A stretch of DNA of 29,429 nucleotides from a virus (taxonomy: Duplodnaviria > Heunggongvirae > Uroviricota > Caudoviricetes), in IMG/VR virus record IMGVR_UViG_2698536379_000013; one strand, written 5' to 3'. How positions within the stretch are numbered: position 1 is the first letter of the stretch; the number at the start of each line of letters is the position of its first letter. A program made the translations under genes and the position numbers. The notes beneath the pieces are model-generated. The model did no database searches. It was not told the origin of the DNA and worked only from the letters and a program-made list of their open reading frames with translations. Positions 1 through 29,429 of this stretch are shown one piece after another.

Positions 1-1288
1 ATCTGTATTGCTGTGAGATATCACTGGTTGCCACACGCCACGCTGAATTACTGATATGTTCAAAATTTACAGACAAAACCTGCGGGGCAGGAATCGACGG
101 GTCTGACTGAACGGCATCAGACATAACACTGACTGAAACCATCGGCTGATTAGGGAATGGTATAGGGAAGTGTCCACTGATAAAGCGGGTCGTGTTTCCT
201 GAAAAAGTGCCAAACTGAACAATATATCCACCTGGTAGCCTGAACCATCCCGAACCAGAAGCGAATGCTCCCATATCCGGTATCTGATTATCTCCTGTGC
301 CCACATCCCTTTTCGCCGCTTCTCCCAAACCAAGGTATGCGAGAAGACCAGCGACATCCTTTCCACTCAAATTAGTCAGCGTATTGTCCAGCGGTTGTTT
401 ACCTGCCAGCGCATTAAGCATTGTCGTGGCAAAGTTCGGATCATTCCCCAACGCCGACGCCAGTTCGTTCAGTGTATCCAGTGCCGCAGGTGCAGAACCT
501 ACCATTGCTGCAATCGCCGATTTCACAAAAGCCGTGGTGGCAATCTGTGTATTGTTGACCGACTGTGCAGCAGTGGGGGCTGTTGGCGTTCCGGTGAGTG
601 CCGGACTCGACAACGGCGCTTTCAGTGCCAGCGCATTGTTAATGGTGGTACTGAAATTCGGATCATTGTTAATGGCTGCGGCTATTTCTTTCAGCGTGTC
701 CAGCGTGGCTGGCGCACCATTAATAAGAGCCGTCAGTGCCGCCTGAACAAACGCGGTGGTCGCAACCTGCGTGGTGTTATTCCCTGCCGCTGGAGTTGGC
801 GCTTTTGGTGTCCCGGTAAACGTCGGACTTTCTTTGGGTGCATACTGTGAATGCGGGTCCGGTGCGGCAAGATGTTTTGCCATCTGATCATCCACGTACA
901 CCTTCAGCTCCAGTACCTTGTCATCCACATACTTGCGGGTTGCCAGCACTACGGCAGGGTCGATTTTCAGGGTGATATTGTCCGTGCTGCTGGTAATCAG
1001 CACCATGCGCACGGTCTGGGTACGCCCGCTGCCTTCAGCCAGTTGCGGCTTATAGCTTTCCGGGCAGTTGCCCACGGCAATCAATGCCCCGGACTCATCA
1101 AACAGGCCCACTTCACGTATCCACCAACCGCCCTCGTTTTCAGGGATCACCTGTTCAGCAATAATCTGGCTGCTGTTCTGCGGGTCGATATAGAGCATAT
1201 TCAGCGCAGCCCGGCGTTTCTCATTTACCAATGCTGTCTGCTTGGCGTCCGGCGTTGGCAATGTTCCGCCGCCATCGCCCACCGCCAT
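1..1288 (-). CDS. Second tail-fibre ORF (H2), partial: region identical to H residues 32-352 followed by a different C-terminal domain; runs off the left edge
   Basis: Hand translation of the minus strand in the H frame of repeat copy 1: TAA at 1334-1336, ATG at 1288 (MAVGDGGG...), then open to position 1 with a novel C-terminus (...GTGDNQIPDMGAFASGSGWFRLPGGYIVQFG...). No recognisable SD before the ATG. Absent from the ORF track because no stop lies inside the window. Confidence 0.45.
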   Translation of the reverse strand, partial: MAVGDGGGTLPTPDAKQTALVNEKRRAALNMLYIDPQNSSQIIAEQVIPENEGGWWIREVGLFDESGALIAVGNCPESYKPQLAEGSGRTQTVRMVLITSSTDNITLKIDPAVVLATRKYVDDKVLELKVYVDDQMAKHLAAPDPHSQYAPKESPTFTGTPKAPTPAAGNNTTQVATTAFVQAALTALINGAPATLDTLKEIAAAINNDPNFSTTINNALALKAPLSSPALTGTPTAPTAAQSVNNTQIATTAFVKSAIAAMVGSAPAALDTLNELASALGNDPNFATTMLNALAGKQPLDNTLTNLSGKDVAGLLAYLGLGEAAKRDVGTGDNQIPDMGAFASGSGWFRLPGGYIVQFGTFSGNTTRFISGHFPIPFPNQPMVSVSVMSDAVQSDPSIPAPQVLSVNFEHISNSAWRVATSDISQQYR

Positions 1289-1334
1289 ATGGGTAATTTT
1301 TAGCGGCACACCGAGCGCGGCGGCGCTGGCAAGT
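319..1334. repeat. Direct repeat copy 1 (1016 bp, identical to 1704-2719)
   Basis: Base-by-base comparison of the two stretches; ORF track shows identical translations for plus-strand ORF pairs offset by exactly 1385 bp. Confidence 0.95.
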
Positions 1335-2766
1335 TATTAAGACCGGGTTCGTCCGTTTTAACTATTCCCCCGTCACCGTATGTAGCCAGTATTCCTGGGT
1401 TTACTCCTTCCCGTGCACTTCCTGCGGCGAGTCCGTCCCCTGTCCATAATTCCATATAGTGTGCATGGTCCAAAATTGTGTGTGGCTGCCAATTAAGCAA
1501 AGCGCGACCAGTATCAATCCCGCGACTGTCATCCCAGCCACGAATAAATTCACCGCGTAAATCAGGCAATTTATTGGTCGGGTAAGCCTTTGCCAGTTCC
1601 GGGTATTCTTCAGCAGAAAAAGCCGCACCGTTGCATTTCAGCCAGCCTGTTGGCGGAGTGGCGGAAGGCCACGGAACAGGCACACCAACGGGTAATGCCG
1701 AACCTTCTCCCAAACCAAGGTATGCGAGAAGACCAGCGACATCCTTTCCACTCAAATTAGTCAGCGTATTGTCCAGCGGTTGTTTACCTGCCAGCGCATT
1801 AAGCATTGTCGTGGCAAAGTTCGGATCATTCCCCAACGCCGACGCCAGTTCGTTCAGTGTATCCAGTGCCGCAGGTGCAGAACCTACCATTGCTGCAATC
1901 GCCGATTTCACAAAAGCCGTGGTGGCAATCTGTGTATTGTTGACCGACTGTGCAGCAGTGGGGGCTGTTGGCGTTCCGGTGAGTGCCGGACTCGACAACG
2001 GCGCTTTCAGTGCCAGCGCATTGTTAATGGTGGTACTGAAATTCGGATCATTGTTAATGGCTGCGGCTATTTCTTTCAGCGTGTCCAGCGTGGCTGGCGC
2101 ACCATTAATAAGAGCCGTCAGTGCCGCCTGAACAAACGCGGTGGTCGCAACCTGCGTGGTGTTATTCCCTGCCGCTGGAGTTGGCGCTTTTGGTGTCCCG
2201 GTAAACGTCGGACTTTCTTTGGGTGCATACTGTGAATGCGGGTCCGGTGCGGCAAGATGTTTTGCCATCTGATCATCCACGTACACCTTCAGCTCCAGTA
2301 CCTTGTCATCCACATACTTGCGGGTTGCCAGCACTACGGCAGGGTCGATTTTCAGGGTGATATTGTCCGTGCTGCTGGTAATCAGCACCATGCGCACGGT
2401 CTGGGTACGCCCGCTGCCTTCAGCCAGTTGCGGCTTATAGCTTTCCGGGCAGTTGCCCACGGCAATCAATGCCCCGGACTCATCAAACAGGCCCACTTCA
2501 CGTATCCACCAACCGCCCTCGTTTTCAGGGATCACCTGTTCAGCAATAATCTGGCTGCTGTTCTGCGGGTCGATATAGAGCATATTCAGCGCAGCCCGGC
2601 GTTTCTCATTTACCAATGCTGTCTGCTTGGCGTCCGGCGTTGGCAATGTTCCGCCGCCATCGCCCACCGCCATATGGGTAATTTTTAGCGGCACACCGAG
2701 CGCGGCGGCGCTGGCAAGTTTCGCCGCGCCAATATCCGTCAGCAGGGTATAAAATTTTGTGCTCAT
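1300..2766 (-). CDS. Tail fibre protein (P2 gpH-like) with tail-collar-type C-terminal domain
   Basis: 488 aa, ATG start. N-terminus (MSTKFYTLLTDIGAAKLA...MAVGDGGG...ESYKPQLAEGSGRTQTVRMV) matches recalled P2 H N-terminal region; Ala/Thr-rich repeats; C-terminal PWPSATPPTGWLKCNGAAFSAEEYPELAKAY...LPDLRGEFIRG is a tail-collar-like motif. Confidence 0.9.
   Translation of the reverse strand: MSTKFYTLLTDIGAAKLASAAALGVPLKITHMAVGDGGGTLPTPDAKQTALVNEKRRAALNMLYIDPQNSSQIIAEQVIPENEGGWWIREVGLFDESGALIAVGNCPESYKPQLAEGSGRTQTVRMVLITSSTDNITLKIDPAVVLATRKYVDDKVLELKVYVDDQMAKHLAAPDPHSQYAPKESPTFTGTPKAPTPAAGNNTTQVATTAFVQAALTALINGAPATLDTLKEIAAAINNDPNFSTTINNALALKAPLSSPALTGTPTAPTAAQSVNNTQIATTAFVKSAIAAMVGSAPAALDTLNELASALGNDPNFATTMLNALAGKQPLDNTLTNLSGKDVAGLLAYLGLGEGSALPVGVPVPWPSATPPTGWLKCNGAAFSAEEYPELAKAYPTNKLPDLRGEFIRGWDDSRGIDTGRALLNWQPHTILDHAHYMELWTGDGLAAGSAREGVNPGILATYGDGGIVKTDEPGLNNLPAPPRSVCR
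1704..2719. repeat. Direct repeat copy 2 (1016 bp, identical to 319-1334)
   Basis: Same as copy 1; period 1385 bp, unique spacer 1335-1703 (369 bp). Confidence 0.95.
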
Positions 2767-3368
2767 GGATTCACTCTCATTGTGTCAATAACATGGACCG
2801 CCCCGCCTTCATGCGCGGTGCCGCCGGAAATAATTGTTTCGTTGATATACGGATAGATCGTGATTTCTTCGCCAAGATAGCTGGCGGCCCCCACCCAATG
2901 CGGACCGCTGGTCTGCAGATTGATGGACATGCCGATCATGTGACGGCTACATGGTTTGGCATCGCTTATCAGCCGCTCAAGTTCCAGATAGGTATCTTCA
3001 GTGATGCCCTGGTCCTGCACGCCGATATCCAGGCGAAACGTGCCCGGTGTTTCTCCGGTCTGCCACCACTCAATAATGCGGATCAGGAATCCGAACGGTT
3101 CCACCACCCGCCGCACGGCACTGGTAGTTCCTTTATGCTGATGAATATAAAAAGCATCCTTCACTACCTGGCGTTTGACGCTTTCTGTCCAGCCCTCGTC
3201 CCAGCGATCCACAGAGAACGCCCAGGCGAGATAAGGCAGGAAGCTGACCGGACAGGTAGCCGGATTCCACAAGTCACGCAGCGGCACCTGCAGATCAGAA
3301 ATCCCGCTACAGGTTTGCGCCAGTCGGCGCTCCAGTGAAGTTGAACCCGGTGGCAGCAGACTATTCAT
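2763..3368 (-). CDS. Baseplate protein (P2 gpI-like)
   Basis: 201 aa, ATG start, overlaps H start by 4 nt; position between J and H; N-terminal LLPPGSTSLERRL resembles recalled P2 gpI. Confidence 0.8.
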   Translation of the reverse strand: MNSLLPPGSTSLERRLAQTCSGISDLQVPLRDLWNPATCPVSFLPYLAWAFSVDRWDEGWTESVKRQVVKDAFYIHQHKGTTSAVRRVVEPFGFLIRIIEWWQTGETPGTFRLDIGVQDQGITEDTYLELERLISDAKPCSRHMIGMSINLQTSGPHWVGAASYLGEEITIYPYINETIISGGTAHEGGAVHVIDTMRVNP

Positions 3369-4269
3369 CCGTTCCTCCGTTGGTTACGCTCCACTGCGTA
3401 CATGATGCCGCCTGTGTTTTGTTCAGGACCACATCCGCCAGCGGAGAAGCCAGTTCCACACGTTGAACACCCTCAACATGCAGAGCAGCAAAGATGGCGC
3501 TACGGCGAATATCCCGACCAAGCCTCGTCTGGCTGGCAATGTACTTCTGCAGACTGGCTTTTGCCGCTGCCATTACCGGCTCTGCTTCCGGTCCCGGATA
3601 GAGAAAAATGGTGGCTTCCACGCGATACGGGATGATTTCTGCGCTGCGAACCGTAAGACGGTCAGCCACCGGGCGGACGTTCTCACTGTTCAGAGCTTTT
3701 TCCACCACGTCCAGCAGGTCTTTTTCTGCAGTTCCATCGCCTTCGCGGCTAAGGACAGTCAGCACCACCTCTGCAGGTGCCGGGCTGGTTGCACTGGCAT
3801 CCGCCACCCGACCGTCGGCGCTTCGGGCATGAAATTCATAAGCTGCAGTTGGCCCCGCAACTGAAAGCCCTTCAAAGGCTGCAGGCACACGCAGGCGTAA
3901 CGCTTCATCGCTTTCCATCACAGCTGCAACGGGCGGCACAGCGTCATTATCAGCAGGCGTCACCGTCAGGCGTTTCACGTTGTAGTTGGCGGCGAGCTGG
4001 TCCAGATCGCCCCCTATGGCATAAGCCACCATCACCGCCTGCGCGGCTTCGTTAATGCGCTGGCGCAGAAGCAACTCACGGTAAGCATTCTCCTGCAACA
4101 ATTTGGTGACGGGTTCAGATTCCAGTTCCAGCGTGCGGATCACTGCTTCCTGCTCATCTTTCGGATGAAGCGCCACAAATTCTGCCTTGCGTTCGGCAAG
4201 CAGCGTCTCAAAGTCCGGCACATCCACAATCTGCGGCGCAGGCAACTGCGAAAGGTCAATCACTGCCAT
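3361..4269 (-). CDS. Baseplate assembly protein J (P2 gpJ-like)
   Basis: Strong resemblance to recalled P2 gpJ (IDLSQLPAP..., LELESEPVTKLL, RSADGRVAD, GRDIRRSAIFAALHVEGVQRVELASPLADVVL). Start set to ATG 4269 (MAVIDLSQ) with GGAG 6 nt upstream; the ORF-track start at 4308 is a GTG extension. Confidence 0.9.
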   Translation of the reverse strand: MAVIDLSQLPAPQIVDVPDFETLLAERKAEFVALHPKDEQEAVIRTLELESEPVTKLLQENAYRELLLRQRINEAAQAVMVAYAIGGDLDQLAANYNVKRLTVTPADNDAVPPVAAVMESDEALRLRVPAAFEGLSVAGPTAAYEFHARSADGRVADASATSPAPAEVVLTVLSREGDGTAEKDLLDVVEKALNSENVRPVADRLTVRSAEIIPYRVEATIFLYPGPEAEPVMAAAKASLQKYIASQTRLGRDIRRSAIFAALHVEGVQRVELASPLADVVLNKTQAASCTQWSVTNGGTDE

Positions 4270-4615
4270 TCTCTGCTCCTGTTGATACGGAAAGGGAAAC
4301 AGGCACACCGTTATTACGCCGCCCGGTCAGCTCCACCACCATTGAACCGTCAAAATTGCTGTTAATGGTGATGGAATCCAGCGTCAGCCGTGGCTCCCAG
4401 CGACTCAGCGCCACATACACTGCCGACATGACCTGCAGGCGTAATGCCGGATTTTGTGGCTGGTCTATCAGTGCCGACAGCAGGGAACCATATTCCCGAC
4501 GGGCAATGCGGCTACCCTGCGGCGTCAGCAAAATGTCCCGCACCGACTGGCGCAGATGATCAATATCAGTAATGGCTTTACCGCTGGTATTGTTCATCCC
4601 GCTATAAAGCGTCAT
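4256..4615 (-). CDS. Baseplate assembly protein W (gp25-like)
   Basis: 119 aa, ATG start; resembles recalled P2 gpW (DIDHLRQSVRDILLTPQGSRIARREYGSLL...DQPQNPALRLQ). Confidence 0.85.
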   Translation of the reverse strand: MTLYSGMNNTSGKAITDIDHLRQSVRDILLTPQGSRIARREYGSLLSALIDQPQNPALRLQVMSAVYVALSRWEPRLTLDSITINSNFDGSMVVELTGRRNNGVPVSLSVSTGAENGSD

Positions 4616-5190
4616 ACCGGGCCTCCGGTTGTGTCGCCGCCTTTCAGGACGTCAGTATGCTGATGCGCATCAACCACGATCCCGTTAGAACTCATCGCTC
4701 CGCCGCCCTGGGTAACGCCACCATTGATCACCACTTCGCTGTTAATGCGCGTGCGGTCAGCCTCCAGTACAAACTCACTGGTTTTCATGGTGATGTTGTC
4801 AGCGGCCTCAATGACCATTGATTTGATGCCCCTGACATACCAGCGCCCGGTAGTGGGTTCGTATTCAAACCAGCCGCCGTCAGGATGTTCTGTCACGCAG
4901 GCGTCTGCCGACGTCGACGGTGGTGCGAACTGATTCGAATAGACAGCGGGCAGCGCAAAGGCAGTTTCCAGATTGCCGCCCAGACTCAGCAGCACCACCT
5001 GCTCACCTTCCGATGGTCGCCACCATGTGCGGGCATTCCCGGCACGCAGCGTCAGCCAGCTGATCCAGTTGGTTTCAAGCTCGCCCGTTTTCACCCGGCA
5101 AAGCCAGTTTTCCCGGTCCACTTCGGTGACTACACCAGTGCGGATCAGGTTGGTGATAAGGCGCATGATTTCGGTTAGTTGTGCGTTCAT
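4612..5190 (-). CDS. Baseplate spike / assembly protein V (P2 gpV-like)
   Basis: Aligns by eye to recalled P2 gpV from MNAQLTEIMRLITNLIRTG (LIRTGVVTEVD, RTWWRPSEGEQVV). Start set to ATG 5190; the track extension to 5298 is not homologous. Confidence 0.85.
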   Translation of the reverse strand: MNAQLTEIMRLITNLIRTGVVTEVDRENWLCRVKTGELETNWISWLTLRAGNARTWWRPSEGEQVVLLSLGGNLETAFALPAVYSNQFAPPSTSADACVTEHPDGGWFEYEPTTGRWYVRGIKSMVIEAADNITMKTSEFVLEADRTRINSEVVINGGVTQGGGAMSSNGIVVDAHQHTDVLKGGDTTGGPV

Positions 5191-5236
5191 AGGGTTAGGT
5201 TGCACGGACCTTGAATCTATGGCATCAATACGTCCT

Positions 5237-5254
5237 TGTGTGGTAAATGACACA
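5237..5254 (-). promoter_or_regulatory. TGT-N12-ACA dyad, candidate Ogr-type late promoter element upstream of V
   Basis: TGTgtggtaaatgacACA; centre lies 55.5 bp upstream of the V ATG, the same spacing as the dyad upstream of P. The P2 late-promoter dyad consensus is from memory. Confidence 0.45.
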
Positions 5255-5285
5255 AATACAATTCCAATCAAAGAAAGGTAAAAGA

Positions 5286-5816
5286 ATGAGCCATCCAATT
5301 GATTATTACGCTATAGAAGAACACGCAAGAATAATTGAGCAATTATGCTGTTCATCTGAATTTTATTTACAGCGTATATATTCCACACAGAAAGTATATG
5401 ATGGTTCTATAGTAACTGAATTTGAAATGGAGGAGTTATCGTACAACGGATGGTTGGAATATACCATTAGCAACAATCTTATTAGCCTTTGTACAAAACT
5501 ACGAATTCTCCAAGACACTAGTGAACATGAGTGGAACCCAGATTACTCACCTGAGAAAGAAGCATTTGAAGAACATGAAAATATACTTTTTGTTATAGAT
5601 GGTCATGTTAAAGATTCTATACGCGAATGCTGCAATAAAATTATTCACGCATTAAGTTTTGAGTTAACAAAAAAGACCGGCAAAAATGGAATAAAATATT
5701 GGGACGGTTCTATTATTGCTTCTGGGGTTCAAAACAAAAAAAACTGGAAAATTAAAATAGACCTTTTCCCTTTTTGCCAAAGCATAAAAAGTTATTTAAG
5801 TTTATTAAGAGCGTAA
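5286..5816 (+). CDS. Hypothetical protein (AT-rich insert between V and S), function unknown
   Basis: 176 aa from ATG 5286 (MSHPIDYY...), preceded by gaaagg SD-like sequence and a sigma70-like -10 (TACAAT 5257-5262). Opposite strand to the tail operon; visibly AT-rich; no recognisable motif. Confidence 0.6.
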   Translation: MSHPIDYYAIEEHARIIEQLCCSSEFYLQRIYSTQKVYDGSIVTEFEMEELSYNGWLEYTISNNLISLCTKLRILQDTSEHEWNPDYSPEKEAFEEHENILFVIDGHVKDSIRECCNKIIHALSFELTKKTGKNGIKYWDGSIIASGVQNKKNWKIKIDLFPFCQSIKSYLSLLRA

Positions 5817-5821
5817 ACATT

Positions 5822-6274
5822 CTAATTTTTCATCAATAAATACTTTAAAAGTAAATCTCTTACTTCATTTTCAGTATGTTCATTTAAACCCAGCAATTTT
5901 CGGGATGGATACTTAATGACTCCCCCCTTTGGACTGACGCGATCGCGCAGACCGTAGTGATGAACACGGGCAATACGCTGTACCTTACCTTCAAACTGTA
6001 CGCTGGCAGAATCCGCGCTGGCGGCAGTTCTCAGGTATTTTGTGGTGCGCAGCTTTGCAAACATCTGACGTTTGATGCGCCCCTTCTTGCTGCGTGCTGT
6101 TACCCTGCGCGGCTCATAACTGCTGCCATCTGGATTGCGCTGCATCCTGATATTCTGCTGCTGTGTCCGGCGCAGTTCCTGCGCCAGCTGGCGCATCATT
6201 CGGCTTCTTGCGGCTGGTTCCAGATTCGCCAGCAAAGCACTCAGCCAGTCGTCCACCTTCTGCAGTTCAGCCAC
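5822..6274 (-). CDS. Tail completion / virion morphogenesis protein (P2 gpS-like)
   Basis: 150 aa in the conserved position between R and V. Start codon is GTG at 6274, so the start is uncertain. The last ~25 codons lie in AT-rich sequence. Confidence 0.65.
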   Translation of the reverse strand: MAELQKVDDWLSALLANLEPAARSRMMRQLAQELRRTQQQNIRMQRNPDGSSYEPRRVTARSKKGRIKRQMFAKLRTTKYLRTAASADSASVQFEGKVQRIARVHHYGLRDRVSPKGGVIKYPSRKLLGLNEHTENEVRDLLLKYLLMKN

Positions 6275-6698
6275 GTTTCACCGTCCACATTTCTTCAGGT
6301 TCATCGGGTTCCGCTACTGCTTCAACGCTCGACACACTTCCGTCAGTGCTGACCAGCACACGTTCCGTCAGTTGCAGGTTGAGGCTGATATCACAGACAT
6401 CGTTGCGCAGAATATCCACCTCAAAGGTGAATAACTTTTCCCGTAACGCCGGATTATTGATGGCATCGGGCTGGTTATCACGCAGCCACAGCAAAACCGG
6501 GGCCATCAGCAGATTCTGGTCGCCGCTGAAATCCTCAATCACCACGTTGAGGGTATAACGGTACTCCCATGACATGGAGCTGGCCCCCGTGGCAACCAGC
6601 GAACCGTTATCCACAAACAGATGCAGCTTATCCGGGTTATTGCGGACATAAGGCACTGCTTTATTGAGGGCGTGGCGCAGGGATTGTGGTTTGTTCAC
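6267..6698 (-). CDS. Tail completion protein R (P2 gpR-like)
   Basis: Resembles recalled P2 gpR (KPQSLRHALNKAV..., FVDNGS, RYTLNVVIEDFSGD, WLRDNQPD). Start set to GTG 6698 with AGGAG 7 nt upstream; the track start at 6719 is TTG. Confidence 0.75.
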   Translation of the reverse strand: MNKPQSLRHALNKAVPYVRNNPDKLHLFVDNGSLVATGASSMSWEYRYTLNVVIEDFSGDQNLLMAPVLLWLRDNQPDAINNPALREKLFTFEVDILRNDVCDISLNLQLTERVLVSTDGSVSSVEAVAEPDEPEEMWTVKRG

Positions 6699-6951
6699 TG
6701 TTTCGCTCCTGACACGCAATAATCATGTCCACTTTGTCTGCACAGACCGCCCAGGCGGCCTCCGTTTCATCCAGCAATGCGTTCAGATCACCGTTAGTGC
6801 GCGGCGCTGCCTGCTCCAGCCGACACGGCGTCACTCGCGGACAACCACTGACGGTAAGCTGCACCTCCGGTGAGTGCCGGACGTTCCCGCAGCCGGATAA
6901 TGTCAGCAGGCAAAGGAGTATCAGCCCAGCGGCGTAAATCCTCGTTCTCAC
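6661..6951 (-). CDS. Outer-membrane spanin lipoprotein (LysC/Rz1-like), overlapping lysB and R
   Basis: N-terminal signal peptide with lipobox LSGC; ORF embedded out of frame in lysB 3-prime end, typical Rz1 architecture. GTG start, so start is uncertain. Confidence 0.55.
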   Translation of the reverse strand: MRTRIYAAGLILLCLLTLSGCGNVRHSPEVQLTVSGCPRVTPCRLEQAAPRTNGDLNALLDETEAAWAVCADKVDMIIACQERNSEQTTIPAPRPQ

Positions 6952-7222
6952 GTTTCAGTTCCTCGATCCGGTGTTGTCGTTGTCTCAGCAGCGCGCTGGT
7001 CTGTTCTGCTTCGGCATAGAGCCGCGCCTGCTCCCGGTTATTGGTTTCAGCCAGAATGGACAGACTGATCAGCTGGCTATTTTTCTTCGTTAGTTCGTGC
7101 GCTTTACTTTTCAGCGCCGCGCGCTGCGTTTCGATGGTGTGGCTGGCGCTGTTAAGCCGCCACGACTGCCAGCCCAGCGCAACGAGTGCCAGCGCCGCCA
7201 CTACCGCCAGCGCACGCGTCAT
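6794..7222 (-). CDS. Inner-membrane spanin (LysB/Rz-like)
   Basis: 142 aa, N-terminal TM helix (ALAVVAALALVALGW) then charged coiled-coil-like region; ATG overlaps the endolysin stop (ATGA). Confidence 0.75.
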   Translation of the reverse strand: MTRALAVVAALALVALGWQSWRLNSASHTIETQRAALKSKAHELTKKNSQLISLSILAETNNREQARLYAEAEQTSALLRQRQHRIEELKRENEDLRRWADTPLPADIIRLRERPALTGGAAYRQWLSASDAVSAGAGSAAH

Positions 7223-7734
7223 AATCCAGCTCCTTTAAGGCACCAGGCCATCTCCCGCGCACGGCGGTTATCCAGCCCCTGATTAAACACACCTTTCACA
7301 TAAACCCAGCGCGGCAACTGTCGGCACGCTTCTGCCCAGCGCCGCTGATTGAGCAATTTCACCAGCGTAGAACTGCAGGCATTGCCCGTTCCCACGTTGA
7401 AGGCAAACGACACCGTAGCGTCATATACCTTCTGCGGCGGCTGTTGCTTCACACACCTTTCCAGCGCCCGCTCCACACGCAGCACGTTGGAAATAAGCCC
7501 TTCTGCTGCCTGTCGTTCCGTGATTGTTTTGCCGGGAATGACGCCCGACGTATTTCCAATGCCGTCGGTCCAGACACCCGCGCTGCACTGATACGGCTGC
7601 AGACGACAACCTTCGTAATCGGCAATCAGTTTCAGCCCCTCCACGGAGGTGTGAAGCTGCTGAAACCCCGGCAGCGTGGCAGCAATAGCCAGCACGGCCC
7701 CGACAAGGCAGCGTTTAACGATTGATGGATTCAT
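7219..7734 (-). CDS. Endolysin, lysozyme family, with SAR-like hydrophobic N-terminus
   Basis: 171 aa; GGGAGG SD; lysozyme-like motifs (EGLKLIADYEGCRL...DGIGNTSG); N-terminal Gly/Ala-rich hydrophobic segment LVGAVLAIAATLPG. Confidence 0.85.
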   Translation of the reverse strand: MNPSIVKRCLVGAVLAIAATLPGFQQLHTSVEGLKLIADYEGCRLQPYQCSAGVWTDGIGNTSGVIPGKTITERQAAEGLISNVLRVERALERCVKQQPPQKVYDATVSFAFNVGTGNACSSTLVKLLNQRRWAEACRQLPRWVYVKGVFNQGLDNRRAREMAWCLKGAGL

Positions 7735-7930
7735 AGTCCTCCCGCGAAATCTGCCCGTCGCGCAGAAGCTGGTAGGCTTTGTGTTTGTAGTACCAGTTGA
7801 TAGCCAGCATCAGCACACCAATCATCAGGCCGCCCAGCGTTGAGGCATCCTTGATGGACAAATCGCCCAGCCAGGCCAGCACGACGGCGATGCAATACGT
7901 GATAAAGGCGCTGATTCGCTCAAGCGTCAT
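7715..7930 (-). CDS. Holin (small, two predicted TM segments, pinholin-like)
   Basis: 71 aa, ATG start, two hydrophobic segments and a charged C-terminus, immediately upstream of the endolysin. Confidence 0.65.
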   Translation of the reverse strand: MTLERISAFITYCIAVVLAWLGDLSIKDASTLGGLMIGVLMLAINWYYKHKAYQLLRDGQISREDYESINR

Positions 7931-7933
7931 AAT

Positions 7934-8137
7934 TCAGTCCCATAGCTGGACGGTCTGCACGGTGGTGGTTGTCGGAATGTCCGGCAGCTCCACCTGCAGC
8001 CCGTGAGGTAAAAAGGGGCCGTATTCGGCAAGCCCCGGATTTGCCTTCAGTACCTGCTCCGTGACACCCTGCGTGCGCCCGTAATGACGCCAGCAAAGTG
8101 CGTCCACCGTGTCATACTGATGCGCACGCACTTTCAT
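7934..8137 (-). CDS. Tail protein X (P2 gpX-like, LysM-like)
   Basis: 67 aa; close resemblance to recalled P2 gpX (DTVDALCWRHYGRTQGVTEQVLKANPGLAEYGPFLPHG...ELPD). Confidence 0.85.
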   Translation of the reverse strand: MKVRAHQYDTVDALCWRHYGRTQGVTEQVLKANPGLAEYGPFLPHGLQVELPDIPTTTTVQTVQLWD

Positions 8138-8601
8138 CAGATAAGCTCCACTGTGCAGTGCGGCGCATCCTGCACCCGGCTGATGGCCCAGCGGGCGTCA
8201 CGCCATAAATCACCGCTTGCTTCCGCCAGTTCCTCGCCTCGCTTCGCACCGGATGCCGTGGCGTCATAGTCCTGGTAACGTTCGTTGAGCATGGCGCGTG
8301 CCCAGCAGTAAACCGCGTTGAAATAGTGCTGAATGCGCTCGCTTTTGCCGTCCAGTTGTTCCGCCGGGACTTCTGCCAGCGAGGCATACCCCAGCATCTG
8401 CTGGCGTCTGCGAAACTCATACAGCTCTGCGTTGACCTCCGAAATTGCCGACAGCGCAACCTGCTTTAAACGCGGCTGCGTCACCGTGCCGTCAGTGCGC
8501 ATGACACTGCGAAACTCCGACAGGTCCACATCAGGCCAGAACGGCGTATTTCTGATGATTTCCGCCTGTTCCGGTGCCTGTTCTGGCGCAACAAACTTCA
8601 T
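8137..8601 (-). CDS. Head completion / stabilisation protein (P2 gpL-like)
   Basis: Resembles recalled P2 gpL (EFRSVMRTDGTVTQPRL, YQDYDATASGAKRGEE, TVELI end). Start set to ATG 8601 with GGAG SD; the GTG at 8664 is an alternative. Confidence 0.75.
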   Translation of the reverse strand: MKFVAPEQAPEQAEIIRNTPFWPDVDLSEFRSVMRTDGTVTQPRLKQVALSAISEVNAELYEFRRRQQMLGYASLAEVPAEQLDGKSERIQHYFNAVYCWARAMLNERYQDYDATASGAKRGEELAEASGDLWRDARWAISRVQDAPHCTVELI

Positions 8602-8696
8602 GCTGCTTTCTCCTGAAATAAAGGGCGGTGGACGGGGTTTTGATGTGGCAGTGCCTTTCGCCACCCCGTGCCGCCCGTGCGCGGGGGCACGTTCTG

Positions 8697-9347
8697 TCAG
8701 CGGCTGTCATTGCGCAGTCTGCGCTCCAGCTGCTGTTTGTCTTTTTTCACGCCACAGCGGGGATCGAGCTGTAACGCATGGTTGAGATGATTAAGGGCGG
8801 AAGCCGGATTACTTTCACTCAGGACAGCGCCAATCGCTTTATGCAGACGCGCCCGTGACTGGTCCGGCATATCCAGACCGTCTGTCAGCTCCAGCGTCTG
8901 CAGCAGCAGATCGACATCAAAGCCGGTAGTGGCAAGCATTGCGCTCTGCGCTGCGTCTGCCATTTCCTCTGCCAGCACGGTCTGCACGTTGCGGTTACCT
9001 AGCGGCATCACCCAGCCATGACGCAGGGCATGACGCCCGATCTCCAGCGCTCCGACATAATCTCCGGCATCAATGCGCCACAGCATCACGTACATCAGCA
9101 CGTCATCCTGTTGAGCGCCTCCGGCAGCCAGGACACCCTCCGCCCAGGCGGCGTATTTCGGCAGCAGCTCCACCTTGATTTCCGCTTTTTTGACCGTGGA
9201 CTGAACGCCCTTGAGACGGCGGCGGTCTTCTGCCAGTTGCAGCAGCATCAGGTCATAGCCCGACGCGTGGCGAACGCTGCCGCCCTCGCGGGCGGCCTGT
9301 TCAGCCTGAACGCGCAGGCGATGCTGCCGTGCGGGACTCAGGCTCAT
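8697..9347 (-). CDS. Terminase endonuclease (small) subunit (P2 gpM-like)
   Basis: 216 aa, ATG start with GGAG SD, in the conserved position between L and N. Confidence 0.8.
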   Translation of the reverse strand: MSLSPARQHRLRVQAEQAAREGGSVRHASGYDLMLLQLAEDRRRLKGVQSTVKKAEIKVELLPKYAAWAEGVLAAGGAQQDDVLMYVMLWRIDAGDYVGALEIGRHALRHGWVMPLGNRNVQTVLAEEMADAAQSAMLATTGFDVDLLLQTLELTDGLDMPDQSRARLHKAIGAVLSESNPASALNHLNHALQLDPRCGVKKDKQQLERRLRNDSR

Positions 9348-9350
9348 GGT

Positions 9351-10409
9351 TTACGCTCCGGTTTCTGCTGCGGCGGCGCTGAAGTCGCCAATCTGGATGT
9401 TTTCCACCAGTGCGGCGCAGCGGTAGTCCTCAACCACATAGGCTTCGTTAACGGATTCAAAATTTTCAATCCGGTCACGTTTCGGGTTGTCGATAACCGA
9501 ACGGCGGCGGGTGTCTTCCTGCCAGTAAATGGACAGGTTATCCAGACGGGTGATCAGCAGCGCATTCGGCGGGAAGAACGGCGCATGCACGGCCTGCAGG
9601 CCACCCATGCGTTTCTGACTGATGATCATATCGGCAGCCAGTTTTTCACTGTTTTCCTGCTCTTTGTTGACCAGCGGGAAATACTTGTCAGACAGCAGCT
9701 CACGACCGCAAATCACCACCAGATCGTCATCGTCCTGGTAGACCACGTCGATAAGCTCATTGACCGCATCCATCACCACGGCGTCCAGGTTGGCATATTC
9801 GCCACCTTTCCCGACTTTCACCGCACCCGGTGTGGTTTCACCGCCCGTGGTGGTGCTGCCCATGACGTGATCCGGTGCATCCTCACGGATTTTCTGCAGC
9901 CAGCCTTTGTTCACATCCTGCAGCAGCGGGTTTTCGCTACGGTTGGAGGTTTTCGCACGCTTCACGCCGTTAAAGCCGATCATGATGCGGTCCAGTGCCT
10001 GGCGTTTCACGATGGCGTCACGGATACGCACCTGGAAATCCTGAAACTTCGCCCACAGGTCCAGCTTCGCGTAGGTCAGCACCGTGTCAAAGTTGGTCTG
10101 TTCGCATTTGTATTCCACATCGATCATCAGCGTCGGATCGACAGGTTCACGCTCTTTCGCGGTGGTGTCAGTGGTTCCGGCAATGGTGCTGCCAACACCC
10201 AATCCAAGCAGCTGACCGGACTGCTCAGTCACTGGCGTGACGTTAATCAGCGTCAGGAAAGCGGCGGACTGCTGGATCTGGTCTTCCAGCGTCTGCTGCA
10301 CAGACGGCTCTACGGTGAACTTGCTGGACAGTTCCTCAACTGCCACACCGTTCAGACGCGCCAGTTGCTGCAGGTAAGCGTTAAAAGCAAAACGGGTATT
10401 CTTCTTCAT
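9351..10409 (-). CDS. Major capsid protein precursor (P2 gpN-like)
   Basis: 352 aa; extensive match to recalled P2 gpN (TRFAFNAYL, KFTVEPSVQQTL, DLWAKFQDFQVRIRDAIVKRQALD, GFNGVKRA, VGKGGEYANLDAVVMDA, ISQKRMG, ENLSIYWQ). Confidence 0.95.
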   Translation of the reverse strand: MKKNTRFAFNAYLQQLARLNGVAVEELSSKFTVEPSVQQTLEDQIQQSAAFLTLINVTPVTEQSGQLLGLGVGSTIAGTTDTTAKEREPVDPTLMIDVEYKCEQTNFDTVLTYAKLDLWAKFQDFQVRIRDAIVKRQALDRIMIGFNGVKRAKTSNRSENPLLQDVNKGWLQKIREDAPDHVMGSTTTGGETTPGAVKVGKGGEYANLDAVVMDAVNELIDVVYQDDDDLVVICGRELLSDKYFPLVNKEQENSEKLAADMIISQKRMGGLQAVHAPFFPPNALLITRLDNLSIYWQEDTRRRSVIDNPKRDRIENFESVNEAYVVEDYRCAALVENIQIGDFSAAAAETGA

Positions 10410-10425
10410 TGGGTTTTATGCTCCA

Positions 10426-11259
10426 TCAGCAATTGGTCAGAGTGTCAGCGGGGGCGTTGCCGCCTGTTGCACGCTGGCGGTAGTCCTGGCGGCTGTCTTC
10501 ATGACTCAGCTTATCCACCAGTTCGTTAAAGGCGGTTTGCTGCTCCTGCAGAGCAGTCTCCAGCTCAGACAGGCGTTCTTCCTGCTCAGACAGGGATTTT
10601 TCGGTGCGCGTGCTCAGGTTCTGCTGCTCAGTGGCGACCAGTTCCACGGCCTTATGCACATCAGAGAACCGGACGTCATCGGACTGCTCTTTTTTGGTAA
10701 ACAGCGCCGTGACGCGGGCAAACAGGGACGGCTTGTCCTCCTGGATTTCTTCCAGTTCGATCACCGTTTCCTCTGCAGCGGTAAAAAGATTGGCAGGATT
10801 CTGCTTGCGGTTTGCCAGCGGGTTATGGGCTGCACTGGCGCTGAATGTCAGCATTTCCGTACCCAGACTGGCGGGATCATCAGTGGCAGCCAGGCCGACC
10901 AGGTAGGCTTTGCCCGTATCAGCAAACTTCGGGCTGACTTCCATAGAGGTGAATAATTTCTGGCCTTTTTTCACCAGTTCCACCAGGGACTCCGTTGGCT
11001 CAACGTCGGCATACAGTGCCATCTTGCCTGCCAGCGGACCTTCCGCGATTTCTTCAGCAAACAGCGCCGTCACCTTGCCGTAGCGGTTAAACGTGCTGTC
11101 CGGCAGATAAGACTTAATGTGCTCAAGGTTAATCAGCGCGGTATACACCGCCGGGTTGTAGCTGGCTGCCATCTGTTCCAGCCATTCACGCTGGATTTCG
11201 CGTCCGTCGGTAGTGGCACCTTCCACCCCGATGCGAAAACGCTTTGCTTTCACTGTCAT
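10426..11259 (-). CDS. Capsid scaffolding protein (P2 gpO-like)
   Basis: 277 aa; matches recalled P2 gpO (FRIGVEGATTDGR, INLEH, YLVGLAATDDPASLGTEML, SDDVRFSDVHKAV, ATGG...LTNC end). Confidence 0.9.
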   Translation of the reverse strand: MTVKAKRFRIGVEGATTDGREIQREWLEQMAASYNPAVYTALINLEHIKSYLPDSTFNRYGKVTALFAEEIAEGPLAGKMALYADVEPTESLVELVKKGQKLFTSMEVSPKFADTGKAYLVGLAATDDPASLGTEMLTFSASAAHNPLANRKQNPANLFTAAEETVIELEEIQEDKPSLFARVTALFTKKEQSDDVRFSDVHKAVELVATEQQNLSTRTEKSLSEQEERLSELETALQEQQTAFNELVDKLSHEDSRQDYRQRATGGNAPADTLTNC

Positions 11260-11337
11260 GAGCCGTGCTCCGTTAGAAAAAACTTACTGGAGCCTTATGG
11301 TTGCGGTGATGGGGGCAGTGAAACAATGCGCGGTATT

Positions 11338-11355
11338 TGTACCGACAACCACACA
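11338..11355. promoter_or_regulatory. TGT-N12-ACA dyad in the O/P divergent intergenic region (candidate Ogr-type late promoter element)
   Basis: TGTaccgacaaccacACA; centre 55.5 bp upstream of the P ATG. Confidence 0.5.
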
Positions 11356-11401
11356 AACCGCAGGCGGGGAAAGCCTTCATTCAAGGCTGTAGGTTTGTGC
11401 C

Positions 11402-13168
11402 ATGAACACCACACTGACACCCGCAGATCTCGATCCCCGTCGGCAGGCCATGCTGCTGTACTTTCAGGGATACCGCGTAGCCCGCATTGCTGAAATGCTG
11501 GGCGAGAAAGTTGCAACCGTTCACAGCTGGAAAAAACGCGACAAGTGGGGTGACTATGGGCCGCTGGATCAGATGCAGCTCACCACCGCCGCCCGCTACT
11601 GCCAGCTCATTATGAAGGAGCACAAAGAAGGGAAAGATTTCAAAGAAATTGACCTGCTGGCGCGCCAGTCGGAGCGCCACGCGCGGATCGGCAAGTTTAA
11701 CAATGGCGGCAACGAAGCCGACTTAAACCCTAACGTCGCCAACCGCAACAAAGGGCCGCGCCGTCAGCCGGAAAAGAATGTTTTCACCGATGAACAGATT
11801 GAGAAGCTGGAAGAAATCTTCCATTCCTCCATGTTCAACTACCAGCGCCACTGGTGGGAAGCCGGAAAAACCAATCGCATCCGCAACCTGCTGAAGTCTC
11901 GCCAGATCGGCGCGACCTTTTACTTTGCCCGTGAAGCCCTGATTGACGCCCTGCTGACCGGACGTAACCAGATTTTCCTTTCCGCCAGTAAGGCACAGGC
12001 CCACGTCTTTAAGCAGTACATCATCGACTTCGCCAAAGAAGTCGAGGTGGAGCTGAAAGGCGATCCGATGGTGCTTCCTAACGGGGCCACGCTTTACTTC
12101 CTCGGCACCAATGCCCGCACGGCCCAGAGTTACCACGGCAACCTGTATCTGGATGAATATTTCTGGATACCGAAATTCCAGGAGCTGCGCAAAGTGGCTT
12201 CCGGTATGGCTATTCACAAAAAATGGCGACAAACCTATTTTTCCACGCCATCCAGCCTGACACACAGTGCTTATCCGTTCTGGTCCGGTGCGCTGTTCAA
12301 CCGAGGGCGCAACAAAGCCGATAAGGTGGACATCGACCTGTCCCACAGCAATCTGGCCCCCGGCCTGCTGTGCGCAGACGGGCAGTACCGCCAGATAGTC
12401 ACCGTGGAAGATGCGGTGCGCGGCGGCTGTAACCTGTTCGACCTTGACCAGTTGCGCATGGAGTACAGCCCGGACGAATACCAGAACCTGCTGATGTGCG
12501 AGTTCGTGGACGATCTCGCGTCCGTGTTCCCGCTCAGCGAGCTGCAGGCGTGCATGGTGGACAGTTGGGAAGTCTGGACCGACTTTCATGCACTGGCCCT
12601 GCGCCCGTTTGGCTGGCGCGAAGTGTGGATCGGATATGACCCGGCGAAAGGTACGCAGAACGGCGACAGCGCCGGATGCGTGGTGGTGGCGCCGCCAGCC
12701 GTGCCGGGCGGTAAGTTCCGCATTCTTGAGCGTCACCAGTGGCGCGGAATGGACTTCCGCGCCCAGGCTGACGCCATCAAAAAACTGACCGAACAGTACA
12801 ACGTGACCTATATCGGTATCGACTCAACCGGCGTTGGTCACGGGGTTTACGAGAACGTGAAAGCGTTTTTTCCTGCCGTCCGGGAGTTTGTCTACAACCC
12901 CAACGTTAAAAACGCCCTGGTACTCAAGGCCTACGACATTATCAGCCACCGCCGTCTGGAGTTTGACGCCGGACACACCGACATAGCGCAGTCCTTTATG
13001 GCAATCCGTCGCGCCACCACCGCCAGTGGCAACCGCCCGACCTATGAAGCCAGCCGCAGCGAAGAAGCCAGCCACGCCGATCTGGCCTGGGCAACGATGC
13101 ACGCACTGTTTAACGAACCGCTGCAGGGCGAATCCGCCAATACCAGCAATATTGTGGAGATTTTTTGA
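11402..13168 (+). CDS. Terminase ATPase (large) subunit (P2 gpP-like)
   Basis: 588 aa; extensive match to recalled P2 gpP (NRNKGPRRQP, IRNLLKSRQIGAT, GRNQIFLSASKAQAHVFKQYII, GTNARTAQSYHGNLY, KKWRQTYFSTPSS, GWREVW, HQWRGMDFRAQA, SRSEEASHAD). Confidence 0.95.
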   Translation: MNTTLTPADLDPRRQAMLLYFQGYRVARIAEMLGEKVATVHSWKKRDKWGDYGPLDQMQLTTAARYCQLIMKEHKEGKDFKEIDLLARQSERHARIGKFNNGGNEADLNPNVANRNKGPRRQPEKNVFTDEQIEKLEEIFHSSMFNYQRHWWEAGKTNRIRNLLKSRQIGATFYFAREALIDALLTGRNQIFLSASKAQAHVFKQYIIDFAKEVEVELKGDPMVLPNGATLYFLGTNARTAQSYHGNLYLDEYFWIPKFQELRKVASGMAIHKKWRQTYFSTPSSLTHSAYPFWSGALFNRGRNKADKVDIDLSHSNLAPGLLCADGQYRQIVTVEDAVRGGCNLFDLDQLRMEYSPDEYQNLLMCEFVDDLASVFPLSELQACMVDSWEVWTDFHALALRPFGWREVWIGYDPAKGTQNGDSAGCVVVAPPAVPGGKFRILERHQWRGMDFRAQADAIKKLTEQYNVTYIGIDSTGVGHGVYENVKAFFPAVREFVYNPNVKNALVLKAYDIISHRRLEFDAGHTDIAQSFMAIRRATTASGNRPTYEASRSEEASHADLAWATMHALFNEPLQGESANTSNIVEIF

Positions 13169-14202
13169 TGGGAAAGAGTAAGAAGAACCGCGCTGCGGCG
13201 ACGAAACAGATCCAGCTTAAAAGTCAAACTACAGCCGAAGCATTCAGCTTCGGCGATCCCGTTCCTGTTCTGGACCGCCGAGAACTGCTGGATTATGTGG
13301 AATGCGTACAGATGGACCGCTGGTATGAGCCGCCCGTCAGCTTTGACGGACTGGCGCGCACCTTCCGCGCTGCCGTGCATCATAGTTCCCCGATTGCAGT
13401 AAAGTGCAACATTCTGACCAGCACCTACATCCCTCACCCGCTGCTCAGCCAGCAGGCTTTTTCGCGTTTTGTGCAGGACTATCTGGTTTTTGGTAACGCC
13501 TACCTGGAGAAACGCACGAACCGCTTCGGTGAAGTTATCGCCCTTGAGCCTGCACTGGCAAAATACACCCGACGCGGGTTAGACCTGGATACCTACTGGT
13601 TTGTGCAATACGGTATGACAACCCAGCCGTATCAGTTCACGAAAGGCAGCATTTTTCATCTGATGGAACCGGATATTAATCAGGAGATCTACGGCCTGCC
13701 CGGTTATCTTTCTGCCATTCCGTCAGCCCTGCTCAACGAGTCCGCCACGCTGTTCCGTCGCAAGTATTACATTAACGGCAGTCATGCGGGCTTTATCATG
13801 TACATGACCGATGCCGCGCAAAACCAGGAGGATGTGAACAACCTCCGCAATGCGATGAAAAGCGCCAAAGGTCCAGGCAACTTCCGCAACCTGTTTATGT
13901 ACTCGCCTAACGGCAAAAAAGACGGGCTTCAGATCATCCCATTGTCAGAAGTCGCGGCGAAGGATGAGTTTTTGAATATCAAAAATGTCAGCCGCGACGA
14001 CATGATGGCTGCGCACCGCGTGCCGCCGCAAATGATGGGGATTATGCCTAATAATGTTGGAGGGTTTGGGGATGTGGAGAAGGCCAGTCGCGTATTTGTA
14101 CGTAATGAATTAACGCCCTTGCAAAAAAGGCTACAAGAGCTGAACGACTGGCTGGGCGAAGAAGTGATTAAATTTACGCCCTATATTCTTTCAGAAGAAT
14201 AA
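13168..14202 (+). CDS. Portal protein (P2 gpQ-like)
   Basis: ATG 13168 overlaps the P stop (TGATG) with GGAGA SD; 344 aa in the conserved P-Q arrangement. Confidence 0.9.
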   Translation: MGKSKKNRAAATKQIQLKSQTTAEAFSFGDPVPVLDRRELLDYVECVQMDRWYEPPVSFDGLARTFRAAVHHSSPIAVKCNILTSTYIPHPLLSQQAFSRFVQDYLVFGNAYLEKRTNRFGEVIALEPALAKYTRRGLDLDTYWFVQYGMTTQPYQFTKGSIFHLMEPDINQEIYGLPGYLSAIPSALLNESATLFRRKYYINGSHAGFIMYMTDAAQNQEDVNNLRNAMKSAKGPGNFRNLFMYSPNGKKDGLQIIPLSEVAAKDEFLNIKNVSRDDMMAAHRVPPQMMGIMPNNVGGFGDVEKASRVFVRNELTPLQKRLQELNDWLGEEVIKFTPYILSEE

Positions 14203-14210
14203 TTCCGAAC

Positions 14211-14909
14211 TTATTTGTTTCTTCTTTGTTCACGCCTTGTCTTGGCTTCGATAAGGCGTTGAGGTTCAGTGTAAAGCCGTTCTAAAAAAAGATAGGTAAA
14301 ATCTTCAAGATCCTCAGCAGCAGCTTTATCCAAAATACCTTCATGCGCTCCATCATTTCCGTCATCTTTAACGCATTCAGCTAGTTCCCTTAAAGCTTCA
14401 GGCAGTAGATGATTATCAAATAACCACTCCATTCTTAACCCTAGGCTTCTCCTTATTTTTTGCGCAGGCCCTTGCTCCCCATCAGGAAGAAGTCCTTTTG
14501 TGGCATAATCAAGGCAAAGCCTAAACATGGTTGCTGCTGCATTATAACAACCTATAGCCAAACATTTCGCCCCTTCCTCATATGCACTATTGATATGCTC
14601 AGGTAAGAACTCTGGTGGCTCCTCTACTGCTAAGTCTGCCGGTGATATAGGCCTAACAACCTCTGCAACTTCCTTTAAGCCGAATATTCCACTTTCCCAA
14701 TTATAGCCATCTAAAGTTTTATTTTTCGTTAAAGGTCTGCAAAGAAACATTGTCGTTTTATGACACTCTCGGCAAACACAATAGACCTCGTACTCGTATG
14801 TTTTACCCCCGCCCAATGCATTGTAAACCCTAGTGCAATTCAGCCCATTAACATCAAACGCTATTTTTTGTGATCCACATCGTGGACAGTCATCCACTAA
14901 CATAACCAT
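14211..14909 (-). CDS. Hypothetical zinc-ribbon protein (cargo gene between portal gene and cos)
   Basis: 232 aa, ATG with AGGGAGGAG SD. N-terminal Cys cluster CPRCG...CVCRECH; C-terminal alpha-type region with GNDGAH motif, loosely reminiscent of DUF4145-type domains (recall only). AT-richer than flanking genes. Confidence 0.65.
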   Translation of the reverse strand: MVMLVDDCPRCGSQKIAFDVNGLNCTRVYNALGGGKTYEYEVYCVCRECHKTTMFLCRPLTKNKTLDGYNWESGIFGLKEVAEVVRPISPADLAVEEPPEFLPEHINSAYEEGAKCLAIGCYNAAATMFRLCLDYATKGLLPDGEQGPAQKIRRSLGLRMEWLFDNHLLPEALRELAECVKDDGNDGAHEGILDKAAAEDLEDFTYLFLERLYTEPQRLIEAKTRREQRRNK

Positions 14910-15019
14910 GTCAATTACTCCTCCCTATGAAAAAAATGAGTTGAAAAATTGAATATTCACGACTTAAAAAGCTAGCCTATTTAACACCATAATTTCATTA
15001 ATTCAACCATGAGCGCGCG

Positions 15020-15038
15020 CTCGTATCCCCGCCACGCC
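15020..15038 (-). other. Putative cos (cohesive end) site, P2/186-like
   Basis: Minus-strand GGCGTGGCGGGGAtacgag; first 13 nt match the recalled 186 cos overhang GGCGTGGCGGGGAAAGCAT. Adjacent perfect palindrome GAGCGCGCGCTC at 15011-15022. Confidence 0.4.
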
Positions 15039-15082
15039 TGCCCGCTTTATGTAGTGGTTTTCATGCGCCTGCATGACATAAG

Positions 15083-15107
15083 CAAAAGCCCGCCATTCCT
15101 AGCGGGC
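15083..15107 (-). terminator. Rho-independent terminator-like hairpin ending the SOS operon
   Basis: Stem gcccgc/gcgggc (15088-15093 and 15102-15107), 8-nt loop, followed on the minus strand by a T-run (A-run 15084-15087 on plus). Confidence 0.5.
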
Positions 15108-15198
15108 CTCAGCTAAAACGATCCTCAAACGATCATGCGGATTCATGCGGCATAGACATGCACAATCGCCAAAGCGGGCATCGAGACTTTTTGGAAAA

Positions 15199-15810
15199 CT
15201 ACGTAACCACAGTTAATGTGTGCATCCTGTCTCGAATTGCATCACACGTCTCATCAAAAAGCTTGGTGATGGTTGTACGGTTCAACTCTGCCTCTTTCCA
15301 ATAATTTTGCCAGTCAAATTCTGGATCGCCATGCTGAAACGATATTGACTCTGAAAGGCATTCCTTCCGGAAACGGTCCAAGATTATATAAACCTCTGGT
15401 GAGATGAACGGTTTGTTAGACTCAACACTTGTAACAAAAGTATTAAATGCATCGAAAAAAACTTTCAACCTTCTAAATTTTCTCTCTTCAAATGGTTCGT
15501 TGGGGTCAAAATGATCCAGCGCAGGCCTCAGCTTAAGCACGCTTTCTCTGGTTTCAAACATCGAATTCCAAATGAGACTATATGCTGATAACTCCTTATC
15601 AAAATACGCTTTCGTTACATAAACAGAATTGTCTAACTTAGCCTTTATTCTTTCATTAGTTGCACTCAGTTGTGATTGAAATTCAGCAATATCTTTGTTT
15701 AGCCGCGACTTATATCTTTCTAAATAAACTTTCCCGATCCAAACAAATATGCCAGATGCAACAAAAGACACCCCACCCAACGAAGCCAGAATTTTAAAGA
15801 CTAAATCCAT
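15199..15810 (-). CDS. Hypothetical membrane-anchored protein (SOS-operon cargo)
   Basis: 203 aa, ATG with AGGTGGGGG SD; N-terminal TM helix (ILASLGGVSFVASGIFVWIG) then soluble domain; AT-rich; last gene before the terminator. Confidence 0.65.
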   Translation of the reverse strand: MDLVFKILASLGGVSFVASGIFVWIGKVYLERYKSRLNKDIAEFQSQLSATNERIKAKLDNSVYVTKAYFDKELSAYSLIWNSMFETRESVLKLRPALDHFDPNEPFEERKFRRLKVFFDAFNTFVTSVESNKPFISPEVYIILDRFRKECLSESISFQHGDPEFDWQNYWKEAELNRTTITKLFDETCDAIRDRMHTLTVVT

Positions 15811-15858
15811 TGCGCCCCCACCTGCAAAAATAGTATTCCATTATAAGCTAATACATTT

Positions 15859-16119
15859 TTAATCAAACAGGGAATAATTCGCGTCAACCTCATCACTTCT
15901 CTGCTCTACCCTGGTGACTTCCATCAAAAACTCCAGGCCGTCATATAGCGAAACGGGGAATTCCAGCTCAAGCCAGAAGCAGTCTTCATAGGTGCGGCCC
16001 AACCAAAAACCTCCGCCACACTCCTTTGGGCGTTGAAAGAAGACCCAGCCGCCAGGGGTAAACCGTTCCAGCACCTGGCCCCGATAAATAATCTGGTGAT
16101 TACTGTCTTTTTTACCCAT
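15859..16119 (-). CDS. Hypothetical small protein
   Basis: 86 aa from ATG 16119 (MGKKDSNHQ...) with weak GAGG SD; the track version starts at TTG 16170. No recognisable motif. Confidence 0.5.
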   Translation of the reverse strand: MGKKDSNHQIIYRGQVLERFTPGGWVFFQRPKECGGGFWLGRTYEDCFWLELEFPVSLYDGLEFLMEVTRVEQRSDEVDANYSLFD

Positions 16120-16192
16120 GGCTAACGCCTCGCTACTCTCGTTGTTCAACCTTGCTGACGTCAGAATCAAGTTCTTACATCAGGAACGTTCC

Positions 16193-16426
16193 TTAGTGCA
16201 GCCAGCTGTCGTCTTCCCAAACCTGCTGCATAATTTCCATCACCCGCTTTTTGTCTTCATCAAGCTTTAAGCCACTCAGCTCAACGCCGTTTGCCGACCC
16301 TTTACGGATGCGGATAGCTGTCTTGGGATAGATGGGTTGCAGGTTGCGGTAAAGCTCTGACTCCAGAGCGTCCAGGGTAGACTGGCTAATCTTCTGCTCT
16401 TTATCGATCATTATTTCAATGCGCAT
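16193..16426 (-). CDS. DinI-like domain protein (possibly the C-terminal part of a Tum-like antirepressor)
   Basis: From ATG 16426 (MRIEIMIDK...) with GAGGTGA SD 5 nt upstream; resembles the DinI family (MRIEV...LSxELxRR...VSVR...QRISEILQETWE) by recall. Confidence 0.65.
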   Translation of the reverse strand: MRIEIMIDKEQKISQSTLDALESELYRNLQPIYPKTAIRIRKGSANGVELSGLKLDEDKKRVMEIMQQVWEDDSWLH

Positions 16427-16436
16427 AAAAGTCACC

Positions 16437-16625
16437 TCAGCTGATGACATCCATTGAGCGGTTGTATTCGTGGGTTCTGATTTTTGCCATGAGTTCATCT
16501 GTCAGTTCAGAAACCCACTGCAGGGCCAGCCCCTTCTCTTCATCACTACACTCACTAGCCGCTACAAGCTTAAGAAAAAAATCAATGCGCTGGAGCTTCA
16601 AAGACTCCAAAAAATAGTCCTGCAT
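16437..16625 (-). CDS. Tum-like SOS-inducible antirepressor, N-terminal ORF (frame differs from the DinI-like ORF)
   Basis: ATG 16625 with perfect AGGAGG SD; LexA box 43 bp upstream; 62-aa ORF overlapping the DinI-like ORF by 62 nt in another frame. Confidence 0.5.
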   Translation of the reverse strand: MQDYFLESLKLQRIDFFLKLVAASECSDEEKGLALQWVSELTDELMAKIRTHEYNRSMDVIS

Positions 16626-16667
16626 CTTTCCTCCTATGACACCAAAGCAACACTGTATACATAACCA

Positions 16668-16683
16668 CTGTTTATATTTACAG
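16668..16683. promoter_or_regulatory. LexA (SOS) box upstream of the tum-like operon
   Basis: caCTGTttatatttACAGta fits CTGT-N8-ACAG with an AT-rich spacer; a half-site CTGTATAC lies at 16653-16660. Confidence 0.7.
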
Positions 16684-16777
16684 TATATAATAATCTTACT
16701 GATGTAAAACGTTTTTTTACGCTCATCAGCCTGATATGCCTGGTATTATTAAGAGCACGAATTGTTAACCTGCGTAA

Positions 16778-19192
16778 TTAATACAGGTTCCGCCATTTAT
16801 CATCCTCCTGCAGACGCTGGTTCCGATAGAAGATACGCAGGCCTGCTCCTGACGGAATACTGCCGCCGCGAAGGAGTAAATCGACCTCTTTCTCGCTGCC
16901 ATCAAATCCTCTGGACTTCAGTTCATAGACGAGCTGCTGTCGCTGATGATCTGTAATTCGCTGTTTGTAGTCTTTACGCCGTTTCGGTTTAACCAGGCGT
17001 AACCTTGCTGCCAGTTCCCGGCGCTCTTTTTTGCTCATACTGTGCAGGTAATCGTGCAATTCCTTGTCATCCATGCGGGTGATTTCCGTTCTGGTATCCC
17101 CATCAGCTGATTTGTCTTTCCCTTGTTGGTTCAAATTTTCAGCAAGGGGACAGTTATTGCCACGAGTCCAAGGGGCGCAAGCGCCCTGGTCGGCTGCCGC
17201 CTCCTGAACGTCAACGGCCTTACGAACCATTTTCCACTTCACCGCATGAGTGCAGATCTTGCCCTCTGCAATGGGTGACCAGATGCCATAAATACGAATG
17301 CCGTGATCGCCATAGGCGGTCGGCTCTTCGTTGATTTCATAAGCGGTTCTGATCAGGTGATATTTGCGGGGAACCAGTACGCCGCCCTGCTTCATGATGT
17401 AGGTGGCAAAACAACCAGCATCAGCAGCAGCCAGGATTGCATCAAGGCGCGGGTTATCCAGTACCGGCGCACCTGCTTTTTTGTCCCCCTGTTGCCTTGC
17501 CGCCTGACCAGCCAGCAATCGCAGTTCACGGTAAGCCTGACGCCCCGGAATGCCAAAGAAGCGGAATTGCTGAACACGATGCAGAGACGCCCAGGCATTA
17601 ACGTATTCAGCATTATCACGCAGGGATTTCCCCGTTTCCTTGCTGATCTCGCCAGTCAGACCACGCCCGTCAATGTTCTTACTGATGTATTTCGCGATGT
17701 AGCTTGTTGGCGTACCTTTGCGCGGGTTAATCAACTCAGACTTAAAGCGCGGCCCAGTGTTATTGCCCAGCTCCTCGCGGTCTTCACGGATGGCAAACTT
17801 ACGCAGTAATGCAGTGATGGCGCGGCGGTCTTTTTTGCGCATAAAACACAACAGGTGCCAGTGAACTGTACCGTCATGATGCGGCTCAGCCACCCGCACG
17901 CCATACCAGCGCAATCCGGCTTTGTGCATCGCCTTACGAAATGCAGCAAACATGCCGACCAGATAATCACTACTTTGTCTTACCGTCGCATTTGTCCAGG
18001 TTGGGTTGGGCCTGCCGTTATTTAGCGTGGAATGGAAACGTGACGGACAGGTGATGGTGTAGAAAACGGCGCAGTCACCGCGCATTTCCGCGATAAGCTC
18101 CAGACCTTTAACACAGGCCATCATCTCATTGCGGCGATGCGCAGGGTTGCTGCTGCTGGCGTTTACCACATCCTCCATGTCCAGCGTGTCGCCGTCTTCG
18201 TTCACCAGTTCATGAGAACGGAAAAACTCCAGCGACTTACGGCGCTGCTCACGTTTATGCATCACGGCTTCATAGCTGACATAAGGAGATGCTTTTTTGC
18301 TAACCAGGCAGACAGCGCGCAACTGCTCCTCCCGCCATTCGCAACGCATCTTCCATAATTTCCGATACCACCAGTCGGCGCACAACATACGCGCCAGCGA
18401 ACCCGGAATGAGTTCATAGGGCACGGGTTTACGGCGGTTTCTTTTCCGGCGGAGTTGCTCAAACGCAGGTGGGATGACATCCAGACGCAGGGTTTCCGCC
18501 GCCACCCTTTCCCATGTCTTGCGGATTTCTTCTGGCTTAACGTCATCGGTGGCATACAAATCGCCACAAGCTGCATCAAGGCACATGCTCATATGCGCAG
18601 CAACAAGGGTGGACAGGCGTTTCACCTGATCCTGACTCATTTCAGGCAGAATCAGCAGGCCGTCCAGCCCTTCATGGCTTGCCATAAAGCGAAAAGAAGT
18701 GGATAGCTGACTGTCGCGTACATGCTCCAGCCGTTCCAGACATGGCTTAATCGTCTCACGTAAATAGCGGGAATAAGCCTTTGGCCTGCCCTGGCTGCTG
18801 AAGTATTCAATACGTTGCATCAGCGGCTTGCTGATATGGGAAGGCTGGGCGTTGACGTCCGCCAGAATGACCATATCCGGATTAAAACGCTGCTGCTCAT
18901 GCGCCAGCTTTGCCCGACTAATGAGCTTATCCTGTTCCATTTCGCGCTGGACAGGATCACGGGATTCATTAAAGAAATAACGCTCCCAGACCTGATCACT
19001 CAGTGCCTCGCGGCGCAGTTGTTCCTGCTCGTTATCGGCAGCGTACAGAGTGATCAGGTTTGAAAGCGCAGAAACCGGCGCAACTTCCGCCGGGTCCAGA
19101 TAAGGGTTAATGGCCTTTTTCGGGCTGTTCCATGAGAATGCTGCGGCGAACTCGTTAAAGCCGCTGCAGTTGTTCATATCAGCATGGCTCAT
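16778..19192 (-). CDS. Replication initiation endonuclease (P2 gpA-like rolling-circle initiator)
   Basis: Contains the conserved active-site tyrosine motif [13 protein letters not shown] and [11 protein letters not shown]. Start set to ATG 19192, which overlaps the Dam stop (ATGA); the track start at 19219 is TTG. Confidence 0.9.
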
Positions 19193-20046
19193 GCACGCAC
19201 TCCGTACACGACGGAACAATCCACGCCACGCGAAGGATCAAATCCTACCCAGCAGCGCGGCCCGGAAACAGCGATGATTTCTGTTGCAGATTTACTCTCA
19301 CCAGCTGCCACGCCGATGCTGCGTTTTGCCTTGATGTAGTGGTGAGTAAAATTGCGATACAGCGAACGGATCAGGGATGTGTCACTGTTAGAAACAATGA
19401 CCGGATGTCCTTCTGATGACCGATGTTCAAGAACGGATGCCAGGTGATACTGGTCATCTTCAGTGAAGCCGTCAGTGTGATAGCCGGAAAACATACCGTC
19501 ATAAGGCGGATCGCAATACACCACATCCCCCGCCTTCAACATCGCCAGCGTTTCATCAAAGCTGGCGCAGATAAACGTTGCCCGCTGGGCTTTCTCTGCA
19601 AATGCGCGAATTTCTTTTTCAGGGAAATACGGATTTTTATAATTACCGTACGGAATGTTGAAATGCCCGCTCTTGTTATAGCGACATAACCCACGGTAAC
19701 CATGACGATTGAGATACAGGAAATATACCGCTTTCATGAAATCAGTAATTTCAGTGGAGTAATTAAACTCCTGCCTTATGTTGTAATAAGCCACCTCCCT
19801 GTTTGCTTCCTCAAATAAAGCTCTGGCACGAGATATAAACGCCTCGCAATCAGCAGCAACCTTTTTATAGAGGTTGATTAAATCAGGATTAATATCCGCA
19901 ACAAGATAGCTGGGGTAATCCGTCTCCATCATCACAGCACAGGAACCCGCGAAAGGTTCAACCAGTCGCGGGCCAGCAGGAAGATGTTTTTTCAGTTCGG
20001 ACATAATGGCGGTTTTATTTCCCGCCCATTTCAGGATGGTACTCAT
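19189..20046 (-). CDS. dam: DNA adenine methyltransferase (Dam-like, orphan)
   Basis: From ATG 20046 ([11 protein letters not shown]...) with GGAGG SD; FAGSCAV SAM-binding and DPPY catalytic motifs; no adjacent restriction gene. Confidence 0.9.
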
Positions 20047-20270
20047 ACAACACCTCCGTTGTAATGTTTGCCTTTCAGCTCTGCGATTTCCTGACAGGTA
20101 ATGCAAAGCTGCACTCCAGGAATGGCGCGGCGTCGTGCTGGCGGAATTGGCGCTTCACATTCAATACAAAGCACACGAGACACGCCCGGTGTTTTGGCAC
20201 GGGCAGCACGGATATAGCGCTGGCGTTCTTCTTCAACGCGCTGCTGTACGAGATCCATTGCATCAGCCAT
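20043..20270 (-). CDS. TraR/DksA-type C4 zinc-finger protein
   Basis: 75 aa with CIECEAPI...CITCQ Cys4 pattern; stop overlaps the Dam ATG. Confidence 0.7.
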   Translation of the reverse strand: MADAMDLVQQRVEEERQRYIRAARAKTPGVSRVLCIECEAPIPPARRRAIPGVQLCITCQEIAELKGKHYNGGVV

Positions 20271-20503
20271 TAGTGGATCTCCTGCGCTTCGTTCTGGATT
20301 GCTTCAGCAGTCACACGCAGCAGTTCTGCCGCTTCCACGTGGTTTAGCTGACGGGATGAGATATGACACGCCAGGCTATCAAGGCGAGCTGCCATTGCTT
20401 CAGCCCTTGCCCGGCGTTCTTCCAGACGAGCCTCTGTCAGTAAAATATTAAGCCCTGCATCATCCGGTCCGGTTTTAGTCGTGAGGATTTCAATATTACG
20501 CAT
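20270..20503 (-). CDS. Hypothetical early-region protein
   Basis: 77 aa from ATG 20503 with AGGAG SD 8 nt upstream; stop overlaps the next ATG by 1 nt. Confidence 0.55.
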   Translation of the reverse strand: MRNIEILTTKTGPDDAGLNILLTEARLEERRARAEAMAARLDSLACHISSRQLNHVEAAELLRVTAEAIQNEAQEIH

Positions 20504-20570
20504 AATCAATTCTCCTGAATTTAGATAAAGGGATGCCCGGCGGGTTTACGCCATTAATTTCATTAGTTGG

Positions 20571-20912
20571 TTAATTCGGCATGGTTAGCCGTCTGGGAAA
20601 TAAGCTCACCACCGCACGAAAATGATTCATTGCTTTAATCAGCTCCCGCTTTTCGTCAGTGGTCAGCTCATTAATGCTGATGCTATGACGTTCAGCTGGA
20701 ATTTTTGCCATAAAGAATATAGCAGCCAGTGCCCGTTTATTTTGTTCATTATTGATATCCCGTGGATCACGCATATCTTTAATAAACCGCTCAAGCTCTG
20801 ACTCAATATTCAGGCCAAAAACTTTCGCCCTTAATTCCGCAATATGATTAAGTCCATTCAGGCGTTCACCGGGGCTTAATGGAACAGTCGCCGCAGCGCC
20901 ATTAATTGCCAT
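20571..20912 (-). CDS. Hypothetical early-region protein
   Basis: 113 aa, ATG start; in the early operon between the CII-proximal genes and the replication region. Confidence 0.5.
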   Translation of the reverse strand: MAINGAAATVPLSPGERLNGLNHIAELRAKVFGLNIESELERFIKDMRDPRDINNEQNKRALAAIFFMAKIPAERHSISINELTTDEKRELIKAMNHFRAVVSLFPRRLTMPN

Positions 20913-20934
20913 AATTCATATCCCCAAAACGCAA

Positions 20935-21159
20935 CTATCGTTCTTTGTTCTTACGGTAACGTTCAAGAGGAGATACATTTTTTCGTATCGTCTCTTTAAC
21001 CTGCTCTCCCCGTAAAAACGTCCCATCCTTTAGCGTGAAAAAGTAACTGCCATCGCCCGACAACGACGGATAACAACAGAGCAAATCATCTTCAGGTACT
21101 GAATAACTCTCCCCTCTGTAACGAAACTGATAAACCACTTCACTTTCCGCTGCATACAT
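20935..21159 (-). CDS. Hypothetical small protein
   Basis: 74 aa, ATG with GGAG SD 9 nt upstream. Confidence 0.5.
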   Translation of the reverse strand: MYAAESEVVYQFRYRGESYSVPEDDLLCCYPSLSGDGSYFFTLKDGTFLRGEQVKETIRKNVSPLERYRKNKER

Positions 21160-21326
21160 TTTGACTTTCTCCGTTTCCTCGTGGTCAATTCAGACAGCAA
21201 TTCATCTTGTGAATGACATGGATGCCAGCGTTTACCATCCTCACCCATGATCCAGCCGTGACCGTAGTGCATTGCCGGACTTTGTTTTACCAGCAGCGAT
21301 GCAAATGATGGTTCTTTCGTCAGCAT
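21030..21326 (-). CDS. Hypothetical ORF downstream of cII (overlaps the 74-aa ORF; may be a frame artefact)
   Basis: ATG 21326 with GAGGTG SD; N-terminal two-thirds look protein-like, C-terminal part is Cys/Arg-rich and overlaps the neighbouring ORF by 130 nt. Confidence 0.3.
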   Translation of the reverse strand: MLTKEPSFASLLVKQSPAMHYGHGWIMGEDGKRWHPCHSQDELLSELTTRKRRKSKCMQRKVKWFISFVTEGRVIQYLKMICSVVIRRCRAMAVTFSR

Positions 21327-21333
21327 AAGCACC

Positions 21334-21843
21334 TCACAGCAATCCGAATGAAGCACCGAGGCCAGTCACGGTATCAACTGCACTCGCCATCGCAGGGTTA
21401 GCCTGTAAACGGGCCTGCAATGAAACAGCAGCCAGCGCCATCAGTCGTGTTACAGAGTTAATGCTGCTGATAGCATCACGACGACCTGCACTGGTTTTTA
21501 CATCGCCAGATACCGCACCTGCAGCAACACGCCCGATCTCTGCGGTTGCACTCATGACGTAATGCGGCAGTTTCTCTTTTGCTACCTCATTAATCGGTAC
21601 ACATGGCAGGCAGTGAATCTGTGCCAGAAAACCATCTACCAGCGTTGAATCTTCAGTCAGATCGGTAAGCAGCCAGATTTCTGATGCGGTGAGCTGATGC
21701 GGTTGATCTGGGTTGAGTTTGTTTCGCAGTGTCTGAACATTCATTCCTGCACGTTCTGCCAGCTTCGCCATATTGTGACGTAGTGCAAAAGCTCTACAGG
21801 CTTCATCAAAATGCGGATGTTTGGAAATCTTGTAATCAAACAT
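21334..21843 (-). CDS. CII-like lysogeny establishment activator (186 CII-type)
   Basis: 169 aa, ATG start; strongly resembles recalled 186 CII (MFDYKISKHPHFDEACRAFALRHNMAKLAERAGMNVQTLRNKLNP...LVDGFLAQIHCLPC). Confidence 0.8.
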   Translation of the reverse strand: MFDYKISKHPHFDEACRAFALRHNMAKLAERAGMNVQTLRNKLNPDQPHQLTASEIWLLTDLTEDSTLVDGFLAQIHCLPCVPINEVAKEKLPHYVMSATAEIGRVAAGAVSGDVKTSAGRRDAISSINSVTRLMALAAVSLQARLQANPAMASAVDTVTGLGASFGLL

Positions 21844-21875
21844 GCTGCCCCCTTAGAAAGTTCTCATAATTGAAC

Positions 21876-22124
21876 TTAGTCACCAACGATGACATTAAAG
21901 TTGAAATTGGATTGGCCCATGTTTTTCCTGACTTGTTCCTTTTTGTACTCAAGGTAACGTATACATACTCTGTCTTTCGGTTTTTCTTTTCTTTCCAAGA
22001 ATTTAGCGAGTTTTCCATTATGAATCATTTGATATACCGAACCGCGAGAGCGGCCTTCCCATTCCGCGAACTCAGCTGGTGTCGCCATCACTTTTGGTAC
22101 ACGAATTGAAATGTCGTTGCTCAT
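21876..22124 (-). CDS. Apl/Cox-like excisionase-repressor (HTH)
   Basis: From ATG 22124 (MSNDISIRVPKVMATPAEFAEWEGRSRGSVYQMIHNGKL...), divergent from the repressor gene in the 186 apl position. Confidence 0.65.
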   Translation of the reverse strand: MSNDISIRVPKVMATPAEFAEWEGRSRGSVYQMIHNGKLAKFLERKEKPKDRVCIRYLEYKKEQVRKNMGQSNFNFNVIVGD

Positions 22125-22241
22125 AGTGCAGTATCTCTTAGTTTGTAATCGTATCATCTCGTTTTATGTGGTTTGGTTTTGCTTTTCAAACCATGAATGG
22201 ATATTAAGATCTCATTTTATATGCGTCAGGGGGGTTTGATT
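22125..22241. promoter_or_regulatory. Lysis-lysogeny switch intergenic region (apl/cI promoters and operators)
   Basis: 117-bp AT-rich region between divergent apl-like and cI-like genes; candidate plus-strand promoter TTGCTT(22179-22184)-17-TATTAA(22202-22207). Confidence 0.45.
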
Positions 22242-22874
22242 ATGAGTCTAATCAAGGGTGGAAACGATAGTGGGGGGCGTGATGCCATCAACAGGCTGAT
22301 AAAAGCCTACAATTTCAGCTCACGCCAACAACTCTGCGAACACTTAAAAGTATCTAAAAGCACCATGGCAAACAGATACTTAAGAGATAGCTTTCCAGCA
22401 GAGTGGGTAATTCAATGTGCTCTAGAAACCGGGATCTCGCTTCTTTGGTTGGCAACCGGACAGGGTGATATGTATGCAGATAACTGTGACTCAAACATTC
22501 TCAAAAATGATAATGACGTCACAATTAGACCACTTTCTAAAATCGTAGCTCCCAGTATCAAATACACAGAATTAAGAAATGGTGAACTTCAATCATATGA
22601 CGAAATTTTATTAGATAGCAGGTTGGTTGAGGGCGATTCGTCAAACTATCTATTCATACAAACGACAACAGAAAGTTTTATTGTTGATGTATCTGTAAAA
22701 CAGATCAGTAATGGCTCTTGGCTTGTTGATATTGATGGAGTGAAAAGCATCGTAAAAGTAGCTCGAATTCCCGGAAATAAGCTTGTTGTTCATCAGGAAG
22801 AAACAACCTTTGAATGTGCAGTTGATGACGTAGCCGTTGTAGGGCGTGTGGTAAAAGTGATTAAGAGCATCTAA
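22242..22874 (+). CDS. Immunity repressor CI (186 CI-type, no obvious S24 peptidase motif)
   Basis: HTH segment SRQQLCEHLKVSKSTMANRYL; start set to ATG 22242 (alternatives 22197 and 22221); stop immediately precedes the int ATG. Confidence 0.7.
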   Translation: MSLIKGGNDSGGRDAINRLIKAYNFSSRQQLCEHLKVSKSTMANRYLRDSFPAEWVIQCALETGISLLWLATGQGDMYADNCDSNILKNDNDVTIRPLSKIVAPSIKYTELRNGELQSYDEILLDSRLVEGDSSNYLFIQTTTESFIVDVSVKQISNGSWLVDIDGVKSIVKVARIPGNKLVVHQEETTFECAVDDVAVVGRVVKVIKSI

Positions 22875-22876
22875 TA

Positions 22877-23902
22877 ATGACGATCAGAAAACAGCCGAAC
22901 GGAAAGTGGTTGTGTGAATGCTACCCAAACGGGCGAGATGGCAAACGCGTACGTAAACAATTTGCGACAAAAGGCGAAGCCATTGCGTTTGAACGTTTCA
23001 CAATGGAAGAAGTGAACAAAAAACCGTGGCTGGGGGAAAAGGAAGATCGGCGACATTTGTCAGAAGTGATTGAACAATGGTACTCACTTTACGGGCAGAC
23101 GCTTGCTGACCCCAAACGCCTGATGGCGAAACTTAAAATTATCTGTAATGGTCTGGGCGATCCCATCGCTTCAGAACTGACCGCCGGTGATTTTACGAAA
23201 TACCGGGAAGCACGGCTAAAGGGTGAAGTGCGAAATGAAGATGGCGCGCTTATGTCGCCTGTTAAGCCCCGCACGGTAAATCTTGAACAACGCAACCTGT
23301 CATCGGTTTTTGGCACACTGAAAAAGCTGGGACACTGGTCAGCACCAAACCCACTGGCAGGACTTCCTACATTTAAAATTGCTGAAGGTGAGCTGGCCTT
23401 TCTTTCCATGGACGAAATCAAGCGCCTGTTGGATGCCTGCGCAGATTCTCAAAGCCCCAGCCTGCTGATGATTGCAAAAATATGCCTGGCCACCGGAGCA
23501 CGCTGGAGTGAAGCAGAAAATCTGCAGGGACACCAGTTGTCAAAATACCGCATCACATACACCAAGACGAAGGGCAAGAAAAACCGTACCGTGCCAATAT
23601 CTCAGGATCTGTATGACGAACTTCCCAAAAATAGAGGGAAATTATTCACACCATGCAGAAAAGCCTTTGAGCGGGCAGTAAAGCGGGCCGGTATCGAACT
23701 GCCAGAAGGACAATGCACCCACGTGCTACGCCATACATTCGCCAGCCACTTTATGATGAATGGCGGTAATATACTTGTGCTTAAAGAAATTTTAGGCCAT
23801 ACCGATATAAAAATGACCATGATTTATGCTCATTTCGCACCAGAGCATCTTGAAGATGCGGTGACAAAAAATCCTTTAGCCACTCTTTTTTCTACTAATT
23901 AA
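22877..23902 (+). CDS. int: Tyrosine integrase (P2/186-type)
   Basis: 341 aa with C-terminal catalytic region HVLRHTFASHF...LGHTDIKMTMIYAHF; adjacent to the repressor gene and upstream of the att core. Confidence 0.95.
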   Translation: MTIRKQPNGKWLCECYPNGRDGKRVRKQFATKGEAIAFERFTMEEVNKKPWLGEKEDRRHLSEVIEQWYSLYGQTLADPKRLMAKLKIICNGLGDPIASELTAGDFTKYREARLKGEVRNEDGALMSPVKPRTVNLEQRNLSSVFGTLKKLGHWSAPNPLAGLPTFKIAEGELAFLSMDEIKRLLDACADSQSPSLLMIAKICLATGARWSEAENLQGHQLSKYRITYTKTKGKKNRTVPISQDLYDELPKNRGKLFTPCRKAFERAVKRAGIELPEGQCTHVLRHTFASHFMMNGGNILVLKEILGHTDIKMTMIYAHFAPEHLEDAVTKNPLATLFSTN

Positions 23903-23914
23903 AAGGTAATTATT

Positions 23915-24811
23915 ATGACAGAGCTCTACCTTTTAGATCGAAACATAATTGATCTAATGAATAAGCACAACAATTCTTCTAATATCCCAGAACCTAATAG
24001 AATTGATATGCTTAATAAATTAAAAGCATTAGATATCAAAGGAAATACTTTCTCACCTTTACTATCAATAATAGAAGGAAAAACCCATAAAAAACTTGAC
24101 AGTAACGGCAAATTAGAAATCATAAAAACACCTAATAAAAAAATAAGAAAATTAATTATAGAGGATAGTGAAATTGTAAAATCATTTATTAAAGAAGCTA
24201 ACACTGATTATGATTTCCTAACATCCAATGTAAATAAACTATCAAAAATAATATATGAAAAAGAAACTGACAGATTAATAGATAAAAAAACAAAATTCCT
24301 TGATAAGCTACAAGAAAAAATAGGGGAAACAAAGAAAGTAGAACAACGAGAGAATACATATTATGAGTTTAAAGAGATAGTAAACGAGTTTAATGAATTT
24401 AAAAACCAACCGTTTACAATTGTAGCTCTGATGTATATCTTTGGAAGCCAACGAGCTGAGAAGATATTAAAATTTAAAAGTAAAAATTTTTCATCTTATA
24501 ACCCAATTGCTGATTTTAATCATTACAAAACCACTATCCAACTTAGATTTGATGATAGATTAAAAGATAATGCAAACATACATTTTATTTCACTTGATTC
24601 AGATATTGAATTTATACAGCAACTTTTTCATCCTAATAATGCTAAAATTAGTAGTTCAACAAACTACACTAATACTTTAGCTATTGAGTGGACAATTAAT
24701 AAAAATTTTCTACAGAGTGAAATACCGGAAACAAAGGGCGAACTCAACAATCAAGAATTGTTTTACTCATGCTTTCAAGACTTGTATGGGTACGATGCCC
24801 GCGTGTCTTAA
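23915..24811 (+). CDS. Hypothetical protein (AT-rich cargo between int and att); N-terminus resembles a PIN-domain first strand
   Basis: 298 aa, ATG 12 nt after the int stop with AAGG SD. N-terminal MTELYLLDRNIIDLM resembles the h-h-D-T-N-h-h motif that opens PIN nucleases (inference from a single motif). Very AT-rich, Lys/Asn-rich. Confidence 0.6.
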   Translation: MTELYLLDRNIIDLMNKHNNSSNIPEPNRIDMLNKLKALDIKGNTFSPLLSIIEGKTHKKLDSNGKLEIIKTPNKKIRKLIIEDSEIVKSFIKEANTDYDFLTSNVNKLSKIIYEKETDRLIDKKTKFLDKLQEKIGETKKVEQRENTYYEFKEIVNEFNEFKNQPFTIVALMYIFGSQRAEKILKFKSKNFSSYNPIADFNHYKTTIQLRFDDRLKDNANIHFISLDSDIEFIQQLFHPNNAKISSSTNYTNTLAIEWTINKNFLQSEIPETKGELNNQELFYSCFQDLYGYDARVS

Positions 24812-24961
24812 CAACAGGTGATAAATAGCAGACTTAATACCTACAATGTGGCGGCATTTTGGCGGCAGAACATTAAAAAAGCGTAAAACGGACAAACACA
24901 AAATAACAATAACAGACTGATTTTAAACGAAACTTAATGTTTTTGTTATGGTAAAAATGGT

Positions 24962-25006
24962 ATGTAGGAATTTCGGACGCGGGTTCAACTCCCGCCAGCT
25001 CCACCA
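24962..25006 (+). ncRNA. ssrA: ssrA (tmRNA) 3-prime terminal fragment, about 45 nt: prophage attachment core
   Basis: ATGTAGGAATTTCGGACGCGGGTTCAACTCCCGCCAGCTCCACCA matches the recalled 3-prime end of enterobacterial tmRNA; upstream sequence is unrelated AT-rich DNA, so this is a partial copy. Confidence 0.75.
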
Positions 25007-25042
25007 CTTTTTAGTTGTTTGAAGTACAATGAAGTCTACTAA

Positions 25043-25074
25043 GCCCGCACAGCACAAGCTCTGCGGGCTTTTTT
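25043..25074 (+). terminator. Rho-independent terminator downstream of the ssrA fragment
   Basis: Stem gcccgca/tgcgggc (25043-25049 and 25062-25068) followed by TTTTTT (25069-25074). Confidence 0.6.
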
Positions 25075-25171
25075 ACGTCTATTGTCGTCCAGTGAGAATT
25101 GCTGAGAACTACGAGTTATGGCACCCTGAATGAGACCCACTAAGAAGGGTCCAAAAACCGAGGGTCCCAAA

Positions 25172-26401
25172 ATGGCAAAAATCGCTAAGAAGCTCACTGA
25201 CACTGAAATCAAAAGCACCAAGCCAGCCGACAAAGAAATCAACTTGTTTGACGGAGATGGTTTGATACTACGAATCGCTCCCCTCTCGAAAGGAGGAAAG
25301 AAGAATTGGTATTTCAGGTATGCAGTGCCAGTGAGTAAAAAAAGAACCAAAATGAGCCTTGGGACCTATCCTCACCTTACACTGGCAAGAGCCAGAGCCT
25401 TACGTGATGAATATCTTTCCTTTCTGGCAAATGGTGTTGATCCACAAATCCATAACAACGATAAGGCGAAGGCATTAAAGAGTGCTACTGAGCACACTCT
25501 CCAAGCCGTAGCGCGGAAATGGTTAGATGAGAAGGTAAAGACATCAGGTATCTCACAAGACCATGCAGCAGACATCTGGCGCAGCTTAGAGAGAAATGTC
25601 TTTCCTGGTCTGGGTAATGTCCCTATCAATGAGATCCGGCCTAAGCTCTTAAAACAACACCTTGATCCTATTAAGCAACGAGGCGTATTGGAAACTCTAC
25701 GCCGTATCATTTCACGTCTGAATGAAATCTTCAGGTGGGCAGCTACTGAAGAACTTATTGAGTTCAACCCGGCTGACAACCTTGGTCAAAGATTCAGTAA
25801 ACCAAAAAAGCAAAATATGCCTGCCCTTCCCCCAAGCGAATTGCCAAGGTTTATGGAATCTTTGACGAATGCGTCAATCCGGTTGGAAACACGTATGCTA
25901 ATTGAATGGCAATTGTTGACATGGGTTCGTCCGGGTGAAGCCGTTCGCGCAAGATGGTCTGATATTGATACAACCAACAGCATTTGGAACATTCCTGCTG
26001 ATTTCATGAAAATGAAAAAGCCTCACAAAGTTCCTTTGAGTAAAGAAGCTTTGCGCATCCTTGAATTAATGAAATCAATAAGTGGGCATAGAGAATGGGT
26101 TTTCCCCAGCATTAAAGCGCCTCTTAATCATATGCATGAACAAACAGCCAACGCAGCTATCATCCGAATGGGGTTCGGAGGCGAGCTTGTAGCTCACGGT
26201 ATGCGTTCTATTGCGCGAACAGCGGCAGAGGAGTCTGGTAAATTCAGAGCTGAAGTTCTTGAGGCAGCGCTTGCCCACTCGAAAAAAGATGAAATTATCG
26301 CAGCATACAATCGTGCAGAATATCTGATAGAGCGACAGAGTTTGATGCAATGGTGGAGTGATTACGTTCAAGCTCAAAGATCAAATGCTCTGGTAGCCTA
26401 A
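25172..26401 (+). CDS. intA: Tyrosine integrase, IntA (CP4-57)-like
   Basis: From ATG 25172 (MAKIAKKLTDTEIK...) with GAGGG SD; resembles recalled E. coli IntA (LTDTEIK, DIWRSLERNVFP, ALETLRR, AALAH, MQWW). Confidence 0.85.
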   Translation: MAKIAKKLTDTEIKSTKPADKEINLFDGDGLILRIAPLSKGGKKNWYFRYAVPVSKKRTKMSLGTYPHLTLARARALRDEYLSFLANGVDPQIHNNDKAKALKSATEHTLQAVARKWLDEKVKTSGISQDHAADIWRSLERNVFPGLGNVPINEIRPKLLKQHLDPIKQRGVLETLRRIISRLNEIFRWAATEELIEFNPADNLGQRFSKPKKQNMPALPPSELPRFMESLTNASIRLETRMLIEWQLLTWVRPGEAVRARWSDIDTTNSIWNIPADFMKMKKPHKVPLSKEALRILELMKSISGHREWVFPSIKAPLNHMHEQTANAAIIRMGFGGELVAHGMRSIARTAAEESGKFRAEVLEAALAHSKKDEIIAAYNRAEYLIERQSLMQWWSDYVQAQRSNALVA

Positions 26402-26439
26402 GTATCAGAATAGCTAATATAATCCTGAAGGTAAAGAAA

Positions 26440-26856
26440 ATGGAAACCCTATTCAAAGTTTTTGAAAAATTTAGTTCCAGACCACTTTTTTTTATTTTTT
26501 TCGGACTCTCACTTTGTGAATTTTTTCAGAAACAATCTGTTCTGATGAATCCATCAGCAGATAACATCGCGAAATTATTCGCAGCCATGATATTAGTTGT
26601 TTTTTTTACTTGGGGATTTGAATGGCTAATCTTTAAATTCAATGTAAACCTTGAACCTCATGATCAAGGCGATATTGGACCAACAATTGGAACGGCTGCT
26701 TTAGCTGTATACTTAGTTTATGCCTTTCATTTTCTCAGTGAAAATCCTGAAGCATTAAATTTAAAGTTATTAACTAACTCTGGTTTTATATACAGCACAA
26801 CTCTATTATTATTCTCATTAGAAAGTATGAAGCTTAGAAGACTTAAACAAAAGTAA
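26440..26856 (+). CDS. Hypothetical small multi-pass membrane protein
   Basis: 138 aa with several hydrophobic segments (LFFIFFGLSL, AAMILVVFFTWGF, ALAVYLVYAF, LLLFSL); AT-rich; convergent with the 603-aa ORF. Confidence 0.45.
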   Translation: METLFKVFEKFSSRPLFFIFFGLSLCEFFQKQSVLMNPSADNIAKLFAAMILVVFFTWGFEWLIFKFNVNLEPHDQGDIGPTIGTAALAVYLVYAFHFLSENPEALNLKLLTNSGFIYSTTLLLFSLESMKLRRLKQK

Positions 26857-28654
26857 ACAACATCATTGCGAGATAAATACAAAAGAGGTATGGCGGTAAA
26901 TCACCATACCTAAAACATAATAATTTTGGTAGTATCGGTGATACATAATCCACACAAATATTGGAGCGATACTGAGACGCTATAACCTGATATCTTTCTC
27001 CATAACCAATTCTAAGTTCAGATTTAAGATGCGTTTTTTTCTTTCCCTTTTTCTTTTGGGGTTTATCGTGATGTGAATAATATATCTTTGGTTTCAGATT
27101 AAATCCTTCAACAACTTCCTTCCAAGTTTGAACCGCTAATAAAAATTGAATAGAATTGATGTCAATTAATTTTTTAGCTTTTGTAGTAGTTGAGATCCAT
27201 AAAACCACATCAGTAATTGTCTCTTCAAATTTTACTACTCCTCTTACTATAGTTTGAATTGTGGTTTTTGACTGTTCAATATTATAAATTAGATCATGCG
27301 GTTTATCTGATATCTTTACAGCAATAATCTCTCCATTTTTATAAAGATCTGCAACTTCAACATTGTAGTCCTTGCCATTATCACGTAAGGATGGTATTTT
27401 TTTTAGCTGGCGATCTAGAAGTATATAACCTTTCTCATCAGACATCTTTTCATTAAAATAATATTCTCTATATTCTAATTTGTCTTTAGAAGTTCCTTCT
27501 GCGATTTGTTTTATTTTTTCAGCTTGCCATACTTTGAAGTCGTCTTCCTTAAGAGCATCTTTAACCTCAAATTTTATACTGGCTAAAGAAGTAGACAAAT
27601 ACTTCATAAAAGCAGAGTTAAATCGACTCCATCCTCCCCTCTTAAGGAAGAAGTGCTCGCTGCCCTCGCTATAAGTAATGCTCAATATTTCTTTTAACGA
27701 GGCTGTATGACCACTGTTATTTTCATTAGTTATCTTAACAAAAACTTTATTGACATCTTTTATGTTGTTATTTTTTATGAATTTCTTTACATCTGCTATT
27801 TTTATGTCATTAATTTTATCTGATGATTGAAGATACTTTCCACTCCCCTCAACTTTTGTGTGCAATTTAAAAAATGTCAAAGAATTATTAATTACAATAG
27901 AGGCACCAAAAGATTGAATCTCATCAATAATAACTTTTGCATCATCTGTAATGATCGATTGAAGTAGACAATTATCAAGCTCATCTATCTTTGACTCGTC
28001 AGTGATTTTTTCCGATTTAGGAAATTCGATTTTCTCTTTGGTTGCCAACGAAGAATCAATATCATTGAAAACATCGACTAATGCAGTAGGAGCACCATCC
28101 AAACTTAGCTGAATTGAATCAGAAAAAGTTATATTATTACATCCCCACTTGTCAGTTTCTTTGGCTTTTGTTTTGAGATGCTCGATGGATTCGCCAGGAA
28201 AATATGCTCCTTGAACAAACTGTGAGTATGAGGATGCCTCCTGACTCTTTCCCCCACAAAAGAATCTGCTTTTCTTGAGTAAAATATTTTCATCATTAGC
28301 TATACGCATTGCCACATTCAGCCCAAAGTCTGCTTCAATAAACTTGCTGAGATAAAAATGTGATTTACCAAGACTGATAAGATAGCAATTCTCAGGGTCC
28401 TTTTCTTTAAATCCTATTAGCAGGCCAAAATAGAATATATTATGAGGCTTTTCAATTTCTTCATTGAAGAAATCACTAAAAACATCCCACCACCATACTT
28501 CATTTCCTTTTAATTTATCAGAAAAATAAAATTTGAGTTGATAAGATTGATGTAGAATAGTTTTTTGTTCGACAAGCCCTTCTTTAATGATTTTTTTTGT
28601 CAATTCTGGAAGACTCTTATATGGCATTCTATATATGTTATAGCTGACTGACAT
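26843..28654 (-). CDS. Large hypothetical protein (603 aa), no recognisable catalytic motif
   Basis: Long ATG-initiated ORF with AGAGG SD-like sequence upstream; AT-rich, Lys/Asn/Ile-rich; no Walker A, no CxxxCxxC; the last ~50 codons look like hydrophobic read-through. Confidence 0.65.
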   Translation of the reverse strand: MSVSYNIYRMPYKSLPELTKKIIKEGLVEQKTILHQSYQLKFYFSDKLKGNEVWWWDVFSDFFNEEIEKPHNIFYFGLLIGFKEKDPENCYLISLGKSHFYLSKFIEADFGLNVAMRIANDENILLKKSRFFCGGKSQEASSYSQFVQGAYFPGESIEHLKTKAKETDKWGCNNITFSDSIQLSLDGAPTALVDVFNDIDSSLATKEKIEFPKSEKITDESKIDELDNCLLQSIITDDAKVIIDEIQSFGASIVINNSLTFFKLHTKVEGSGKYLQSSDKINDIKIADVKKFIKNNNIKDVNKVFVKITNENNSGHTASLKEILSITYSEGSEHFFLKRGGWSRFNSAFMKYLSTSLASIKFEVKDALKEDDFKVWQAEKIKQIAEGTSKDKLEYREYYFNEKMSDEKGYILLDRQLKKIPSLRDNGKDYNVEVADLYKNGEIIAVKISDKPHDLIYNIEQSKTTIQTIVRGVVKFEETITDVVLWISTTTKAKKLIDINSIQFLLAVQTWKEVVEGFNLKPKIYYSHHDKPQKKKGKKKTHLKSELRIGYGERYQVIASQYRSNICVDYVSPILPKLLCFRYGDLPPYLFCIYLAMMLFTFV

Positions 28655-28722
28655 TTAATCGCCTCTGAAATATATATTCATACAAGTTAATGTTAAAGTG
28701 AAAAATTTTTAATATACTTAAT

Positions 28723-29400
28723 TTATCGAGCTAAAATACTTAATGAATTTAACAACTGTATATCCAAGGTTTCACTTGAGGGCACTGGTAGTCCGTTCGC
28801 AATGCGATAATTTTTTATTGACTGCCTTGTGGAAGGCCCCATTATGCCGTCAATATTCCCGTTGTAATAATCTTTGTCCAGCAAAGCGAATTGAACCCGC
28901 ATGATTAAGCGCTTACGCTTCTCTGTACCAGAAGTCAGCCCATTACTTGCACGGTTAGCTTCTGTAGTTCCAACAGAATTCGTAGTAGTAGAGTTGTTAT
29001 TGTCGTTAGAACGAAGCGAACGCACAGAGGAAGAGGACGATGAGGGACTTGTTCCTGAACTTGAAGACCCAGATGAACTTGGTGAGCTGTATGTTTTTGG
29101 ATAATAGGGAGTGCTGCCACCATAGTACCCGCCACCTGATGATGAACGGTGAGAACTATGGCTCCGATGGGAGCTATGACTGCGATGCCCTGCAATGTAG
29201 AATGGAACTTCGGTGTTAAGTGGGGCTATCACTAAATCATGTTCATTAAGAGTCATACCAGGCAAATCACTTGCCCATACAGAATTATTGAGTGCCAAAA
29301 ACCCCGGAAGTAGAGCAGCAAAATGAACCGCCCCGGTTTTCCTGGAGAGTGTTTTATCTGTGAACTCAGGCTGCCAGATCATCGTTTCTGATGGAAGCAT
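28723..29400 (-). CDS. Secreted His-Xaa-Ser repeat protein with C-terminal peptidoglycan-binding-like domain (possibly HxsA-like)
   Basis: Signal-peptide-like segment AVHFAALLPGFLALNNSVWA; five tandem His-Xaa-Ser triplets HRSHSSHRSHSSHRS (nt 29143-29187); Ser-rich linker; C-terminal DGIMGPSTRQSIKNYRIANGLPV resembles PG_binding_1. True start may lie upstream of the window. Confidence 0.65.
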   Translation of the reverse strand: MLPSETMIWQPEFTDKTLSRKTGAVHFAALLPGFLALNNSVWASDLPGMTLNEHDLVIAPLNTEVPFYIAGHRSHSSHRSHSSHRSSSGGGYYGGSTPYYPKTYSSPSSSGSSSSGTSPSSSSSSVRSLRSNDNNNSTTTNSVGTTEANRASNGLTSGTEKRKRLIMRVQFALLDKDYYNGNIDGIMGPSTRQSIKNYRIANGLPVPSSETLDIQLLNSLSILAR

Positions 29401-29429
29401 AATAAGCTTTTTCTGCTTCTGCCGGAGGG

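Follow-up and report, generated by a model that had tools for sequence, protein, structure and literature searches.

The duplicated tail-fibre sequence at the left end of the window, by which the whole analysed stretch of 29,429 nucleotides is meant, overlies a locus that, judged by its sequence, is a pix/gix-type invertible host-range switch of a P2-like (Cartapus/LF82-type) prophage, and hence belongs to a well-known type of invertible switch and does not represent a new kind. The exchange of its two receptor-binding cassettes, A and B, would normally proceed by site-specific inversion through a serine recombinase predicted to be encoded outside the window, and not by homologous recombination. 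On this switch lies a head-to-tail duplication of 1,385 bp, extending from codon 17 of the tail-fibre gene H to codon 123 of cassette A, and its most likely origin, with a probability of roughly 45%, is a false duplication during assembly from mixed inversion states. The features concerned are the following, in window coordinates:

1705 to 1730, plus strand: Din/Pin-type crossover site 1, TTCTCCCAAACC AA GGTATGCGAGAA, with the core AA at 1717-1718
320 to 345, plus strand: Din/Pin-type crossover site 2, with the same sequence and the same (direct) orientation as site 1
1704 to 2720, minus strand: repeat copy 2, the constant part of H from codon 16/17 to codon 354, with the whole 26-bp crossover site included
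319 to 1335, minus strand: repeat copy 1, identical to copy 2
1330 to 1341, no strand: novel joint 1335/1336, where codon 123 of cassette A meets codon 16/17 of H
1336 to 1703, minus strand: fragment of cassette A, a receptor-binding cassette of the gp37-like collar type, of whose 165 codons the first 123 are present
1 to 318, minus strand: cassette B, a gp53-like receptor-binding cassette for the C-terminus, of which the first 106 codons are present
1300 to 2766, minus strand: tail-fibre gene H as it stands (488 aa), comprising the PF12571 domain, the constant shaft, the truncated cassette A and 12 out-of-frame codons, with its stop in copy 1
2721 to 2766, minus strand: codons 1-16 of H (MSTKFYTLLTDIGAAK), occurring once and outside the repeat
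2763 to 3368, minus strand: baseplate gene I (P2 gpI), which lies immediately upstream of H, overlaps the start of H and anchors the locus in the V-W-J-I-H module

With respect to the switch, a 26-bp dix site lies at the boundary between the constant and the variable part of H, as is characteristic of Din-family switches. Comparison with the dix-family sites tabulated in PMC3241671 shows that this site is identical to the pixL site of the E. coli prophage e14 at 23 of 26 positions, and that its inner half together with the core is identical to both pixL and pixR. A scan of the window allowing up to 7 mismatches found no dix-like sites beyond the two direct ones. In the relatives L001-L004, an inverted site identical to pixR is located about 1.5-2 kb downstream of H, which corresponds to a position left of window position 1. 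Next to H, relatives carry a silent inverted cassette, two tfa chaperone genes and a gene for a serine recombinase (Resolvase, PF00239), and in nearly all relatives compared a Resolvase-family gene adjoins H. In terms of the window, the positions of the two chaperone genes and of the recombinase gene in relatives correspond to DNA immediately beyond its left end. At the 26-bp crossover site the constant stem of H would be joined to either cassette A or cassette B.

Profile comparisons assign A to the Collar and B to the gp53-like_C family, as expected of a Din-family switch with two cassettes, and strains 1332KP and FG92-1 carry this pair as the opposite arms of a single segment. The alternative receptor-binding cassette that had been postulated downstream of H in a preliminary description of this DNA is real, being cassette B, the partner arm of A in relatives. 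B is 100% identical to silent or expressed cassettes of other E. coli prophages, and by homology only the final 26 nt or so of its natural gene fall outside the window. For A, identities of 98-99.7% are reached with cassettes of unrelated prophages and of plasmids, and P2-like, Mu-like and lambdoid prophages share cassettes of this kind. Of the two, both lie in direct orientation here, which is atypical; in relatives they are inverted relative to each other.

Up to the crossover site the window is 99.95% identical over 14 kb to the E. coli LF82 prophage Cartapus. Escherichia phage Cartapus (LF82 prophage 4; Peduoviridae, Elveevirus) has an H stem 100% identical to that of the window and shares its gene order as well as the moron between V and S; it has a single H gene (473 aa) with another cassette pair, followed by a Gin-like invertase, and no duplication. 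The P segment of e14 with its invertase Pin (StfP/StfE, pixL and pixR), which PinE, PinQ and PinR all invert, resembles the locus not only in pixL and, through the partner site of the relatives, in pixR, but also in its gp53-like or collar cassettes, each accompanied by a tfa chaperone gene, beside a serine recombinase gene. Unlike in e14, the constant part here is P2 gpH within a complete P2-like prophage, and the window has two direct sites and a duplicated 1-kb stem, with the inverted site and the invertase predicted to lie outside it. In the G segment of Mu with Gin and the C segment of P1 with Cin, a constant 5' part of the fibre gene is joined to one of two inverted 3' cassettes, by which host range is switched. 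The same switching logic at a 26-bp dix site is found here; however, the phage backbone differs, the core dinucleotide is AA where it is GA in gix, and a tandem copy of the constant part is absent from the Mu and P1 systems.

The duplication itself is evident from the identity of positions 319-1335 and 1704-2720, i.e., 1017 nt with 0 mismatches at a period of 1385 (2 modulo 3). The exact repeat given in the preliminary description (319-1334 and 1704-2719) is correct, and identity extends one base further. This is the only long repeat in the window, which contains no N or other ambiguous bases. It spans the constant part of H from codon 17 to the 26-bp crossover site, and the low-coordinate end of copy 2 coincides with the inner half-site of the crossover site. 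That the left boundary of the repeat is a Pin/Gin-type crossover site had been missed before. Identical head-to-tail copies with a single novel joint are what a tandem duplication produces. However, the short homology that is usual, albeit not obligatory, at the joint of such duplications is lacking, as 0 nt are shared at the blunt joint 1335/1336, with a possible orphan A at 1336. The joint falls after 368 nt of cassette A and after 47 nt of H, away from the crossover site. A joint made by the invertase can be ruled out, since dix-like sequence is absent at 1335/1336 with up to 7 mismatches allowed, and an IS-mediated joint is unsupported, IS sequence being absent there. In an unrelated contig (L017) an IS3 element is inserted 2 nt from the joint position, which is treated as coincidence or local target preference.

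The effect on H follows from the reading frames. The gene carries an N-terminal Phage_tail_fib domain (PF12571; E = 3e-65, residues 1-150), as does P2-type H, and takes the position of H in the V-W-J-I-H baseplate/fibre module, the relatives being annotated in the same order. As had been proposed, it lies on the minus strand (2766 to 1300, 488 aa) with a unique N-terminus of 16 codons outside the repeat, and terminates inside copy 1 in a shifted frame, the stop at 1300-1302 being 12 codons past the joint. The collar domain does not, as had also been proposed, fill the spacer exactly: its 123 codons represent a shortened cassette, since natural H-A genes have a further 42, with which the conserved ...ETRPRNIAFNYIVRAA end is lost. 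H thus has neither a complete C-terminal receptor-binding domain nor a tfa chaperone gene behind it; the tfa gene belonging to cassette B would lie outside the window. By comparison with these natural genes, the collar domain expressed here is incomplete and probably without function.

The preliminary description of copy 1 is confirmed in all three of its points, namely a TAA ahead of it in the H frame (TAA TAA at 1339-1334), the lack of a Shine-Dalgarno sequence at the first in-frame starts (GTG 1309 and ATG 1288), and a continuation into another C-terminus, gp53-like_C (PF21882), beyond the window edge. The upstream TAA TAA and the missing Shine-Dalgarno sequence at the first GTG or ATG rule out copy 1 as a separately translated gene. 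Copy 1 matches only positions 17-150 of the PF12571 profile, and any product started within it would miss at least the first 24 residues of the baseplate-binding domain. Both fibre reading frames are hence broken, the first by the truncation of cassette A, the second by the lack of codons 1-16 and of any start. Removal of one period in silico results in an open H-B of 460 codons, which matches the intact H of strain FG92-1 at 98.7% identity. A promoter and terminator scan of positions 1-3400 gave no signals on the minus (H-coding) strand beyond those expected from shuffled sequence.

In turn, a 201-nt query across 1335/1336 found no place with at least 80% coverage in 5,426 complete E. coli genomes, its halves being matched separately. 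An exact 36-mer and 24-mer across the joint were absent from IMG/VR, the GTDB representative genomes and the JGI metagenomes, and the 488-aa product from the public protein sets in which it was looked up exactly. When proteins were searched with the cassette and the new tail of 12 aa as query, the best 120 matches all lacked the tail. With no second occurrence in any collection searched, the joint is private to this sequence and does not represent a recurrent architecture.

According to the preferred reading, i.e., false duplication during assembly, cultures of the lysogen would hold both inversion states, stem joined to A and stem joined to B. Two such sequences, sharing the stem and diverging past the crossover site, would not merge cleanly, and both versions might have been laid end to end, as happens to heterozygous haplotypes in "heterotype" false duplications. 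In that case the locus would in truth consist of one H gene and an ordinary A/B invertible segment, and the tandem layout itself would be no mechanism at all. In favour of this reading is the observation that the two stem copies bear exactly the two alternative inversion states, which would be a coincidence otherwise. At P2-like prophage loci, clonal cultures of E. coli have been found to contain both orientations (PMC4272514), and false duplication of divergent alleles is a documented class of assembly error, in the heterotype form of which two versions of a locus, alike over part of their sequence before they diverge, end up next to each other and look like paralogues (PMC9516828). In addition, the independent metagenome contigs L006 and L007 break at this crossover site or 48 nt beyond it. 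The perfect identity of the two copies, the blunt joint without microhomology, which shortens a conserved fold element and disrupts the two H frames, and the absence of this joint and of the 488-aa product from all collections searched also point to an artefact.

However, the heterotype class was described for diploid heterozygosity and usually comes with a gap, single-scaffold false duplications usually flanking one (PMC9516828), whereas here inversion states of a clonal culture would be involved and neither a gap nor an N run separates the copies. Gapless joining could still have removed a boundary between the copies despite the absence of N. Furthermore, a de Bruijn graph assembler cannot make a joint that is found in no read, and therefore a blunt interior joint normally means that some molecules or chimeric reads had it. 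Also the position of the joint away from the crossover site, where assemblies break, and the nature of the locus as a natural hot spot of real rearrangements argue against an artefact. Misassembly, which the preliminary description had listed among its options, is a live one.

A genuine and very recent tandem duplication with a subsequent inversion has a somewhat less than even chance of being the correct explanation. With the segment in the A state, illegitimate recombination or unequal sister exchange would have joined codon 123 of A to codon 17 of H, and the invertase would then have turned round the stretch from the second crossover site to the inverted site outside the window, bringing B behind the second stem. 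The outcome would be a three-site locus, observed in a fibre-defective "off" state, from which the loss of one 1-kb repeat by RecA-dependent deletion would lead back to an intact H-B, while inversion between site 1 and the inverted site or sites could still yield an intact H-A or H-B. A unique joint within a contig normally requires read support, the window contains no Ns, and the layout is exactly the one predicted by a duplication and one inversion given the natural A/B segments; collapsing one period opens H-B. The locus is, moreover, highly rearranged in nature, with crossover-site truncations, foreign inserts and the IS3 next to the joint position in the unrelated assembly. On the other hand, RecA-independent duplications usually have a few bases of homology at the joint, where there are none here. 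That the joint is a singleton over all collections searched, that it coincides with a heterogeneous locus, which points to an artefact, and that the arrangement disables the expressed fibre also speak against a genuine duplication. If the duplication is real, it must be recent, as had been stated before.

It is rather unlikely that a real duplication turned a two-state switch into a three-site, four-state one. If so, two states would express an intact H-A or H-B, and the other two, including the captured one, a truncated fibre, i.e., a heritable but reversible "fibre-off". The window would then show an intermediate caught in the act, in which multi-cassette inversion loci gain sites by duplication. 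Such multi-site loci are known from Min of p15B and from the P2-like locus of EPEC E2348/69, which has three repeats and four states (PMC4272514) and to that extent supports a genuine duplication; in these, however, cassettes are gained each behind its own site, without a duplicated constant stem or a truncated cassette.

That the arrangement is the footprint of the acquisition of a new fibre tip is improbable. The stem and the A fragment would have come from another P2-like or Mu-like phage and landed beside a resident H-B through a single homologous crossover on the upstream side and a single illegitimate join at codon 17 of H. The sharing of cassettes among P2-like, Mu-like and lambdoid prophages, at the identities given above, would be compatible with this, as would the near-identity of the window phage to the LF82 prophage up to the crossover site with a different cassette set beyond it. 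However, the two stem copies are identical at 1017 of 1017 positions although the stems of relatives differ by up to 8%, and therefore both copies derive most simply from one genome. The acquired cassette would also be truncated and without its chaperone gene, and since individual phages already contain A and B as a natural pair, a foreign donor need not be assumed.

Finally, an evolved one-way host-range switch, with a silent cassette kept in direct orientation and swapped in by homologous recombination between the 1-kb repeats, is very improbable: recombination would indeed yield an intact fibre gene (H-B), and to that extent the swap claimed in the preliminary description stands, but the evolved one-way switch is effectively refuted, since the collar fibre as expressed is cut short and probably without function, so that the arrangement is a broken state with no functional "before", and since the architecture occurs in no other genome searched. 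The lineage also already has a dedicated reversible switch (crossover sites here, invertase in relatives).

The main value of the locus thus lies in a caution, namely that phase-variable tail-fibre loci yield duplicated gene fragments in assemblies or, transiently, in genomes, and that such fragments are open to misreading as "tandem fibre genes" or new switching mechanisms. The positive result is a corrected annotation, comprising a pix-type site in a Cartapus-like H, the A/B cassette pair and, as the sequence stands, a truncated expressed fibre. A real duplication would add a small example of how extra crossover sites arise and would leave the current view of host-range switching unchanged.

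With respect to the fold of cassette A, the tip of the long tail fibre of T4 (gp37, PDB 2XGF) aligns with it at the start of the collar, at the HxH motif and at the very end (NIAFNYIVR). Compared with gp37 the cassette is much shorter (165 aa), and the terminal segment is missing from the window copy.

Positions 319-1335 and 1704-2720 share all 1017 nt without a single mismatch, one base more than the 1016-bp perfect direct repeat of the preliminary description, with an abrupt loss of identity at both ends. The copies recur at a period of 1385 nt, not divisible by three, and self-comparison of the entire window, which contains no N bases, revealed no further long repeat. On the minus strand, a 488-codon ORF (2766 to 1300) coding for the tail-fibre protein gpH (PF12571 at residues 1-150, Collar domain at residues 361-408) starts with 16 unique codons, runs through copy 2 of the repeat (1704-2720) and the 368-nt spacer, and enters copy 1 (319-1335) out of frame, where it stops after 12 codons. 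The unique N-terminus and the frameshifted stop described previously are thus borne out, and so are the stop codon before copy 1 in the H frame, where a TAA TAA directly precedes it, and the missing Shine-Dalgarno sequence, none being present at the first in-frame GTG (1309) or ATG (1288) of this copy. Codons 1-16 and a start site are missing from the second H copy, so that neither fibre gene is intact. When exactly one period is removed, an unbroken frame of 460 codons results, with 98.7% identity to the intact H-B protein of FG92-1 (468 aa); only the last 8 codons are off-window. The earlier observation is confirmed, and its interpretation is partly supported.

Features of the fibre locus in the window:
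320-345 and 1705-1730, crossover site, TTCTCCCAAACC AA GGTATGCGAGAA
1336-1703, cassette A, alternative C-terminus of H (T4 gp37-like collar), 99.7% identical to collar cassettes of several E. coli genomes and plasmids
1-318, cassette B, alternative C-terminus of H, 100% identical to 'gp53-like' cassettes of other E. coli genomes

The crossover site is identical at 23 of 26 positions to pixL (TTCTCCCAAACC AA GGTTTTCGAGAG), which is given along with pixR (TTCTCCCAAACC AA CGTTTATGAAAA) in a table of Din-family sites (PMC3241671), and a pixR-identical site is found in relatives in inverted orientation, adjoining the recombinase gene. The '1016-bp repeat' comprises the constant stretch of H, which extends from codon 17 as far as the crossover core, together with the inner half-site; since this half-site is common to every cassette, identity stops exactly at 319/1704. 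These two are the only dix-like sites in the window and have direct orientation, and an inverted partner site and the invertase would lie left of position 1. Downstream of H, all close relatives examined have a tail-fibre assembly gene, then a second assembly gene and a short fibre C-terminus ORF (both on the other strand), and lastly a Resolvase-family recombinase, the same arrangement as in the Gin/Cin/Pin invertible host-range switches. By function and site sequence the locus is a Din-family invertible tail-fibre switch, of which the window itself shows the crossover site and the cassettes only.

In 1332KP, cassette A is the expressed and B the silent inverted arm of one segment, and in FG92-1 B is the expressed arm and an A-like cassette the silent one; therefore, the window has in tandem the two states of a single invertible segment. 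Contrary to what had been assumed, the collar domain is not complete, since natural H-A genes extend for 42 more codons past ...KTDEPGL and end in ...GTETRPRNIAFNYIVRAA, whereas the window has in their place NNLPAPPRSVCR and a stop, the out-of-frame reading of copy 1. In the structure of T4 gp37, the C-terminal end of the chain comes back to the collar. The full cassette A aligns to the gp37 fibre tip (PDB 2XGF) at the start, the HxH motif and the very end (NIAFNYIVR), so that the missing piece is a conserved part of the fold. Judged from its sequence, H as expressed is probably non-functional, lacking this conserved end.

A single junction, 1335|1336, is non-natural; there, codon 123 of cassette A meets H codon 16/17 with zero shared bases, base 1336 being either a cassette A variant or an orphan nucleotide. 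A dix-like joint was considered and rejected, as the junction does not resemble such a site. The joint is present in none of 5,426 complete E. coli genomes, in which each half of a 201-nt probe finds its match apart from the other, and was not found in IMG/VR, GTDB species representatives or JGI metagenomes; likewise, the 488-aa product occurs in no public gene catalogue searched, and the novel tail in 0 of the 120 best cassette-A homologues. The joint is a private event and not an architecture. In a Mu-like prophage contig (GCA_003604775.1, QZLR01003455.1, 1485-1781), cassette A is split by an IS3-type element (end TGATCTTACCCAGCAATAGTGG..., HTH_Tnp_1 ORF) inserted 2 nt off the position of this joint, either by coincidence or owing to a locally preferred AT-rich target (CTTAAT).

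With respect to its origin, a false and a real recent duplication both fit, and the sequence alone has no power to separate them. We tentatively favour, at a probability of about 45%, a false duplication in the assembly, in which stem|A and stem|B, sharing the constant stem of H and then diverging, were laid end to end, which gives exactly the observed layout. Both orientations of such segments coexist in clonal cultures (PMC4272514), and heterotype false duplications, of which this would be the bacterial analogue, are an established class of assembly error (PMC9516828). Assemblies do struggle here, as is seen in two independent JGI metagenome contigs of this phage type: one (L006, 1-1017) breaks exactly at the pix-type site in H and the other (L007, 1-1065) 48 nt past it. 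Above all, the two copies bear the two inversion states, and the blunt joint, perfect identity, broken frames and uniqueness point in the same direction. However, there is no gap between the copies, the joint lies away from the crossover site, and graph assemblers invent no joint absent from all reads.

A real tandem duplication that spans H codon 17 to codon 123 of cassette A, with a later ordinary inversion between the second and the off-window inverted site, reproduces the layout just as exactly and is a serious contender, if at somewhat less than even odds. Real rearrangements cluster at this locus. They include the IS3 insertion close to the joint position in another assembly and, among genomes with an identical gpI (the baseplate gene directly upstream of H), stems that end at the crossover site, a glycosyltransferase gene placed past the stem, and missing invertases. 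Two of these genomes (L019, 6603-7661; L021, 6603-8836) have an H that breaks off at the crossover site after 352-353 aa. What comes next is either the CI repressor and integrase directly, through a large deletion, or a 360-aa ORF, weakly matching Glyco_transf_9, between stem and inverted cassette; the crossover site seems to serve repeatedly as a breakpoint in real rearrangements. If the duplication is real, symbolic bookkeeping indicates that three-site inversions could still give H-A and H-B in intact form; the state seen would then be fibre-defective. RecA would collapse such a duplication over time. Acquisition of a foreign stem+A fragment is unlikely, as the two stems are identical at 1017/1017 positions while those of relatives differ by up to 8%, and the evolved recombinational one-way switch proposed in the preliminary description is highly improbable given the truncated cassette A, the unique joint and the dedicated inversion switch already present.

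P2-like prophages with invertible segments have been described before (PMC4272514). In function and site sequence the closest known system is the e14 P segment; here the switch sits on a P2 backbone of Cartapus type. No known designed system matches the duplication itself; what we describe is an already-known switch type bearing a private structural aberration or artefact, and its novelty is low.

The window is a P2-like prophage that carries V-W-J-I-H along with genes for lysis, head, terminase and replication, a CI repressor and an integrase. Its counterpart in E. coli LF82, the published phage Cartapus (Peduoviridae, Elveevirus), is 99.95% identical across 14.1 kb (7 mismatches; window 1704-15816) up to the crossover site and carries a wholly different cassette set beyond, a clean case of whole-segment exchange at a dix site between otherwise near-identical phages. 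Between the baseplate gene V and the tail gene S, a 189-aa ORF on the opposite strand (5247-5816, +) without match in Pfam or PADLOC codes for a protein found identically in LF82 and many short metagenome contigs. Relatives harbour unrelated cargo in this slot (DUF2971, AAA_21+RloB, an SMC/ABC-like ATPase with DUF4435, AIPR), apparently a variable cargo/defence hot spot in P2-like phages. Past the portal gene, two opposite-strand ORFs (14211-14909 and 15199-15810, both −), one a DUF4145 protein with a weak PADLOC match to PD-T7-4 (E = 1e-6) and the other (203 aa) without PADLOC match, probably mark a second cargo slot, also present in LF82. The P2-type integrase (22877-23902) is not the only one in the window: beyond it, within 25130-29400, lie a different tyrosine integrase (25130-26401) and, after this, a DUF6119 protein of 603 aa and a protein carrying a peptidoglycan-binding domain, and a second integrative element seems to reside in tandem at the same attachment region.

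Follow-up and report, generated by a model that had tools for sequence, protein, structure and literature searches.

The interval between tail genes S and V of phage P2, the classical orf30 slot, is non-essential and is one of three documented moron regions (PMC6823313; PMC3091744). Because the locus studied here occupies that slot, the kind of feature is already known, and a moron at this site is textbook P2 biology, no news in itself. The antiviral hotspots of P2 and P4, such as gpA-gpQ (old/tin), resemble the V/S junction in being variable loci between conserved core genes. Rousset 2022 (PMC9122126) analysed the gpA-gpQ locus only, and the orf30 or baseplate region is not mentioned there. 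Moura de Sousa 2026 (NAR; PMC13586616) reported a defence hotspot among the tail genes of P2; its location, 'downstream of GpL', is too coarse to be equated with the S/V junction.

The window analysed here, 29,429 nucleotides long, corresponds as a whole to Cartapus, a P2-like prophage in E. coli LF82. A first-pass annotation had placed a 176-aa ORF on the plus strand between V and S, antisense to the late operon, and this ORF is present at 5286-5816. We refer to it as the cargo gene. Its product is the 'hypothetical protein' WP_000019234 / YP_010663986 of phage Cartapus / E. coli LF82. The full S gene spans 5822-6274 on the minus strand with its stop codon at 5822-5824, leaving the 5-bp gap between the two stops that had been described. 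Features of the junction are as follows.

4612-5190, minus strand: V (baseplate spike), the left-hand anchor; Pfam Phage_base_V and Apex
5195-5930, no strand assigned: exchanged low-GC block containing the pV promoter region, the cargo gene and the S 3′ end; from alignment and GC content
5237-5254, no strand assigned: TGT-N12-ACA dyad, the Ogr/Delta-type activator site of late promoter pV; from spacing and comparison
5257-5262, plus strand: candidate -10 element TACAAT for the cargo gene; relaxed scan, weak, with no good -35
5273-5278, plus strand: Shine-Dalgarno-like GAAAGG, 7 nt 5′ of the ATG at 5286; read from the sequence
5286-5816, plus strand: cargo gene, 176 aa (LF82_787 / CARTA_14 / YP_010663986); ORF call and PHROG 18838
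5622-5648, plus strand: codons of R113-E-C-C-N117-K118-I-I-H121, a putative active-site helix; conservation and model helix 112-120
5822-5925, minus strand: AT-rich S 3′ end encoding the swapped gpS C-terminal tail (stop plus ~34 codons); GC content and alignment
5926-6274, minus strand: conserved core of S (tail completion), the right-hand recombination anchor; Pfam Phage_tail_S, E=4e-42

Position and orientation are shared with P2 orf30, which is likewise antisense and located between the S stop and the pV dyad; as is typical of S/V morons, the cargo ORF lies outside the late units. Both genes are low in GC (0.34 for P2 orf30, 0.32 for the cargo ORF), and both are non-essential and replaced by other genes in relatives. 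The proteins themselves are unrelated. P2 Orf30 has 261 aa against 176 aa for the Cartapus protein, and homology to Orf30 (NP_046770) was rejected after BLASTP returned E=0.22 with no meaningful alignment. The surroundings differ as well: in P2 a terminator is annotated between S and orf30, but in Cartapus S and the cargo gene are 5 bp apart and our scan detected no terminator between them. In contrast to the P2 slot, the S tail and the pV promoter belong to the swapped block in the Cartapus lineage.

Composition and boundaries of the exchanged block

The cargo gene had been described as AT-rich amid GC-rich tail genes, and this is borne out by a GC content of 0.32 for the ORF and ~0.57 for its flanks. 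Low GC extends on both sides of the ORF: values range from 0.28 to 0.39 within 5195-5930 (0.32 overall), and from 0.28 to 0.35 across 5200-5900. Third-position GC is 0.27 in the cargo ORF, 0.65 in V and 0.61 in the S core. Such atypical composition, a sign of horizontal origin, is another mark of S/V ('orf30') morons. When aligned to the empty-site sequences 500465-1 and KP12, similarity breaks right after the V start codon and resumes near S codon 115. V matches its relatives as far as its start codon, and the S core has ~95% DNA identity to empty-site relatives. For all cargo types, breakpoints fall just past the RIARVHHYGLRD segment of S.

The first-pass annotation had also noted that the end of S is AT-rich and proposed that an insertion remodelled it. 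The AT-rich end is real, with GC of 0.30 and GC3 of 0.29 in 5822-5925 compared to 0.57 and 0.61 in the remainder of S, and it comprises ~35 codons rather than the ~25 suggested. Remodelling does not hold. The tail is divergent yet alignable to gpS from empty sites, with Y122, R125, LLG, N131, E135 and RD retained, and AT-rich S tails were found in 4/4 cargo-bearing phages compared; other cargo types bring their own tails. The AT-rich tail is homologous to other gpS C-termini and is inherited together with the cargo, as is the pV region, so S was exchanged and not remodelled; by alignment, what is swapped comprises the gpS C-terminal tail, the cargo and the pV promoter, in that order. These comparisons show a module of ~735 bp that moves between peduoviruses by homologous recombination, with crossovers in the S core and at the V start. 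Among phages, the S tail is matched best by other enterobacterial peduoviruses, with identity not exceeding 66%, and the search for its origin found no low-GC donor. The exchange unit thus holds the C-terminal tail of an essential tail-completion protein together with the pV promoter, showing that an accessory cargo can be tightly wired into the late operon, and the pattern suggests that ~35 residues of gpS tolerate wholesale replacement.

The left part of the block contains the TGT-N12-ACA dyad, which had been noted next to the cargo ORF and upstream of V and was located at 5237-5254. With 6 occurrences in the window against 7.7 expected, the motif shows no enrichment, and its significance is positional. 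Its centre lies 55.5 bp from the V ATG, a spacing identical to that of the annotated P2 pV activator site; in the P2 annotation the V transcript begins at the ATG. The dyad was found at a constant distance in 8/8 junction variants compared, despite differing surrounding sequence. A search for known RNA families in 4500-6500 returned only sub-threshold snoRNA noise.

Coding status, slot occupancy and transcription of the cargo gene

The stop-free run at the cargo ORF is 189 codons, a length reached in 0/5,000 composition-matched simulations (mean 70, maximum 159) and thus longer than expected by chance. Ratios of dN/dS are 0.08-0.12 against homologues at 84% and 74% identity, and S and V fall in the same range. 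As judged by these codon comparisons, the ORF is shown to be a real coding gene under purifying selection. Its start was assigned to 5286. The upstream ATG at 5247, used in some annotations, was rejected because MSHPI is the N-terminus across the whole family and the Salmonella copy opens with TTG at the position equivalent to 5286; the GAAAGG at 5273-5278 further supports this choice. The gene had been credited with its own promoter-like and Shine-Dalgarno elements, of which the latter stands as a GAAAGG-type sequence. The promoter is at best a weak candidate, consisting only of the -10-like TACAAT, from which transcription would be predicted to start near 5269, and no consensus sigma-70 promoter for the cargo gene passes a stricter scan. 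TACAAT is present at the equivalent place in the 84% homologue, overlaps the dyad in the Enterobacter copy, and is absent from the Salmonella copy.

Comparison of related prophages at the V/S junction, one of the checks proposed in the first-pass annotation, found it mostly empty. In an even sample of E. coli (1,047 records), 49 rows contained both V and S; 31 were empty, 16 carried other cargo and 2 carried Cartapus-type cargo. Empty-site relatives with ~95% identity in V and S, isolated phages included, have a V/S junction of 68 bp, and the cargo gene is therefore dispensable for morphogenesis. About one third of related E. coli prophages have a different cargo in the slot, and the junction hosts at least eight different cargos, including an FRG-domain protein (PADLOC PDC-S15, E=8.5e-32), a TIR-domain protein and DUF6216. 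Like the P2/P4 hotspots, the V/S slot rapidly swaps single- or few-gene cargo, defence-type proteins (FRG/PDC-S15, TIR) among them; this cargo-rich junction is outside the loci mined by Rousset 2022. The low-GC block is ≥99% identical in 22 of 5,426 complete E. coli genomes, and homologues as distant as 58-61% identity still occupy the V/S slot in Salmonella, Enterobacter and IMG/VR contigs. One copy is intact within a decayed prophage.

Transcription was examined by look-up in published LF82 RNA-seq data covering five conditions (PMC9928086, S1 Table, log2(fpkm+5)); the B1 and B6 columns are bacteria-only cultures, here taken as DMEM. LF82_787 has values of 5.06-5.97 in the B1, B6 and MB1 columns, compared to 2.3-3.3 for V and S and 8.1-9.3 for CI. 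The cargo transcript is thus ~10-fold above its silent tail-gene neighbours in 3/5 conditions. It is near background in LB overnight and ~10-fold up in B1/B6 and at 1 h in macrophages. These data show that the LF82 lysogen transcribes the cargo gene on its own, with the tail operons silent, as the first-pass annotation had thought possible. Autonomous transcription in the lysogen next to silent late genes, and absence or replacement in close relatives, are also properties of S/V ('orf30') morons. The authors of the RNA-seq study did not call LF82_787 a moron because of its background level in LB overnight, the only condition used for their cut-off; LF82 therefore has a condition-dependent prophage gene that the original screen missed. 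The moron that they did name, LF82_789, is a separate gene in the gpA-gpQ region and not the cargo ORF. A CRISPRi preprint on LF82 contains nothing on the cargo gene, and a literature search for its accessions found no paper mentioning them.

Together these results show that Cartapus carries an accessory ('moron') module in its equivalent of the classical P2 orf30 slot. Empty relatives, the Orf30-like slot, lysogen RNA-seq and the lack of a family match agree with the original proposal of a moron of unclassified family. The finding named there as grounds for abandoning the idea, conservation of a homologue with a role in morphogenesis among P2/186 relatives, did not emerge.

The cargo protein family and its conserved site

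The cargo protein is 20.6 kDa with a pI of 5.4 and contains no hydrophobic segment, and no signal peptide or membrane segment was predicted. Its only profile match is PHROG 18838 (unannotated; E=7e-127), and the family comprises 464 cluster representatives. Pfam, NCBIfam and PADLOC gave no family match for the protein, nor for 109 diverse relatives overall. With PADLOC-DB 2.0 there was no match for the Cartapus protein at E≤10, and the 109 family members gave scattered single weak matches to ten different models; the P2/P4 hotspot cargos differ in this respect, the Cartapus family being absent from PADLOC. A PDB sequence-profile search with the family gave one spurious match (E=0.28). Structure prediction, also suggested at the outset, produced a confident AF2 model (pLDDT 90.3, pTM 0.86) with no close structural match. 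The modelled fold is a helical bundle plus a three-stranded beta meander.

Seven polar residues, H3, R73, D77, R113, N117, K118 and H121, form an invariant cluster that in the model looks like an active or ligand-binding site. SIRECCNK[IV]IHA is invariant within the close family, and among 109 diverse members the conservation of R113, N117, K118 and H121 is ≥90%; these four residues are also unchanged in every genomic context. Catalysis by cysteine was considered and rejected: C116 is invariant in 12 selected sequences and <90% conserved in the 109-member alignment. Membership in HEPN was likewise not supported by motif spacing or profile comparisons. The spacing from R113 to H121 is R-x7-H, in contrast to R-x4-6-H in HEPN toxins and Abi proteins (HepT of HEPN-MNT, PDB 7ae2, 5yep); no HEPN Pfam match was found among the 109 members, and hhalign against a 28-sequence PF05168 profile, with this one HEPN family as template, gave probabilities of 0.2% and 0.1%. 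Comparison to a single HEPN sequence was also negative. It was the R-x7-H spacing and the negative hhalign results that led us to reject HEPN membership on this template. We are left with a sizeable family that lacks a Pfam, NCBIfam or PADLOC model or a structural relative, yet has a strictly conserved enzyme-like site.

Homologues occur well beyond phages. In Aliivibrio and Vibrio arrays, homologues at 38-44% identity each stand alone as one ORF flanked by consecutive attC-like repeats of ~130 nt; in Pseudoalteromonas the flanking repeats are shorter. Repeats bracket the ORF in three loci (L008, L009, L010), and those of L008 fold as end-to-end imperfect hairpins (z about -2.4); we take the attC-like repeats to resemble the VCR repeats of V. 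cholerae. No integrase was seen on the short contigs that bear these homologues. They are compact, self-sufficient one-gene units, like the cassettes of uncharacterised function studied by Darracq et al. (bioRxiv 10.1101/2024.07.02.601686), who found that ~18% of tested V. cholerae cassettes lacking an assigned function are anti-phage. One of their 16 anti-phage cassettes, 'Esos', is described only as HEPN-like. The Cartapus copy differs from integron cassettes: it has no attC, flanking repeat or hairpin, is embedded at a phage operon junction by homologous exchange, and has its own upstream region.

Further members are found in soil alphaproteobacteria, a Chloroflexia MAG and a Dokdonia (Flavobacteriia) MAG, and the homologue is AT-rich even within a Chloroflexia contig of 56% GC. 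One distant member lies directly adjacent to PDC-S08 in a shared low-GC islet; neighbours of others are DUF4238 with an integrase and transposases, an NTase-HEPN protein (PDC-S09) with ParB/IS110, and a prophage region. Two distant loci, L050 and L051, carry a 983-aa AAA_21/SMC_N ATPase 4-5 bp upstream. Since these ATPases are 85% identical to each other, the loci were counted as one system type and not as independent cases; a search for PDB sequence relatives of the ATPases found none. An ATPase + effector layout of the Septu/PARIS-like kind is found in this system type only and not in Cartapus, where the cargo gene is solo. A conserved partner gene was sought and rejected, as downstream ORFs of distant members are unrelated to one another. 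The family is thus present on three independent gene-shuffling platforms: a phage hotspot, integron arrays and genomic islands.

Candidate functions of the cargo protein

A profile of this type, with an orphan family, an enzyme-like site and shuffling platforms, has repeatedly predicted new defence genes. Tentatively, and with slightly less than even confidence, we infer that the cargo is a lysogen-expressed stand-alone conflict or defence effector, of the single-gene anti-phage or abortive-infection type. This reading draws on the dispensability of the slot, the nature of other hotspot cargo, selection, expression in the lysogen, one-gene mobility, defence-type neighbours and enzyme-like conservation. 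The protein would act in the lysogen in conflicts between mobile elements, the basic His/Arg/Lys/Asn site may have a nucleic acid or a nucleotide as its substrate, and the protein might be kept in check until a phage infects. While Cartapus makes virions, the cargo gene is probably silenced by convergent late transcription running through S. A stronger version, possible though on the doubtful side, is that the protein is a founding member of a new single-gene anti-phage family, with a novel fold combination (helical bundle plus beta meander) and a new catalytic site, R/D...R-x3-N-K-x2-H, and shared across phage morons, integrons and an SMC-like ATPase form. If so, the peduovirus V/S junction would be a defence hotspot open to mining, in which a late promoter and a piece of an essential tail gene are exchanged along with the cargo.

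A moron that adjusts host physiology, kept for a niche benefit through effects on lysogen metabolism, stress tolerance or intracellular survival, is unlikely, although several observations are in accord with it. The cargo transcript is condition-dependent, with low levels in LB overnight and higher ones in B1/B6 and macrophages; LF82 is adherent-invasive, and macrophages elicit a strong response from other Cartapus accessory genes. Non-defence cargo is also found in integron cassettes and moron slots (bioRxiv 10.1101/2024.07.02.601686; PMC9122126). A spread across marine Vibrionaceae, soil alphaproteobacteria and the Chloroflexia and Dokdonia MAGs, however, implies that the function must be generic and not specific to a host niche. 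Neither does the protein have a signal peptide or membrane segment, and its gene neighbours are of mobile-element or defence type rather than metabolic operons.

It is distinctly improbable that the gene is a selfish stabilisation or toxin module, a toxin-like or addiction factor that helps to retain its own carrier, be it prophage or integron array, and contributes nothing to phage defence. Toxin-antitoxin cassettes are the commonest recognisable systems in chromosomal integrons (bioRxiv 10.1101/2024.07.02.601686), and small size, the enzyme-like invariant site, sporadic distribution, AT-rich horizontal transfer and retention in a decayed prophage would all suit such a module. Yet no cognate antitoxin was found, the cargo being the only ORF in both the cassette and the V/S slot; the downstream partners of distant members are mutually unrelated, and the gene is expressed in LF82 with no apparent harm.

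Lower still we place a counter-defence gene with which the phage overcomes host immunity during infection or induction. Anti-defence genes can occupy phage accessory slots, the product is a small soluble protein of acidic pI (5.4), and anti-RM or anti-CRISPR genes are known in a few P2-like phages, although they are rare there (28/1,511; PMC13586616). The cargo gene, in contrast, is lysogen-expressed and oriented against the lytic operons, and homologues in chromosomal integrons and non-phage chromosomal sites fit a cell-side function. Strict retention of a catalytic-looking cluster over 20% identity would also be unusual for mimic-type inhibitors.

Finally, an accessory role in tail morphogenesis, such as that of an assembly chaperone or of an adaptor fitted to the variant S tail, could account for a gene embedded between two tail genes and strictly co-inherited with its own S-tail variant, but is largely refuted and scarcely credible: close relatives, isolated phages included, lack the gene and have the 68-bp junction, homologues reside where tail genes are absent, in integron arrays and chromosomes, the cargo is antisense to the late operon and transcribed while the tail genes are silent, and unrelated cargos (TIR, FRG, DUF6216) bring their own S tails too, so that the linkage of cargo and tail reflects the geometry of recombination.

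The cargo gene and the V/S slot

Positions 4600-6300 of the window are 100% identical by megablast to Escherichia phage Cartapus (OV696611 / NC_070909; Peduoviridae, Elveevirus), described as P2-like prophage 4 of adherent-invasive E. coli LF82 (PMC9928086); LF82 positions (NC_011993.1) were converted to window positions by subtracting 2,744,333. The cargo gene is a moron module occupying the orf30 slot of P2, with an exchange unit, purifying selection and transcription in the lysogen. Pfam confirmed its neighbours, also naming gpR and gpW.

4612-5190, minus strand: gpV (Pfam)
5237-5254: TGT-N12-ACA dyad (motif search)
5286-5816, plus strand: cargo ORF, 176 aa (ORF call)
5822-6274, minus strand: gpS (Pfam)

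The first-pass annotation had described an AT-rich ORF between V and S, beside the dyad and ending 5 bp from the S stop, and this layout was borne out in full. GC content is 0.28-0.35 over 5200-5900 versus ~0.57 on either side, and GC3 is 0.27 in the ORF and 0.29 in the S tail versus 0.65 in V and 0.61 in the S core. The stop-free run of 189 codons was reached in none of 5,000 first-order Markov simulations of DNA of matching composition (mean 70, maximum 159). The AT-rich end of S is also present, but it covers ~35 codons (5822-5925) and not ~25 as first described. Since TGT-N12-ACA occurs in the window no more often than expected (6 versus 7.7), only the position of the dyad counts. The start codon is ATG 5286; the N-terminus MSHPI is conserved family-wide, and in the Salmonella copy the corresponding start codon is TTG. 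The LF82 table and the PHROG profile use a 189-aa version starting at ATG 5247, which lies within the dyad. Of the promoter and Shine-Dalgarno element originally proposed, the latter stands as GAAAGG before ATG 5286, but the promoter is reduced to a -10-like TACAAT at 5257-5262, found in a relaxed scan and lacking a usable -35; neither a consensus sigma-70 promoter nor an intrinsic terminator was found in a scan of 5000-6100. The antisense convergent layout without a terminator suggests that late transcription of the O operon would silence the cargo gene while Cartapus assembles virions.

Comparison with related prophages had been proposed as a check, and relatives ~95% identical in V and S, among them E. 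coli phage 500465-1, Klebsiella phage KP12 and many Kp48xx phages, have an empty junction of 68 bp. Alignment with them breaks directly past the V start codon and picks up inside S near codon 115. In the P2 record the non-essential, antisense Orf30 (261 aa) is placed between the S stop/O-operon terminator and the activator-binding site annotated for pV, with V transcription annotated as starting at the V ATG; the dyad centre lies 55.5 bp from that ATG in P2 and Cartapus alike. The two cargo proteins are unrelated (E=0.22). Three moron regions have been described in P2-like phages, the TO region, Z/fun and orf30, and R18C carries a different 741-bp ORF in the orf30 slot (PMC6823313; PMC3091744).

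Related V and S genes were found in 1,047 E. coli records, and 22 of those carry the cargo block at ≥99% identity. Even sampling along the ranked records yielded 49 rows with V and S together: 31 are empty (1,132-bp span), 2 carry Cartapus-type cargo and 16 other cargo, namely DUF6216 (n=4), TIR-domain (n=2) and FRG-domain (n=1) proteins and hypotheticals (n=9, of at least 7 sizes). For the FRG protein there is a match to PADLOC candidate PDC-S15 (E=8.5e-32), and for the TIR protein there are Pfam TIR_2 and weak matches to PDC-S66, SpbK and ThsB.

L018, L019, L020, L021: V/S junctions of E. coli prophages with TIR, FRG/PDC-S15, DUF6216 and 386-aa hypothetical cargos

Three of four alternative cargos examined are antisense, like that of Cartapus, and two of the four run into the 3′ end of S, for 23 and 59 nt. 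The TIR-domain cargo shares the strand of the late genes, and the DUF6216 cargo occurs too in E. coli B-derived strains, e.g. Nico21(DE3) and H84/H85.

Exchange unit and selection

Low GC in the S tail was seen in all 4 diverged phages with the cargo gene (last 105 nt, 0.30-0.38 versus 0.57-0.61 in the remaining S). Every other cargo type has its own S tail, divergent but alignable, with a GC content of 0.31-0.48 and a breakpoint immediately past the conserved RIARVHHYGLRD segment. On the other flank, the sequence from the V ATG to the cargo differs with each type, and TGT-N12-ACA always keeps the same distance from V. Since each cargo type has its own S tail and pV region, the moving unit comprises S tail, cargo and pV promoter, and it moves through recombination within the S core and at the start of V. 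What was first taken for an insertion that remodelled S is more aptly called a swap of blocks from one peduovirus to another, in which the S tail travels with the cargo. A search for the donor of the low-GC tail did not find it, the best phage matches reaching ≤66% identity.

Homologues at 84%, 74% (Salmonella) and 60% (Enterobacter) identity occupy the same slot in the same orientation, the last two also keeping the 5-bp distance to the S stop, and all 18 IMG/VR matches, down to 58% identity, adjoin V. With a dN/dS of 0.08-0.12, versus 0.09-0.19 for S and 0.13-0.14 for V, the cargo is a real gene under purifying selection. In a decayed peduovirus remnant (IMG/VR contig L047, 3577-4534) it is intact at 61% identity, with V cut to 107 aa and S lost, 199-aa and 504-aa ORFs taking the place of S.

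Transcription in the lysogen

Expression of LF82_787 / CARTA_14 was taken from S1 Table of PMC9928086 as log2(fpkm+5). Values were 3.51/2.71 in LB overnight, 5.06/5.16 in B1 and 5.89/5.97 in B6, which we took to be the cultures of bacteria alone in DMEM that the table legend mentions, and 5.11/5.28 and 4.57/4.38 after 1 h and 6 h in macrophages. Over the B1, B6 and MB1 columns the gene stands at 5.06-5.97, V and S at 2.3-3.3 and CI at 8.1-9.3, that is, ~30-58 fpkm for the cargo versus 0-5 for its neighbours, in agreement with the lysogen expression first suggested. The data appear to be strand-specific, as + and - profiles are plotted apart (PMC9928086). Moron calls by the LF82 authors used LB overnight data only with a 5-fold cut-off (PMC9928086), and for this reason the gene was overlooked; the two Cartapus morons called there, LF82_783 and LF82_789, both lie outside the V/S slot.

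The cargo family and its possible function

The cargo belongs to an orphan family whose members travel singly, as one-gene units, on gene-shuffling platforms of several kinds. Slot, transcription and family membership all agree with the initial description of a moron, possibly lysogen-expressed, of no known family. Matches at 38-44% identity were found in species-representative genomes of Aliivibrio, Vibrio hepatarius, two Pseudoalteromonas, a Chloroflexia MAG and a Dokdonia MAG. In Aliivibrio the homologue is the sole ORF between two copies of a ~130-nt repeat, present in 10 copies spaced 590-2,218 nt apart, starting TAACAA and ending GGCGTTA; the homologues of Vibrio hepatarius and of one Pseudoalteromonas locus are bracketed likewise. 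The Aliivibrio repeats form imperfect end-to-end hairpins (z about -2.4). The bracketed loci of the three genera are integron cassette arrays, and their repeats resemble the VCR repeats of V. cholerae. Family genes have a GC content of 0.37-0.38 even within contigs of 0.46 and 0.56. Two of the other contexts are:

L005, 7986-9637: low-GC two-gene islet (0.37-0.38; contig ~0.46-0.50), family member followed by a 5′-nucleotidase-family gene
L050, 3045-6606, and L051, 4700-6600: family member 4-5 bp downstream of a 983-aa AAA_21/SMC_N ATPase

The 5′-nucleotidase-family protein matches PADLOC candidate PDC-S08 (E=6.5e-140). The ATPase-linked type, known from Phenylobacterium and from a metagenome island that also has methylase, GIY-YIG and UvrD genes, contains a distant family member (~20% identity, invariant residues unchanged), and the pair may be a two-gene system of ATPase and effector; as the two ATPases are 85% identical, the linkage was counted once. 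The ATPase N-terminus reads like a PHP-type phosphoesterase (DPHVH), and the protein has no sequence relative in the PDB. Elsewhere, a Brevundimonas member accompanies ParB, IS110 and an NTase-HEPN protein (PDC-S09), another lies with DUF4238, an integrase and transposases, the L006 context is an AlpA-type element, a Methylocystis member is within a prophage-like region, and two further contexts are unremarkable. Anti-T7 activity of DUF4238 was shown by Rousset 2022 (PMC9122126). Closely linked downstream ORFs of three loci are unrelated to one another; the family is therefore without a conserved partner.

The cargo is quite possibly an effector in conflict or defence that acts on its own, to judge by its companions at the slot (TIR, FRG/PDC-S15), the link to integrons, neighbours of defence type and an invariant site like that of an enzyme. 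Among V. cholerae cassettes of unknown function that were tested, about 18% were anti-phage (bioRxiv 10.1101/2024.07.02.601686). A moron acting on host physiology is an unlikely reading of this lysogen-transcribed gene, a selfish or toxin module is improbable, and an anti-defence gene is quite improbable. A morphogenetic accessory is scarcely credible, and a small share of the probability goes to none of these readings. The slot and the moron concept are already established, and a defence hotspot within P2 tail genes was reported in a 2026 survey (PMC13586616); the S/V junction is not specifically treated by Rousset 2022 (PMC9122126) or the iLund4u preprint. The cargo family is uncharacterised, its protein's accessions receiving no mention in the literature searched, and it has a reasonable chance of being a new defence gene.

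Other features of the Cartapus prophage were as follows:

1-1350: tail-fibre C-terminal and tail-fibre-assembly gene copies in opposite orientations, beside a recombinase-family gene (LF82 annotation)
11338-11355 and 11396-11413: two further TGT-N12-ACA dyads, divergent intergenic region of the scaffold (O) and terminase (P) operons
14211-14909 and 15199-15810, minus strand: DUF4145-domain protein LF82_788 and 203-aa hypothetical LF82_789, cargo of the gpA-gpQ (old/tin) hotspot
23651-24856, plus strand: 401-aa hypothetical, low-GC segment from integrase to right prophage end

The right end lies at ~25,021, beyond which are the host genes glaH-lhgO-gabD, and the position of the 401-aa gene agrees with the 'integrase to att site' accessory location of P2-like phages (PMC13586616). 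The paired dyads are presumably activator sites of the late promoters pO and pP. Positions 1-1350 look like an invertible host-range segment, the recombinase-family gene being located at or just before the window start. LF82_788 and LF82_789 are both low-GC and strongly induced in macrophages, log2(fpkm+5) rising from ~4.7 and ~5.5 in LB to ~9.5 and ~10.5 at 6 h.

Follow-up and report, generated by a model that had tools for sequence, protein, structure and literature searches.

A gene lying between the portal gene and the putative cohesive-end (cos) site of a P2-like prophage encodes a 232-aa zinc-ribbon–HEPN protein, which we read as a single-protein abortive-infection RNase, expressed in the lysogen, with a zinc ribbon that would sense a phage product. 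We give this reading a probability of roughly two in three. The window (here, the whole stretch of 29,429 nt that was analysed, IMG/VR record IMGVR_UViG_2698536379_000013) is 99.9% identical to Escherichia phage Cartapus (OV696611.1, Peduoviridae), a P2-like prophage, and the stretch that carries the gene is 100% identical to E. coli LF82. The window also runs on for ~4.4 kb outside the prophage as published, reaching glaH and lhgO.

The gene and its slot beside cos

The ORF (14211–14909, minus strand) is complete, begins with ATG and encodes a protein of 26.3 kDa with a pI of 5.1, identical to WP_000245245.1 (LF82_RS13705, LF82_788, CARTA_1) and annotated as a 'DUF4145 domain-containing protein'. 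It is preceded by the Shine–Dalgarno sequence AGGGAGGAG (14918–14926, minus strand), read from the sequence, the last GGAG of which lies 8 nt before the ATG; the GGAGGAG of this element is kept at the homologous locus in Raoultella. This is a real gene rather than a chance ORF, with hundreds of homologues, most of them full length: a word-indexed search returned 603 at E ≤ 1e-3, and in a 50%-identity library it matched 927 clusters, of which 137 reached E ≤ 1e-30. On its other side lies the portal gene (13165–14202, plus strand), a homologue of P2 gpQ (Pfam Phage_portal, E = 3.6e-18) and the conserved anchor of the slot; the two ORFs are convergent, with stop codons only 8 nt apart. The sequence-only reading of this DNA had described a 232-aa ORF with an N-terminal Cys cluster and a strong Shine–Dalgarno sequence filling the interval 14203–15041, and had it reading inward from the genome end. 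That interval is the entire gap from Q to cos, and the ORF inside it, with its two CxxC pairs, runs on the minus strand from cos towards Q as described.

The cos-like site is a 19-nt homologue of the P2 cohesive-end sequence, within a conserved flank. When circularised, the P2 cos junction aligns gap-free to window positions 15006–15070, which puts its 19-nt cos at precisely 15020–15038 (14 of 19 bases identical), the very coordinates proposed by the sequence-only reading. The public Cartapus record labels 15012–15070 a 'putative cos site', and prophages of Raoultella, Leclercia, Tatumella and Enterobacter keep the cos core ahead of their homologue of the gene. We regard 15020–15038 as a P2-type cos by homology, putative in terms of the virion ends.

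The gap between cos and Q holds no gene in P2 (cos 1–19, terminator tQ 160–181, Q stop 187) or in phage 186 (cos 1–19, tW 164–187, W stop 196); as the sequence-only reading had stated, Q of P2 sits almost at the cohesive end, with only tQ intervening. In Salmonella phage SEN8 the same slot is filled otherwise, by two unrelated genes that encode a 332-aa hypothetical protein and an HNH endonuclease. A prophage of Enterobacter wuhouensis carries there (locus coordinates 6768–7772, minus strand) a 59%-identical homologue together with an extra 334-aa ORF between the homologue and the portal gene. Thus the 'inserted cargo slot' suggested earlier held up on comparison of this junction across P2-like phages: it lies between the conserved gpA and gpQ, adjoins cos, and varies in content among relatives. 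The GC content is 37–46% over the ORF and its neighbour across cos (a drop to ~40%), as against 51–63% in the P and Q genes. As part of the explanation that we favour, the gene was gained by horizontal transfer and is cargo (a 'moron') of a cos-proximal hotspot in the prophage. A structural or morphogenetic role was rejected, the gene being absent from P2, 186 and most relatives.

The neighbour across cos (15199–15810, minus strand) encodes a 203-aa protein with one predicted N-terminal transmembrane helix, no Pfam domain and a match to PHROG 26391; it has been listed as hotspot system 39, with 103 occurrences (Rousset et al., 2022). A gene for a further hypothetical protein of 401 aa (LF82_RS26220, ~23651–24856, plus strand) separates the integrase from the end of the prophage and may likewise be cargo.

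Domain architecture and conservation

The protein divides into two parts. Residues 1–97 (14619–14909, minus strand) form a beta-rich zinc-ribbon domain, the most variable part of the protein, with CxxC knuckles at C8/C11 (14877–14888, minus strand) and C46/C49 (14763–14774, minus strand) and further cysteines at C25, C44 and C57. Residues 98–232 (14214–14618, minus strand) form an all-helical DUF4145/HEPN domain with a basic tail. Pfam DUF4145 (PF13643) matches residues 114–203 (E = 4.5e-7; 30.3 bits, above the gathering score of 23.1), so that the loose likeness to DUF4145/HEPN proposed in the sequence-only reading now has a profile match above threshold behind it. DUF4145 is a HEPN family, in which fusions to zinc ribbons had already been noted (Anantharaman et al., 2013, PMC3710099).

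An AlphaFold2 (AF2) model built on a 91-sequence alignment (pLDDT 95.5, pTM 0.82) predicts strands at residues 3–6, 16–30, 36–46, 52–59 and 82–87 of the N-terminal domain, followed by the all-helical C-terminal domain, and places each CxxC at the knuckle of a beta-hairpin; together with the conservation of the four cysteines, this predicted geometry agrees with the zinc ribbon claimed at the outset. From the single sequence the model reached a pLDDT of only 39 and was uninformative. Foldseek searches of the model against the PDB gave no significant match, only low-ranking HEPN matches with 9Y9C outside the top 50, and against BFVD gave two significant viral matches, both without a name. There was no NCBIfam model that matched the protein and no Rfam match in the window. 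PHROG 1305 matches strongly (E = 9.5e-53) and is labelled 'DNA binding protein', a label for which we found no experimental basis.

In an alignment of close relatives (A1), C8, C11, C46, C49, R130, K181 and the run G184-N-D-G-A-H189 are invariant; in the wider family (A4), C46 and C49 remain invariant, and conservation is 90% or more at each of C8, C11, G184, N185, D186 and H189. Mean identity to the query is 0.25–0.39 in the N-terminal domain versus 0.50–0.75 in the HEPN part. The R...H motif of DUF4145 has been described as 'mostly conserved (80%)' (Anantharaman et al., 2013, PMC3710099); here the H and N are present and the R is conservatively replaced by K. Among 266 family sequences, position 181 is K in 165 and R in 67 (K or R in 232 of the 266), with K throughout the close clade and R dominating in distant members.

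Homology to the ring-activated RNase RAZR

The sole characterised relative of the protein is PD-T7-4, since renamed RAZR (ring-activated zinc-finger RNase; E. coli UMB1727, RRL46918.1; Vassallo et al., 2022, PMC9519451; Zhang et al., Nature 2026, PMC13017515), structures of which are available (PDB 9Y9C and 9Y6U; PMC13017515). RAZR combines a Cys4 zinc ribbon with a DUF4145/HEPN RNase domain that has catalytic R146 and H154. It is inactive as linear oligomers and forms a 24-mer around phage portal or Erf-like rings (~170 Å); thus assembled it cleaves ssRNA, and infection aborts. Alanine at the catalytic arginine abolishes defence, and overproduction of RAZR alone is not toxic (all PMC13017515).

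The PD-T7-4 model (PDLC04109) was the only PADLOC match to our protein (E = 1.2e-6, 26 bits; residues 36–200 against profile positions 39–165 of 211), a significant but weak one to a model without a curated cut-off. It also matched 10 of the 13 other family members and phage homologues tried, and because the scores reach only 13–30 bits, none of these homologues is an orthologue of RAZR. Among sequence searches of the PDB, phmmer with the protein alone returned nothing relevant and the close-relative profile (A1) nothing even at E ≤ 10; the broad family profile (A4) matched the RAZR chain of 9Y9C (E = 1.2e-4). The pairwise comparison used RAZR residues 15–54 and 77–191, as printed in the profile alignment. 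Over residues 77–191, hhalign gave a probability of 94.6% (E = 7e-8, 20% identity, 109 columns) and aligned H189 with the catalytic H154 and K181 with R146, which delimits a predicted active-site motif, K181-D-D-G-N-D-G-A-H189 (14343–14369, minus strand). Over residues 15–54, where C16, C19, C49 and C52 stand against C8, C11, C46 and C49, the family profile matched only weakly, at 3.5 bits, and it also aligned weakly to the zinc ribbons of L33 and RPA12.

Several features beyond the alignment are shared. Both are single proteins of ~220–230 aa in which an N-terminal Cys4 zinc ribbon precedes a C-terminal DUF4145/HEPN domain; both have His at the catalytic position and a basic residue 8 residues upstream; and in both the N-terminal domain is variable and the HEPN domain conserved (for RAZR, PMC13017515). 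Both also have a conserved charged helix ending in T-x-P (here E210-R211-x-x-T214-E215-P216; in RAZR D179-D180-x-x-T183-R184-P185). In RAZR this helix makes the dimer–dimer contacts through D179, D180 and R184 (PMC13017515), and the segment E210–P216 may by analogy form a similar interface. Against these likenesses stand an identity of only ~20% in the HEPN domain and a zinc-ribbon likeness that is barely detectable; the replacement of catalytic R146 by K181, such that the arginine itself is lacking; ~25 extra residues (an additional strand and a hairpin) between the second CxxC and the HEPN domain; and a different niche, the P2 cos–Q slot, whereas PD-T7-4 'often overlaps an integrase gene'. 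We conclude that RAZR and the cargo protein share one architecture and most probably represent sister families rather than being orthologues.

The lysine at position 181 opens an alternative, since the arginine it replaces is essential in RAZR: the change from R to K may end RNA cleavage, leaving a catalytically altered HEPN protein that acts as a nucleic-acid-binding or regulatory zinc-ribbon protein, with a role at cos or in packaging conceivable. The PHROG label and the position next to cos would suit such a protein. However, G184-N185-D186-G187-A188-H189 does not vary among close relatives, and this near-invariance, combined with a basic residue at position 181 across most of the family, fits an active site under selection. 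Nor can the gene be a packaging component, as P2, 186 and most relatives lack it and share the same cos core. We consider loss of catalysis unlikely, and expect the protein to act as an RNase despite the lysine.

Family breadth and genomic context

Related loci, 80 of which were compared, span Proteobacteria, Nitrospirota, Omnitrophota, Planctomycetota, Verrucomicrobiota, Acidobacteriota and other phyla. The P2-type genes searched for, and the Q junction, occur at only five of them, and other phage context was not evident. The immediate neighbours are almost all different (137 of 153 without a relative among the rest), and among the 141 neighbours scanned with Pfam any given family occurs in two at most. 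There is no conserved partner across the 80 loci, and the gene is therefore a single-gene module. Defence-island context was not obvious in the neighbourhoods outside Enterobacteriaceae, which counts against a defence function.

The lack of a partner bears on a second alternative, that the protein is a HEPN toxin of an addiction module, stabilising the prophage or arresting growth under stress as HEPN–MNT toxin–antitoxin pairs do and sensing no incoming phage. An antitoxin would be expected as a conserved neighbour, but the neighbours are mostly singletons and no MNT or nucleotidyltransferase family recurs; in the window the gene is flanked by the portal gene and cos. The protein moreover has a variable, sensor-like domain of its own, and RAZR, as noted above, is harmless when overproduced by itself. 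An addiction role thus appears distinctly improbable to us.

Full-length homologues at 25–32% identity are also found in further temperate phages, namely Stx phages, Burkholderia phages and the Gordonia phage Meyran. In the Stx phages the homologue adjoins a Ren-like exclusion gene and a RelE/ParE module. In Burkholderia phage phiBt-TXDOH (OK095358.1) a full-length homologue with the motif RLDGNDALH, i.e. with R at the variable position, lies unannotated at 2237–3136 (plus strand), where the record has ORFs on the opposite strand. In Meyran the homologue is gene 1 (94–783, plus strand; 27% identity, with a weak PD-T7-4 match), located at the extreme left end of the genome and adjoining the small terminase gene – a second instance, in an unrelated phage, of this type of protein beside a cohesive end.

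A catalogued defence hotspot

The gpA–cos–gpQ region is a published defence hotspot of P2 phages (Rousset et al., 2022), and the existence, position and domain content of the gene are already known and not new. Table S5B of that study lists P2-hotspot system 29 as 'zinc_ribbon_13/DUF4145', with 125 occurrences and the description 'Putative nuclease' (Rousset et al., 2022); its protein sequence is identical to the product of 14211–14909. Their Table S5A has the arrangement of the window (hypothetical, DinI, hypothetical, hypothetical, DUF4145), the last protein being WP_000245245. In the tables of cloned systems this sequence does not appear, so that it was catalogued in that work with no assay there. 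We found no published experiment on WP_000245245.1, which again counts against the defence reading. The 'Putative HEPN' protein of the same study (pFR103), assayed there with no phenotype, was set aside as a different protein. Of 5426 complete E. coli genomes, 43 carry the cargo gene.

Expression in the lysogen

Transcription of the gene could be followed in the per-gene RNA-seq data for LF82 (Misson et al., 2023, Table S1). In overnight LB cultures, CARTA_1 reached 25.6 normalised counts, with a prophage median of 6.9 and 33 for the CI repressor; the value is just under the cut-off of 34.4 (5x) used by Misson and colleagues to call morons, a point against the defence reading. Its log2 fpkm rose from ~4.7 in LB to 7.0–7.6 in DMEM and 9.2–9.6 in macrophages, while the portal, large terminase, gpA and Dam genes stayed at about 2.3–3.2 in every condition. 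The gene is therefore transcribed while the prophage is repressed and does not depend on the lytic programme, a pattern that fits a lysogenic-conversion or defence gene and speaks against an anti-defence gene of early lytic growth. LF82 is associated with Crohn's disease, and so strong a rise in macrophages may matter for phage therapy against the strain or for its fitness.

Two other loci of the prophage are expressed as well. The gene for the 203-aa protein across cos exceeds CARTA_1 (45.8 counts, 7x background, and called a moron), with a log2 fpkm of up to 10.5 in macrophages. At 16193–16625 (minus strand), a DinI-family gene and a small upstream ORF (62 aa, PHROG 698) are low in LB and DMEM and rise ~30- to 100-fold in macrophages, with the adjacent gpA silent, which suggests that a promoter downstream of gpA responds to SOS or stress.

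These data weigh on the third alternative, that of an early-expressed anti-defence or host-takeover factor, placed at the genome end for early expression, that would neutralise host immunity or degrade host RNA for Cartapus. The sequence-only reading had left the choice between such a factor and a defence gene of the lysogen. In favour of the former, the gene reads inward from the very tip of the linear genome, and its distant homologue is gene 1 beside cos and terS in Meyran; we found no further support. Yet it is transcribed in the stable lysogen with gpA, Dam, portal and terminase at background, its homologues occur mostly outside evident phage contexts, its one characterised relative is a host-protective abortive-infection RNase, and the slot is a documented defence hotspot. 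We judge the anti-defence arm of that choice very unlikely; lysogen transcription, homology to RAZR and the hotspot all speak for the lysogen-defence arm.

A candidate weak sigma-70 promoter for the gene, picked by eye and of low confidence, lies at 14978–15006 (minus strand), with TTGAAT at 15006–15001, a 17-nt spacer and TGtTAAATA (–10 hexamer 14983–14978). The TTGAAT/TTGAAA block is kept in four gene-carrying prophages. A strict promoter scan found none on the minus strand upstream of the ORF, another point that counts against the defence reading. Between the 203-aa gene and cos (15080–15108, minus strand), a hairpin GCCCGC–8 nt–GCGGGC followed by TTTTGCTT looks like an intrinsic terminator and is kept in Raoultella and Leclercia prophages; a consensus terminator scan did not report it. 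Should this hairpin terminate transcription, the zinc-ribbon–HEPN gene would need its own promoter in the 110 bp past cos.

On the opposite strand we saw no terminator after the portal gene (14203–14210) or anywhere before cos, unlike the tQ and tW of P2 and 186; the first plus-strand terminator-like hairpin with a T-run is at 15042–15057, just past cos. With no terminator, and with the stop codons so close, late P–Q transcripts may run antisense across the whole cargo gene.

Proposed mode of action

Under the reading that we favour, the prophage would make the zinc-ribbon–HEPN protein in the lysogen, where, by analogy with RAZR, it would rest as an inactive oligomer. A superinfecting phage would then produce a particular protein that is bound by the variable Cys4 zinc-ribbon domain, the presumed sensor, and binding would bring the HEPN domains, the effector, into an active arrangement that cuts ssRNA. 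Translation would halt and the infection abort, thereby protecting the lysogen population and the resident prophage. Anti-phage activity of this kind is what we consider probable from homology, location and expression together. As for the trigger, a ring-shaped phage protein such as the portal is one possibility; a ring-protein trigger like that of RAZR is plausible, although we rate it as less likely than not.

A ring-sensing RNase encoded beside the phage's own portal gene would have to distinguish the portal or recombinase rings of other phages from the dodecameric portal of its own, or be switched off in lytic growth. One speculative solution is that the lysine-variant clade is such an RNase, carried back to back with the phage's own portal gene and silenced by late antisense P–Q transcription when its own portal rings appear. 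We give this idea little credence at present; if true, antisense silencing would amount to a built-in self-tolerance in a prophage that carries a sensor for a conserved structure of phages.

Comparison with known systems

A defence phenotype for the family would already be demonstrated if it includes DS-38, a validated E. coli defence system from DefensePredictor that combines HEPN with a zinc finger distinct from that of PD-T7-4 (bioRxiv 10.1101/2025.01.08.631726). Compared by description alone, DS-38 fits our protein, although it may belong to a different family. The strains of that screen were mainly ECOR (bioRxiv 10.1101/2025.01.08.631726), and WP_000245245 occurs in contig NZ_QOYR01000032, the accession prefix of which is apparently that of the ECOR series.

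The old and tin genes of P2, and other gpA–cos–gpQ cargo (Odegrip et al., 2006; Rousset et al., 2022), share with the cargo gene the same hotspot, its low-GC variable content and the logic of lysogenic-conversion genes that exclude other phages. Position sets them apart: the cargo gene is on the gpQ side of cos, where P2 and 186 have no gene, and old and tin are on the gpA side. There is also no relationship between the proteins. With other DUF4145 HEPN defence proteins (PMC3710099), among them BxaP, a DUF4145 protein with a defence phenotype (PMC10799925), the cargo protein has the DUF4145 HEPN module in common, whereas their partner domains are REase, helicase or, in BxaP, HEAT-like. The case shows that a cargo gene of a defence hotspot can be picked out correctly from the raw sequence alone.

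Beside RAZR, the family described here adds a second large and widespread group of zinc-ribbon–HEPN proteins, found in many phyla and several temperate phages, in which the sensor domain differs and lysine takes the place of the catalytic arginine. It bears on the generality of the RAZR mechanism, the assembly of an RNase into its active form by a phage protein, on which phage structures such sensors read, and on how a prophage tolerates a sensor for phage proteins that it may itself make.

Follow-up and report, generated by a model that had tools for sequence, protein, structure and literature searches.

A probable LexA-controlled antirepressor operon, its passenger gene, and an independently transcribed gene for a membrane protein in the gene A-cos interval of a 186/Fels-2-type prophage

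Genes and signals between gene A and cos

We analyzed a stretch of viral DNA of 29,429 nucleotides (the window), whose close relative is prophage Cartapus of E. coli LF82, with 1 mismatch across positions 14100-16900. Four genes lie on the minus strand in the order orf62, a DinI-like gene, orf86, and orf203, with a terminator and cos next. The features described in the original prediction were all found on this strand where it had placed them. Together, they probably make up the LexA-controlled antirepressor operon of a 186/Fels-2-type prophage, to which are added a passenger gene and a membrane-protein gene with transcription of its own.

The proposed LexA box proved to overlap the −10 element of a promoter built like 186 p95. 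The 20-mer TACTGTAAATATAAACAGTG (16666..16685, minus strand) begins with the −10 hexamer TACTGT (16685..16680), and a −35 hexamer, TTTACA (16703..16708, minus strand), can be read 17 nt upstream of it. The core pattern CTGT-N8-ACAG (16683..16668) occurs nowhere else in the window; alone, this pattern is weak, as 0.35 matches were expected and at least one was present in 27 of 100 shuffled sequences. The 20-mer agrees with the consensus TACTGTATATATATACAGTA at 17 of 20 positions, a level reached in none of the 100 shuffles. In 27 of 29 related loci, diverged Enterobacter phages included, a LexA box precedes the first ATG by 60-67 nt, and the TTTACA-17-TACTGT arrangement recurs in diverged Enterobacter prophages. 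In 186, p95 is annotated as TTCACA-18-TACTGT, with a LexA site that likewise overlaps the −10 (NC_001317). Thus, the box overlaps a −10 element between gene A and cos, as in a 186-type SOS operon. A spacing of 4 nt separates an AGGAGG motif (16635..16630) from the ATG that follows at 16625.

The first gene, orf62 (16625..16437, minus strand; 62 aa), matches phrog_698 (E 3.6e-38) and aligns weakly with residues 1-45 of 186 Tum (19% identity). It is the putative N-terminal antirepressor half of a split Tum, an assignment that draws on its position, on phrog_698, and on the Fels-2 and PSP3 literature. In those phages, according to the account of Bunny et al. [quoted passage not shown] After a 10-nt gap follows the DinI-like gene (16426..16193, minus strand; 77 aa; phrog_189), the counterpart of the C-terminal half of 186 Tum. 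Its product matches PF06183 (E 2e-24; bit score 86, cut-off 24) and is 43% identical to the Tum C-terminus.

The 73-nt gap between the DinI-like gene and orf86 holds a conserved element (16120..16190, minus strand), which consists of a hairpin (16190..16148) followed by the invariant sequences GGTTGAACAACGAG (16151..16138) and GCGAGGCGTTAGCC (16133..16120). The hairpin has an 18-bp stem, in which 7 pairs are kept through two-sided changes among 5 sequences; an Rfam search of positions 14000-17000 returned no family match. On its left side, the inserted cargo is bounded by this element. In phage 813R9, sequence of the stretch found 3′ of orf203 directly follows the conserved element.

The cargo begins with orf86 (16119..15859, minus strand), which encodes a small phage accessory protein co-induced with SOS genes. 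It is separated by 48 nt from orf203 (15810..15199, minus strand), an AT-rich moron of 203 aa with a GC content of 38.6%, compared to 48.7% for the window. Downstream of orf203, a 3′ untranslated stretch (15083..15198, minus strand) ends in an intrinsic terminator, the positional counterpart of 186 t95b. Its hairpin (15107..15083), predicted as the terminator just before cos, folds computationally as expected, with a G+C-rich stem (15107-15102 paired to 15093-15088) followed by TTTTGCTT. The cos cohesive end GGCGTGGCGGGGATACGAG (15037..15019, minus strand) lies ~46 nt beyond the U-tract. It agrees with the annotated 186 cohesive end throughout its first 13 positions and at 14 of 19 overall, and the bases immediately preceding it match the right end of 186.

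Expression of the locus in LF82

We examined published RNA-seq data from LF82, which differs from the window by 1 nt in this region. Values are log2(fpkm+5), with a floor of 2.32, for samples BLB, B1, B6, MB1, and MB6, of which BLB and MB6 are defined in the source text and B1, B6, and MB1 are interpreted from the sample names. The underlying counts are per gene and come from infected macrophages rather than from treatment with a clean SOS inducer or from a lexA mutant. In that sample order, expression was 4.4, 5.5, 4.4, 9.9, and 10.9 for orf62; 3.0, 4.4, 3.7, 7.9, and 9.2 for the DinI-like gene; 3.2, 3.4, 2.7, 5.0, and 7.6 for orf86; and 5.5, 7.2, 8.6, 9.0, and 10.5 for orf203. The upstream gene gpA was at background (2.5-2.9) in all samples. 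From the published values, we calculated that orf62, the DinI-like gene, and orf86 rose ~90-, 47-, and 30-fold, respectively, from bacteria-only to intramacrophage samples. The SOS genes sulA, dinI, and umuDC were raised in MB1 and MB6 only. Thus, as judged by macrophage-infection RNA-seq, the operon is transcribed together with the SOS regulon. The expectation that the genes downstream of the DinI-like gene are co-induced held for orf86, which rose ~30-fold with the SOS genes, but not for orf203, which was high while orf86 was near the floor.

In B6, orf203 reached 8.6, compared to 2.7 for orf86, directly upstream, and 4.4 for orf62. In MB6, orf86 transcripts came to at most ~13% of the orf203 level, as computed from the published values. 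Good expression of orf203 when the genes upstream are silent means that a promoter of its own serves this gene. That orf203 is driven mainly by the LexA promoter is not supported, and the gene is expressed in the unstressed lysogen.

A promoter for orf203 is required by the RNA-seq data, and a candidate, TTGATT-15 nt-TATAAT, can be read at 15840..15866 (minus strand). Its spacer, at 15 nt, is short. A promoter scan of the sequence listed neither this candidate nor the p95-type promoter. We infer the position of the orf203 promoter from the expression data and from conservation, as the candidate block has been preserved in Enterobacter prophages and a non-P2 island (TTGATT-15-TATACT).

The CI protein of the prophage is of the 186 type, with PF07022 and PF16452 domains. 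As it carries no S24 peptidase domain, the antirepressor route is the expected one. In the published LF82 data, SOS induction was not accompanied by prophage induction. Cartapus virions did not rise under ciprofloxacin (means of 3.3e5 without and 2.1e5 with drug), and Table S3 of the published data scores Cartapus negative for "SOS induced". Early lytic genes were at background in macrophages despite strong orf62 expression. Since virions were not raised and early lytic genes were silent, the antirepressor role of orf62 in Cartapus is only putative. A similar observation, a Tum-type operon induced without prophage induction, has been reported for Salmonella BTP5. Full induction of the LF82 operon without prophage induction raises the question of how a split antirepressor would act in such phages.

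Conservation and possible function of the cargo

Comparison of related loci revealed that orf203 travels as a cassette, together with ~110-150 nt upstream and ~110 nt downstream. The cassette is conserved in Enterobacter P2-like prophages that have neither the DinI-like gene nor an intact orf86, and it is also found in an E. cloacae island adjoining smpB. The 3′ stretch after orf203 is conserved in the Enterobacter prophages and in the smpB-linked island. Everywhere examined, orf203 was intact (dN/dS 0.13).

In most relatives with an intact orf203, orf86 is a pseudogene. Of 16 E. coli-type loci translated, 9 have an orf86 with a stop at codon 15, and a tenth lacks the start codon. The Enterobacter lineage has lost both start codon and reading frame, and in the smpB island a remnant of only 25 codons accompanies orf203. 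The orf86 family is also found alone, in P22-like and SSU5-like phages. One homologue carries the source label "DUF2829", which did not come up when 46 members of the family were scanned against Pfam, and orf86 matched no PADLOC-DB 2.0 profile at E ≤ 0.1.

The Orf203 protein is hydrophobic in only one segment, about residues 3-26 (Kyte-Doolittle maximum of 2.0 over 19 residues), and no value exceeds 0.6 after residue 60. A single N-terminal transmembrane helix had been proposed from the sequence, and one hydrophobic segment was likewise present in 96 of 100 family members. The 19 residues after the segment contain five K/R and three D/E, and residues E73, P134, and R195 are invariant. In the AF2 model (pLDDT 93.4), a membrane anchor at the N-terminus is followed by a stalk helix and a four-helix bundle, which we place in the cytoplasm because of the positive-inside charge distribution. 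Fold matches were generic helical bundles, the closest being sensor-type four-helix bundles. Orf203 does not have the architecture of chemoreceptor or histidine-kinase ligand-binding domains, in which a periplasmic bundle lies between two transmembrane helices and is coupled to a signaling domain.

Database searches placed orf203 in a large family with no descriptive name. At E ≤ 0.001, the family has 764 cluster representatives; among Pfam, PHROGs, PADLOC, and NCBIfam, the only match for orf203 was the unnamed phrog_26391. PADLOC-DB 2.0 gave no match for orf203 at E ≤ 0.1, and scanning 100 family members against PADLOC yielded scattered weak matches, with no PADLOC family in more than three members. 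A sequence profile search of the PDB gave nothing below E 0.09, Foldseek against viral models gave nothing at E ≤ 0.001, and a single-protein scan of species-representative genomes returned no relative. The family alignment offered no conserved stretch on which a locus search could be based. Homology to 186 Orf97 was also rejected (BLASTP E 37), only position and an N-terminal hydrophobic region being in common. Members of the family are often in prophage or defense contexts: one adjoins CI in a Pseudomonas phage; one lies in a prophage that has SieB two genes downstream of it and a DUF2971 gene farther on; one is in a type I R-M island; and others are in AlpA and Prim-Pol elements. Homologues also occur in plainly non-mobile settings, between cysD and cysN or among metabolic genes.

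The model that we consider probable, though far from certain, is that two head-to-tail units lie between gene A and cos and that the orf203 product protects the lysogen at the inner membrane. The first unit would be an SOS operon, in which LexA occupies the box overlapping the −10 of the p95-type promoter. DNA damage would remove LexA, allowing orf62 (the antirepressor half of Tum) and the DinI-like protein to be made, and transcription would run on at falling levels into orf86, which may be a passenger accessory gene that has decayed in most relatives. The second unit would be orf203, a self-contained moron of a base composition foreign to the phage, with a terminator of its own and a promoter that lies within the 3′ end of orf86 or shortly past it. 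Its expression would be constitutive in the lysogen, roughly tracking CI, with a further ~fourfold rise inside macrophages. Orf203 would have one N-terminal helix in the inner membrane and a coiled stalk and four-helix bundle on the cytoplasmic side, and it would likely act against incoming phage, as does the membrane protein Orf97 in the same slot of 186. For Orf97, the annotation states that "expression from plasmid blocks 186 infection" (NC_001317). By analogy, the most likely function of orf203 would be to protect the lysogen at the inner membrane through superinfection exclusion or abortive infection, with superinfection exclusion our best guess.

We weighed this model against one in which the LexA promoter drives all four genes as a single SOS operon, so that the cargo is a DNA-damage-coupled defense or toxin module. 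Such an operon would fit four same-strand genes with short gaps and no strong terminator between them, the ~fourfold increase of orf203 in macrophages, where SOS genes are on, and the transcription of 186 orf97 from p95 through a partial terminator. However, it is improbable given the excess of orf203 over orf86 and orf62 in B6 and over orf86 in MB6. Since a DUF4145 gene past the terminator and cos rises by an equal factor, the increase in orf203 need not stem from the LexA promoter. The TATAAT-bearing upstream block also accompanies orf203 into the non-P2 island, and the orf86 pseudogenes argue against a two-gene module. The same decay bears on the idea of a toxin-like module, in which orf86 and orf203 would form a toxin-antitoxin or sensor-effector pair. 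The two genes are adjacent in every P2-type locus found, and the orf86 remnant accompanies orf203 even in the smpB island. Yet joint conservation fails, as orf86 has decayed in 10 of 16 E. coli-type loci and in the Enterobacter lineage while orf203 stays intact; moreover, the LF82 samples show expression of orf203 that is not accompanied by that of orf86, and the orf86 family occurs alone elsewhere. The toxin-like pairing is thus contradicted, and we give a pair of either kind hardly any credence. Of the original prediction, the sequence features and SOS control of the first three genes stand, while expression of orf203 mainly from the LexA promoter and the toxin-like pairing do not.

A more plausible competitor, which we nonetheless regard as doubtful, is that orf203 is a host-fitness moron that modulates envelope or stress physiology and is useful in macrophages or the gut. 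In agreement with this idea, orf203 expression peaks inside macrophages (10.5) and is higher in the bacteria-only medium samples than in LB, homologues occur in non-mobile chromosomal settings such as the cysD-cysN operon, the closest folds are sensor-type bundles, and no defense family in PADLOC matches. Against it, positive-inside charges assign the bundle to the cytoplasm, whereas such sensor domains are periplasmic; the tested cargo of this hotspot is mostly anti-phage; and relatives lie near SieB, CI, and R-M genes. In addition, no Tn-seq or CRISPRi phenotype for orf203, or values for the other genes of the locus, were found in the LF82 supplements.

Returning to the two-unit model, a bolder extension is that orf203 founds a new family of membrane-anchored, single-gene anti-phage or exclusion systems, and that the basal expression supplied by its promoter is raised further by transcription running on from the LexA-controlled tum operon. 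We consider this extension unlikely. If true, genes carried immediately after tum/dinI in P2-type hotspots would amount to a layer of prophage-encoded immunity that DNA damage boosts. SOS input to such cargo is directly testable with existing strains. As a confident model and expression data from a Crohn's-associated strain exist, orf203 is a ready candidate for phage-resistance screens.

Relation to known systems

Under the Hendrix/Juhala definition, a classical moron is a promoter, a gene, and a terminator inserted between conserved genes. Like such morons, orf203 has a deviating composition, its own terminator, cassette mobility, and expression in the lysogen that does not depend on upstream genes; its promoter is placed by expression and conservation. 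The LF82 copy of the gene, LF82_789, is listed as a moron in PMC9928086.

Regarding the first two genes, what PMC3121763 relates of Fels-2 and PSP3 has in common with this locus a small upstream gene, a separate DinI homologue, a LexA box, and a 186-type CI. The LF82 operon differs from the systems described there in being strongly induced without early lytic transcription or additional virions.

The locus occupies the gpA-gpQ slot beside cos, whose content differs among related phages. The suggestion that this is the old/tin position of P2 relatives agrees with the published hotspot, as the cos-proximal gpA-gpQ region is a defense hotspot in P2-like phages (Rousset et al., 2022; Vassallo et al., 2022). 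Table S5A of that hotspot work contains the arrangement hypothetical, DinI, hypothetical, hypothetical, and DUF4145 with identical protein accessions. The terms LexA, SOS, and DinI have zero occurrences in the main text of Rousset et al. (2022) and of a 2026 NAR hotspot paper, and a literature search found no mention of the four protein accessions in the main text of any paper. In contrast, orf203 matches no known or candidate defense family in PADLOC and was not found among the tested systems, and no anti-phage experiment on the proteins of this locus was found. Common to our phage and the hotspot phages are the location and variable cargo of a like kind.

The closest parallel is the SOS operon of 186, with the order p95/LexA - tum - t95a - orf97 - t95b - cos (Brumby et al., 1996, as annotated in NC_001317). 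Regulatory design and genomic slot are textbook for 186/P2-type phages and already known; therefore, our finding adds little on those two points. Extra genes behind Tum, as described in the original prediction, are not a new design because the 186 SOS operon contains orf97, which is transcribed from p95 through the partial terminator (NC_001317). Both loci lie between gene A and cos, with a −10 TACTGT overlapped by a LexA box, and both have antirepressor (putative here) and DinI-like coding first, a same-strand membrane-protein gene, and a terminator before cos. In contrast, Tum is a single gene in 186 and is probably split into two here; the cargo proteins here are unrelated to Orf97 (E 37); and the conserved hairpin element precedes the cargo in our locus but follows orf97 in 186. 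Finally, the last gene here is transcribed mainly from its own promoter, whereas orf97 is transcribed by read-through.

Organization of the SOS operon

The region is closely related to Escherichia phage Cartapus, a P2/186/Fels-2-like prophage in the adherent-invasive E. coli strain LF82, with 99.9-100% identity across the SOS/cargo locus. At ~97% identity to LF82 over its full length, the window is, judged by sequence, a related prophage and not LF82 itself. Since window 14100-16900 differs from LF82 by a single base, within the DinI-like gene, published LF82 data are usable for this sequence. Two further features concern window 20571-20912 and 25130-26401: a DUF5347 gene is intact in the window and annotated as frameshifted in LF82, and another tyrosine integrase gene, encoding 423 aa, shortly past the prophage integrase suggests a neighboring integrative element.

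All features of the locus are on the minus strand, downstream of replication gene A (19219..16778). The promoter consists of a -35 TTTACA (16708..16703) 17 nt before a -10 TACTGT (16685..16680), with which the LexA box TACTGTAAATATAAACAGTG (16685..16666) opens. AGGAGG precedes orf62 (16625..16437), the putative antirepressor gene, and the DinI-like gene (16426..16193) begins 10 nt after it. A conserved hairpin element (16190..16120), an 86-aa ORF (orf86; 16119..15859) and, 48 nt later, a 203-aa membrane-protein ORF (orf203; 15810..15199) follow. The 3′ untranslated stretch of orf203 ends in a terminator with a G+C-rich hairpin and U-tract (15107..15083), ahead of the cohesive-end (cos) sequence GGCGTGGCGGGGATACGAG (15037..15019).

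The minimal CTGT-N8-ACAG pattern occurs once in the window versus 0.35 expected and, by itself, is weak evidence. Because the box matches 17/20 positions of the full consensus (0/100 shuffles reached this score), overlaps its -10 identically to the annotated p95/LexA site of phage 186 (where the box overlaps a TACTGT -10), and lies 60-67 nt ahead of the first ATG in 27/29 related loci, including Enterobacter prophages with diverged flanks, the sequence argues convincingly for a LexA box beyond chance.

By homology, the DinI-like assignment leaves no doubt (PF06183, E 2e-24), and the protein shares 43% identity with the C-terminal half of 186 Tum. The orf62 product, a member of the unnamed phrog_698, bears a faint likeness to the N-terminal half (19% identity). 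In Fels-2 and PSP3, tum is split in two, with the antirepressor encoded by the upstream gene (Lemire et al., 2011; PMC3121763). Since the window also encodes a 186-type CI repressor, without a self-cleaving peptidase domain, and CII and Fil that resemble those of 186, the original prediction of a tum-like ORF and then a DinI-like ORF behind a LexA box appears sound, and was previously known.

Expression in LF82

A re-analysis of LF82 RNA-seq (GSE154648) tabulates log2(fpkm+5) for every Cartapus gene and classes two of them, including orf203 (LF82_789), as morons (Misson et al., 2023; PMC9928086). That text defines BLB as an LB culture in stationary phase and MB6 as intramacrophage bacteria at 6 h; for B1, B6 (bacteria only) and MB1 we rely on how the samples are named. 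In the order BLB/B1/B6/MB1/MB6, the means were 4.4/5.5/4.4/9.9/10.9 for orf62, 3.0/4.4/3.7/7.9/9.2 for the DinI-like gene and 3.2/3.4/2.7/5.0/7.6 for orf86, falling from the first gene to the third. In the same data, gpA stayed at 2.5-2.9 across all five samples, while sulA, chromosomal dinI, umuD and umuC were up in MB1 and MB6 only; the source RNA-seq paper includes the SOS response in its list of induced pathways. Thus, orf62 transcription begins downstream of gpA and tracks the SOS regulon, and LexA-type control of the operon's first three genes (orf62 to orf86) is strongly supported.

The profile of orf203 was 5.5/7.2/8.6/9.0/10.5, abundant while its upstream neighbors sat at the floor of the scale. 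At MB6, orf86 was at ~190 fpkm versus ~1470 fpkm for orf203 (our conversion from log values), so at most ~13% of orf203 transcripts can come from upstream. Expression of orf203 paralleled that of CI (5.0/8.3/8.1/9.3/8.1) in 4/5 conditions, as would be expected of a constitutively expressed lysogenic gene. We conclude that orf203 is expressed separately and constitutively. The predicted co-induction of both downstream genes by DNA damage is supported for orf86, which rises with the SOS genes, but not for orf203; the underlying observation was confirmed and its interpretation borne out in part.

A nearly identical profile to that of orf203 (4.7/7.1/7.6/9.2/9.6) was found for a DUF4145 gene (14909..14211, minus) that lies past cos, as does the portal gene, and is on in the LF82 lysogen. 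Its 232-aa product has a zinc-ribbon and DUF4145 (PF13643, E 4.5e-7) and weakly matches defense system PD-T7-4 (E 1.2e-6). In relatives, AIPR, retron-type RT or OLD-like ATPase genes occupy this slot.

Although the tum-type operon was up to ~90-fold higher in macrophages, the early lytic genes (16778-22157) gpA, dam, cII and an apl-like gene stayed at background. Published LF82 data show no rise in Cartapus virion counts with ciprofloxacin, and tum of the Salmonella prophage BTP5 is reported to behave similarly. The split antirepressor seems not to be enough for induction in those conditions.

The orf203 cassette and its family

A perfect TATAAT (15845..15840, minus), with TTGATT 15 nt ahead, lies between orf86 and orf203. 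Upstream of orf203, this block is kept together with the final 110-150 nt of orf86 in Enterobacter P2-like prophages and in an E. cloacae island by smpB, outside any P2-like prophage; the 110 nt 3′ of orf203, hairpin included, are conserved in both. Phage 813R9 lacks cargo ahead of cos, and its copy of the conserved hairpin element runs straight into orf203's downstream sequence; thus, orf86 and orf203 are an insertion between the two. Together, these data strongly support orf203 as a cassette. At the smpB locus (GCA_025535535.1, 4876-5720), the last 25 orf86 codons lie upstream of orf203 and P2-type pre-cos hairpin sequence downstream, so this copy was probably captured from a P2-like phage.

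The hairpin element (16120-16190), right after the DinI-like gene, forms the left boundary of the cargo insertion. Its 18-bp stem, in which 7 pairs are preserved by changes on both sides (5 phages), precedes invariant GGTTGAACAACGAG and GCGAGGCGTTAGCC. It has no Rfam match and no U-tract, and LF82 RNA falls 3-8-fold across it. Candidate roles are RNA processing, attenuation or marking a recombination boundary.

Intact in the window, orf86 is a pseudogene in most orf203-carrying relatives (loci L007-L010, L026-L035, L037-L041), with a stop at codon 15 or a lost start codon, the latter in some cases combined with a frameshift. Among the 16 E. coli-type viral contigs translated, nine carry the codon-15 stop and a tenth lacks the start codon. 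The Enterobacter lineage has lost the DinI gene, and its orf86 lacks both start codon and reading frame. As orf203 is intact in all loci (dN/dS 0.13 versus the Enterobacter copy), including those where orf86 is broken, it is independent of orf86. This excludes the two as a toxin-antitoxin pair, a form of the toxin-like module originally suggested.

Sequence searches of Pfam, NCBIfam, PADLOC and PDB found no relative of orf203. An exhaustive profile-free search recovered 764 cluster representatives at E≤0.001, of which 271 reached E≤1e-10; among the best 150 matches listed, almost every protein has 180-240 aa. An N-terminal hydrophobic segment is present in 96/100 aligned members; E73, P134 and R195 are invariant, and W81, L94, R95, P96, F135, E154, I192 and R193 are at least 90% conserved. 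The AlphaFold model (pLDDT 93.4) has a long helix (2-60), serving as membrane anchor and stalk, and a four-helix bundle (67-198), strongly supporting a membrane-anchored architecture. Basic residues following the anchor would place the bundle on the cytoplasmic side. The orf86 product belongs to phrog_2100, other members of which occur in SSU5-type phage-plasmids and within the ea region of P22-like phages; its model (pLDDT 83) had no significant structural neighbor.

In mobile or defense-like settings, distant homologues of orf203 adjoin the CI repressor in Pseudomonas phage Riah, lie two genes upstream of SieB in a prophage with a DUF2971 gene further downstream, follow hsdR directly in a type I R-M island of Clostridium (which encodes an AAA_15 ATPase and a PIN protein as well), follow an AlpA-type regulator, and share an element with a Prim-Pol gene. 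Others, in non-mobile settings, are found amid ordinary chromosomal genes; in two related peat-metagenome lineages, homologues with ~30% identity to orf203 separate cysD from cysN within a sulfate-assimilation operon, an odd place for the family. The contexts thus lean toward accessory or defense settings, but not exclusively. Given its position, the analogy with 186 Orf97 and the neighbors of its homologues, orf203 might act at the inner membrane against superinfecting phage, a role we regard as possible rather than probable; the main rival is a role in host physiology.

Relation to phage 186 and the P2-like hotspot

The 186 record lists SOS-dependent p95, a LexA site, tum, the partial terminator t95a, orf97 and t95b right before cos. 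Thus, a membrane-protein gene behind Tum in an SOS operon is already present in the prototype, and orf97 carries the annotation "expression from plasmid blocks 186 infection". The conserved hairpin element sits after orf97 in 186, whereas in the window it precedes the cargo. In related phages, the LexA box, orf62 and DinI are retained and followed by different cargo (e.g., TIR proteins) or none. The gpA-gpQ interval is a published defense hotspot of P2-like phages, and the identical arrangement, with the same protein accessions, is catalogued by Rousset et al. (2022; Table S5A). Interest rests mainly on the orf203 family, uncharacterized but widespread, and further on the candidate idea that cargo behind tum/dinI in the hotspot receives SOS input. 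The locus itself is a 186-type SOS operon joined to a hotspot moron, both of known kinds.

What the first reader, a model, noticed from the sequence alone, without database searches (positions are those of the whole stretch)
23903..24961. AT-rich cargo gene between integrase and att core, with PIN-like N-terminus
Seen: a 298-aa very AT-rich ORF starts 12 nt after the int stop and is followed by about 150 bp of AT-rich DNA before the ssrA-derived att core, so it lies inside the prophage at the int/att junction. Its first residues (LYLLDRNIIDLM) resemble the opening strand of PIN-domain nucleases. Inference: an accessory gene, possibly a nuclease-based defence or toxin, co-transcribed with cI-int in the lysogen.
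Basis: partly seen in the sequence, partly recalled or inferred. Interest (0 to 1): 0.6.

Follow-up and report, generated by a model that had tools for sequence, protein, structure and literature searches.

The report
Prophage cargo gene, probable PIN-like nuclease
A real, AT-rich 298-codon gene sits in a swappable cargo slot between the integrase and the attachment site of a phage-186-like prophage in E. coli; it belongs to an undescribed protein family that most likely has a divergent PIN-type nuclease core and is a plausible but untested anti-phage defence gene.

Summary
ORF 23915-24811 (+, 298 aa, 27.6% GC) starts 12 nt after the int stop. It ends about 150 nt before the 45-bp ssrA-derived att core, inside a 186-like prophage of E. 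coli. It is a conserved gene: homologues down to 42% identity, dN/dS 0.16-0.33. It occupies the slot that holds Orf69 in phage 186, at the end of the cI-int lysogenic operon. Related prophages carry unrelated AT-rich genes there.

No Pfam, NCBIfam, PHROG or PADLOC model matches. A profile search finds about 195 clusters of roughly 270-aa relatives, none annotated. AlphaFold gives a confident model (pLDDT 95).

Support for a PIN fold is only moderate:
- hhalign against 118 PF01850 proteins gives P about 0.01.
- Two family members weakly hit PIN_4.
- The invariant or near-invariant D8, E54, D200 and D228 fall where the PIN catalytic residues would lie.

Foldseek and HMMER find nothing. There is no antitoxin, and a helical insertion of about 90 residues splits the core. 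Relatives lie beside restriction-modification and SIR2 genes, and one is fused to a Lit-like protease.

Verdict: a stand-alone PIN-like candidate defence effector in a minor P2-family hotspot. It is moderately interesting and its function is untested.

The parts
22197..22874 (+). [quoted passage not shown] The true start may be the internal ATG at about 22242, which would give the 210 aa seen in relatives.
   Evidence: Pfam Phage_CI_repr 1.6e-32 and Phage_CI_C 3e-35. Relatives are annotated as phage repressor protein CI, 210 aa.
22877..23902 (+). Tyrosine integrase of the 186-like prophage.
   Evidence: Pfam Int_N 3.2e-28 and Phage_integrase 1e-24. 54% identical to phage 186 Int.
23903..23914 (+). 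12-nt int-to-cargo junction with a Shine-Dalgarno-like AAGG (23903-23906). No terminator.
   Evidence: Sequence read directly. The terminator scan finds none between int and the ORF.
23915..24811 (+). Cargo gene: 298-aa protein of an uncharacterised family, 27.6% GC.
   Evidence: ORF call. 12 close homologue clusters and 195 clusters by profile search. dN/dS 0.16-0.33. AF2 pLDDT 88, then 95. No Pfam, PADLOC, PHROG or NCBIfam match.
23915..24226 (+). N-terminal half of the putative PIN-like core (residues 1-104): strand 1 with D8 (23936-23938), two helices (D40), strand 2, helix with E54-G55 (24074-24079), a subfamily-specific beta-hairpin at 57-71, a helix, and strand 3 with D98.
   Evidence: Secondary structure of both AF2 models. 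Conservation in 133 sequences. hhalign aligns LDRN with LDTN and SPLLSIIEG with the PIN 'is..t..EL.yG' segment.
24227..24484 (+). Helical insertion of about 86 residues (residues 105-190, five helices) that interrupts the core. Possible regulatory or sensor module.
24485..24625 (+). C-terminal half of the putative core (residues 191-237): N196 and D200 (24512-24514) at the start of a helix, strand 220-225, then S226-L-D228 (D228 at 24596-24598), which corresponds to the PIN 'T-x-D' motif.
   Evidence: D200 and D228 are invariant, and N196 is conserved in 98% of 133 sequences. Secondary structure. In the spliced alignment 'flT.D' aligns with PIN 'LVTrd'.
24626..24808 (+). C-terminal module (residues 238-298): a long beta-hairpin plus two helices. 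Less conserved across the wider family.
   Evidence: AF2 strands 238-247 and 253-261, helices 263-269 and 279-291. Profile matches of distant relatives mostly end near residue 240-270.
24812..24961 (+). Probable attP/attR arm (33% GC) with tandem 11-nt repeats at 24844-24865 that are candidate Int arm-type sites.
   Evidence: Repeats found. Analogous Int, IHF and Apl sites are annotated between Orf69 and attP in phage 186. Every cargo in related prophages stops 103-168 nt before the core.
24962..25006 (+). ssrA (tmRNA) 3'-end-derived att core, forming the prophage/chromosome junction.
   Evidence: Exact tmRNA 3' end at 24972-25006. Rfam tmRNA partial match. 100% identity to the O55:H7 chromosome from 24964. 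The same core follows the cargo in L001-L003, L006-L009, L017 and L019.
25056..25070 (+). ssrA intrinsic terminator, the first terminator-like site downstream of the cI-int-cargo unit.
   Evidence: Terminator scan.

Best explanation
The gene is a phage-borne accessory gene (a moron). It occupies the variable cargo slot between int and attP of a 186-like (Peduoviridae) prophage integrated in the 3' end of ssrA of E. coli.

It is most likely transcribed as the last gene of the lysogenic cI-int operon, so the protein would be present in lysogens. The protein is a stand-alone member of an undescribed family. Its core is most likely a divergent PIN-type, metal-dependent nuclease fold with catalytic candidates D8, E54, D200 and D228, plus conserved D40 and D98. 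A helical insertion of about 90 residues interrupts the core, and a beta-hairpin/helical tail follows it. There is no antitoxin partner.

Proposed mechanism, which is inferred: the nuclease is held inactive by its own insertion or tail. An incoming phage triggers it, and it then cuts RNA or DNA, aborting the infection and protecting the lysogen population and the resident prophage.

Shown here: gene reality, position, conservation, residue pattern, a confident fold model and the defence-type neighbourhoods of relatives. Inferred: PIN homology (about 0.7), co-transcription, nuclease activity and the defence role (about 0.5).
For: Position:
- The gene lies between int and the ssrA core.
- A 61%-identical homologue is followed directly by ogr-D-U-T on a 35.5-kb contig. 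That is the circular or excised phage gene order, so the gene travels with the phage.

Operon:
- The gap after int is 12 nt, with a Shine-Dalgarno-like sequence and no terminator.
- The phage 186 record places Orf69 in the same slot, within the lysogenic operon, with the terminator beyond attP.

Variable slot:
- At least four unrelated AT-rich cargos occupy this position in E. coli prophages that share the same ssrA core.
- A 2026 preprint lists int-att as a minor P2 defence hotspot holding 3% of P2 systems (doi 10.64898/2026.02.27.708500).

Real gene:
- Homologues range from 42 to 100% identity.
- dN/dS is 0.16-0.33.
- The chance probability of the open frame is 1e-12.

PIN-like core:
- E54, D200 and D228 are invariant across 133 relatives, and D8, N10, D40 and D98 are conserved in at least 90%.
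- The AF2 models (pLDDT 88 and 95) have a secondary-structure order colinear with PIN.
- hhalign against 118 PF01850 proteins gives P 0.005-0.015, against 0.46-0.71 for reversed controls.
- PIN_4 is hit by 2 of 133 members, best E 2e-4.

Defence context of relatives:
- One lies in a type I R-M + Abi_C + Mrr island with an integrase.
- One lies next to a SIR2_2 gene.
- One lies next to SMC/AAA_15 + MComp1 + CTD1 genes.
- One is on a conjugative element.
- One 551-aa member is fused to a Lit-like protease (PADLOC Lit 6.6e-11).
- The same prophage carries a PD-T7-4-like gene in the main P2 hotspot.
Against: - No curated PIN-clan model matches the protein or the family consensus.
- HMMER between the family and PF01850 sequences is not significant in either direction.
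- Foldseek against PDB and BFVD finds nothing, with best E 0.9 and 0.5.
- The hhalign probability is only 3-8%.
- In the full-length hhalign alignment the PIN 'D.lIAA' helix aligns with helix 166-175, which lacks an acidic residue, rather than with D200. The residue mapping in the C-terminal half therefore rests on predicted secondary structure.
- I could not inspect whether the acidic residues cluster in 3D.
- No PADLOC model matches the window protein or three relatives.
- There are no expression, toxicity or phage-challenge data.
- The gene is rare. It is absent from 5,426 complete E. coli genomes, from INPHARED phages and from GTDB species representatives, so context statistics are thin.
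Confidence: 0.5

Rival explanations
1. The protein is not a nuclease. The core is a generic Rossmann-like alpha/beta/alpha domain, and the conserved acidic residues bind a nucleotide, metal or ligand. On this reading it acts as a sensor, regulator or other enzyme. It may still belong to a conflict system, for example as the sensing module in the Lit-like fusion.
For: - Two members weakly hit Pfam tRNA-synt_1b (E 0.041).
- No PIN profile is significant by HMMER.
- In the P0039 fusion the family domain sits N-terminal to a protease effector, a position often taken by sensor or regulatory domains.
Against: - The class I synthetase HIGH and KMSKS motifs are not conserved in the family. Only K186 is conserved.
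- The set of invariant residues is dominated by Asp/Glu at strand ends. Its order D...E-G...D...T/S-x-D is the PIN signature.
Confidence: 0.2
2. It is a VapC-like toxin that serves prophage maintenance (addiction) rather than defence. Its antidote would be unrecognised: a small ORF or RNA, an intramolecular inhibitor, or a phage or host protein encoded elsewhere.
Against: - No antitoxin-sized gene lies upstream or downstream. Int ends 12 nt before the gene and the att arm follows it.
- The same solitary arrangement occurs in Klebsiella and in a Morganella chromosomal locus.
- The protein is more than twice the size of VapC.
- Losing a prophage through Int-mediated excision would remove the toxin gene together with any antidote, and nothing in the sequence suggests differential stability.
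Confidence: 0.12
3. It is a lysogenic-conversion or counter-defence factor. It would benefit the phage or host in some other way, for example by degrading a host or competitor nucleic acid during induction, or by acting against a host defence or a satellite such as P4.
For: Cargo slots of P2-like phages also hold non-defence morons and some anti-defence genes. 28 P2 elements with anti-RM or anti-CRISPR genes are reported in doi 10.64898/2026.02.27.708500. The low GC and rarity fit any recently acquired accessory gene.
Against: Relatives occur in non-phage defence islands and as stand-alone chromosomal genes. That fits a host-protective role better than a phage-offensive one. The fusion to a Lit-like abortive-infection protease points the same way.
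Confidence: 0.1
4. It is a decaying or non-functional remnant, or a spurious ORF in AT-rich DNA.
For: There is no family annotation. The composition is extreme.
Against: - The open frame has a chance probability of 1e-12.
- Full-length homologues extend down to 42% identity, and about 195 clusters are found by profile search.
- dN/dS is 0.16-0.33.
- The AF2 model reaches pLDDT 95.
Confidence: 0.02

Closest known systems
VapC / PIN-domain ribonucleases (Pfam PF01850, PIN clan)
   Same: - A strand-1 'LDxN' motif with Asp.
- A Glu-Gly on the helix after strand 2.
- An Asp at the start of the helix before strand 4.
- A T/S-x-D motif after strand 4.
- The same order of strands and helices.
   Different: - 298 aa rather than about 130 aa.
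- A helical insertion of about 90 residues and a C-terminal tail of about 60 residues.
- No adjacent antitoxin.
- No significant HMMER match to any PIN model.
- hhalign P of only about 0.01.
Defence cargo of P2-like phage hotspots (Rousset et al. 2022, PMC9122126; int-att hotspot in doi 10.64898/2026.02.27.708500)
   Same: - An AT-rich, rapidly swapped gene at a fixed position of a P2-family prophage.
- Unrelated alternatives occupy the same slot in sister phages.
- The same prophage carries a PD-T7-4-like gene in the main gpA-portal hotspot.
   Different: - It lies in the minor int-att slot, not in the two main hotspots.
- It matches no known defence system in PADLOC v2.
- No phenotype is known.
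Phage 186 Orf69 (CP69)
   Same: The same genomic slot. In 186 the gene starts 14 nt after int, precedes the attP arm, and is annotated inside the lysogenic operon.
   Different: An unrelated sequence (hhalign P 0.78). 83 aa rather than 298 aa. Phage 186 integrates at ileY, not at ssrA.
Lit (e14 prophage abortive-infection protease, Peptidase_U49)
   Same: One family member (P0039, 551 aa) carries a Lit-like domain C-terminal to the family domain. This links the family to prophage-type abortive-infection effectors.
   Different: The window protein has no protease domain. The link comes from a domain fusion in a distant relative only.

Membership tests
PIN domain superfamily (VapC-like, Pfam clan PIN) | Significant match to a curated PIN-clan sequence model | tested here: not met
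   No PIN family is reported for the window protein at E<=1 or for the family consensus at E<=10. Only 2 of 133 relatives hit PIN_4, best E 2e-4. HMMER between the family and 118 PF01850 proteins is not significant.
PIN domain superfamily (VapC-like, Pfam clan PIN) | Three-layer alpha/beta/alpha fold with a central parallel sheet, superposable on solved PIN domains | tested here: inconclusive
PIN domain superfamily (VapC-like, Pfam clan PIN) | Four conserved acidic residues at the C-terminal ends of strands 1 and 4 and the N-termini of the helices after strand 2 and before strand 4 | tested here: met
   D8 is conserved in 96% of 133 relatives, and E54, D200 and D228 in 100%. They sit at the expected secondary-structure positions in the AF2 models. 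Clustering in 3D could not be inspected.
PIN domain superfamily (VapC-like, Pfam clan PIN) | Mg2+/Mn2+-dependent nuclease activity | not testable with these tools
   This needs biochemistry.
VapBC type II toxin-antitoxin module | Adjacent, usually upstream and overlapping, small antitoxin gene (VapB) | tested here: not met
   Int ends 12 nt upstream and the att arm follows downstream. No plausible small ORF is present. The gene is also solitary in L009, L020 and L011.
VapBC type II toxin-antitoxin module | Compact single-domain toxin of about 120-150 aa | tested here: not met
   The protein is 298 aa, with an insertion of about 90 residues and a C-terminal module.
Anti-phage defence cargo of P2-like prophage hotspots | Fixed position in the phage genome with unrelated alternative genes in related phages | tested here: met
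   Cargos of 309/339 aa, 222 aa, 298 aa and 411+298 aa lie between int and the same ssrA core. Orf69 occupies the slot in phage 186. The hotspot is described in doi 10.64898/2026.02.27.708500.
Anti-phage defence cargo of P2-like prophage hotspots | Match to a known defence system model | tested here: not met
   PADLOC v2 gives 0 families for the window protein at E<=1 and none for P0010, P0009 or P0017.
Anti-phage defence cargo of P2-like prophage hotspots | Homologues enriched next to known defence genes | tested here: inconclusive
   Qualitatively yes. Neighbours include type I R-M + Abi_C + Mrr, SIR2_2, SMC/AAA_15 + MComp1 + CTD1 and a Lit-like fusion. Only about 10 independent contexts could be read, and no statistics were possible.
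Anti-phage defence cargo of P2-like prophage hotspots | Protection against phage infection when expressed | not testable with these tools
   This needs plaque and liquid-infection assays.

The most novel reading that the evidence does not exclude
The gene is the first recognised example of a new single-protein abortive-infection family found in Proteobacterial mobile elements, comprising about 195 clusters at 50% identity. In this family a cryptic PIN-like nuclease is split by a helical insertion that gates or senses, so no antitoxin is needed. The module is sometimes fused to a Lit-like protease. In 186-like phages it is delivered by the little-studied int-attP cargo slot and expressed from the repressor-integrase operon.
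Probability: 0.3. Interest if true: 0.6.

Novelty: new variant of a known kind. Interest (0 to 1): 0.42.

Why it matters
If this is confirmed, it would add an unannotated and structurally distinctive family (pLDDT 95, no close PDB neighbour) to the list of prophage-borne immune genes. It would also show how a PIN-type nuclease can be kept safe without an antitoxin. And it would draw attention to the int-attP slot of 186-like phages as a place to mine for further systems. The gene is wired to the repressor-integrase transcript, so it would be expressed exactly when the phage is a lysogen. That makes the question of who benefits from prophage-encoded defence directly testable with one small deletion. 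If the protein proves inactive or is not a nuclease, the finding reduces to an ordinary hypothetical moron.

Tried and rejected
Family and fold searches that found nothing useful:
- Pfam, NCBIfam, PHROGs and PADLOC on the protein: no usable hit.
- Pfam on the family consensus and on a consensus with the insertion spliced out: no PIN hit.
- Profile search of solved-structure sequences: nothing.
- Foldseek against PDB and BFVD: nothing below E 0.5.
- hhalign against a low-diversity Shigella-type VapC profile: P 0.04-0.06, and the C-terminal half alone was not significant. I therefore collected 118 diverse PF01850 proteins using a generic VapC-like query that I wrote myself. All returned hits carry precomputed PF01850. 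I then repeated hhalign.
- HMMER in both directions between the family and the PIN set: not significant.

Sequence collections with no or few matches:
- tblastn against INPHARED phages: none.
- blastn of the gene and of the P0010 gene against 5,426 complete E. coli genomes: none.
- GTDB species representatives: none.
- Plasmids: two weak hits at 24% identity.

Ideas considered and rejected:
- 186 Orf69 as a homologue: rejected.
- The other slot cargos (L001, L002, L037, and the 411-aa gene of L003) as remote relatives: rejected.
- An internal promoter for the gene: the promoter scan gives no more hits than shuffles do (10 against 9.3), so there is no evidence either way.

Full report
**1. The observation**

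The window holds an ATG-initiated ORF at 23915-24811 (+), 298 aa. The upstream ORF 22877-23902 is a tyrosine integrase (Pfam Int_N 3e-28, Phage_integrase 1e-24). The one before it, 22197-22874, is a CI repressor (Phage_CI_repr, Phage_CI_C).

- The int stop is at 23900-23902, so the gap is 12 nt. AAGG lies 8 nt before the ATG.
- The gene is 27.6% GC (GC3 22%), against 47% for int and 48.7% for the window.
- With that composition a stop codon is expected every 11-12 codons. An open frame of 298 codons has a chance probability of about 1e-12.
- Downstream, the exact 3' end of tmRNA lies at 24972-25006, supported by an Rfam tmRNA partial match, E 4e-10.
- From 24964 onward the window is 100% identical to the ssrA-adjacent island of E. 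coli O55:H7 chromosomes.

The host is therefore E. coli. The prophage ends at the ssrA-derived core, and the gene lies inside the prophage between int and attR.

One refinement concerns the 150 bp after the gene (33% GC). It contains tandem 11-nt repeats, CAATGTGGCGG/CATTTTGGCGG, at 24844-24865. In phage 186 the equivalent stretch carries annotated Int arm-type, IHF and Apl sites. In every related prophage I examined, the cargo ends 103-168 nt before the core. This stretch is best read as the attP arm.

**2. What kind of element, and what kind of slot**

The left-hand neighbours are apl/cII/fil/DUF5347/DUF2732/TraR-like/Dam/gpA. Together with the capsid and terminase genes further left, they are those of a 186-like member of the P2 family. 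Int is 54% identical to 186 Int.

The GenBank record of phage 186 shows the order pL-cI-int-Orf69-attP. Orf69 starts 14 nt after int, and the "terminator of lysogenic operon" is annotated beyond attP. The window gene sits exactly where Orf69 sits but is unrelated to it. I found no terminator-like site between int and the gene. The first one downstream is the ssrA terminator at 25056-25070. Co-transcription with cI-int is therefore a reasonable inference from architecture, but it is not shown.

The slot is variable. E. coli prophages with the same cI-int backbone and the same ssrA core carry one of the following:
- a 309-aa or related 339-aa protein with predicted membrane segments (L001, L002, L035, L036);
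- a 222-aa membrane protein (L037);
- a 411-aa protein followed by a 46%-identical homologue of the window gene (L003-L008);
- the window gene itself.

All of these cargos are AT-rich. A 61%-identical homologue on a 35.5-kb contig is followed directly by ogr-D-U-T. That is the circular or excised phage order, so the gene is carried in the phage genome. [quoted passage not shown] It also reports that most tested unknown genes in P4 hotspots were protective (doi 10.64898/2026.02.27.708500).

**3. The gene is real and conserved, but rare**

The 5.8-billion-protein search returned only 12 clusters, at 100-42% identity, from E. coli, Klebsiella variicola, Morganella and metagenomes. All are full length and none is annotated.

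- Nei-Gojobori dN/dS is 0.16-0.33 for unsaturated pairs and about 0.2 for the window gene against its 68%-identical relatives.
- All close homologues keep 27-32% GC in hosts of about 50% GC.
- The gene is absent from 5,426 complete E. coli genomes, from INPHARED phages and from GTDB species representatives. Three IMG/VR contigs carry it or a 69% relative.
- An exhaustive profile search found 195 cluster representatives at E<=1e-3, mostly 260-300 aa. None of those tested has a Pfam domain.

**4. Is it PIN-like?**

Direct family searches fail. Pfam, NCBIfam, PHROGs and PADLOC give nothing for the protein or for the family consensus.

AlphaFold2 gives a confident model: pLDDT 88.1 with 12 sequences, and 95.1 with pTM 0.90 using 133 sequences. 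The secondary structure is identical in both.

- The top matches are designed helical repeats, which fit the helical insertion.

Across 133 relatives the invariant positions are E54, D200 and D228. The positions conserved in at least 90% are D8, N10, D40, S51, G55, F91, A95, D98, K186 and N196. On the model's secondary structure these map onto PIN elements as follows:

| Model element | Conserved residue or motif | PIN equivalent |
|---|---|---|
| End of strand 1 | D8, in LDRN | VapC LDTN, invariant |
| Helix after strand 2 | E54-G55, in "SPLLSIIEG" | VapC "SSVTLMELIYG" |
| Start of the helix before the next long strand | D200 | third PIN acidic residue |
| Directly after that strand | S/T-x-D228 | PIN "T-x-D" |

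This is the order and placement of the four PIN acidic residues.

hhalign of the family against 118 diverse PF01850 proteins gives P 0.009 for the full-length alignment. I retrieved those proteins with a generic VapC-like query that I wrote myself, and all hits carry precomputed PF01850. With various 81-residue deletions P is 0.005-0.015, and reversed controls give 0.46-0.71. The N-terminal motifs align as predicted, and in the spliced version "flT.D" aligns with "LVTrd". Two of the 133 members hit Pfam PIN_4, best E 2e-4.

Several results count against the assignment:
- The hhalign probabilities are only 3-8%.
- HMMER in both directions is not significant.
- In the full-length hhalign alignment the PIN "D.lIAA" helix aligns with helix 166-175 rather than with D200.
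- I could not inspect the 3D clustering of the acidic residues.

I rate a PIN-like nuclease core at about 0.7. The main alternative is a generic Rossmann-like domain with other chemistry.

If it is PIN-like, it is atypical. A helical insertion of about 90 residues (99-190) lies between strand 3 and the D200 helix. The close subfamily has a beta-hairpin insertion at 57-71. A C-terminal hairpin-plus-helices module of about 60 residues follows the core.

**5. Function**

There is no antitoxin-like gene. Int ends 12 nt upstream and the att arm follows. The gene is likewise solitary after int in Klebsiella and in metagenomic prophages, and between ssb and an acetolactate synthase gene in Morganella. 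It fails the membership test for a VapBC module.

The contexts of relatives point to conflict systems:
- A Serratia island has an integrase, type I R-M with Abi_C, and, in a related contig, Mrr.
- One gene lies next to a SIR2_2 protein.
- One locus lies beside SMC/AAA_15 + MComp1 + CTD1 genes and a relaxase accessory gene.
- One is on a conjugative element.
- A 551-aa member keeps D/E/D/D and is fused to a Lit-like protease domain (PADLOC Lit 6.6e-11).
- The same prophage carries a DUF4145 / PD-T7-4-like gene in the main gpA-portal hotspot.

The best-supported reading is a stand-alone, self-restrained nuclease effector. It would be expressed in the lysogen and act against superinfecting phages by abortive infection or exclusion. 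The trigger, the substrate and the role of the insertion are inferred and not shown.

Rivals:
- a non-nuclease sensor or regulator (0.2);
- an addiction toxin with an unrecognised antidote (0.12);
- a conversion or counter-defence factor (0.1);
- a remnant (0.02).

**6. Comparison and novelty**

The mechanism most resembles a VapC/PIN nuclease, and the biology most resembles the defence morons of P2-family hotspots (PMC9122126; doi 10.64898/2026.02.27.708500). It is not a member of any curated PIN family, of VapBC modules, or of any PADLOC v2 system.

I classify it as a new variant of a known kind: an undescribed family with a probable PIN-like core in an unusual split, antitoxin-free architecture, sitting in a recently noted minor hotspot. 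Interest is moderate at 0.42. A specialist would find it a sensible candidate rather than a surprise, and everything functional remains to be tested.

Noticed in passing
window 14211-16498 (- strand), between gpA (16778-19219) and portal (13165-14202): The main P2-family defence hotspot of this prophage holds four genes. One is a 231-aa DUF4145 protein that matches PADLOC PD-T7-4 (E 1.2e-6). Two are unknown ORFs of 202 aa and 102 aa. One is a DinI-like gene.
   Followed up: partly
window 24844-24865: Tandem 11-nt repeats CAATGTGGCGG/CATTTTGGCGG lie in the 150 bp between the cargo gene and the ssrA core. They resemble the Int arm-type sites annotated next to attP in phage 186. Each TGGCGG is also partly complementary to CCCGCCA in the core (inverted repeats I4 and I5).
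   Followed up: partly
L003-L008, 6572-7807 (E. coli prophages carrying the 46% homologue P0010): In these prophages a 411-aa AT-rich protein sits between int and the PIN-like gene. It has no Pfam or PADLOC hit, but by eye it carries a RES-domain-like stretch (RYSVAGQPCLYLGTSLYVCWQE). It could be a partner or a second, independent cargo.
   Followed up: no
P0039 (551 aa, metagenomic contig of 4.2 kb): A member of the family is fused at its C-terminus to a Lit-like metalloprotease domain (PADLOC Lit 6.6e-11; Pfam Peptidase_U49 1e-3, below the cut-off). P0150 (516 aa) and P0058 (371 aa) carry other, unidentified extensions.
   Followed up: partly
window 25130-29400: Immediately after the ssrA core lies a second, tandem island that is 100% identical to E. 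coli O55:H7. It has a 423-aa integrase, a 138-aa membrane-like ORF, a 602-aa DUF6119 protein on the minus strand and a 224-aa protein with a peptidoglycan-binding domain. RefSeq annotates HxsA nearby.
   Followed up: partly
window 24931-25074: Rfam reports a partial IsrM sRNA match (67 bits, far below the gathering score of 376) that overlaps the ssrA fragment and its terminator. It probably reflects shared ssrA-derived sequence rather than an sRNA gene. A snoR116 match at 24423-24504 is noise.
   Followed up: no
window 22197-22874: The cI ORF is 225 aa from its first ATG, whereas relatives are annotated at 210 aa. The real start is probably the internal ATG near 22242.
   Followed up: no
L030/L031 8001-10503: A 268-aa distant family member (P0020) is followed 194 nt downstream, on the same strand, by a 500-aa SIR2_2 protein and then a Y1 transposase. 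This may be a two-gene system. Both contigs appear to come from the same organism, so they count as one observation.
   Followed up: no

Follow-up and report, generated by a model that had tools for sequence, protein, structure and literature searches.

How does the 3' end of a tmRNA gene come to lie, detached from the rest of the gene, between the integrase genes of two different elements? The case examined here lies in a tailed-phage record of IMG/VR (IMGVR_UViG_2698536379_000013), a 29,429-nucleotide stretch of DNA that was analysed whole and is referred to below as the window. A preliminary description of the window had placed a 45-nt ssrA 3' end and a terminator between the int side of a prophage and an IntA-like integrase, and this placement proves exact to the base when judged by sequence identity, by the hairpin and by the open reading frames. 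We find that the 211-bp junction very probably arose from two independent integrative elements that came to lie one behind the other at the tmRNA gene's 3' end, a reading built on sequence comparison. The features of the junction and its surroundings are collected in Table 1.

Table 1. Features of the ssrA junction and its two flanks, with window coordinates
Feature	Position	Strand	Evidence or remark
Apl/Cox-type excisionase-regulator homologue	21876..22157	-	likely start residue 12; 74% identity to SopEPhi orf2
186-type CI repressor	22197..22874	+	Pfam Phage_CI_repr 1.6e-32, Phage_CI_C 3e-35
Prophage tyrosine integrase, Fels-2/SopEPhi clade, 341 aa	22877..23902	+	Pfam Int_N and Phage_integrase
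Cargo ORF, 298 aa (ORF298)	23915..24811	+	low GC (~30%); variable slot between int and att
Phage att arm, int-proximal	24846..24961	+	pair of TGGCGGCA direct repeats (186-type Int arm sites)
att core (last 45 nt of ssrA, displaced)	24962..25006	+	ssrA identity, Fels-2 attP annotation, breakpoints on both sides
Left-end leader of IntA-type island	25007..25171	+	same DNA after intact ssrA in L009, L013 and DEC5E
Intrinsic terminator	25041..25076	+	9+3 bp (12-bp interrupted) hairpin 25041-25070, then T6
Island integrase, P4/IntA type, 409 aa	25172..26401	+	Pfam Arm-DNA-bind_3, Phage_int_M, Phage_integrase
138-aa ORF, island cargo	26440-26856	+	
DUF6119/TIGR04141 protein, island cargo	26843-28654	-	Pfam, NCBIfam, DEC5E annotation
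HxsA, island cargo	28723-29400	-	Pfam, NCBIfam, DEC5E annotation
IS3-family element end	from about 29318	.	cuts off remaining hxs operon

The ssrA fragment

The sequence at 24962-25006, ATGTAGGAATTTCGGACGCGGGTTCAACTCCCGCCAGCTCCACCA, matches the ssrA 3' end of E. coli K-12 and of other genomes at 45 of 45 positions, and it comprises the T-arm, the 3' acceptor strand and the CCA of that gene. Its 32-nt 3' part is present in a single copy in the window, where none is expected (100 shuffles). ARAGORN reported neither a tRNA nor a tmRNA in the 29.4-kb window, and a Rfam scan of the window at gathering thresholds gave no match. When the scan was made permissive, the Rfam tmRNA model reached 40.8 bits (E 7.2e-15) at this position, below its gathering score of 47 and with high posterior probability at the 3' end only. 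What defines a functional tmRNA gene, namely a tRNA-like domain that is complete, a reading frame for the tag and the pseudoknots, is not found here. Because ARAGORN is empty and the Rfam match is both sub-gathering and confined to the 3' end, the core is a fragment and the window holds no complete ssrA, as had also been claimed in the preliminary description.

The limits of the fragment are equally clear. A six-way alignment has sharp homology breakpoints at 24961/24962 and 25006/25007, exactly at the ends of the block, and the 45-nt block is the sole stretch that all six sequences have in common, which makes it a core shared by two distinct attachment sites. Base 24963 is a T that matches all of the phage copies, and the corresponding base is a C in the ssrA of E. 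coli O55:H7 DEC5E, an indication that the fragment is a recombinant core and not purely the original 3' end. The T is consistent with a strand exchange that would have taken place to the right of base 24963. The fragment is no gene; for this genome we infer that it serves at once as the prophage's attR and the island's attL.

The prophage side of the junction

The left 22 kb of the window matches P2/186-like prophages of E. coli, the best match among complete genomes having 97.9% identity over 92%, and none of the complete E. coli genomes holds the whole window. In the prophages of relatives, portal, terminase, capsid, tail and replication genes are annotated, and the left prophage end of this genome is estimated to lie 9-10 kb beyond the window. 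The int gene and the apl homologue are both intact ORFs. As a separate observation, the tail-fibre region of the prophage contains a perfect tandem duplication of 1.04 kb, which may mean that the prophage is not intact or that the assembly is imperfect.

With tblastn over 337 aa, the prophage integrase is 94.1% identical to that of Fels-2 (NC_010463.1), 92.6% identical to that of SopEPhi (AY319521.1) and ~39% identical to that of P2. The SopEPhi gene matched by the apl homologue, orf2, is annotated as 'similar to Apl of bacteriophage 186'. The DNA between the cargo gene and the core, 24846-24961, is homologous to the int-to-att regions of both Fels-2 and SopEPhi, and the paired TGGCGGCA repeats, found here in direct orientation at 24849-24856 and 24860-24867, are conserved in both. 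In reverse complement, TGGCGGCA corresponds to tgccGCCActt, the consensus of 186-type Int arm sites (PMC3448106). As an 8-mer it is not rare in the window (6 found vs 2.9 expected), and support for these sites therefore rests on their position and conservation.

The core itself can be recognized in a phage genome record. The two termini of the Fels-2 RefSeq record NC_010463.1 are annotated as attP core halves, which when joined give the sequence of 24962-25006 plus two bases. PMC3448106, citing Pelludat et al. 2003, names ssrA as the gene into which SopEPhi and Fels-2 integrate. Taken together, the integrase clade, the arm, the attP core, the ssrA target and the Apl homologue show that 24846-25006 forms the att junction on the int side of a prophage of Fels-2/SopEPhi type. 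Like Fels-2 and SopEPhi (Felsduovirus; P2-like, with a 186-type integrase), this prophage has CI and Int oriented toward att, an Apl homologue, a closely related integrase, an att core that is the ssrA 3' end and a paired TGGCGGCA arm. It differs from them in its host, an E. coli of O55:H7-like background, whereas the ssrA used by those phages is that of Salmonella, in the presence of ORF298, which belongs to no family, where SopEPhi has orfY and Fels-2 has nothing, and in its right-hand neighbour, an IntA-type island.

The slot between int and att varies among these prophages, with gapS1 in strain WEC, other ORFs in WP3-S18-ESBL-09 and VG12A2, orfY in SopEPhi and no gene in Fels-2. For ORF298 there was no significant match in PHROGs, PADLOC or NCBIfam, and in Pfam a single sub-threshold match, to DUF4709 (E 0.0023; 18.7 bits vs a cut-off of 27). 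The exact ORF298 protein is carried by many 186-like prophages that have other right flanks. Three such loci were compared with the window: the att arm is identical in two of them (L004 and L005) and one base off in the third (L006), the right flank leads into the csiD region in L004 and into ypjA or other DNA in L005 and L006, and all three diverge completely from the window at 25007.

The island side of the junction

The leader at 25007-25171 is homologous to the ssrA-intA spacer of K-12, where, in agreement with the preliminary description, intA lies directly downstream of ssrA (the gap is 203 bp). The breakpoint at 25006/25007 shows that the island starts at the CCA end of ssrA and brings a terminator with it. 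The hairpin of this terminator has a ΔG of -20.4 kcal/mol (z -5.17), a stability equalled by 0 of 200 shuffles, and a terminator scan agrees with it; moreover, the hairpin is kept in the leaders of K-12 and Citrobacter, and in prophage-free genomes the island hairpin equivalent to 25041-25076 serves as the terminator of ssrA.

For the island integrase, NCBIfam PRK09692 gives 441.7 bits, above its cut-off of 434, and the identity to IntA of K-12 is 48%. Its DNA is 100% identical to that of DEC5E WP_001358980.1, whose annotated start is the ATG at 25172. An alternative start at 25130 was considered and rejected, since the annotation of the 100% identical DNA in DEC5E matches 25172 instead. An ORF on the opposite strand (25039-25350) was likewise dismissed as spurious, the integrase start at 25172 being the one matched in DEC5E.

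The island most resembles CP4-57 of E. coli K-12 in its arrangement: the integrase gene lies ~165-200 bp past the CCA end of ssrA, the terminator hairpin supplied by the island is homologous, the integrase has the same domain architecture and PRK09692 is matched above its cut-off. The two differ in that the integrases share 48% amino-acid identity, in that the cargo here is a DUF6119/TIGR04141 protein and an Hxs system truncated by IS3, and in that CP4-57 follows an intact ssrA but the island in the window follows a displaced fragment.

The same island is found elsewhere with nothing ahead of it except ssrA. The sequence from 24964 to 29429 (4466 nt, the IS3 junction included) is 100% identical to that of E. 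coli O55:H7 DEC5E, in which an intact 363-nt ssrA adjoining smpB is followed by the leader, the integrase, the 138-aa ORF, the DUF6119/TIGR04141 gene, hxsA and IS3, and in which the prophage is absent. From 25007 onward the window is also near-identical to strain WEC. Fuller versions of the island, with hxsB, hxsC, hxsD and further genes, follow intact ssrA in six other genomes (L009, L010 and L012-L015). The exact protein of the 138-aa ORF is likewise present in other genomes.

Layout and frequency in other genomes

The end of the prophage that lies beyond the window can be viewed in related genomes. Reading from smpB in either WP3-S18-ESBL-09 or WEC, one meets the 363-nt ssrA, a small ORF and ogr, then the genes for tail, head and replication, next CI, Int and the cargo gene, and lastly the ssrA fragment and the island integrase. 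The intact ssrA thus stands at the far (ogr) end of the prophage, adjoining smpB, which is where the preliminary description had expected it. The regenerated ssrA of Fels-2 and WP3-S18 is followed by a phage-supplied terminator and by further arm repeats; the displaced fragment retains the terminator supplied by the island. Close counterparts of the window, such as WEC (NZ_CP114592.1), WP3-S18-ESBL-09 (NZ_AP022036.1) and VG12A2 (NZ_CP128592.1), share its succession of CI, Int, cargo, arm, 45-nt core, leader, integrase and 138-aa ORF. They differ from it in the junction, which is 92-96% identical, in the cargo gene between int and att, and in the island variant, whose integrase is WP_001341819.1 rather than WP_001358980.1.

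Among 5426 complete E. coli genomes, 64 contain the tripartite junction of phage arm, core and island leader and 983 contain an intact ssrA joined directly to the island leader, an arrangement ~15 times commoner than the tripartite one. Other elements also use the site. In O55:H7 CB9615 the same slot is occupied by a lambdoid prophage whose integrase is different and whose match to the ssrA end is shorter, and in Citrobacter pasteurii a leader of CP4-57 type comes after the same phage arm and core. A scan of species representatives for the phage arm and core found two Citrobacter genomes only.

A model for the origin of the junction

Elements whose integrases target tDNAs have the gene's 3' end duplicated in their attP; upon integration the gene is thereby remade at one end of the element, and the displaced fragment is left at the other (PMC4383910). 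Along these lines we infer how the events followed one another, where this genome has its intact ssrA, and that the prophage would be competent for excision. An island of IntA/P4 type, now truncated by IS3 and partly decayed, would already have been resident behind ssrA, having used the 3' end of that gene as its attachment site. A temperate phage of Fels-2/SopEPhi type (P2/186-like, Felsduovirus-like), the attP of which would hold the last ~45-47 nt of ssrA together with a terminator of its own, would then have arrived, and its tyrosine integrase would have recombined the attP core with its identical counterpart in the ssrA of the chromosome. A functional ssrA would have been rebuilt at the far (ogr) end from the chromosomal 5' part, the phage-borne 3' end and the phage terminator, and the old 3' end would have ended up at the prophage's int end, ~33 kb further downstream. 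The attR fragment, along with Int and Apl, would be needed for excision of the prophage. Since the fragment copies the ssrA 3' end perfectly, a precise excision would make ssrA whole again and join it to the terminator of the island.

That the prophage inserted into ssrA ahead of a pre-existing IntA island had been proposed in the preliminary description, and the proposal is supported by the breakpoints, by DEC5E and by the 983 vs 64 genomes. With the ssrA-island state ~15 times commoner than the tripartite state, an early island and a later prophage are favoured. The same order is favoured by the divergent backgrounds in which the island occurs, by the several phages that are found ahead of it and by the IS3-truncated state, which is identical in the prophage-free DEC5E. 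Indeed, the presence of Fels-2-like phages with varied cargo, and of a lambdoid phage, ahead of the same island indicates repeated phage arrivals.

Alternative explanations

The structure of the junction is by itself compatible with either order of insertion, and the events might have taken place in reverse, with the Fels-2-like prophage entering ssrA first and the island later entering the 45-nt attR fragment. The island boundary falls immediately after the CCA, which means that the 45 nt must contain the island core, and an island might in principle use the fragment as its target; moreover, precise loss of the prophage in DEC5E would also yield the ssrA-island junction seen there. We nevertheless consider this order unlikely. 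It requires insertion of the island into attR and then loss of the prophage in DEC5E, and it must contend with the 983 direct ssrA-island junctions found against 64 tripartite ones in the 5426 genomes. The ssrA-island junction is present, too, where the flanking housekeeping genes are divergent (L012 and L015), the same island is preceded by different phages (Fels-2-like ones with varied cargo, and a lambdoid one), and a genome free of the prophage has the island in the same IS3-truncated state, at 100% identity.

Could prophage and island instead move as one composite element with two integrases, the ssrA fragment being an internal relic? Recombination between the intact ssrA and a distal repeat of the island could in principle excise both. 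This is very improbable, because the two parts are distributed independently, which argues against a composite: the same phage, with the exact ORF298 and with an arm that is identical or one base off, occurs before ypjA or csiD without the island, and the identical island occurs in DEC5E without the phage.

The presence of the 3' 45 nt alone, and the 177-nt partial 'ssrA' that PGAP annotates at the equivalent place in WP3-S18, could be taken to suggest a decayed pseudogene whose 5' 318 nt were deleted or overwritten, in a genome that uses another tmRNA gene or none. We give this a negligible probability, for the DNA upstream of 24962 is a phage att arm and not degraded ssrA, the breakpoint is that of the annotated Fels-2 attP core, and in relatives the intact gene is found at the opposite prophage end. 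A local tmRNA gene at the junction, functional or decayed, was rejected.

Just as far-fetched is an IsrM-type small RNA encoded at the junction and ending at the 25041-25076 terminator: the Rfam model (RF02763) aligns to 24931-25074 with an E of 3.8e-18, its 3' ~95 positions near-identical and the terminator included, but the match is not full-length and scores 67.1 bits against a gathering score of 376, 39 nt stand in for the central 214 of the 329 positions of the model, the shared part consists of the ssrA end and the island leader, which are present after intact ssrA too, and no promoter-like site was found at the aligned 5' end.

Discussion

Two stacked elements at ssrA, the reading preferred here, would form a familiar arrangement. 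Tandem island arrays at tRNA and tmRNA genes were reportedly treated by Williams in 2003 ('Traffic at the tmRNA gene'). In the junction studied here, two elements with integrases of their own are separated by a displaced tDNA fragment that marks their boundary, and in these respects it is like the tandem tDNA arrays on record, with no difference in kind. Such arrays at tDNAs are described in the Islander work, in which the tmRNA gene is the most enriched target (PMC4383910) and in which each member of an array is defined as having its own integrase and its own tDNA fragment (PMC4383910). The window contains two integrases and one tDNA fragment and so documents half of such an array; the island's own distal fragment would lie beyond it. 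Tandem elements at ssrA, the ssrA att site of Fels-2 and SopEPhi and islands of IntA type are all already known, and with the first two of these published the junction is therefore an ordinary one.

Its arrangement does suggest some consequences for transcription that we regard as a long shot. The island terminator would now end the unit that contains the phage int and cargo genes, and a short transcript across the core, resembling the two ends of Salmonella IsrM, could be an att-junction small RNA, or could act as an insulator and keep transcription of the phage uncoupled from the island integrase. As a separate idea of the same low likelihood, ORF298 could be a new anti-phage gene; the slot that it occupies holds GapS1 in a sister prophage.

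The junction is one more case of ssrA as a busy landing pad, with little import beyond correct annotation. The exact boundaries of both elements are fixed by it, the prophage having its right end at 25006 and the island its left end at 25007, and the proper annotation for the 45-nt piece is that of an att site, not that of a partial ssrA gene. For the host, the excision of such elements need not be equivalent. Excision of CP4-57 in K-12 is reported to entail the loss of one base of ssrA (PMC10107115). Excision of the prophage described here, unlike that of CP4-57, is predicted to leave ssrA normal, the perfect copy at the junction predicting a tmRNA that would be intact once the prophage has left.

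Accessory genes of the prophage and the island

The integrase-to-att slot of the Fels-2/SopEPhi-type prophage holds a 298-aa ORF that finds no match in PHROGs, PADLOC or NCBIfam and whose sole Pfam match, to DUF4709, falls below the cut-off (E 0.0023). The exact protein is common across 186-like prophages (265 index blocks), and we regard the ORF as a candidate accessory or defence gene. Elsewhere the same slot carries gapS1 (WEC), other ORFs (WP3-S18 and VG12A2) or orfY (SopEPhi), or is empty (Fels-2).

The slot that separates the portal gene from the replication module, the P2 old/tin-type hotspot, also carries cargo. It encodes a DUF4145 protein, which PADLOC matches weakly to PD-T7-4 (E 1.2e-6), and a 203-aa protein whose sole known match is phrog_26391. 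The equivalent slot of WP3-S18 encodes a retron Ec67-type reverse transcriptase. The 189-aa ORF among the tail genes matches only phrog_18838, a family of unknown function, and has no match in Pfam, PADLOC or NCBIfam.

Positions of cargo, tail-fibre and other ORFs in the window
Feature	Position	Strand	Remarks
Complete tail-fibre gene	1300-2766	-	488 aa
189-aa ORF	5247-5816	+	39% GC pocket amid tail genes, on the strand opposite to them
Prophage cargo	14211-15810	-	Low GC; portal gene to replication module
298-aa ORF	23915-24811	+	~30% GC; variable int-att slot
Island cargo	26843-29429		DUF6119/TIGR04141 protein and HxsA

The DUF6119/TIGR04141 protein of the IntA-type island is of the 'sporadically distributed' type. 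An IS3-family element starting at ~29318 interrupts the island cargo and cuts off hxsBCD (radical-SAM) and CTD1/MComp1/SMC-like genes, which are kept in fuller copies of the island.

At the other end of the window, the body of the tail-fibre gene is present as a direct tandem repeat of 1.04 kb (297-1335 and 1682-2720, 100% identical). The complete gene is followed by a second copy that is without the first ~15 codons, differs in its C-terminal domain and extends past the left window end. Either the assembly is at fault here or the duplication is real, in which case it could supply the phage with alternative receptor-binding tips.

The ssrA fragment and its likeness to IsrM

Within the 45-nt core, the 3' end of ssrA at which prophage and island meet, base 24963 is polymorphic. 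The window, the phage copies, K-12 and WP3-S18 all have T here. DEC5E, L009 and L013, three genomes in which the island is present and the phage absent, have C at this position of their intact ssrA. The T is consistent with a phage-derived left edge of the ssrA fragment. At the equivalent fragment of E. coli WP3-S18-ESBL-09 (NZ_AP022036.1), RefSeq places a 177-nt 'ssrA' (2986-3162 of locus L001) that overlaps the phage cargo CDS. Only its last 45 nt are ssrA-derived, the remainder being phage att arm, and it looks like an over-extended annotation.

IsrM is a Salmonella island sRNA, and its Rfam model aligns by both its ends to 24931-25074 (+) with an E-value of 3.8e-18 and 67 bits against a gathering score of 376. 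Because the last ~95 IsrM positions correspond to the CCA end of ssrA followed by the leader and terminator of this island, the alignment suggests that the Salmonella sRNA too ends at an analogous displaced ssrA/IntA-island junction.

Stacking at ssrA in other genomes

In E. coli O55:H7 CB9615 (CP001846.1; 8430-8740 of locus L011), a lambdoid prophage lies between ssrA and the same island as in the window. It encodes a 394-aa integrase with an Arm-DNA-bind_2 domain and carries a DUF4760 gene, and the stretch of ssrA common to it is the last ~27-36 nt only, with one mismatch. It represents a second phage family, one that uses a different sublocation within the same ssrA site.

Citrobacter pasteurii CIP 55.13 (4120-4420 of locus L019, -) has the Fels-2-type att arm and the 45-nt core as in the window; downstream of the core lie a leader and terminator that, in all stretches aligned visually, agree with the spacer of K-12 CP4-57 (ssrA-intA). 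Stacking of this kind is thus found in Citrobacter as well, there with a different IntA-type neighbour.

Follow-up and report, generated by a model that had tools for sequence, protein, structure and literature searches.

A DUF6119/TIGR04141 gene beside hxsA on an Escherichia coli ssrA island is a plausible stand-alone candidate for phage defence

The window analysed here, a stretch of 29,429 nucleotides, derives in its second part from an ssrA island of the E. coli O55:H7 type. Its G+C-richer first half (~0.55) is P2-like prophage DNA, whereas GC falls to 0.30–0.36 in the integrase-proximal region. A 3' terminal fragment of ssrA (tmRNA) at 24,964–25,006 on the plus strand, which corresponds by alignment to the final 43 nt of the annotated ssrA in strain DEC5E (L001, 20,001–20,043) and represents an att-site copy, marks the border between the IntA island and a P2/186-like prophage upstream of it. 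ARAGORN, Rfam and tRNA scans found no complete tmRNA or other RNA gene in the window beyond this fragment. An IntA-type tyrosine integrase follows on the plus strand (25,172–26,401 with the PGAP start; the longest ORF begins at 25,130), identified by the Pfam domains Arm-DNA-bind_3, Phage_int_M and Phage_integrase and by NCBIfam PRK09692 (441 bits), and annotated as WP_001358980.1 in three comparison loci (L001–L003). An earlier note on this DNA had placed an IntA-like integrase directly upstream of two ORFs and described the region as integrase-proximal, AT-rich cargo, and we confirm both points. Identity with islands bearing other cargo extends from 24,962 to 27,028. The backbone/cargo junction lies at 27,028, between a small plus-strand ORF and a large minus-strand gene of the DUF6119 family, and more than 500 genomes have this integrase backbone with unrelated cargo.

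The small ORF (26,440–26,856, plus strand) encodes a hydrophobic protein of 138 aa, or possibly 103 aa if translation starts at M36 (26,545); aa 36–138 match phrog_6556 at 1e-68. The earlier note gave its position, size and strand correctly, and its description as a multi-TM protein holds in part: a 19-residue hydropathy scan scored one strong TM segment (aa 42–67), and two or three weaker hydrophobic stretches can be seen by eye. With a pN/pS of ~0.06–0.10 (against comparison loci L004 and L066), it is a genuine gene and evolves under purifying selection. Of 5426 E. coli genomes, 585 have it together with the integrase, most of them next to other cargo, and 29 have the DUF6119 allele of the window. 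All three inspected islands carrying the backbone have the small ORF followed by a different two-gene cargo, and of the 49 DUF6119 loci, three near-identical islands contain the small ORF–DUF6119 pair and the other 46 lack it. We conclude that the small ORF belongs to the integrase backbone and is not a partner of DUF6119. The pairing implied in the earlier note, which had proposed a look at co-occurrence in other genomes, is not supported: the pair is not conserved outside near-identical islands.

The large ORF occupies 26,843–28,654 on the minus strand and, as previously described, converges with the small one. The two overlap by 14 nt, which is the case only because of a frameshift in the large ORF, whose coding body proper (aa 1–540) spans 27,035–28,654 (minus strand) and comprises two N-terminal alpha/beta regions and a C-terminal PD-(D/E)xK nuclease-like domain. 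The protein had been considered impossible to assign to a known family and free of recognisable motifs. Neither a Walker A nor a CxxxCxxC motif was found, but the wider claim is true by eye only, as profiles place the protein: PF19614 (DUF6119) matches at 95.1 bits (cut-off 27, E = 5.1e-27, aa 38–455) and TIGR04141 at 76.6 bits (cut-off 35, aa 37–470). Alignment to the canonical subfamily with hhalign is full-length (473 columns, probability 96.8%, E = 2e-10). By these profile matches the protein is a clear DUF6119/TIGR04141 member. The family is rare and of a single fixed architecture: in 1.84 billion proteins it has 541 cluster representatives, each ~500–560 aa long and none of them a fusion. 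The gene has a dN/dS of 0.06–0.13 and is under purifying selection. In PADLOC-DB v2.0.0, neither the 603-aa ORF nor the small ORF had a match at E ≤ 0.1, so that the run of a defence annotator, which the earlier note had proposed, bears out that the large protein fits no model in that database. Nothing relevant turned up in the literature under the names DUF6119, TIGR04141, PF19614 or "sporadically distributed protein", or under four RefSeq protein accessions. Matches in PHROGs are explained by flanking island DNA deposited inside phage records. We also considered YfjL of E. coli K-12 (CP4-57, also an ssrA/IntA island) as a family member, wrongly: YfjL is AbpA (Cap4_nuclease plus HamA) and shows no similarity.

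Although a 603-aa ORF exists at this position, as the earlier note stated, base-by-base comparison with other strains indicates that this length is a frameshift artefact. A homopolymer at 27,034–27,040 (minus strand) is A7 in the window and A8 in L002 and L004; RefSeq lists the A8 form as WP_001718712.1. Through this 1-nt deletion (a -1 frameshift) the native stop at 27,024–27,026 is lost and the last three native codons are exchanged for 63 out-of-frame codons, turning a 543-aa protein into one of 603 aa. The intact protein of L004 has 543 aa and ends KKKGKKKNVS-stop, and 156 homologues of ~530 aa range in length from 527 to 549 aa. The out-of-frame tail (26,843–27,033, minus strand) consists of DNA from the island backbone, in which the 3' end of a displaced cargo gene survives as a fossil: the tail shows homology to the C-terminal end of the 583-aa "response regulator receiver domain" protein in L066, and phrog_30547 matches at aa 540–576 of the 603-aa ORF. 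Within the tail, downstream of the native DUF6119 stop, lies an intrinsic-terminator-like hairpin with a T-run (26,886–26,911, minus strand; a 10-bp stem with five GC pairs, then CTTTTGTATT). The homologue lengths, the position of this terminator and the foreign origin of the tail led us to reject the long form (594/603 aa) as native. The window copy keeps its 540 core residues complete, the conserved ones included, and the residues lost are the end of a variable, lysine-rich tail; the 63 foreign residues, hydrophobic at their end, may disturb folding or localisation. PGAP annotates the A7 form as intact in DEC5E, and RefSeq calls the native A8 alleles "frameshifted" and the A7 allele intact, which appears to be reversed. 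The locus is a clean case of ssrA-island cargo replacement, in which the end of the displaced gene remains as a visible fossil.

Immediately upstream of DUF6119 on the same strand is hxsA (28,723–29,324, minus strand), the effector gene of the HXS anti-phage system, here without its first five codons (TIGR03979 HxsA, 151.9 bits, and PG_binding_1). The range singled out in the earlier note (26,402–28,722) ends just before this most informative neighbour. The hxsA ORF runs on to 29,400 into the end of an IS3-family element (29,325–29,429) that interrupts the HXS operon; DEC5E, with an annotated IS3 transposase, has this end unchanged, and the IS of L065 is 98% identical to it. The truncated hxsA is all of HXS that the window contains, and hxsC, hxsB and hxsD are absent in DEC5E, the one strain identical across the hxsA–IS3 junction. 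The 68-nt spacer between hxsA and DUF6119 contains the best hit of a consensus scan, a sigma-70 promoter-like site (28,669–28,696, minus strand; TTAACA-16-TATATT, 10 of 12, a consensus match only), suggesting that DUF6119 may be transcribed separately. Experiments have established HXS, described in 2026, as a defence system of four genes (HxsA/B/C/D) that works in MG1655 with its four genes alone and fails against T4 and P1 (PMC13128918). The DUF6119 protein matches no Hxs model (HxsA with HxS repeats and PG-binding domain, the rSAM proteins HxsB and HxsC, or HxsD).

The order hxsD-B-C-A-DUF6119, on one strand and with gaps of 18–68 nt, was found at 10 of the 49 species-level loci, including those of Dryocola and Photorhabdus, where DUF6119 identity is only 42%. 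A DUF6119 allele without BLASTP-detectable similarity occupies the same post-hxsA position in E. coli p10A and AR_0128, the AR_0128 protein being WP_000694697.1 of the canonical form, and also in Enterobacter; the order recurs with three divergent DUF6119 lineages. In a reading of 24 contigs for one common HxsC, DUF6119 was present in all five places displayed. Among E. coli genomes, ~100 have one or other of these DUF6119 alleles and 154 have HXS; these are counts set side by side, with adjacency confirmed in examples, and the non-prophage HXS loci among those examples all have a DUF6119 companion. P2-borne HXS lacks it in three of three examples, as do the HXS operons of Providencia and Marinobacter, and in K. 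pneumoniae the equivalent slot directly downstream of hxsA holds Gabija. We rejected DUF6119 as an obligate HXS component, since the P2-borne, Providencia and Marinobacter operons do without it and the four genes suffice.

Elsewhere DUF6119 is found with restriction systems. It lies between the genes of type III Mod and Res at three loci in three phyla, with gaps of 4–5 nt, after HsdS and HsdR at two and with a type ISP/IIG system at one; in Vibrio, Mrr and type I restriction-modification (RM) genes adjoin it. The genomic company of the protein consists overwhelmingly of defence-related genes, namely HXS, type I and type III RM, Mrr, SIR2 and toxin–antitoxin genes. Many members are nevertheless solitary in unremarkable surroundings, and restriction-type genes occur at only ~6 of 39 non-HXS loci (121 neighbours). 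Enterobacterales members are located on integrative mobilisable islands and adjoin serine recombinase, ParB/RepB and relaxase genes; these recombinase/relaxase modules vary between islands, whereas the position of DUF6119 tracks hxsA. At some chromosomal sites none of the adjacent genes was recognised as a mobility gene.

To what kind of protein DUF6119 belongs is suggested by its C-terminal domain (~aa 395–530, nt ~27,065–27,472), which has the alpha-beta-beta-beta-alpha-beta core of restriction endonucleases and shows fold similarities that include Bse634I, Cfr10I, McrC, Card1, Can2 and Cas4. Full-length Foldseek comparison with the PDB gave no significant match, nor did the N-terminal 360 residues, and a sequence-profile search of PDB chains returned nothing below E = 0.17. 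Within the window-type subfamily E397, D414, E433, D436, V446-K447 and Q461 are invariant, and they align to the invariant E372, D390, E404, D407, V418-K419 and Q433 of the canonical subfamily. Besides the invariant D436 and K447 there are the conserved E397, E433 and E442, and the position two before K holds A, S or H. The predicted catalytic motif is atypical, with (A/S/H)-V-K where the acid of (D/E)xK is expected. Catalysis would need a relocated acid, which E397, E433 or E442 could supply; relocated catalytic acids are a feature of Cfr10I-type enzymes. A simple hydropathy scan detected no strongly hydrophobic N-terminal segment, which points to a cytoplasmic location.

A nuclease-like C-terminal domain and a usual place after HXS make DUF6119 a credible candidate phage-defence gene. 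We lean, by a small measure, towards an autonomous gene acting against phages or mobile DNA through a predicted nuclease and travelling in defence islands, a plausible stand-alone candidate and not part of a two-gene system; nuclease activity, defence function and autonomy are what we infer for it. Recognition of a nucleic-acid or infection cue, by sensing or binding, would fall to the N-terminal two-thirds, and cutting of DNA to the C-terminal domain by means of E397, D436 and K447, with E433/E442 and Q461. In Enterobacterales the gene typically lies right after hxsD-B-C-A on integrative mobilisable islands, and in other phyla within type I and type III RM operons. The suggestion of the earlier note that this is single-gene anti-phage cargo is strengthened by the defence-related company and by Gabija in the same slot in K. 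pneumoniae, which fits an autonomous single-gene defence module; the defence role itself stays at the level of a prediction.

Two alternatives concern this locus in particular. The genes adjacent and convergent in the AT-rich stretch after the integrase could form a two-gene system, for example a sensor or nuclease (the 603-aa protein) with a membrane effector (the small protein). The co-occurrence data already refute this, leaving it a vanishingly small probability: the small ORF is far more widespread than the DUF6119 allele (585 versus 29 genomes), other two-gene cargo follows it in the three inspected islands, 46 of 49 DUF6119 loci lack it, the junction at 27,028 separates the two genes and their overlap is a product of the frameshift alone. 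The window copy could also be a non-functional remnant, a possibility that we take seriously while thinking the opposite rather more probable. With hxsA cut by IS3 and the maturase genes gone in DEC5E (hxsCBD deleted), the copy sits in a decaying island and may be impaired; IS hits at this locus recur in other strains, and the 3' frameshift appends 63 foreign residues. Yet the 540 core residues and all conserved residues are intact, the frameshift alters only the last three residues of the variable, lysine-rich tail, PGAP calls the A7 form intact in DEC5E, and the A7/A8 difference could be a homopolymer sequencing error.

Other alternatives concern the family as a whole. DUF6119 might be non-autonomous: as a guard or back-up effector it would be tied to a front-line barrier against DNA, either HXS or type I/III RM, as the anticodon nuclease PrrC is to EcoprrI, and would switch on once DNA passes the barrier or a phage inhibits it. 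Tight same-strand arrangement with hxsA in three very divergent lineages, insertion between mod and res in three phyla and location directly after hsdR at two loci speak for such coupling, and the failure of HXS against T4 and P1 leaves room for a second defence layer (PMC13128918). We nonetheless consider it unlikely, given the sufficiency of the four HXS genes in MG1655, the P2-borne, Providencia and Marinobacter operons without DUF6119, the many solitary members and the promoter-like site in the hxsA–DUF6119 spacer. A bolder version, to which we give a somewhat lower chance, is that DUF6119 proteins are a new "second-line" nuclease class linked to barriers that act at DNA entry or by restriction. 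Such proteins would stay silent behind HXS or type I/III RM until the barrier is passed or phage-inhibited, and then fire at the invading DNA or at the cell; such a role would explain both the post-hxsA position in the three divergent lineages and the distant members between mod and res. Service to the mobile element itself (island maintenance, exclusion of competing elements, or a nuclease processing excision or transfer) is suggested by the serine recombinase, ParB/RepB and relaxase genes next door on Enterobacterales islands. It appears more improbable still, because DUF6119 is also found inside RM operons and at chromosomal sites without adjacent mobility genes, and follows hxsA and not the varying recombinase/relaxase modules, and because over 500 genomes have unrelated cargo on the integrase backbone.

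If the autonomous defence reading is true, DUF6119/TIGR04141 would be a new phage-defence family for which PADLOC-DB v2.0.0 has no model. By count, roughly two-thirds as many E. coli genomes have one of these DUF6119 alleles as have HXS. The gene would also be a fifth, overlooked companion to HXS, and would bear on the pairing of a periplasmic DNA-entry block with a cytoplasmic nuclease layer.

Among described proteins, the window protein agrees in length and single-domain architecture with DUF6119 (PF19614)/TIGR04141, the "sporadically distributed protein" family. It differs by its frameshifted 3' end and is a member of a divergent subfamily, matching the Pfam model at only 5e-27 over profile positions 40–433; for the alleles that follow other E. 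coli HXS operons the match is full-length and reaches 1e-125. HXS, its immediate upstream neighbour on the same strand, is likewise horizontally mobile defence cargo, but acts in the periplasm, while DUF6119 is presumably cytoplasmic and falls outside the four defined components. Gabija (GajA/GajB) shares the post-hxsA position and is a nuclease-based defence module, with an unrelated two-gene architecture in which a UvrD helicase joins an ATPase and OLD-type TOPRIM nuclease. PrrC and RloC, which combine an ABC-ATPase with an anticodon nuclease, are embedded in type I RM operons, and distant DUF6119 members likewise lie within or directly after type I/III RM operons; this is an analogy only, with no sequence or fold relationship. 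A further comparison is with HamA (Hachiman)/Cap4-type and other PD-(D/E)xK defence nucleases and with the CdiA-CT EC869 DNase. DUF6119 shares with them conserved acidic and lysine residues and, as for the HamA/Cap4-type nucleases, residence in defence islands, although its sequence has no detectable similarity to E. coli AbpA/YfjL. Unlike Hachiman and AbpAB, it lacks a dedicated partner helicase, the combination of a HamA (PF08878)/Cap4 domain and an adjacent helicase being absent, and where PD-(D/E)xK defence nucleases have D...E-x-K, DUF6119 has D...(A/S/H)-V-K.

The 603-aa ORF at 26843–28654 (minus strand), which an earlier note had considered unassignable by eye to any known family, matches DUF6119 (PF19614, 95 bits) and TIGR04141 ("sporadically distributed protein", 76.6 bits) and is therefore a member of a catalogued family. 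No model in PADLOC-DB v2.0.0 matched it, a sequence search of solved structures returned no match, and no paper treating the family in a functional sense was found in the literature. The family has few members: among 1.84 billion cluster representatives, a full HMMER scan recovered 541 at E ≤ 1e-3, which are ~500–560 aa long apart from shorter fragment-like entries, and an extra fused domain was found in 0 of the 541. K-12 YfjL, considered as a member, was rejected, as it is AbpA (Cap4_nuclease + HamA). The window's allele is carried by 29 of 5426 complete E. coli genomes, and dN/dS values of 0.06–0.13 against orthologues indicate that the gene is kept by selection.

The genomic setting described earlier was confirmed by ORF listing, base composition and integrase profiles. 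A 138-aa ORF (26440–26856, plus strand) and the 603-aa ORF are convergent, overlap by 14 nt and follow an IntA-type tyrosine integrase (25130/25172–26401, plus strand). GC is 0.30–0.36 around them; the first half of the window, P2-like prophage DNA, is richer in G+C at ~0.55. Positions 24964–29429 are ~100% identical to the ssrA island of E. coli O55:H7 DEC5E, with one differing base (28653), and the islands of other O55:H7 and atypical O157 strains are near-identical. Alignment identified the last 43 nt of ssrA at 24964–25006 (plus strand); RNA-gene scans found no full tmRNA within the window, the complete gene falling outside it. Only this 43-nt 3′ fragment separates the IntA island from an upstream P2/186-like prophage (at least 17000–23878 by alignment, with replication endonuclease, CI/CII and integrase), so that two elements lie in tandem at ssrA. 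Between the prophage integrase (22877–23902) and the ssrA att fragment we also observed a 298-aa ORF (23915–24811, plus strand; GC ~0.25–0.34) that has no credible match in Pfam, NCBIfam, PADLOC or PHROGs and over which the P2-like prophages of other E. coli that match best do not extend; the ORF is a candidate for defence cargo or a prophage moron. A sharp AT-rich dip at 5001–6000 (GC 0.34–0.43), amid the 55% GC upstream element, may be a further cargo insertion.

The 603-aa length proved to be an artefact. Base-by-base comparison revealed A7 at 27034–27040 in the window vs A8 in O55:H7 strains USDA5905 and CB9615, the sole within-gene difference from either, and the same indel separates an ETEC strain from the window. 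The A8 allele encodes 543 aa, ending ...KKKGKKKN(A/V)S* with its stop at 27024–27026; the A7 allele replaces the last three residues with 63 others. We conclude that the 543-aa form is native, because homologues in Pantoea, Proteus, Pectobacterium, Raoultella, Klebsiella, Pseudomonas, Acinetobacter and others (527–549 aa) end at the same place, a terminator-like hairpin (26886–26911) falls within the extension, and 24962–27028 is island backbone, 97% identical to islands bearing entirely different cargo. In addition, the extension (…LKSELRIGYGERYQVIASQYRSNICVDYVSPILP…) shares homology with the C-terminal end of the other islands' cargo protein (…LKSQLRTGYAERYQAIASQYSSRIGVDYVSMMLP*), which also accounts for a phrog_30547 match at aa 540–576. 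The ORF is thus 540 real codons followed by a frameshift into a displaced gene's fossil 3′ end, with read-through of the terminator. RefSeq/PGAP flags A8 alleles in two other strains (L002 13880–15692, L003 13873–15685) as "frameshifted" pseudogenes and gives the DEC5E A7 allele (L001 21880–23664) as an intact 594-aa protein; judging by how long the homologues are and by the tail's foreign source, these labels appear to be reversed. At 28653 the longest ORF starts with ATG in the window vs ACG in DEC5E, and PGAP accordingly places the DEC5E start at M10. Of the two candidate starts, M1 and M10, homologues align from residue 1.

The neighbouring small ORF is a real gene (pN/pS ~0.06–0.10; phrog_6556 match over aa 36–138 at 1e-68), and the proposed pairing of this membrane protein with the 603-aa protein did not hold. 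The small ORF is carried by 585 E. coli genomes, in every case behind the integrase found in the window. In all three islands inspected (L065, L066, L067), drawn from ~555 other E. coli genomes with the integrase and small-ORF backbone, it is followed by a different two-gene cargo (L066 8489–11957; L065 7385–10979): a "response regulator receiver domain" protein (~583 aa) and an ATP-binding, histidine-kinase-like protein (~572–614 aa). This cargo, often broken by IS elements, could be a pair of defence genes, and the fossil of its 3′ end persists downstream of the window's DUF6119 gene. Conversely, the small ORF is present at 3 of 49 species-level DUF6119 loci, all three near-identical islands, and the backbone/cargo junction (27028) falls between the two genes. 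Together, these observations show that the pair is not a unit. The arrangement reported earlier was real, but the protein was given the wrong size (it is natively 543 aa) and the wrong partner, the small ORF belonging to the integrase backbone.

The recurrent neighbour is HXS. [quoted passage not shown] HXS, published in 2026, comprises four genes and prevents the entry of phage DNA; its effector, HxsA, acts in the periplasm and is matured by the two radical-SAM enzymes. None of the four genes is dispensable, and the paper mentions no fifth (PMC13128918). In the window, an IS3-family element (29325–29429; DEC5E L001 24403–25616) cuts hxsA at 29324/29325, five codons in, replacing the first five residues, and DEC5E is the only strain identical across this junction. 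There, ypjA directly follows IS3; the deletion takes in hxsC, hxsB, hxsD and the distal island with its ABC-3C system and relaxase. The window reaches 105 nt into IS3 and the loss of hxsC/B/D is read from DEC5E; if it holds in the window's source strain, HXS is dead there, since the published genetics needs all four genes. The island is decaying, and its DUF6119 gene keeps all 540 core residues with the foreign tail added. In other E. coli strains (H42, H48, H71, H81, H83), too, IS elements have repeatedly inserted into hxsB/hxsC or DUF6119.

The five-gene order was found at 10 of the 49 loci, including Dryocola and Photorhabdus, whose DUF6119 proteins are only 42% identical. HXS is present in 154 E. 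coli genomes vs ~100 with one of these DUF6119 alleles, adjacency being checked in examples. A canonical-type DUF6119 lies 18–20 nt after hxsA in the 72%-identity and part of the 96%-identity E. coli HXS classes (allele in 72 genomes); Enterobacter hormaechei likewise has DUF6119 after hxsA, and a common Enterobacteriaceae HxsC (24 contigs read) was in this arrangement at each of the five places shown. There are exceptions: the ~92%-identity class, at the D-ogr hotspot of P2-like prophages, had four genes only in 3/3 examples, and the Providencia and Marinobacter operons lack DUF6119. At its downstream end the Marinobacter operon (L080 6694–8312) additionally encodes a PF27798 "His-Xaa-Ser_sys" protein and a CCP_MauG di-haem peroxidase, with a GmrSD_C protein coming next, which suggests lineage-specific extensions beyond the four-gene description. 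Some ssrA-island variants carry more defence-like cargo past HXS, namely an ABC-three-component system with an AAA ATPase (L002 19835–23988), a nucleotide-binding-domain protein pair (L004 17954–20001) and a SIR2_2 protein (L081 134–1702); all adjoin a relaxase, making these mobilisable defence islands.

The AlphaFold2 model of the DUF6119 protein (38-sequence alignment; pLDDT 81.8, pTM 0.77) places its conserved residues consistently with a predicted nuclease-like fold of the restriction-endonuclease type: E397 at a helix start, D436 before a short strand, V446-K447 in the next strand and Q461 in the helix after that. BLASTP detected no similarity between window-type and canonical subfamilies; profile–profile alignment linked them (probability 96.8%, 473 columns), matching these residues to the invariant canonical E372, D407, V418-K419 and Q433. 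Two positions before the conserved lysine stands A, S or H, not D/E. Cfr10I-type enzymes use an S-x-K variant of the catalytic motif, which A/S/H-x-K resembles, and by this analogy catalytic competence is plausible. Hydropathy showed no strongly hydrophobic N-terminal segment, from which we infer a cytoplasmic protein.

A defence role, first proposed from gene position, remains a reasonable inference and now has firmer grounds. The evidence best fits a stand-alone gene of defence islands with a predicted C-terminal nuclease, which commonly sits beside HXS and is sometimes spliced into restriction-modification (RM) operons. Distant members (25–31% identity) are embedded in such operons: type III Mod-DUF6119-Res with 4–5 nt gaps (Candidatus Saccharicenans, Paceibacterota and Zixiibacteriota MAGs), HsdS-HsdR-DUF6119 (Legionella, Thermobacillus), or with a type ISP/IIG enzyme (Caproicibacter). 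Vibrio members adjoin Mrr and type I RM. A Marinomonas member lies amid ParE/ParD pairs, and further members are solitary. Among 121 neighbours at 39 non-HXS loci, the commonest families were DEAD, SWI2/SNF2, ResIII, DNA methylase and integrase, none of them at more than a handful of loci. Housekeeping of the mobile element is less likely, because DUF6119 tracks hxsA and RM genes, not recombinase or relaxase modules.

A "second-line" function coupled to HXS or RM is still a live alternative: the place right after hxsA persists across three deeply divergent DUF6119 lineages, and insertions occur between mod and res. Autonomy is nevertheless favoured by the solitary copies, by a promoter-like site in the hxsA-DUF6119 spacer and by Gabija filling the same slot. 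The link to HXS is unreported and easy to test, and is the chief source of interest here. In K. pneumoniae, a Gabija system (GajA with AAA_15/AAA_21 and OLD-type TOPRIM; GajB UvrD helicase) follows hxsA on the same strand after a gap of 90 nt (L076 4033–7075), in the position held by DUF6119 in E. coli and Enterobacter.

Follow-up and report, generated by a model that had tools for sequence, protein, structure and literature searches.

The window, i.e., the whole stretch of 29,429 nucleotides analyzed here, contains a P2/186-like prophage that sits at ssrA in tandem with an hxs island, with a 43-nt repeat of the ssrA end between the two (Table 1). Complete tRNA or tmRNA genes were not found within the window, which holds only this 3′ piece of ssrA. 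On the other side of the repeat lie the P4-type integrase of the island, a convergent hydrophobic ORF, a gene of the DUF6119/TIGR04141 family and, at the window edge, an ORF containing hxsA that runs into the end of an IS629 element.

Table 1. Features located in the window (positions on the 29,429-nt stretch; residues are those of the 225-aa ORF unless stated otherwise)
Feature	Position	Strand	Description and evidence
P2/186-like prophage	1..24963		tail fibre, major head, terminase, portal, gpA-type replication nickase, Dam-type methyltransferase, CI/CII-type regulators, integrase
298-aa ORF between P2-type integrase and att site	23915..24811	plus	0 matches in Pfam, NCBIfam, PHROGs and PADLOC
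Last 43 nt of ssrA (tmRNA)	24964..25006	minus	att repeat bounding the hxs island; found by blastn with the ssrA region of DEC5E as query
P4-type tyrosine integrase of the hxs island	25130..26401	plus	PRK09692, 441.5 bits (NCBIfam cut-off 434); Pfam Arm-DNA-bind_3, Phage_int_M, Phage_integrase
Convergent hydrophobic ORF, 138 aa	26440..26856	plus	no family match
DUF6119/TIGR04141 gene, immediately downstream of hxsA	26843..28654	minus	603 aa, i.e., a 543-aa protein and a read-through tail of ~60 aa
hxsA-containing ORF	28723..29400	minus	225 aa
Native hxsA part	28723..29323	minus	last base of codon 5 to stop codon, native residues 6-204; homology to intact O55:H7 hxsA starts here
PG_binding_1, C-terminal peptidoglycan-binding domain	28783..28896	minus	Pfam PF01471, residues 169-206
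Ser/Thr/Gly/Asn-rich low-complexity linker	28906..29142	minus	residues ~87-165; composition
SHRSS motif, spanning the last HxS repeat	29140..29154	minus	residues 83-87; site of the published +8 Da modification
Five tandem His-Xaa-Ser repeats, HRSHSSHRSHSSHRS	29143..29187	minus	residues 72-86
Surviving part of the signal peptide, FAALLPGFLALNNSVWA	29272..29322	minus	hydrophobic core and VWA cleavage region, residues 27-43
Right terminal 106 nt of IS629 (IS3 family)	29324..29429	minus	inverted-repeat end ...CCGGGGCGGTTCA; carries the end of transposase orfB

Judged by its sequence, the 225-aa ORF is a true HxsA, i.e., it belongs to a known and experimentally characterized family. TIGR03979, the curated NCBIfam equivalog model for the His-Xaa-Ser repeat protein HxsA, scored 151.9 bits against a cut-off of 121.65 and aligned profile positions 6–189 of 190 with ORF residues 27–223. 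This bears out the HxsA-like family guess of a preliminary description of the locus, which had proposed a search with HxsA models. Over the shared part the protein was 98% identical to HxsA from complete hxsDBCA operons, and hxsA is also the name that RefSeq already gives to the identical gene. The domain plan had likewise been read correctly: the five consecutive His-Xaa-Ser triplets, the long Ser-rich low-complexity linker and the PG_binding_1-like C-terminus were all recovered. Five consecutive triplets were never reached in 200,000 shuffles of the ORF protein, and three were reached in six of them. Repeat block and SHRSS motif were identical in 29 of 29 relatives examined. The linker, with 23 serines in 75 residues, differs in length between aligned HxsA relatives. 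The score for PF01471 was marginal (23.6 bits, cut-off 23); the region is conserved in all relatives compared.

The preliminary description had presented HxsA, after the TIGRFAM descriptions, as a family without a stated role. Its function was published in 2026, when Li et al. (Nat Commun, PMC13128918) cloned an E. coli hxsD-hxsB-hxsC-hxsA operon (MEM) and described it as an antiphage system, HXS. The system acted against 110 of 113 coliphages; infection was not abortive and adsorption was not blocked. DNA entry was prolonged from about 10 min to 30–50 min, and T7 escape mutations fell in the ejectosome proteins gp15 and gp16 (PMC13128918). Maturation of HxsA is carried out by HxsB and HxsC, two cytoplasmic radical SAM/SPASM enzymes, acting with the small protein HxsD; it comprises N-terminal processing and a radical SAM (rSAM)-dependent +8 Da modification, which MS/MS placed on SHRSS of the last HxS repeat. 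Matured HxsA is exported and then anchored to peptidoglycan by its C-terminal domain; it binds DNA in the periplasm, and its basic HxS array hinders passage of phage DNA through this compartment (PMC13128918). All four genes are needed for defense, which was also lost upon replacement of any one HxS repeat by AAA, upon swapping of the signal peptide, i.e., residues 1–22, as well as upon mutation of the peptidoglycan-binding domain. Residues 23–47 are necessary for activity, linker residues 114–139 are dispensable, and a truncated HxsA that was exported but produced in the absence of the maturases had no activity. In 99.6% of HXS systems the genes follow the D-B-C-A order (PMC13128918).

The window copy follows the plan of the published HxsA (TIGR03979), i.e., signal-peptide core, pro-region, five HxS repeats ending in SHRSS, Ser-rich linker and peptidoglycan-binding domain. 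It comes from the same species and the same type of mobile island, and sister strains carry the canonical hxsD-B-C-A order. It differs from the published gene in that IS629 forms its 5′ end, with native start and MKKFN lost, in that the maturase genes are not adjacent within the window, and in that the O55:H7 allele to which it belongs lacks the residues ASDSSTG. This last difference is shared by the window and strain USDA5905. The seven residues would stand just after the signal-peptide cleavage site (~29270, minus strand) and are kept by all 27 other relatives, WASDSSTGASDLPG being shortened to WASDLPG in the O55:H7 allele. ASD codons flank the deletion as a direct repeat. The deletion falls within residues 23–47, the stretch found necessary for defense (PMC13128918).

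The TIGR03979 match starts exactly at ORF residue 27. The right end of IS629 supplies ORF residues 1–25 plus two bases of codon 26, i.e., the ATG of the ORF (29400) and its first 25–26 codons come from the insertion sequence. Only the terminal 106 nt of the element lie in the window. They are identical to positions 9001-9106 of the extracted DEC5E locus (L054), and the full element there is 1,310 bp long, has matching inverted repeats (TGAACCGCCCCGG...) and is 100% identical to the annotated IS629 in GenBank JQ347801.1. In a megablast search against complete E. coli genomes, the ~100 nt at the window edge matched 25,464 places in 6,457 records; the rest of the hxsA stretch gave matches to a limited number of genomes, from O55:H7 and its relatives, and these matches began at query base 103–106, i.e., window positions 29324–29327. 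In a protein-based scan, ORF residues 1–26 likewise had numerous matches within single E. coli and Shigella genomes. The range 28723–29429, which had initially been read as one secreted-protein gene, hence includes 106 nt that are IS629 and not hxsA.

Intact relatives start hxsA with ATG AAA AAA TTT AAT TTT GCT... (MKKFNFAALLPGFLALNNSVWA), and their native N-terminus reads MKKFNFAALLPGF...; all 29 of 29 aligned relatives begin with MKK(F/I)NFAALLPGFLALNN(S/Y)VWA. The junction alignment placed IS629 inside codon 5 of hxsA, with the sequence through the second base of this codon replaced. The ORF continues in frame into the element and carries MLPSETMIWQPEFTDKTLSRKTGAVH in place of MKKFN. Of the native signal peptide (residues 1–22, MKKFNFAALLPGFLALNNSVWA), core and cleavage region are present, and start codon and MKKFN n-region are replaced by IS629-encoded residues, which put R and K immediately before the hydrophobic core. 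The signal-peptide-like N-terminus noted in the preliminary description thus stands in part: its hydrophobic core and cleavage region are native, its residues 1–25 are read from IS629. No Shine-Dalgarno-like sequence was found before either in-frame ATG within IS629. In intact relatives the hxsC stop codon overlaps the hxsA start codon as ATGA, which implies translational coupling; this overlap is lost in the window. The exact fusion protein is encoded in contig CYAH01000040.1 (GCA_001284785.1), whose end lies within the IS repeat, 34 nt upstream of the ORF. We considered the contig-end junction as an assembly artefact and rejected this, because the closed genome of DEC5E has the same junction.

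In intact relatives, the radical SAM proteins HxsB and HxsC and the small HxsD are encoded immediately upstream of hxsA, as the described co-occurrence of these families had implied. Among 28 loci from other species, hxsC directly preceded hxsA in 27, and 25 had the complete D-B-C set; the others comprise two loci truncated at contig ends and an orphan fragment from a Klebsiella plasmid. The partners in relatives scored above the NCBIfam equivalog cut-offs, with 94 for HxsD (cut-off 50), 562 for HxsB (370) and 403.9 for HxsC (267.9). E. coli O55:H7 CB9615, USDA5905 and an ETEC strain show the arrangement hxsD-hxsB-hxsC-hxsA-DUF6119, followed by the convergent 138-aa ORF, the P4-type integrase and ssrA. 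In the window, hxsD-hxsB-hxsC do not directly precede hxsA: their place upstream is taken by the IS629 end, where the contig also terminates. The expectation that partner genes lie just beyond position 29429 therefore failed, since the contig ends inside IS629. Nor does the 603-aa downstream gene make the context unusual, as had been suspected from its not being a radical SAM protein, because in the canonical D-B-C-A order no radical SAM gene is expected downstream of hxsA.

Of 5,426 complete E. coli genomes, 153 contained hxsDBC. In several complete genomes of the species, hxsB or hxsC is interrupted by IS elements (IS3, IS2, ISSen4, ISVsa5 and others). Moreover, hxsC is frameshifted in CB9615 and the DUF6119 gene is frameshifted in both CB9615 and USDA5905, signs of locus decay in sister strains.

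E. coli O55:H7 DEC5E is the only closed genome with the same IS629-hxsA junction, which is identical to the base. Its gene order is ypjA - IS629 - hxsA. IS629 normally makes a target duplication of 3–4 bp (PMC3271280); the flanks of the DEC5E element are TTA and TTT, i.e., such a duplication is missing. A search with the hxsC 3′ end at ≥99% identity gave no copy in DEC5E, with 13 records matching at that level. We conclude that hxsDBC are deleted in DEC5E and that the deletion was mediated by IS629. By analogy with DEC5E and its same junction, hxsDBC are probably deleted in the genome of the window also. The two genomes differ at ssrA, where the window has the P2-like prophage between island and ssrA and DEC5E does not; identity with DEC5E ends at the repeat 24964..25006, at which the prophage starts. 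A closed E. coli genome combining P2-like prophage, island and IS arrangement was not found.

From these data we conclude that the window carries the HXS antiphage effector gene hxsA in a form truncated by IS629 that is most likely a non-functional remnant. The gene is carried on the ssrA-integrated island of an E. coli of O55:H7 type. With IS629 inside codon 5, the native start, the MKKFN n-region and the coupling to hxsC are missing, and the 225-aa ORF is a fusion starting inside IS629. HXS would have been inactivated in this way, with hxsA left behind and presumably without function. That this copy is most likely inactive follows from the published need for all four genes and for the native signal peptide (PMC13128918). 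Intact signal-peptide core and cleavage site count against inactivity. The fusion protein, if made, might be exported, as judged from these elements, and its expression by read-through from the transposase gene is possible.

One might instead envisage a simple IS629 insertion with hxsDBC kept 1.3 kb upstream; the fusion would then be expressed by read-through or from an outward IS promoter, be exported and provide some defense. We regard this as improbable. Hydrophobic core, cleavage site, HxS array and peptidoglycan-binding domain are indeed all intact, IS629 normally duplicates its 3–4 bp target without causing a deletion (PMC3271280), and the genome of the window differs from DEC5E elsewhere. 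However, the junction equals that of DEC5E base for base, and there the far side is ypjA without target duplication. The same junction suggests shared ancestry subsequent to the deletion. Also, the translational coupling to hxsC is lost, a ribosome-binding site is not visible, and signal-peptide replacement abolished the published activity (PMC13128918). Even if hxsDBC were kept, the maturase genes would be at best 1.3 kb from hxsA, across IS629.

An intact, functional hxsA with its radical SAM partners just past the window edge is very hard to reconcile with the junction. The family match is full length except for the first residues, and sister O55:H7 strains have intact operons with the partners directly upstream, but the 106 nt at the edge are IS629 and not hxsC, the native ATG and codons 1–5 are missing, and DEC5E, as the only closed genome sharing the identical junction, has lost hxsDBC. 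A generic envelope or peptidoglycan-binding protein of low complexity, without relation to Hxs, to which the marginal PG_binding_1 score (23.6 versus 23) and the largely low-complexity sequence might point, can practically be dismissed given the score above the curated HxsA equivalog cut-off, the 98% identity to hxsA of complete hxsDBCA operons and the absence of a comparable HxS array from 200,000 shuffles.

The truncated remnant adds no new kind of system, as both the hxsA gene and the HXS system are already known. For genome surveys, the protein annotated in this lineage, at 225 aa (or 219 aa), is a fusion of IS and gene sequence and should be counted as disrupted when functional HXS systems are tallied. 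The window copy and the IS-interrupted hxsB and hxsC genes of other E. coli together suggest that insertion sequences have disabled HXS repeatedly, and such recurrent inactivation could bear on the cost of carrying HXS. The local features that stand out are the IS629 truncation, the O55:H7 ASDSSTG deletion and the locus decay in sister strains; the recurrent DUF6119 neighbor is the sole lead with some novelty.

Among named protein families and systems, HxsA2 (NF038296) and HxsA3 (NF038309) have a short HxS repeat stretch in common with the window protein and gave weak local matches. It is not a member of either family, with scores of 24.6 for HxsA2 (cut-off 48) and 18.4 for HxsA3 (cut-off 65); both are short repeat proteins that lack the linker and peptidoglycan-binding architecture. 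The HxsB and HxsC of relatives show distant similarity to rSAM/SPASM maturases of RiPP-type systems (PapB, anaerobic sulfatase maturase, SCIFF maturase), in which the substrate is likewise ribosomally made and carries a short repeated motif. In contrast to these systems, HxsA is a wall-anchored effector of ~20 kDa and not a small secreted peptide, and the rSAM enzymes are not encoded in the window. Superinfection exclusion by Imm and Sp of phage T4 acts at the same step, i.e., DNA entry is blocked at the envelope (comparison from PMC13128918), but Imm and Sp are unrelated, phage-encoded proteins of narrow spectrum that involve no rSAM maturation. PADLOC 2.0 contained no model for HxsA, HxsD or DUF6119, and HxsB and HxsC gave only weak viperin-like rSAM matches.

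The 603-aa ORF downstream of hxsA matched PF19614 with 95.1 bits (cut-off 27) and TIGR04141 with 76.6 bits (cut-off 35), and it has a promoter-like site of its own at 28696..28669. Near its 3′ end (~27030..27040, minus strand) a poly-A tract counts seven residues (A7) in the window and in DEC5E, and eight (A8) in Klebsiella, ETEC and CB9615. Going from A8 to A7 changes the frame and gives rise to the ~60-aa tail that overlaps the convergent 138-aa ORF; the A7 run may reflect either a genuine mutation or an error in homopolymer sequencing. Of 23 loci from other species, 17 had a DUF6119 gene directly after hxsA and on the same strand. The DUF6119 proteins beside hxsA fall into three types with 19–43% mutual identity, compared with 70–100% for the hxs genes. 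In loci without DUF6119 the slot is filled by AAA, OLD-like or KAP-type ATPases. Stand-alone DUF6119 homologues of 42–47% identity, with no hxs nearby, were found in Pseudomonas, Acinetobacter, Chromobacterium and Aeromonas. A 90-aa gene upstream of the stand-alone Aeromonas homologue was considered as a relic of hxsD and discarded, as it gave no match.

Matches of DUF6119 to nuclease-like folds were weak. Residues E433, D436 and V446-K447 were invariant in 39 homologues, in agreement with such a fold. A Foldseek search against the PDB returned nothing significant; a profile search against PDB sequences returned designed repeat proteins and proteasome subunits, which we rejected as spurious matches. 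The DUF6119 protein might be a companion defense module with a PD-(D/E)xK-like nuclease domain that was repeatedly recruited beside HXS in Enterobacterales, a reading we consider rather doubtful; as such, it would be a possible second line against DNA that has passed the periplasmic block. A functional link is weakened because the four-gene HXS cassette works alone (PMC13128918), hxsDBCA occurs alone in a P2 prophage and DUF6119 occurs as a stand-alone gene. DUF6119 is a frequent, non-obligatory neighbor of hxsA, and it is probably an independent nuclease-type defense-island gene that often travels with hxs.

The prophage-borne cassette was found in E. coli ETEC1730 (NZ_CP122832.1, positions 4501..7898 of the extracted locus L065), where a complete hxsDBCA without DUF6119 lies between ogr and a gpD-like gene of a P2-like prophage, i.e., HXS is also carried as prophage cargo. 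The plasmid contig of Klebsiella michiganensis (L028, 10001..10387) carries the orphan 3′ hxsA fragment, which covers residues 97–225 and has no hxsDBC. A metagenome bin labelled Ureibacillus (L020) contains an Enterobacterales-type hxs operon of ~82% identity; this operon is probably a binning contaminant.

The 138-aa ORF of the island is conserved beside DUF6119 in the same island of Klebsiella, Raoultella and Kluyvera, and the P4-type integrase adjoins ssrA in DEC5E, USDA5905 and ETEC. CB9615 carries a lambdoid prophage at the ssrA position that the P2/186-like prophage occupies here. Within the latter, the 298-aa ORF has a position typical of prophage cargo or defense genes.
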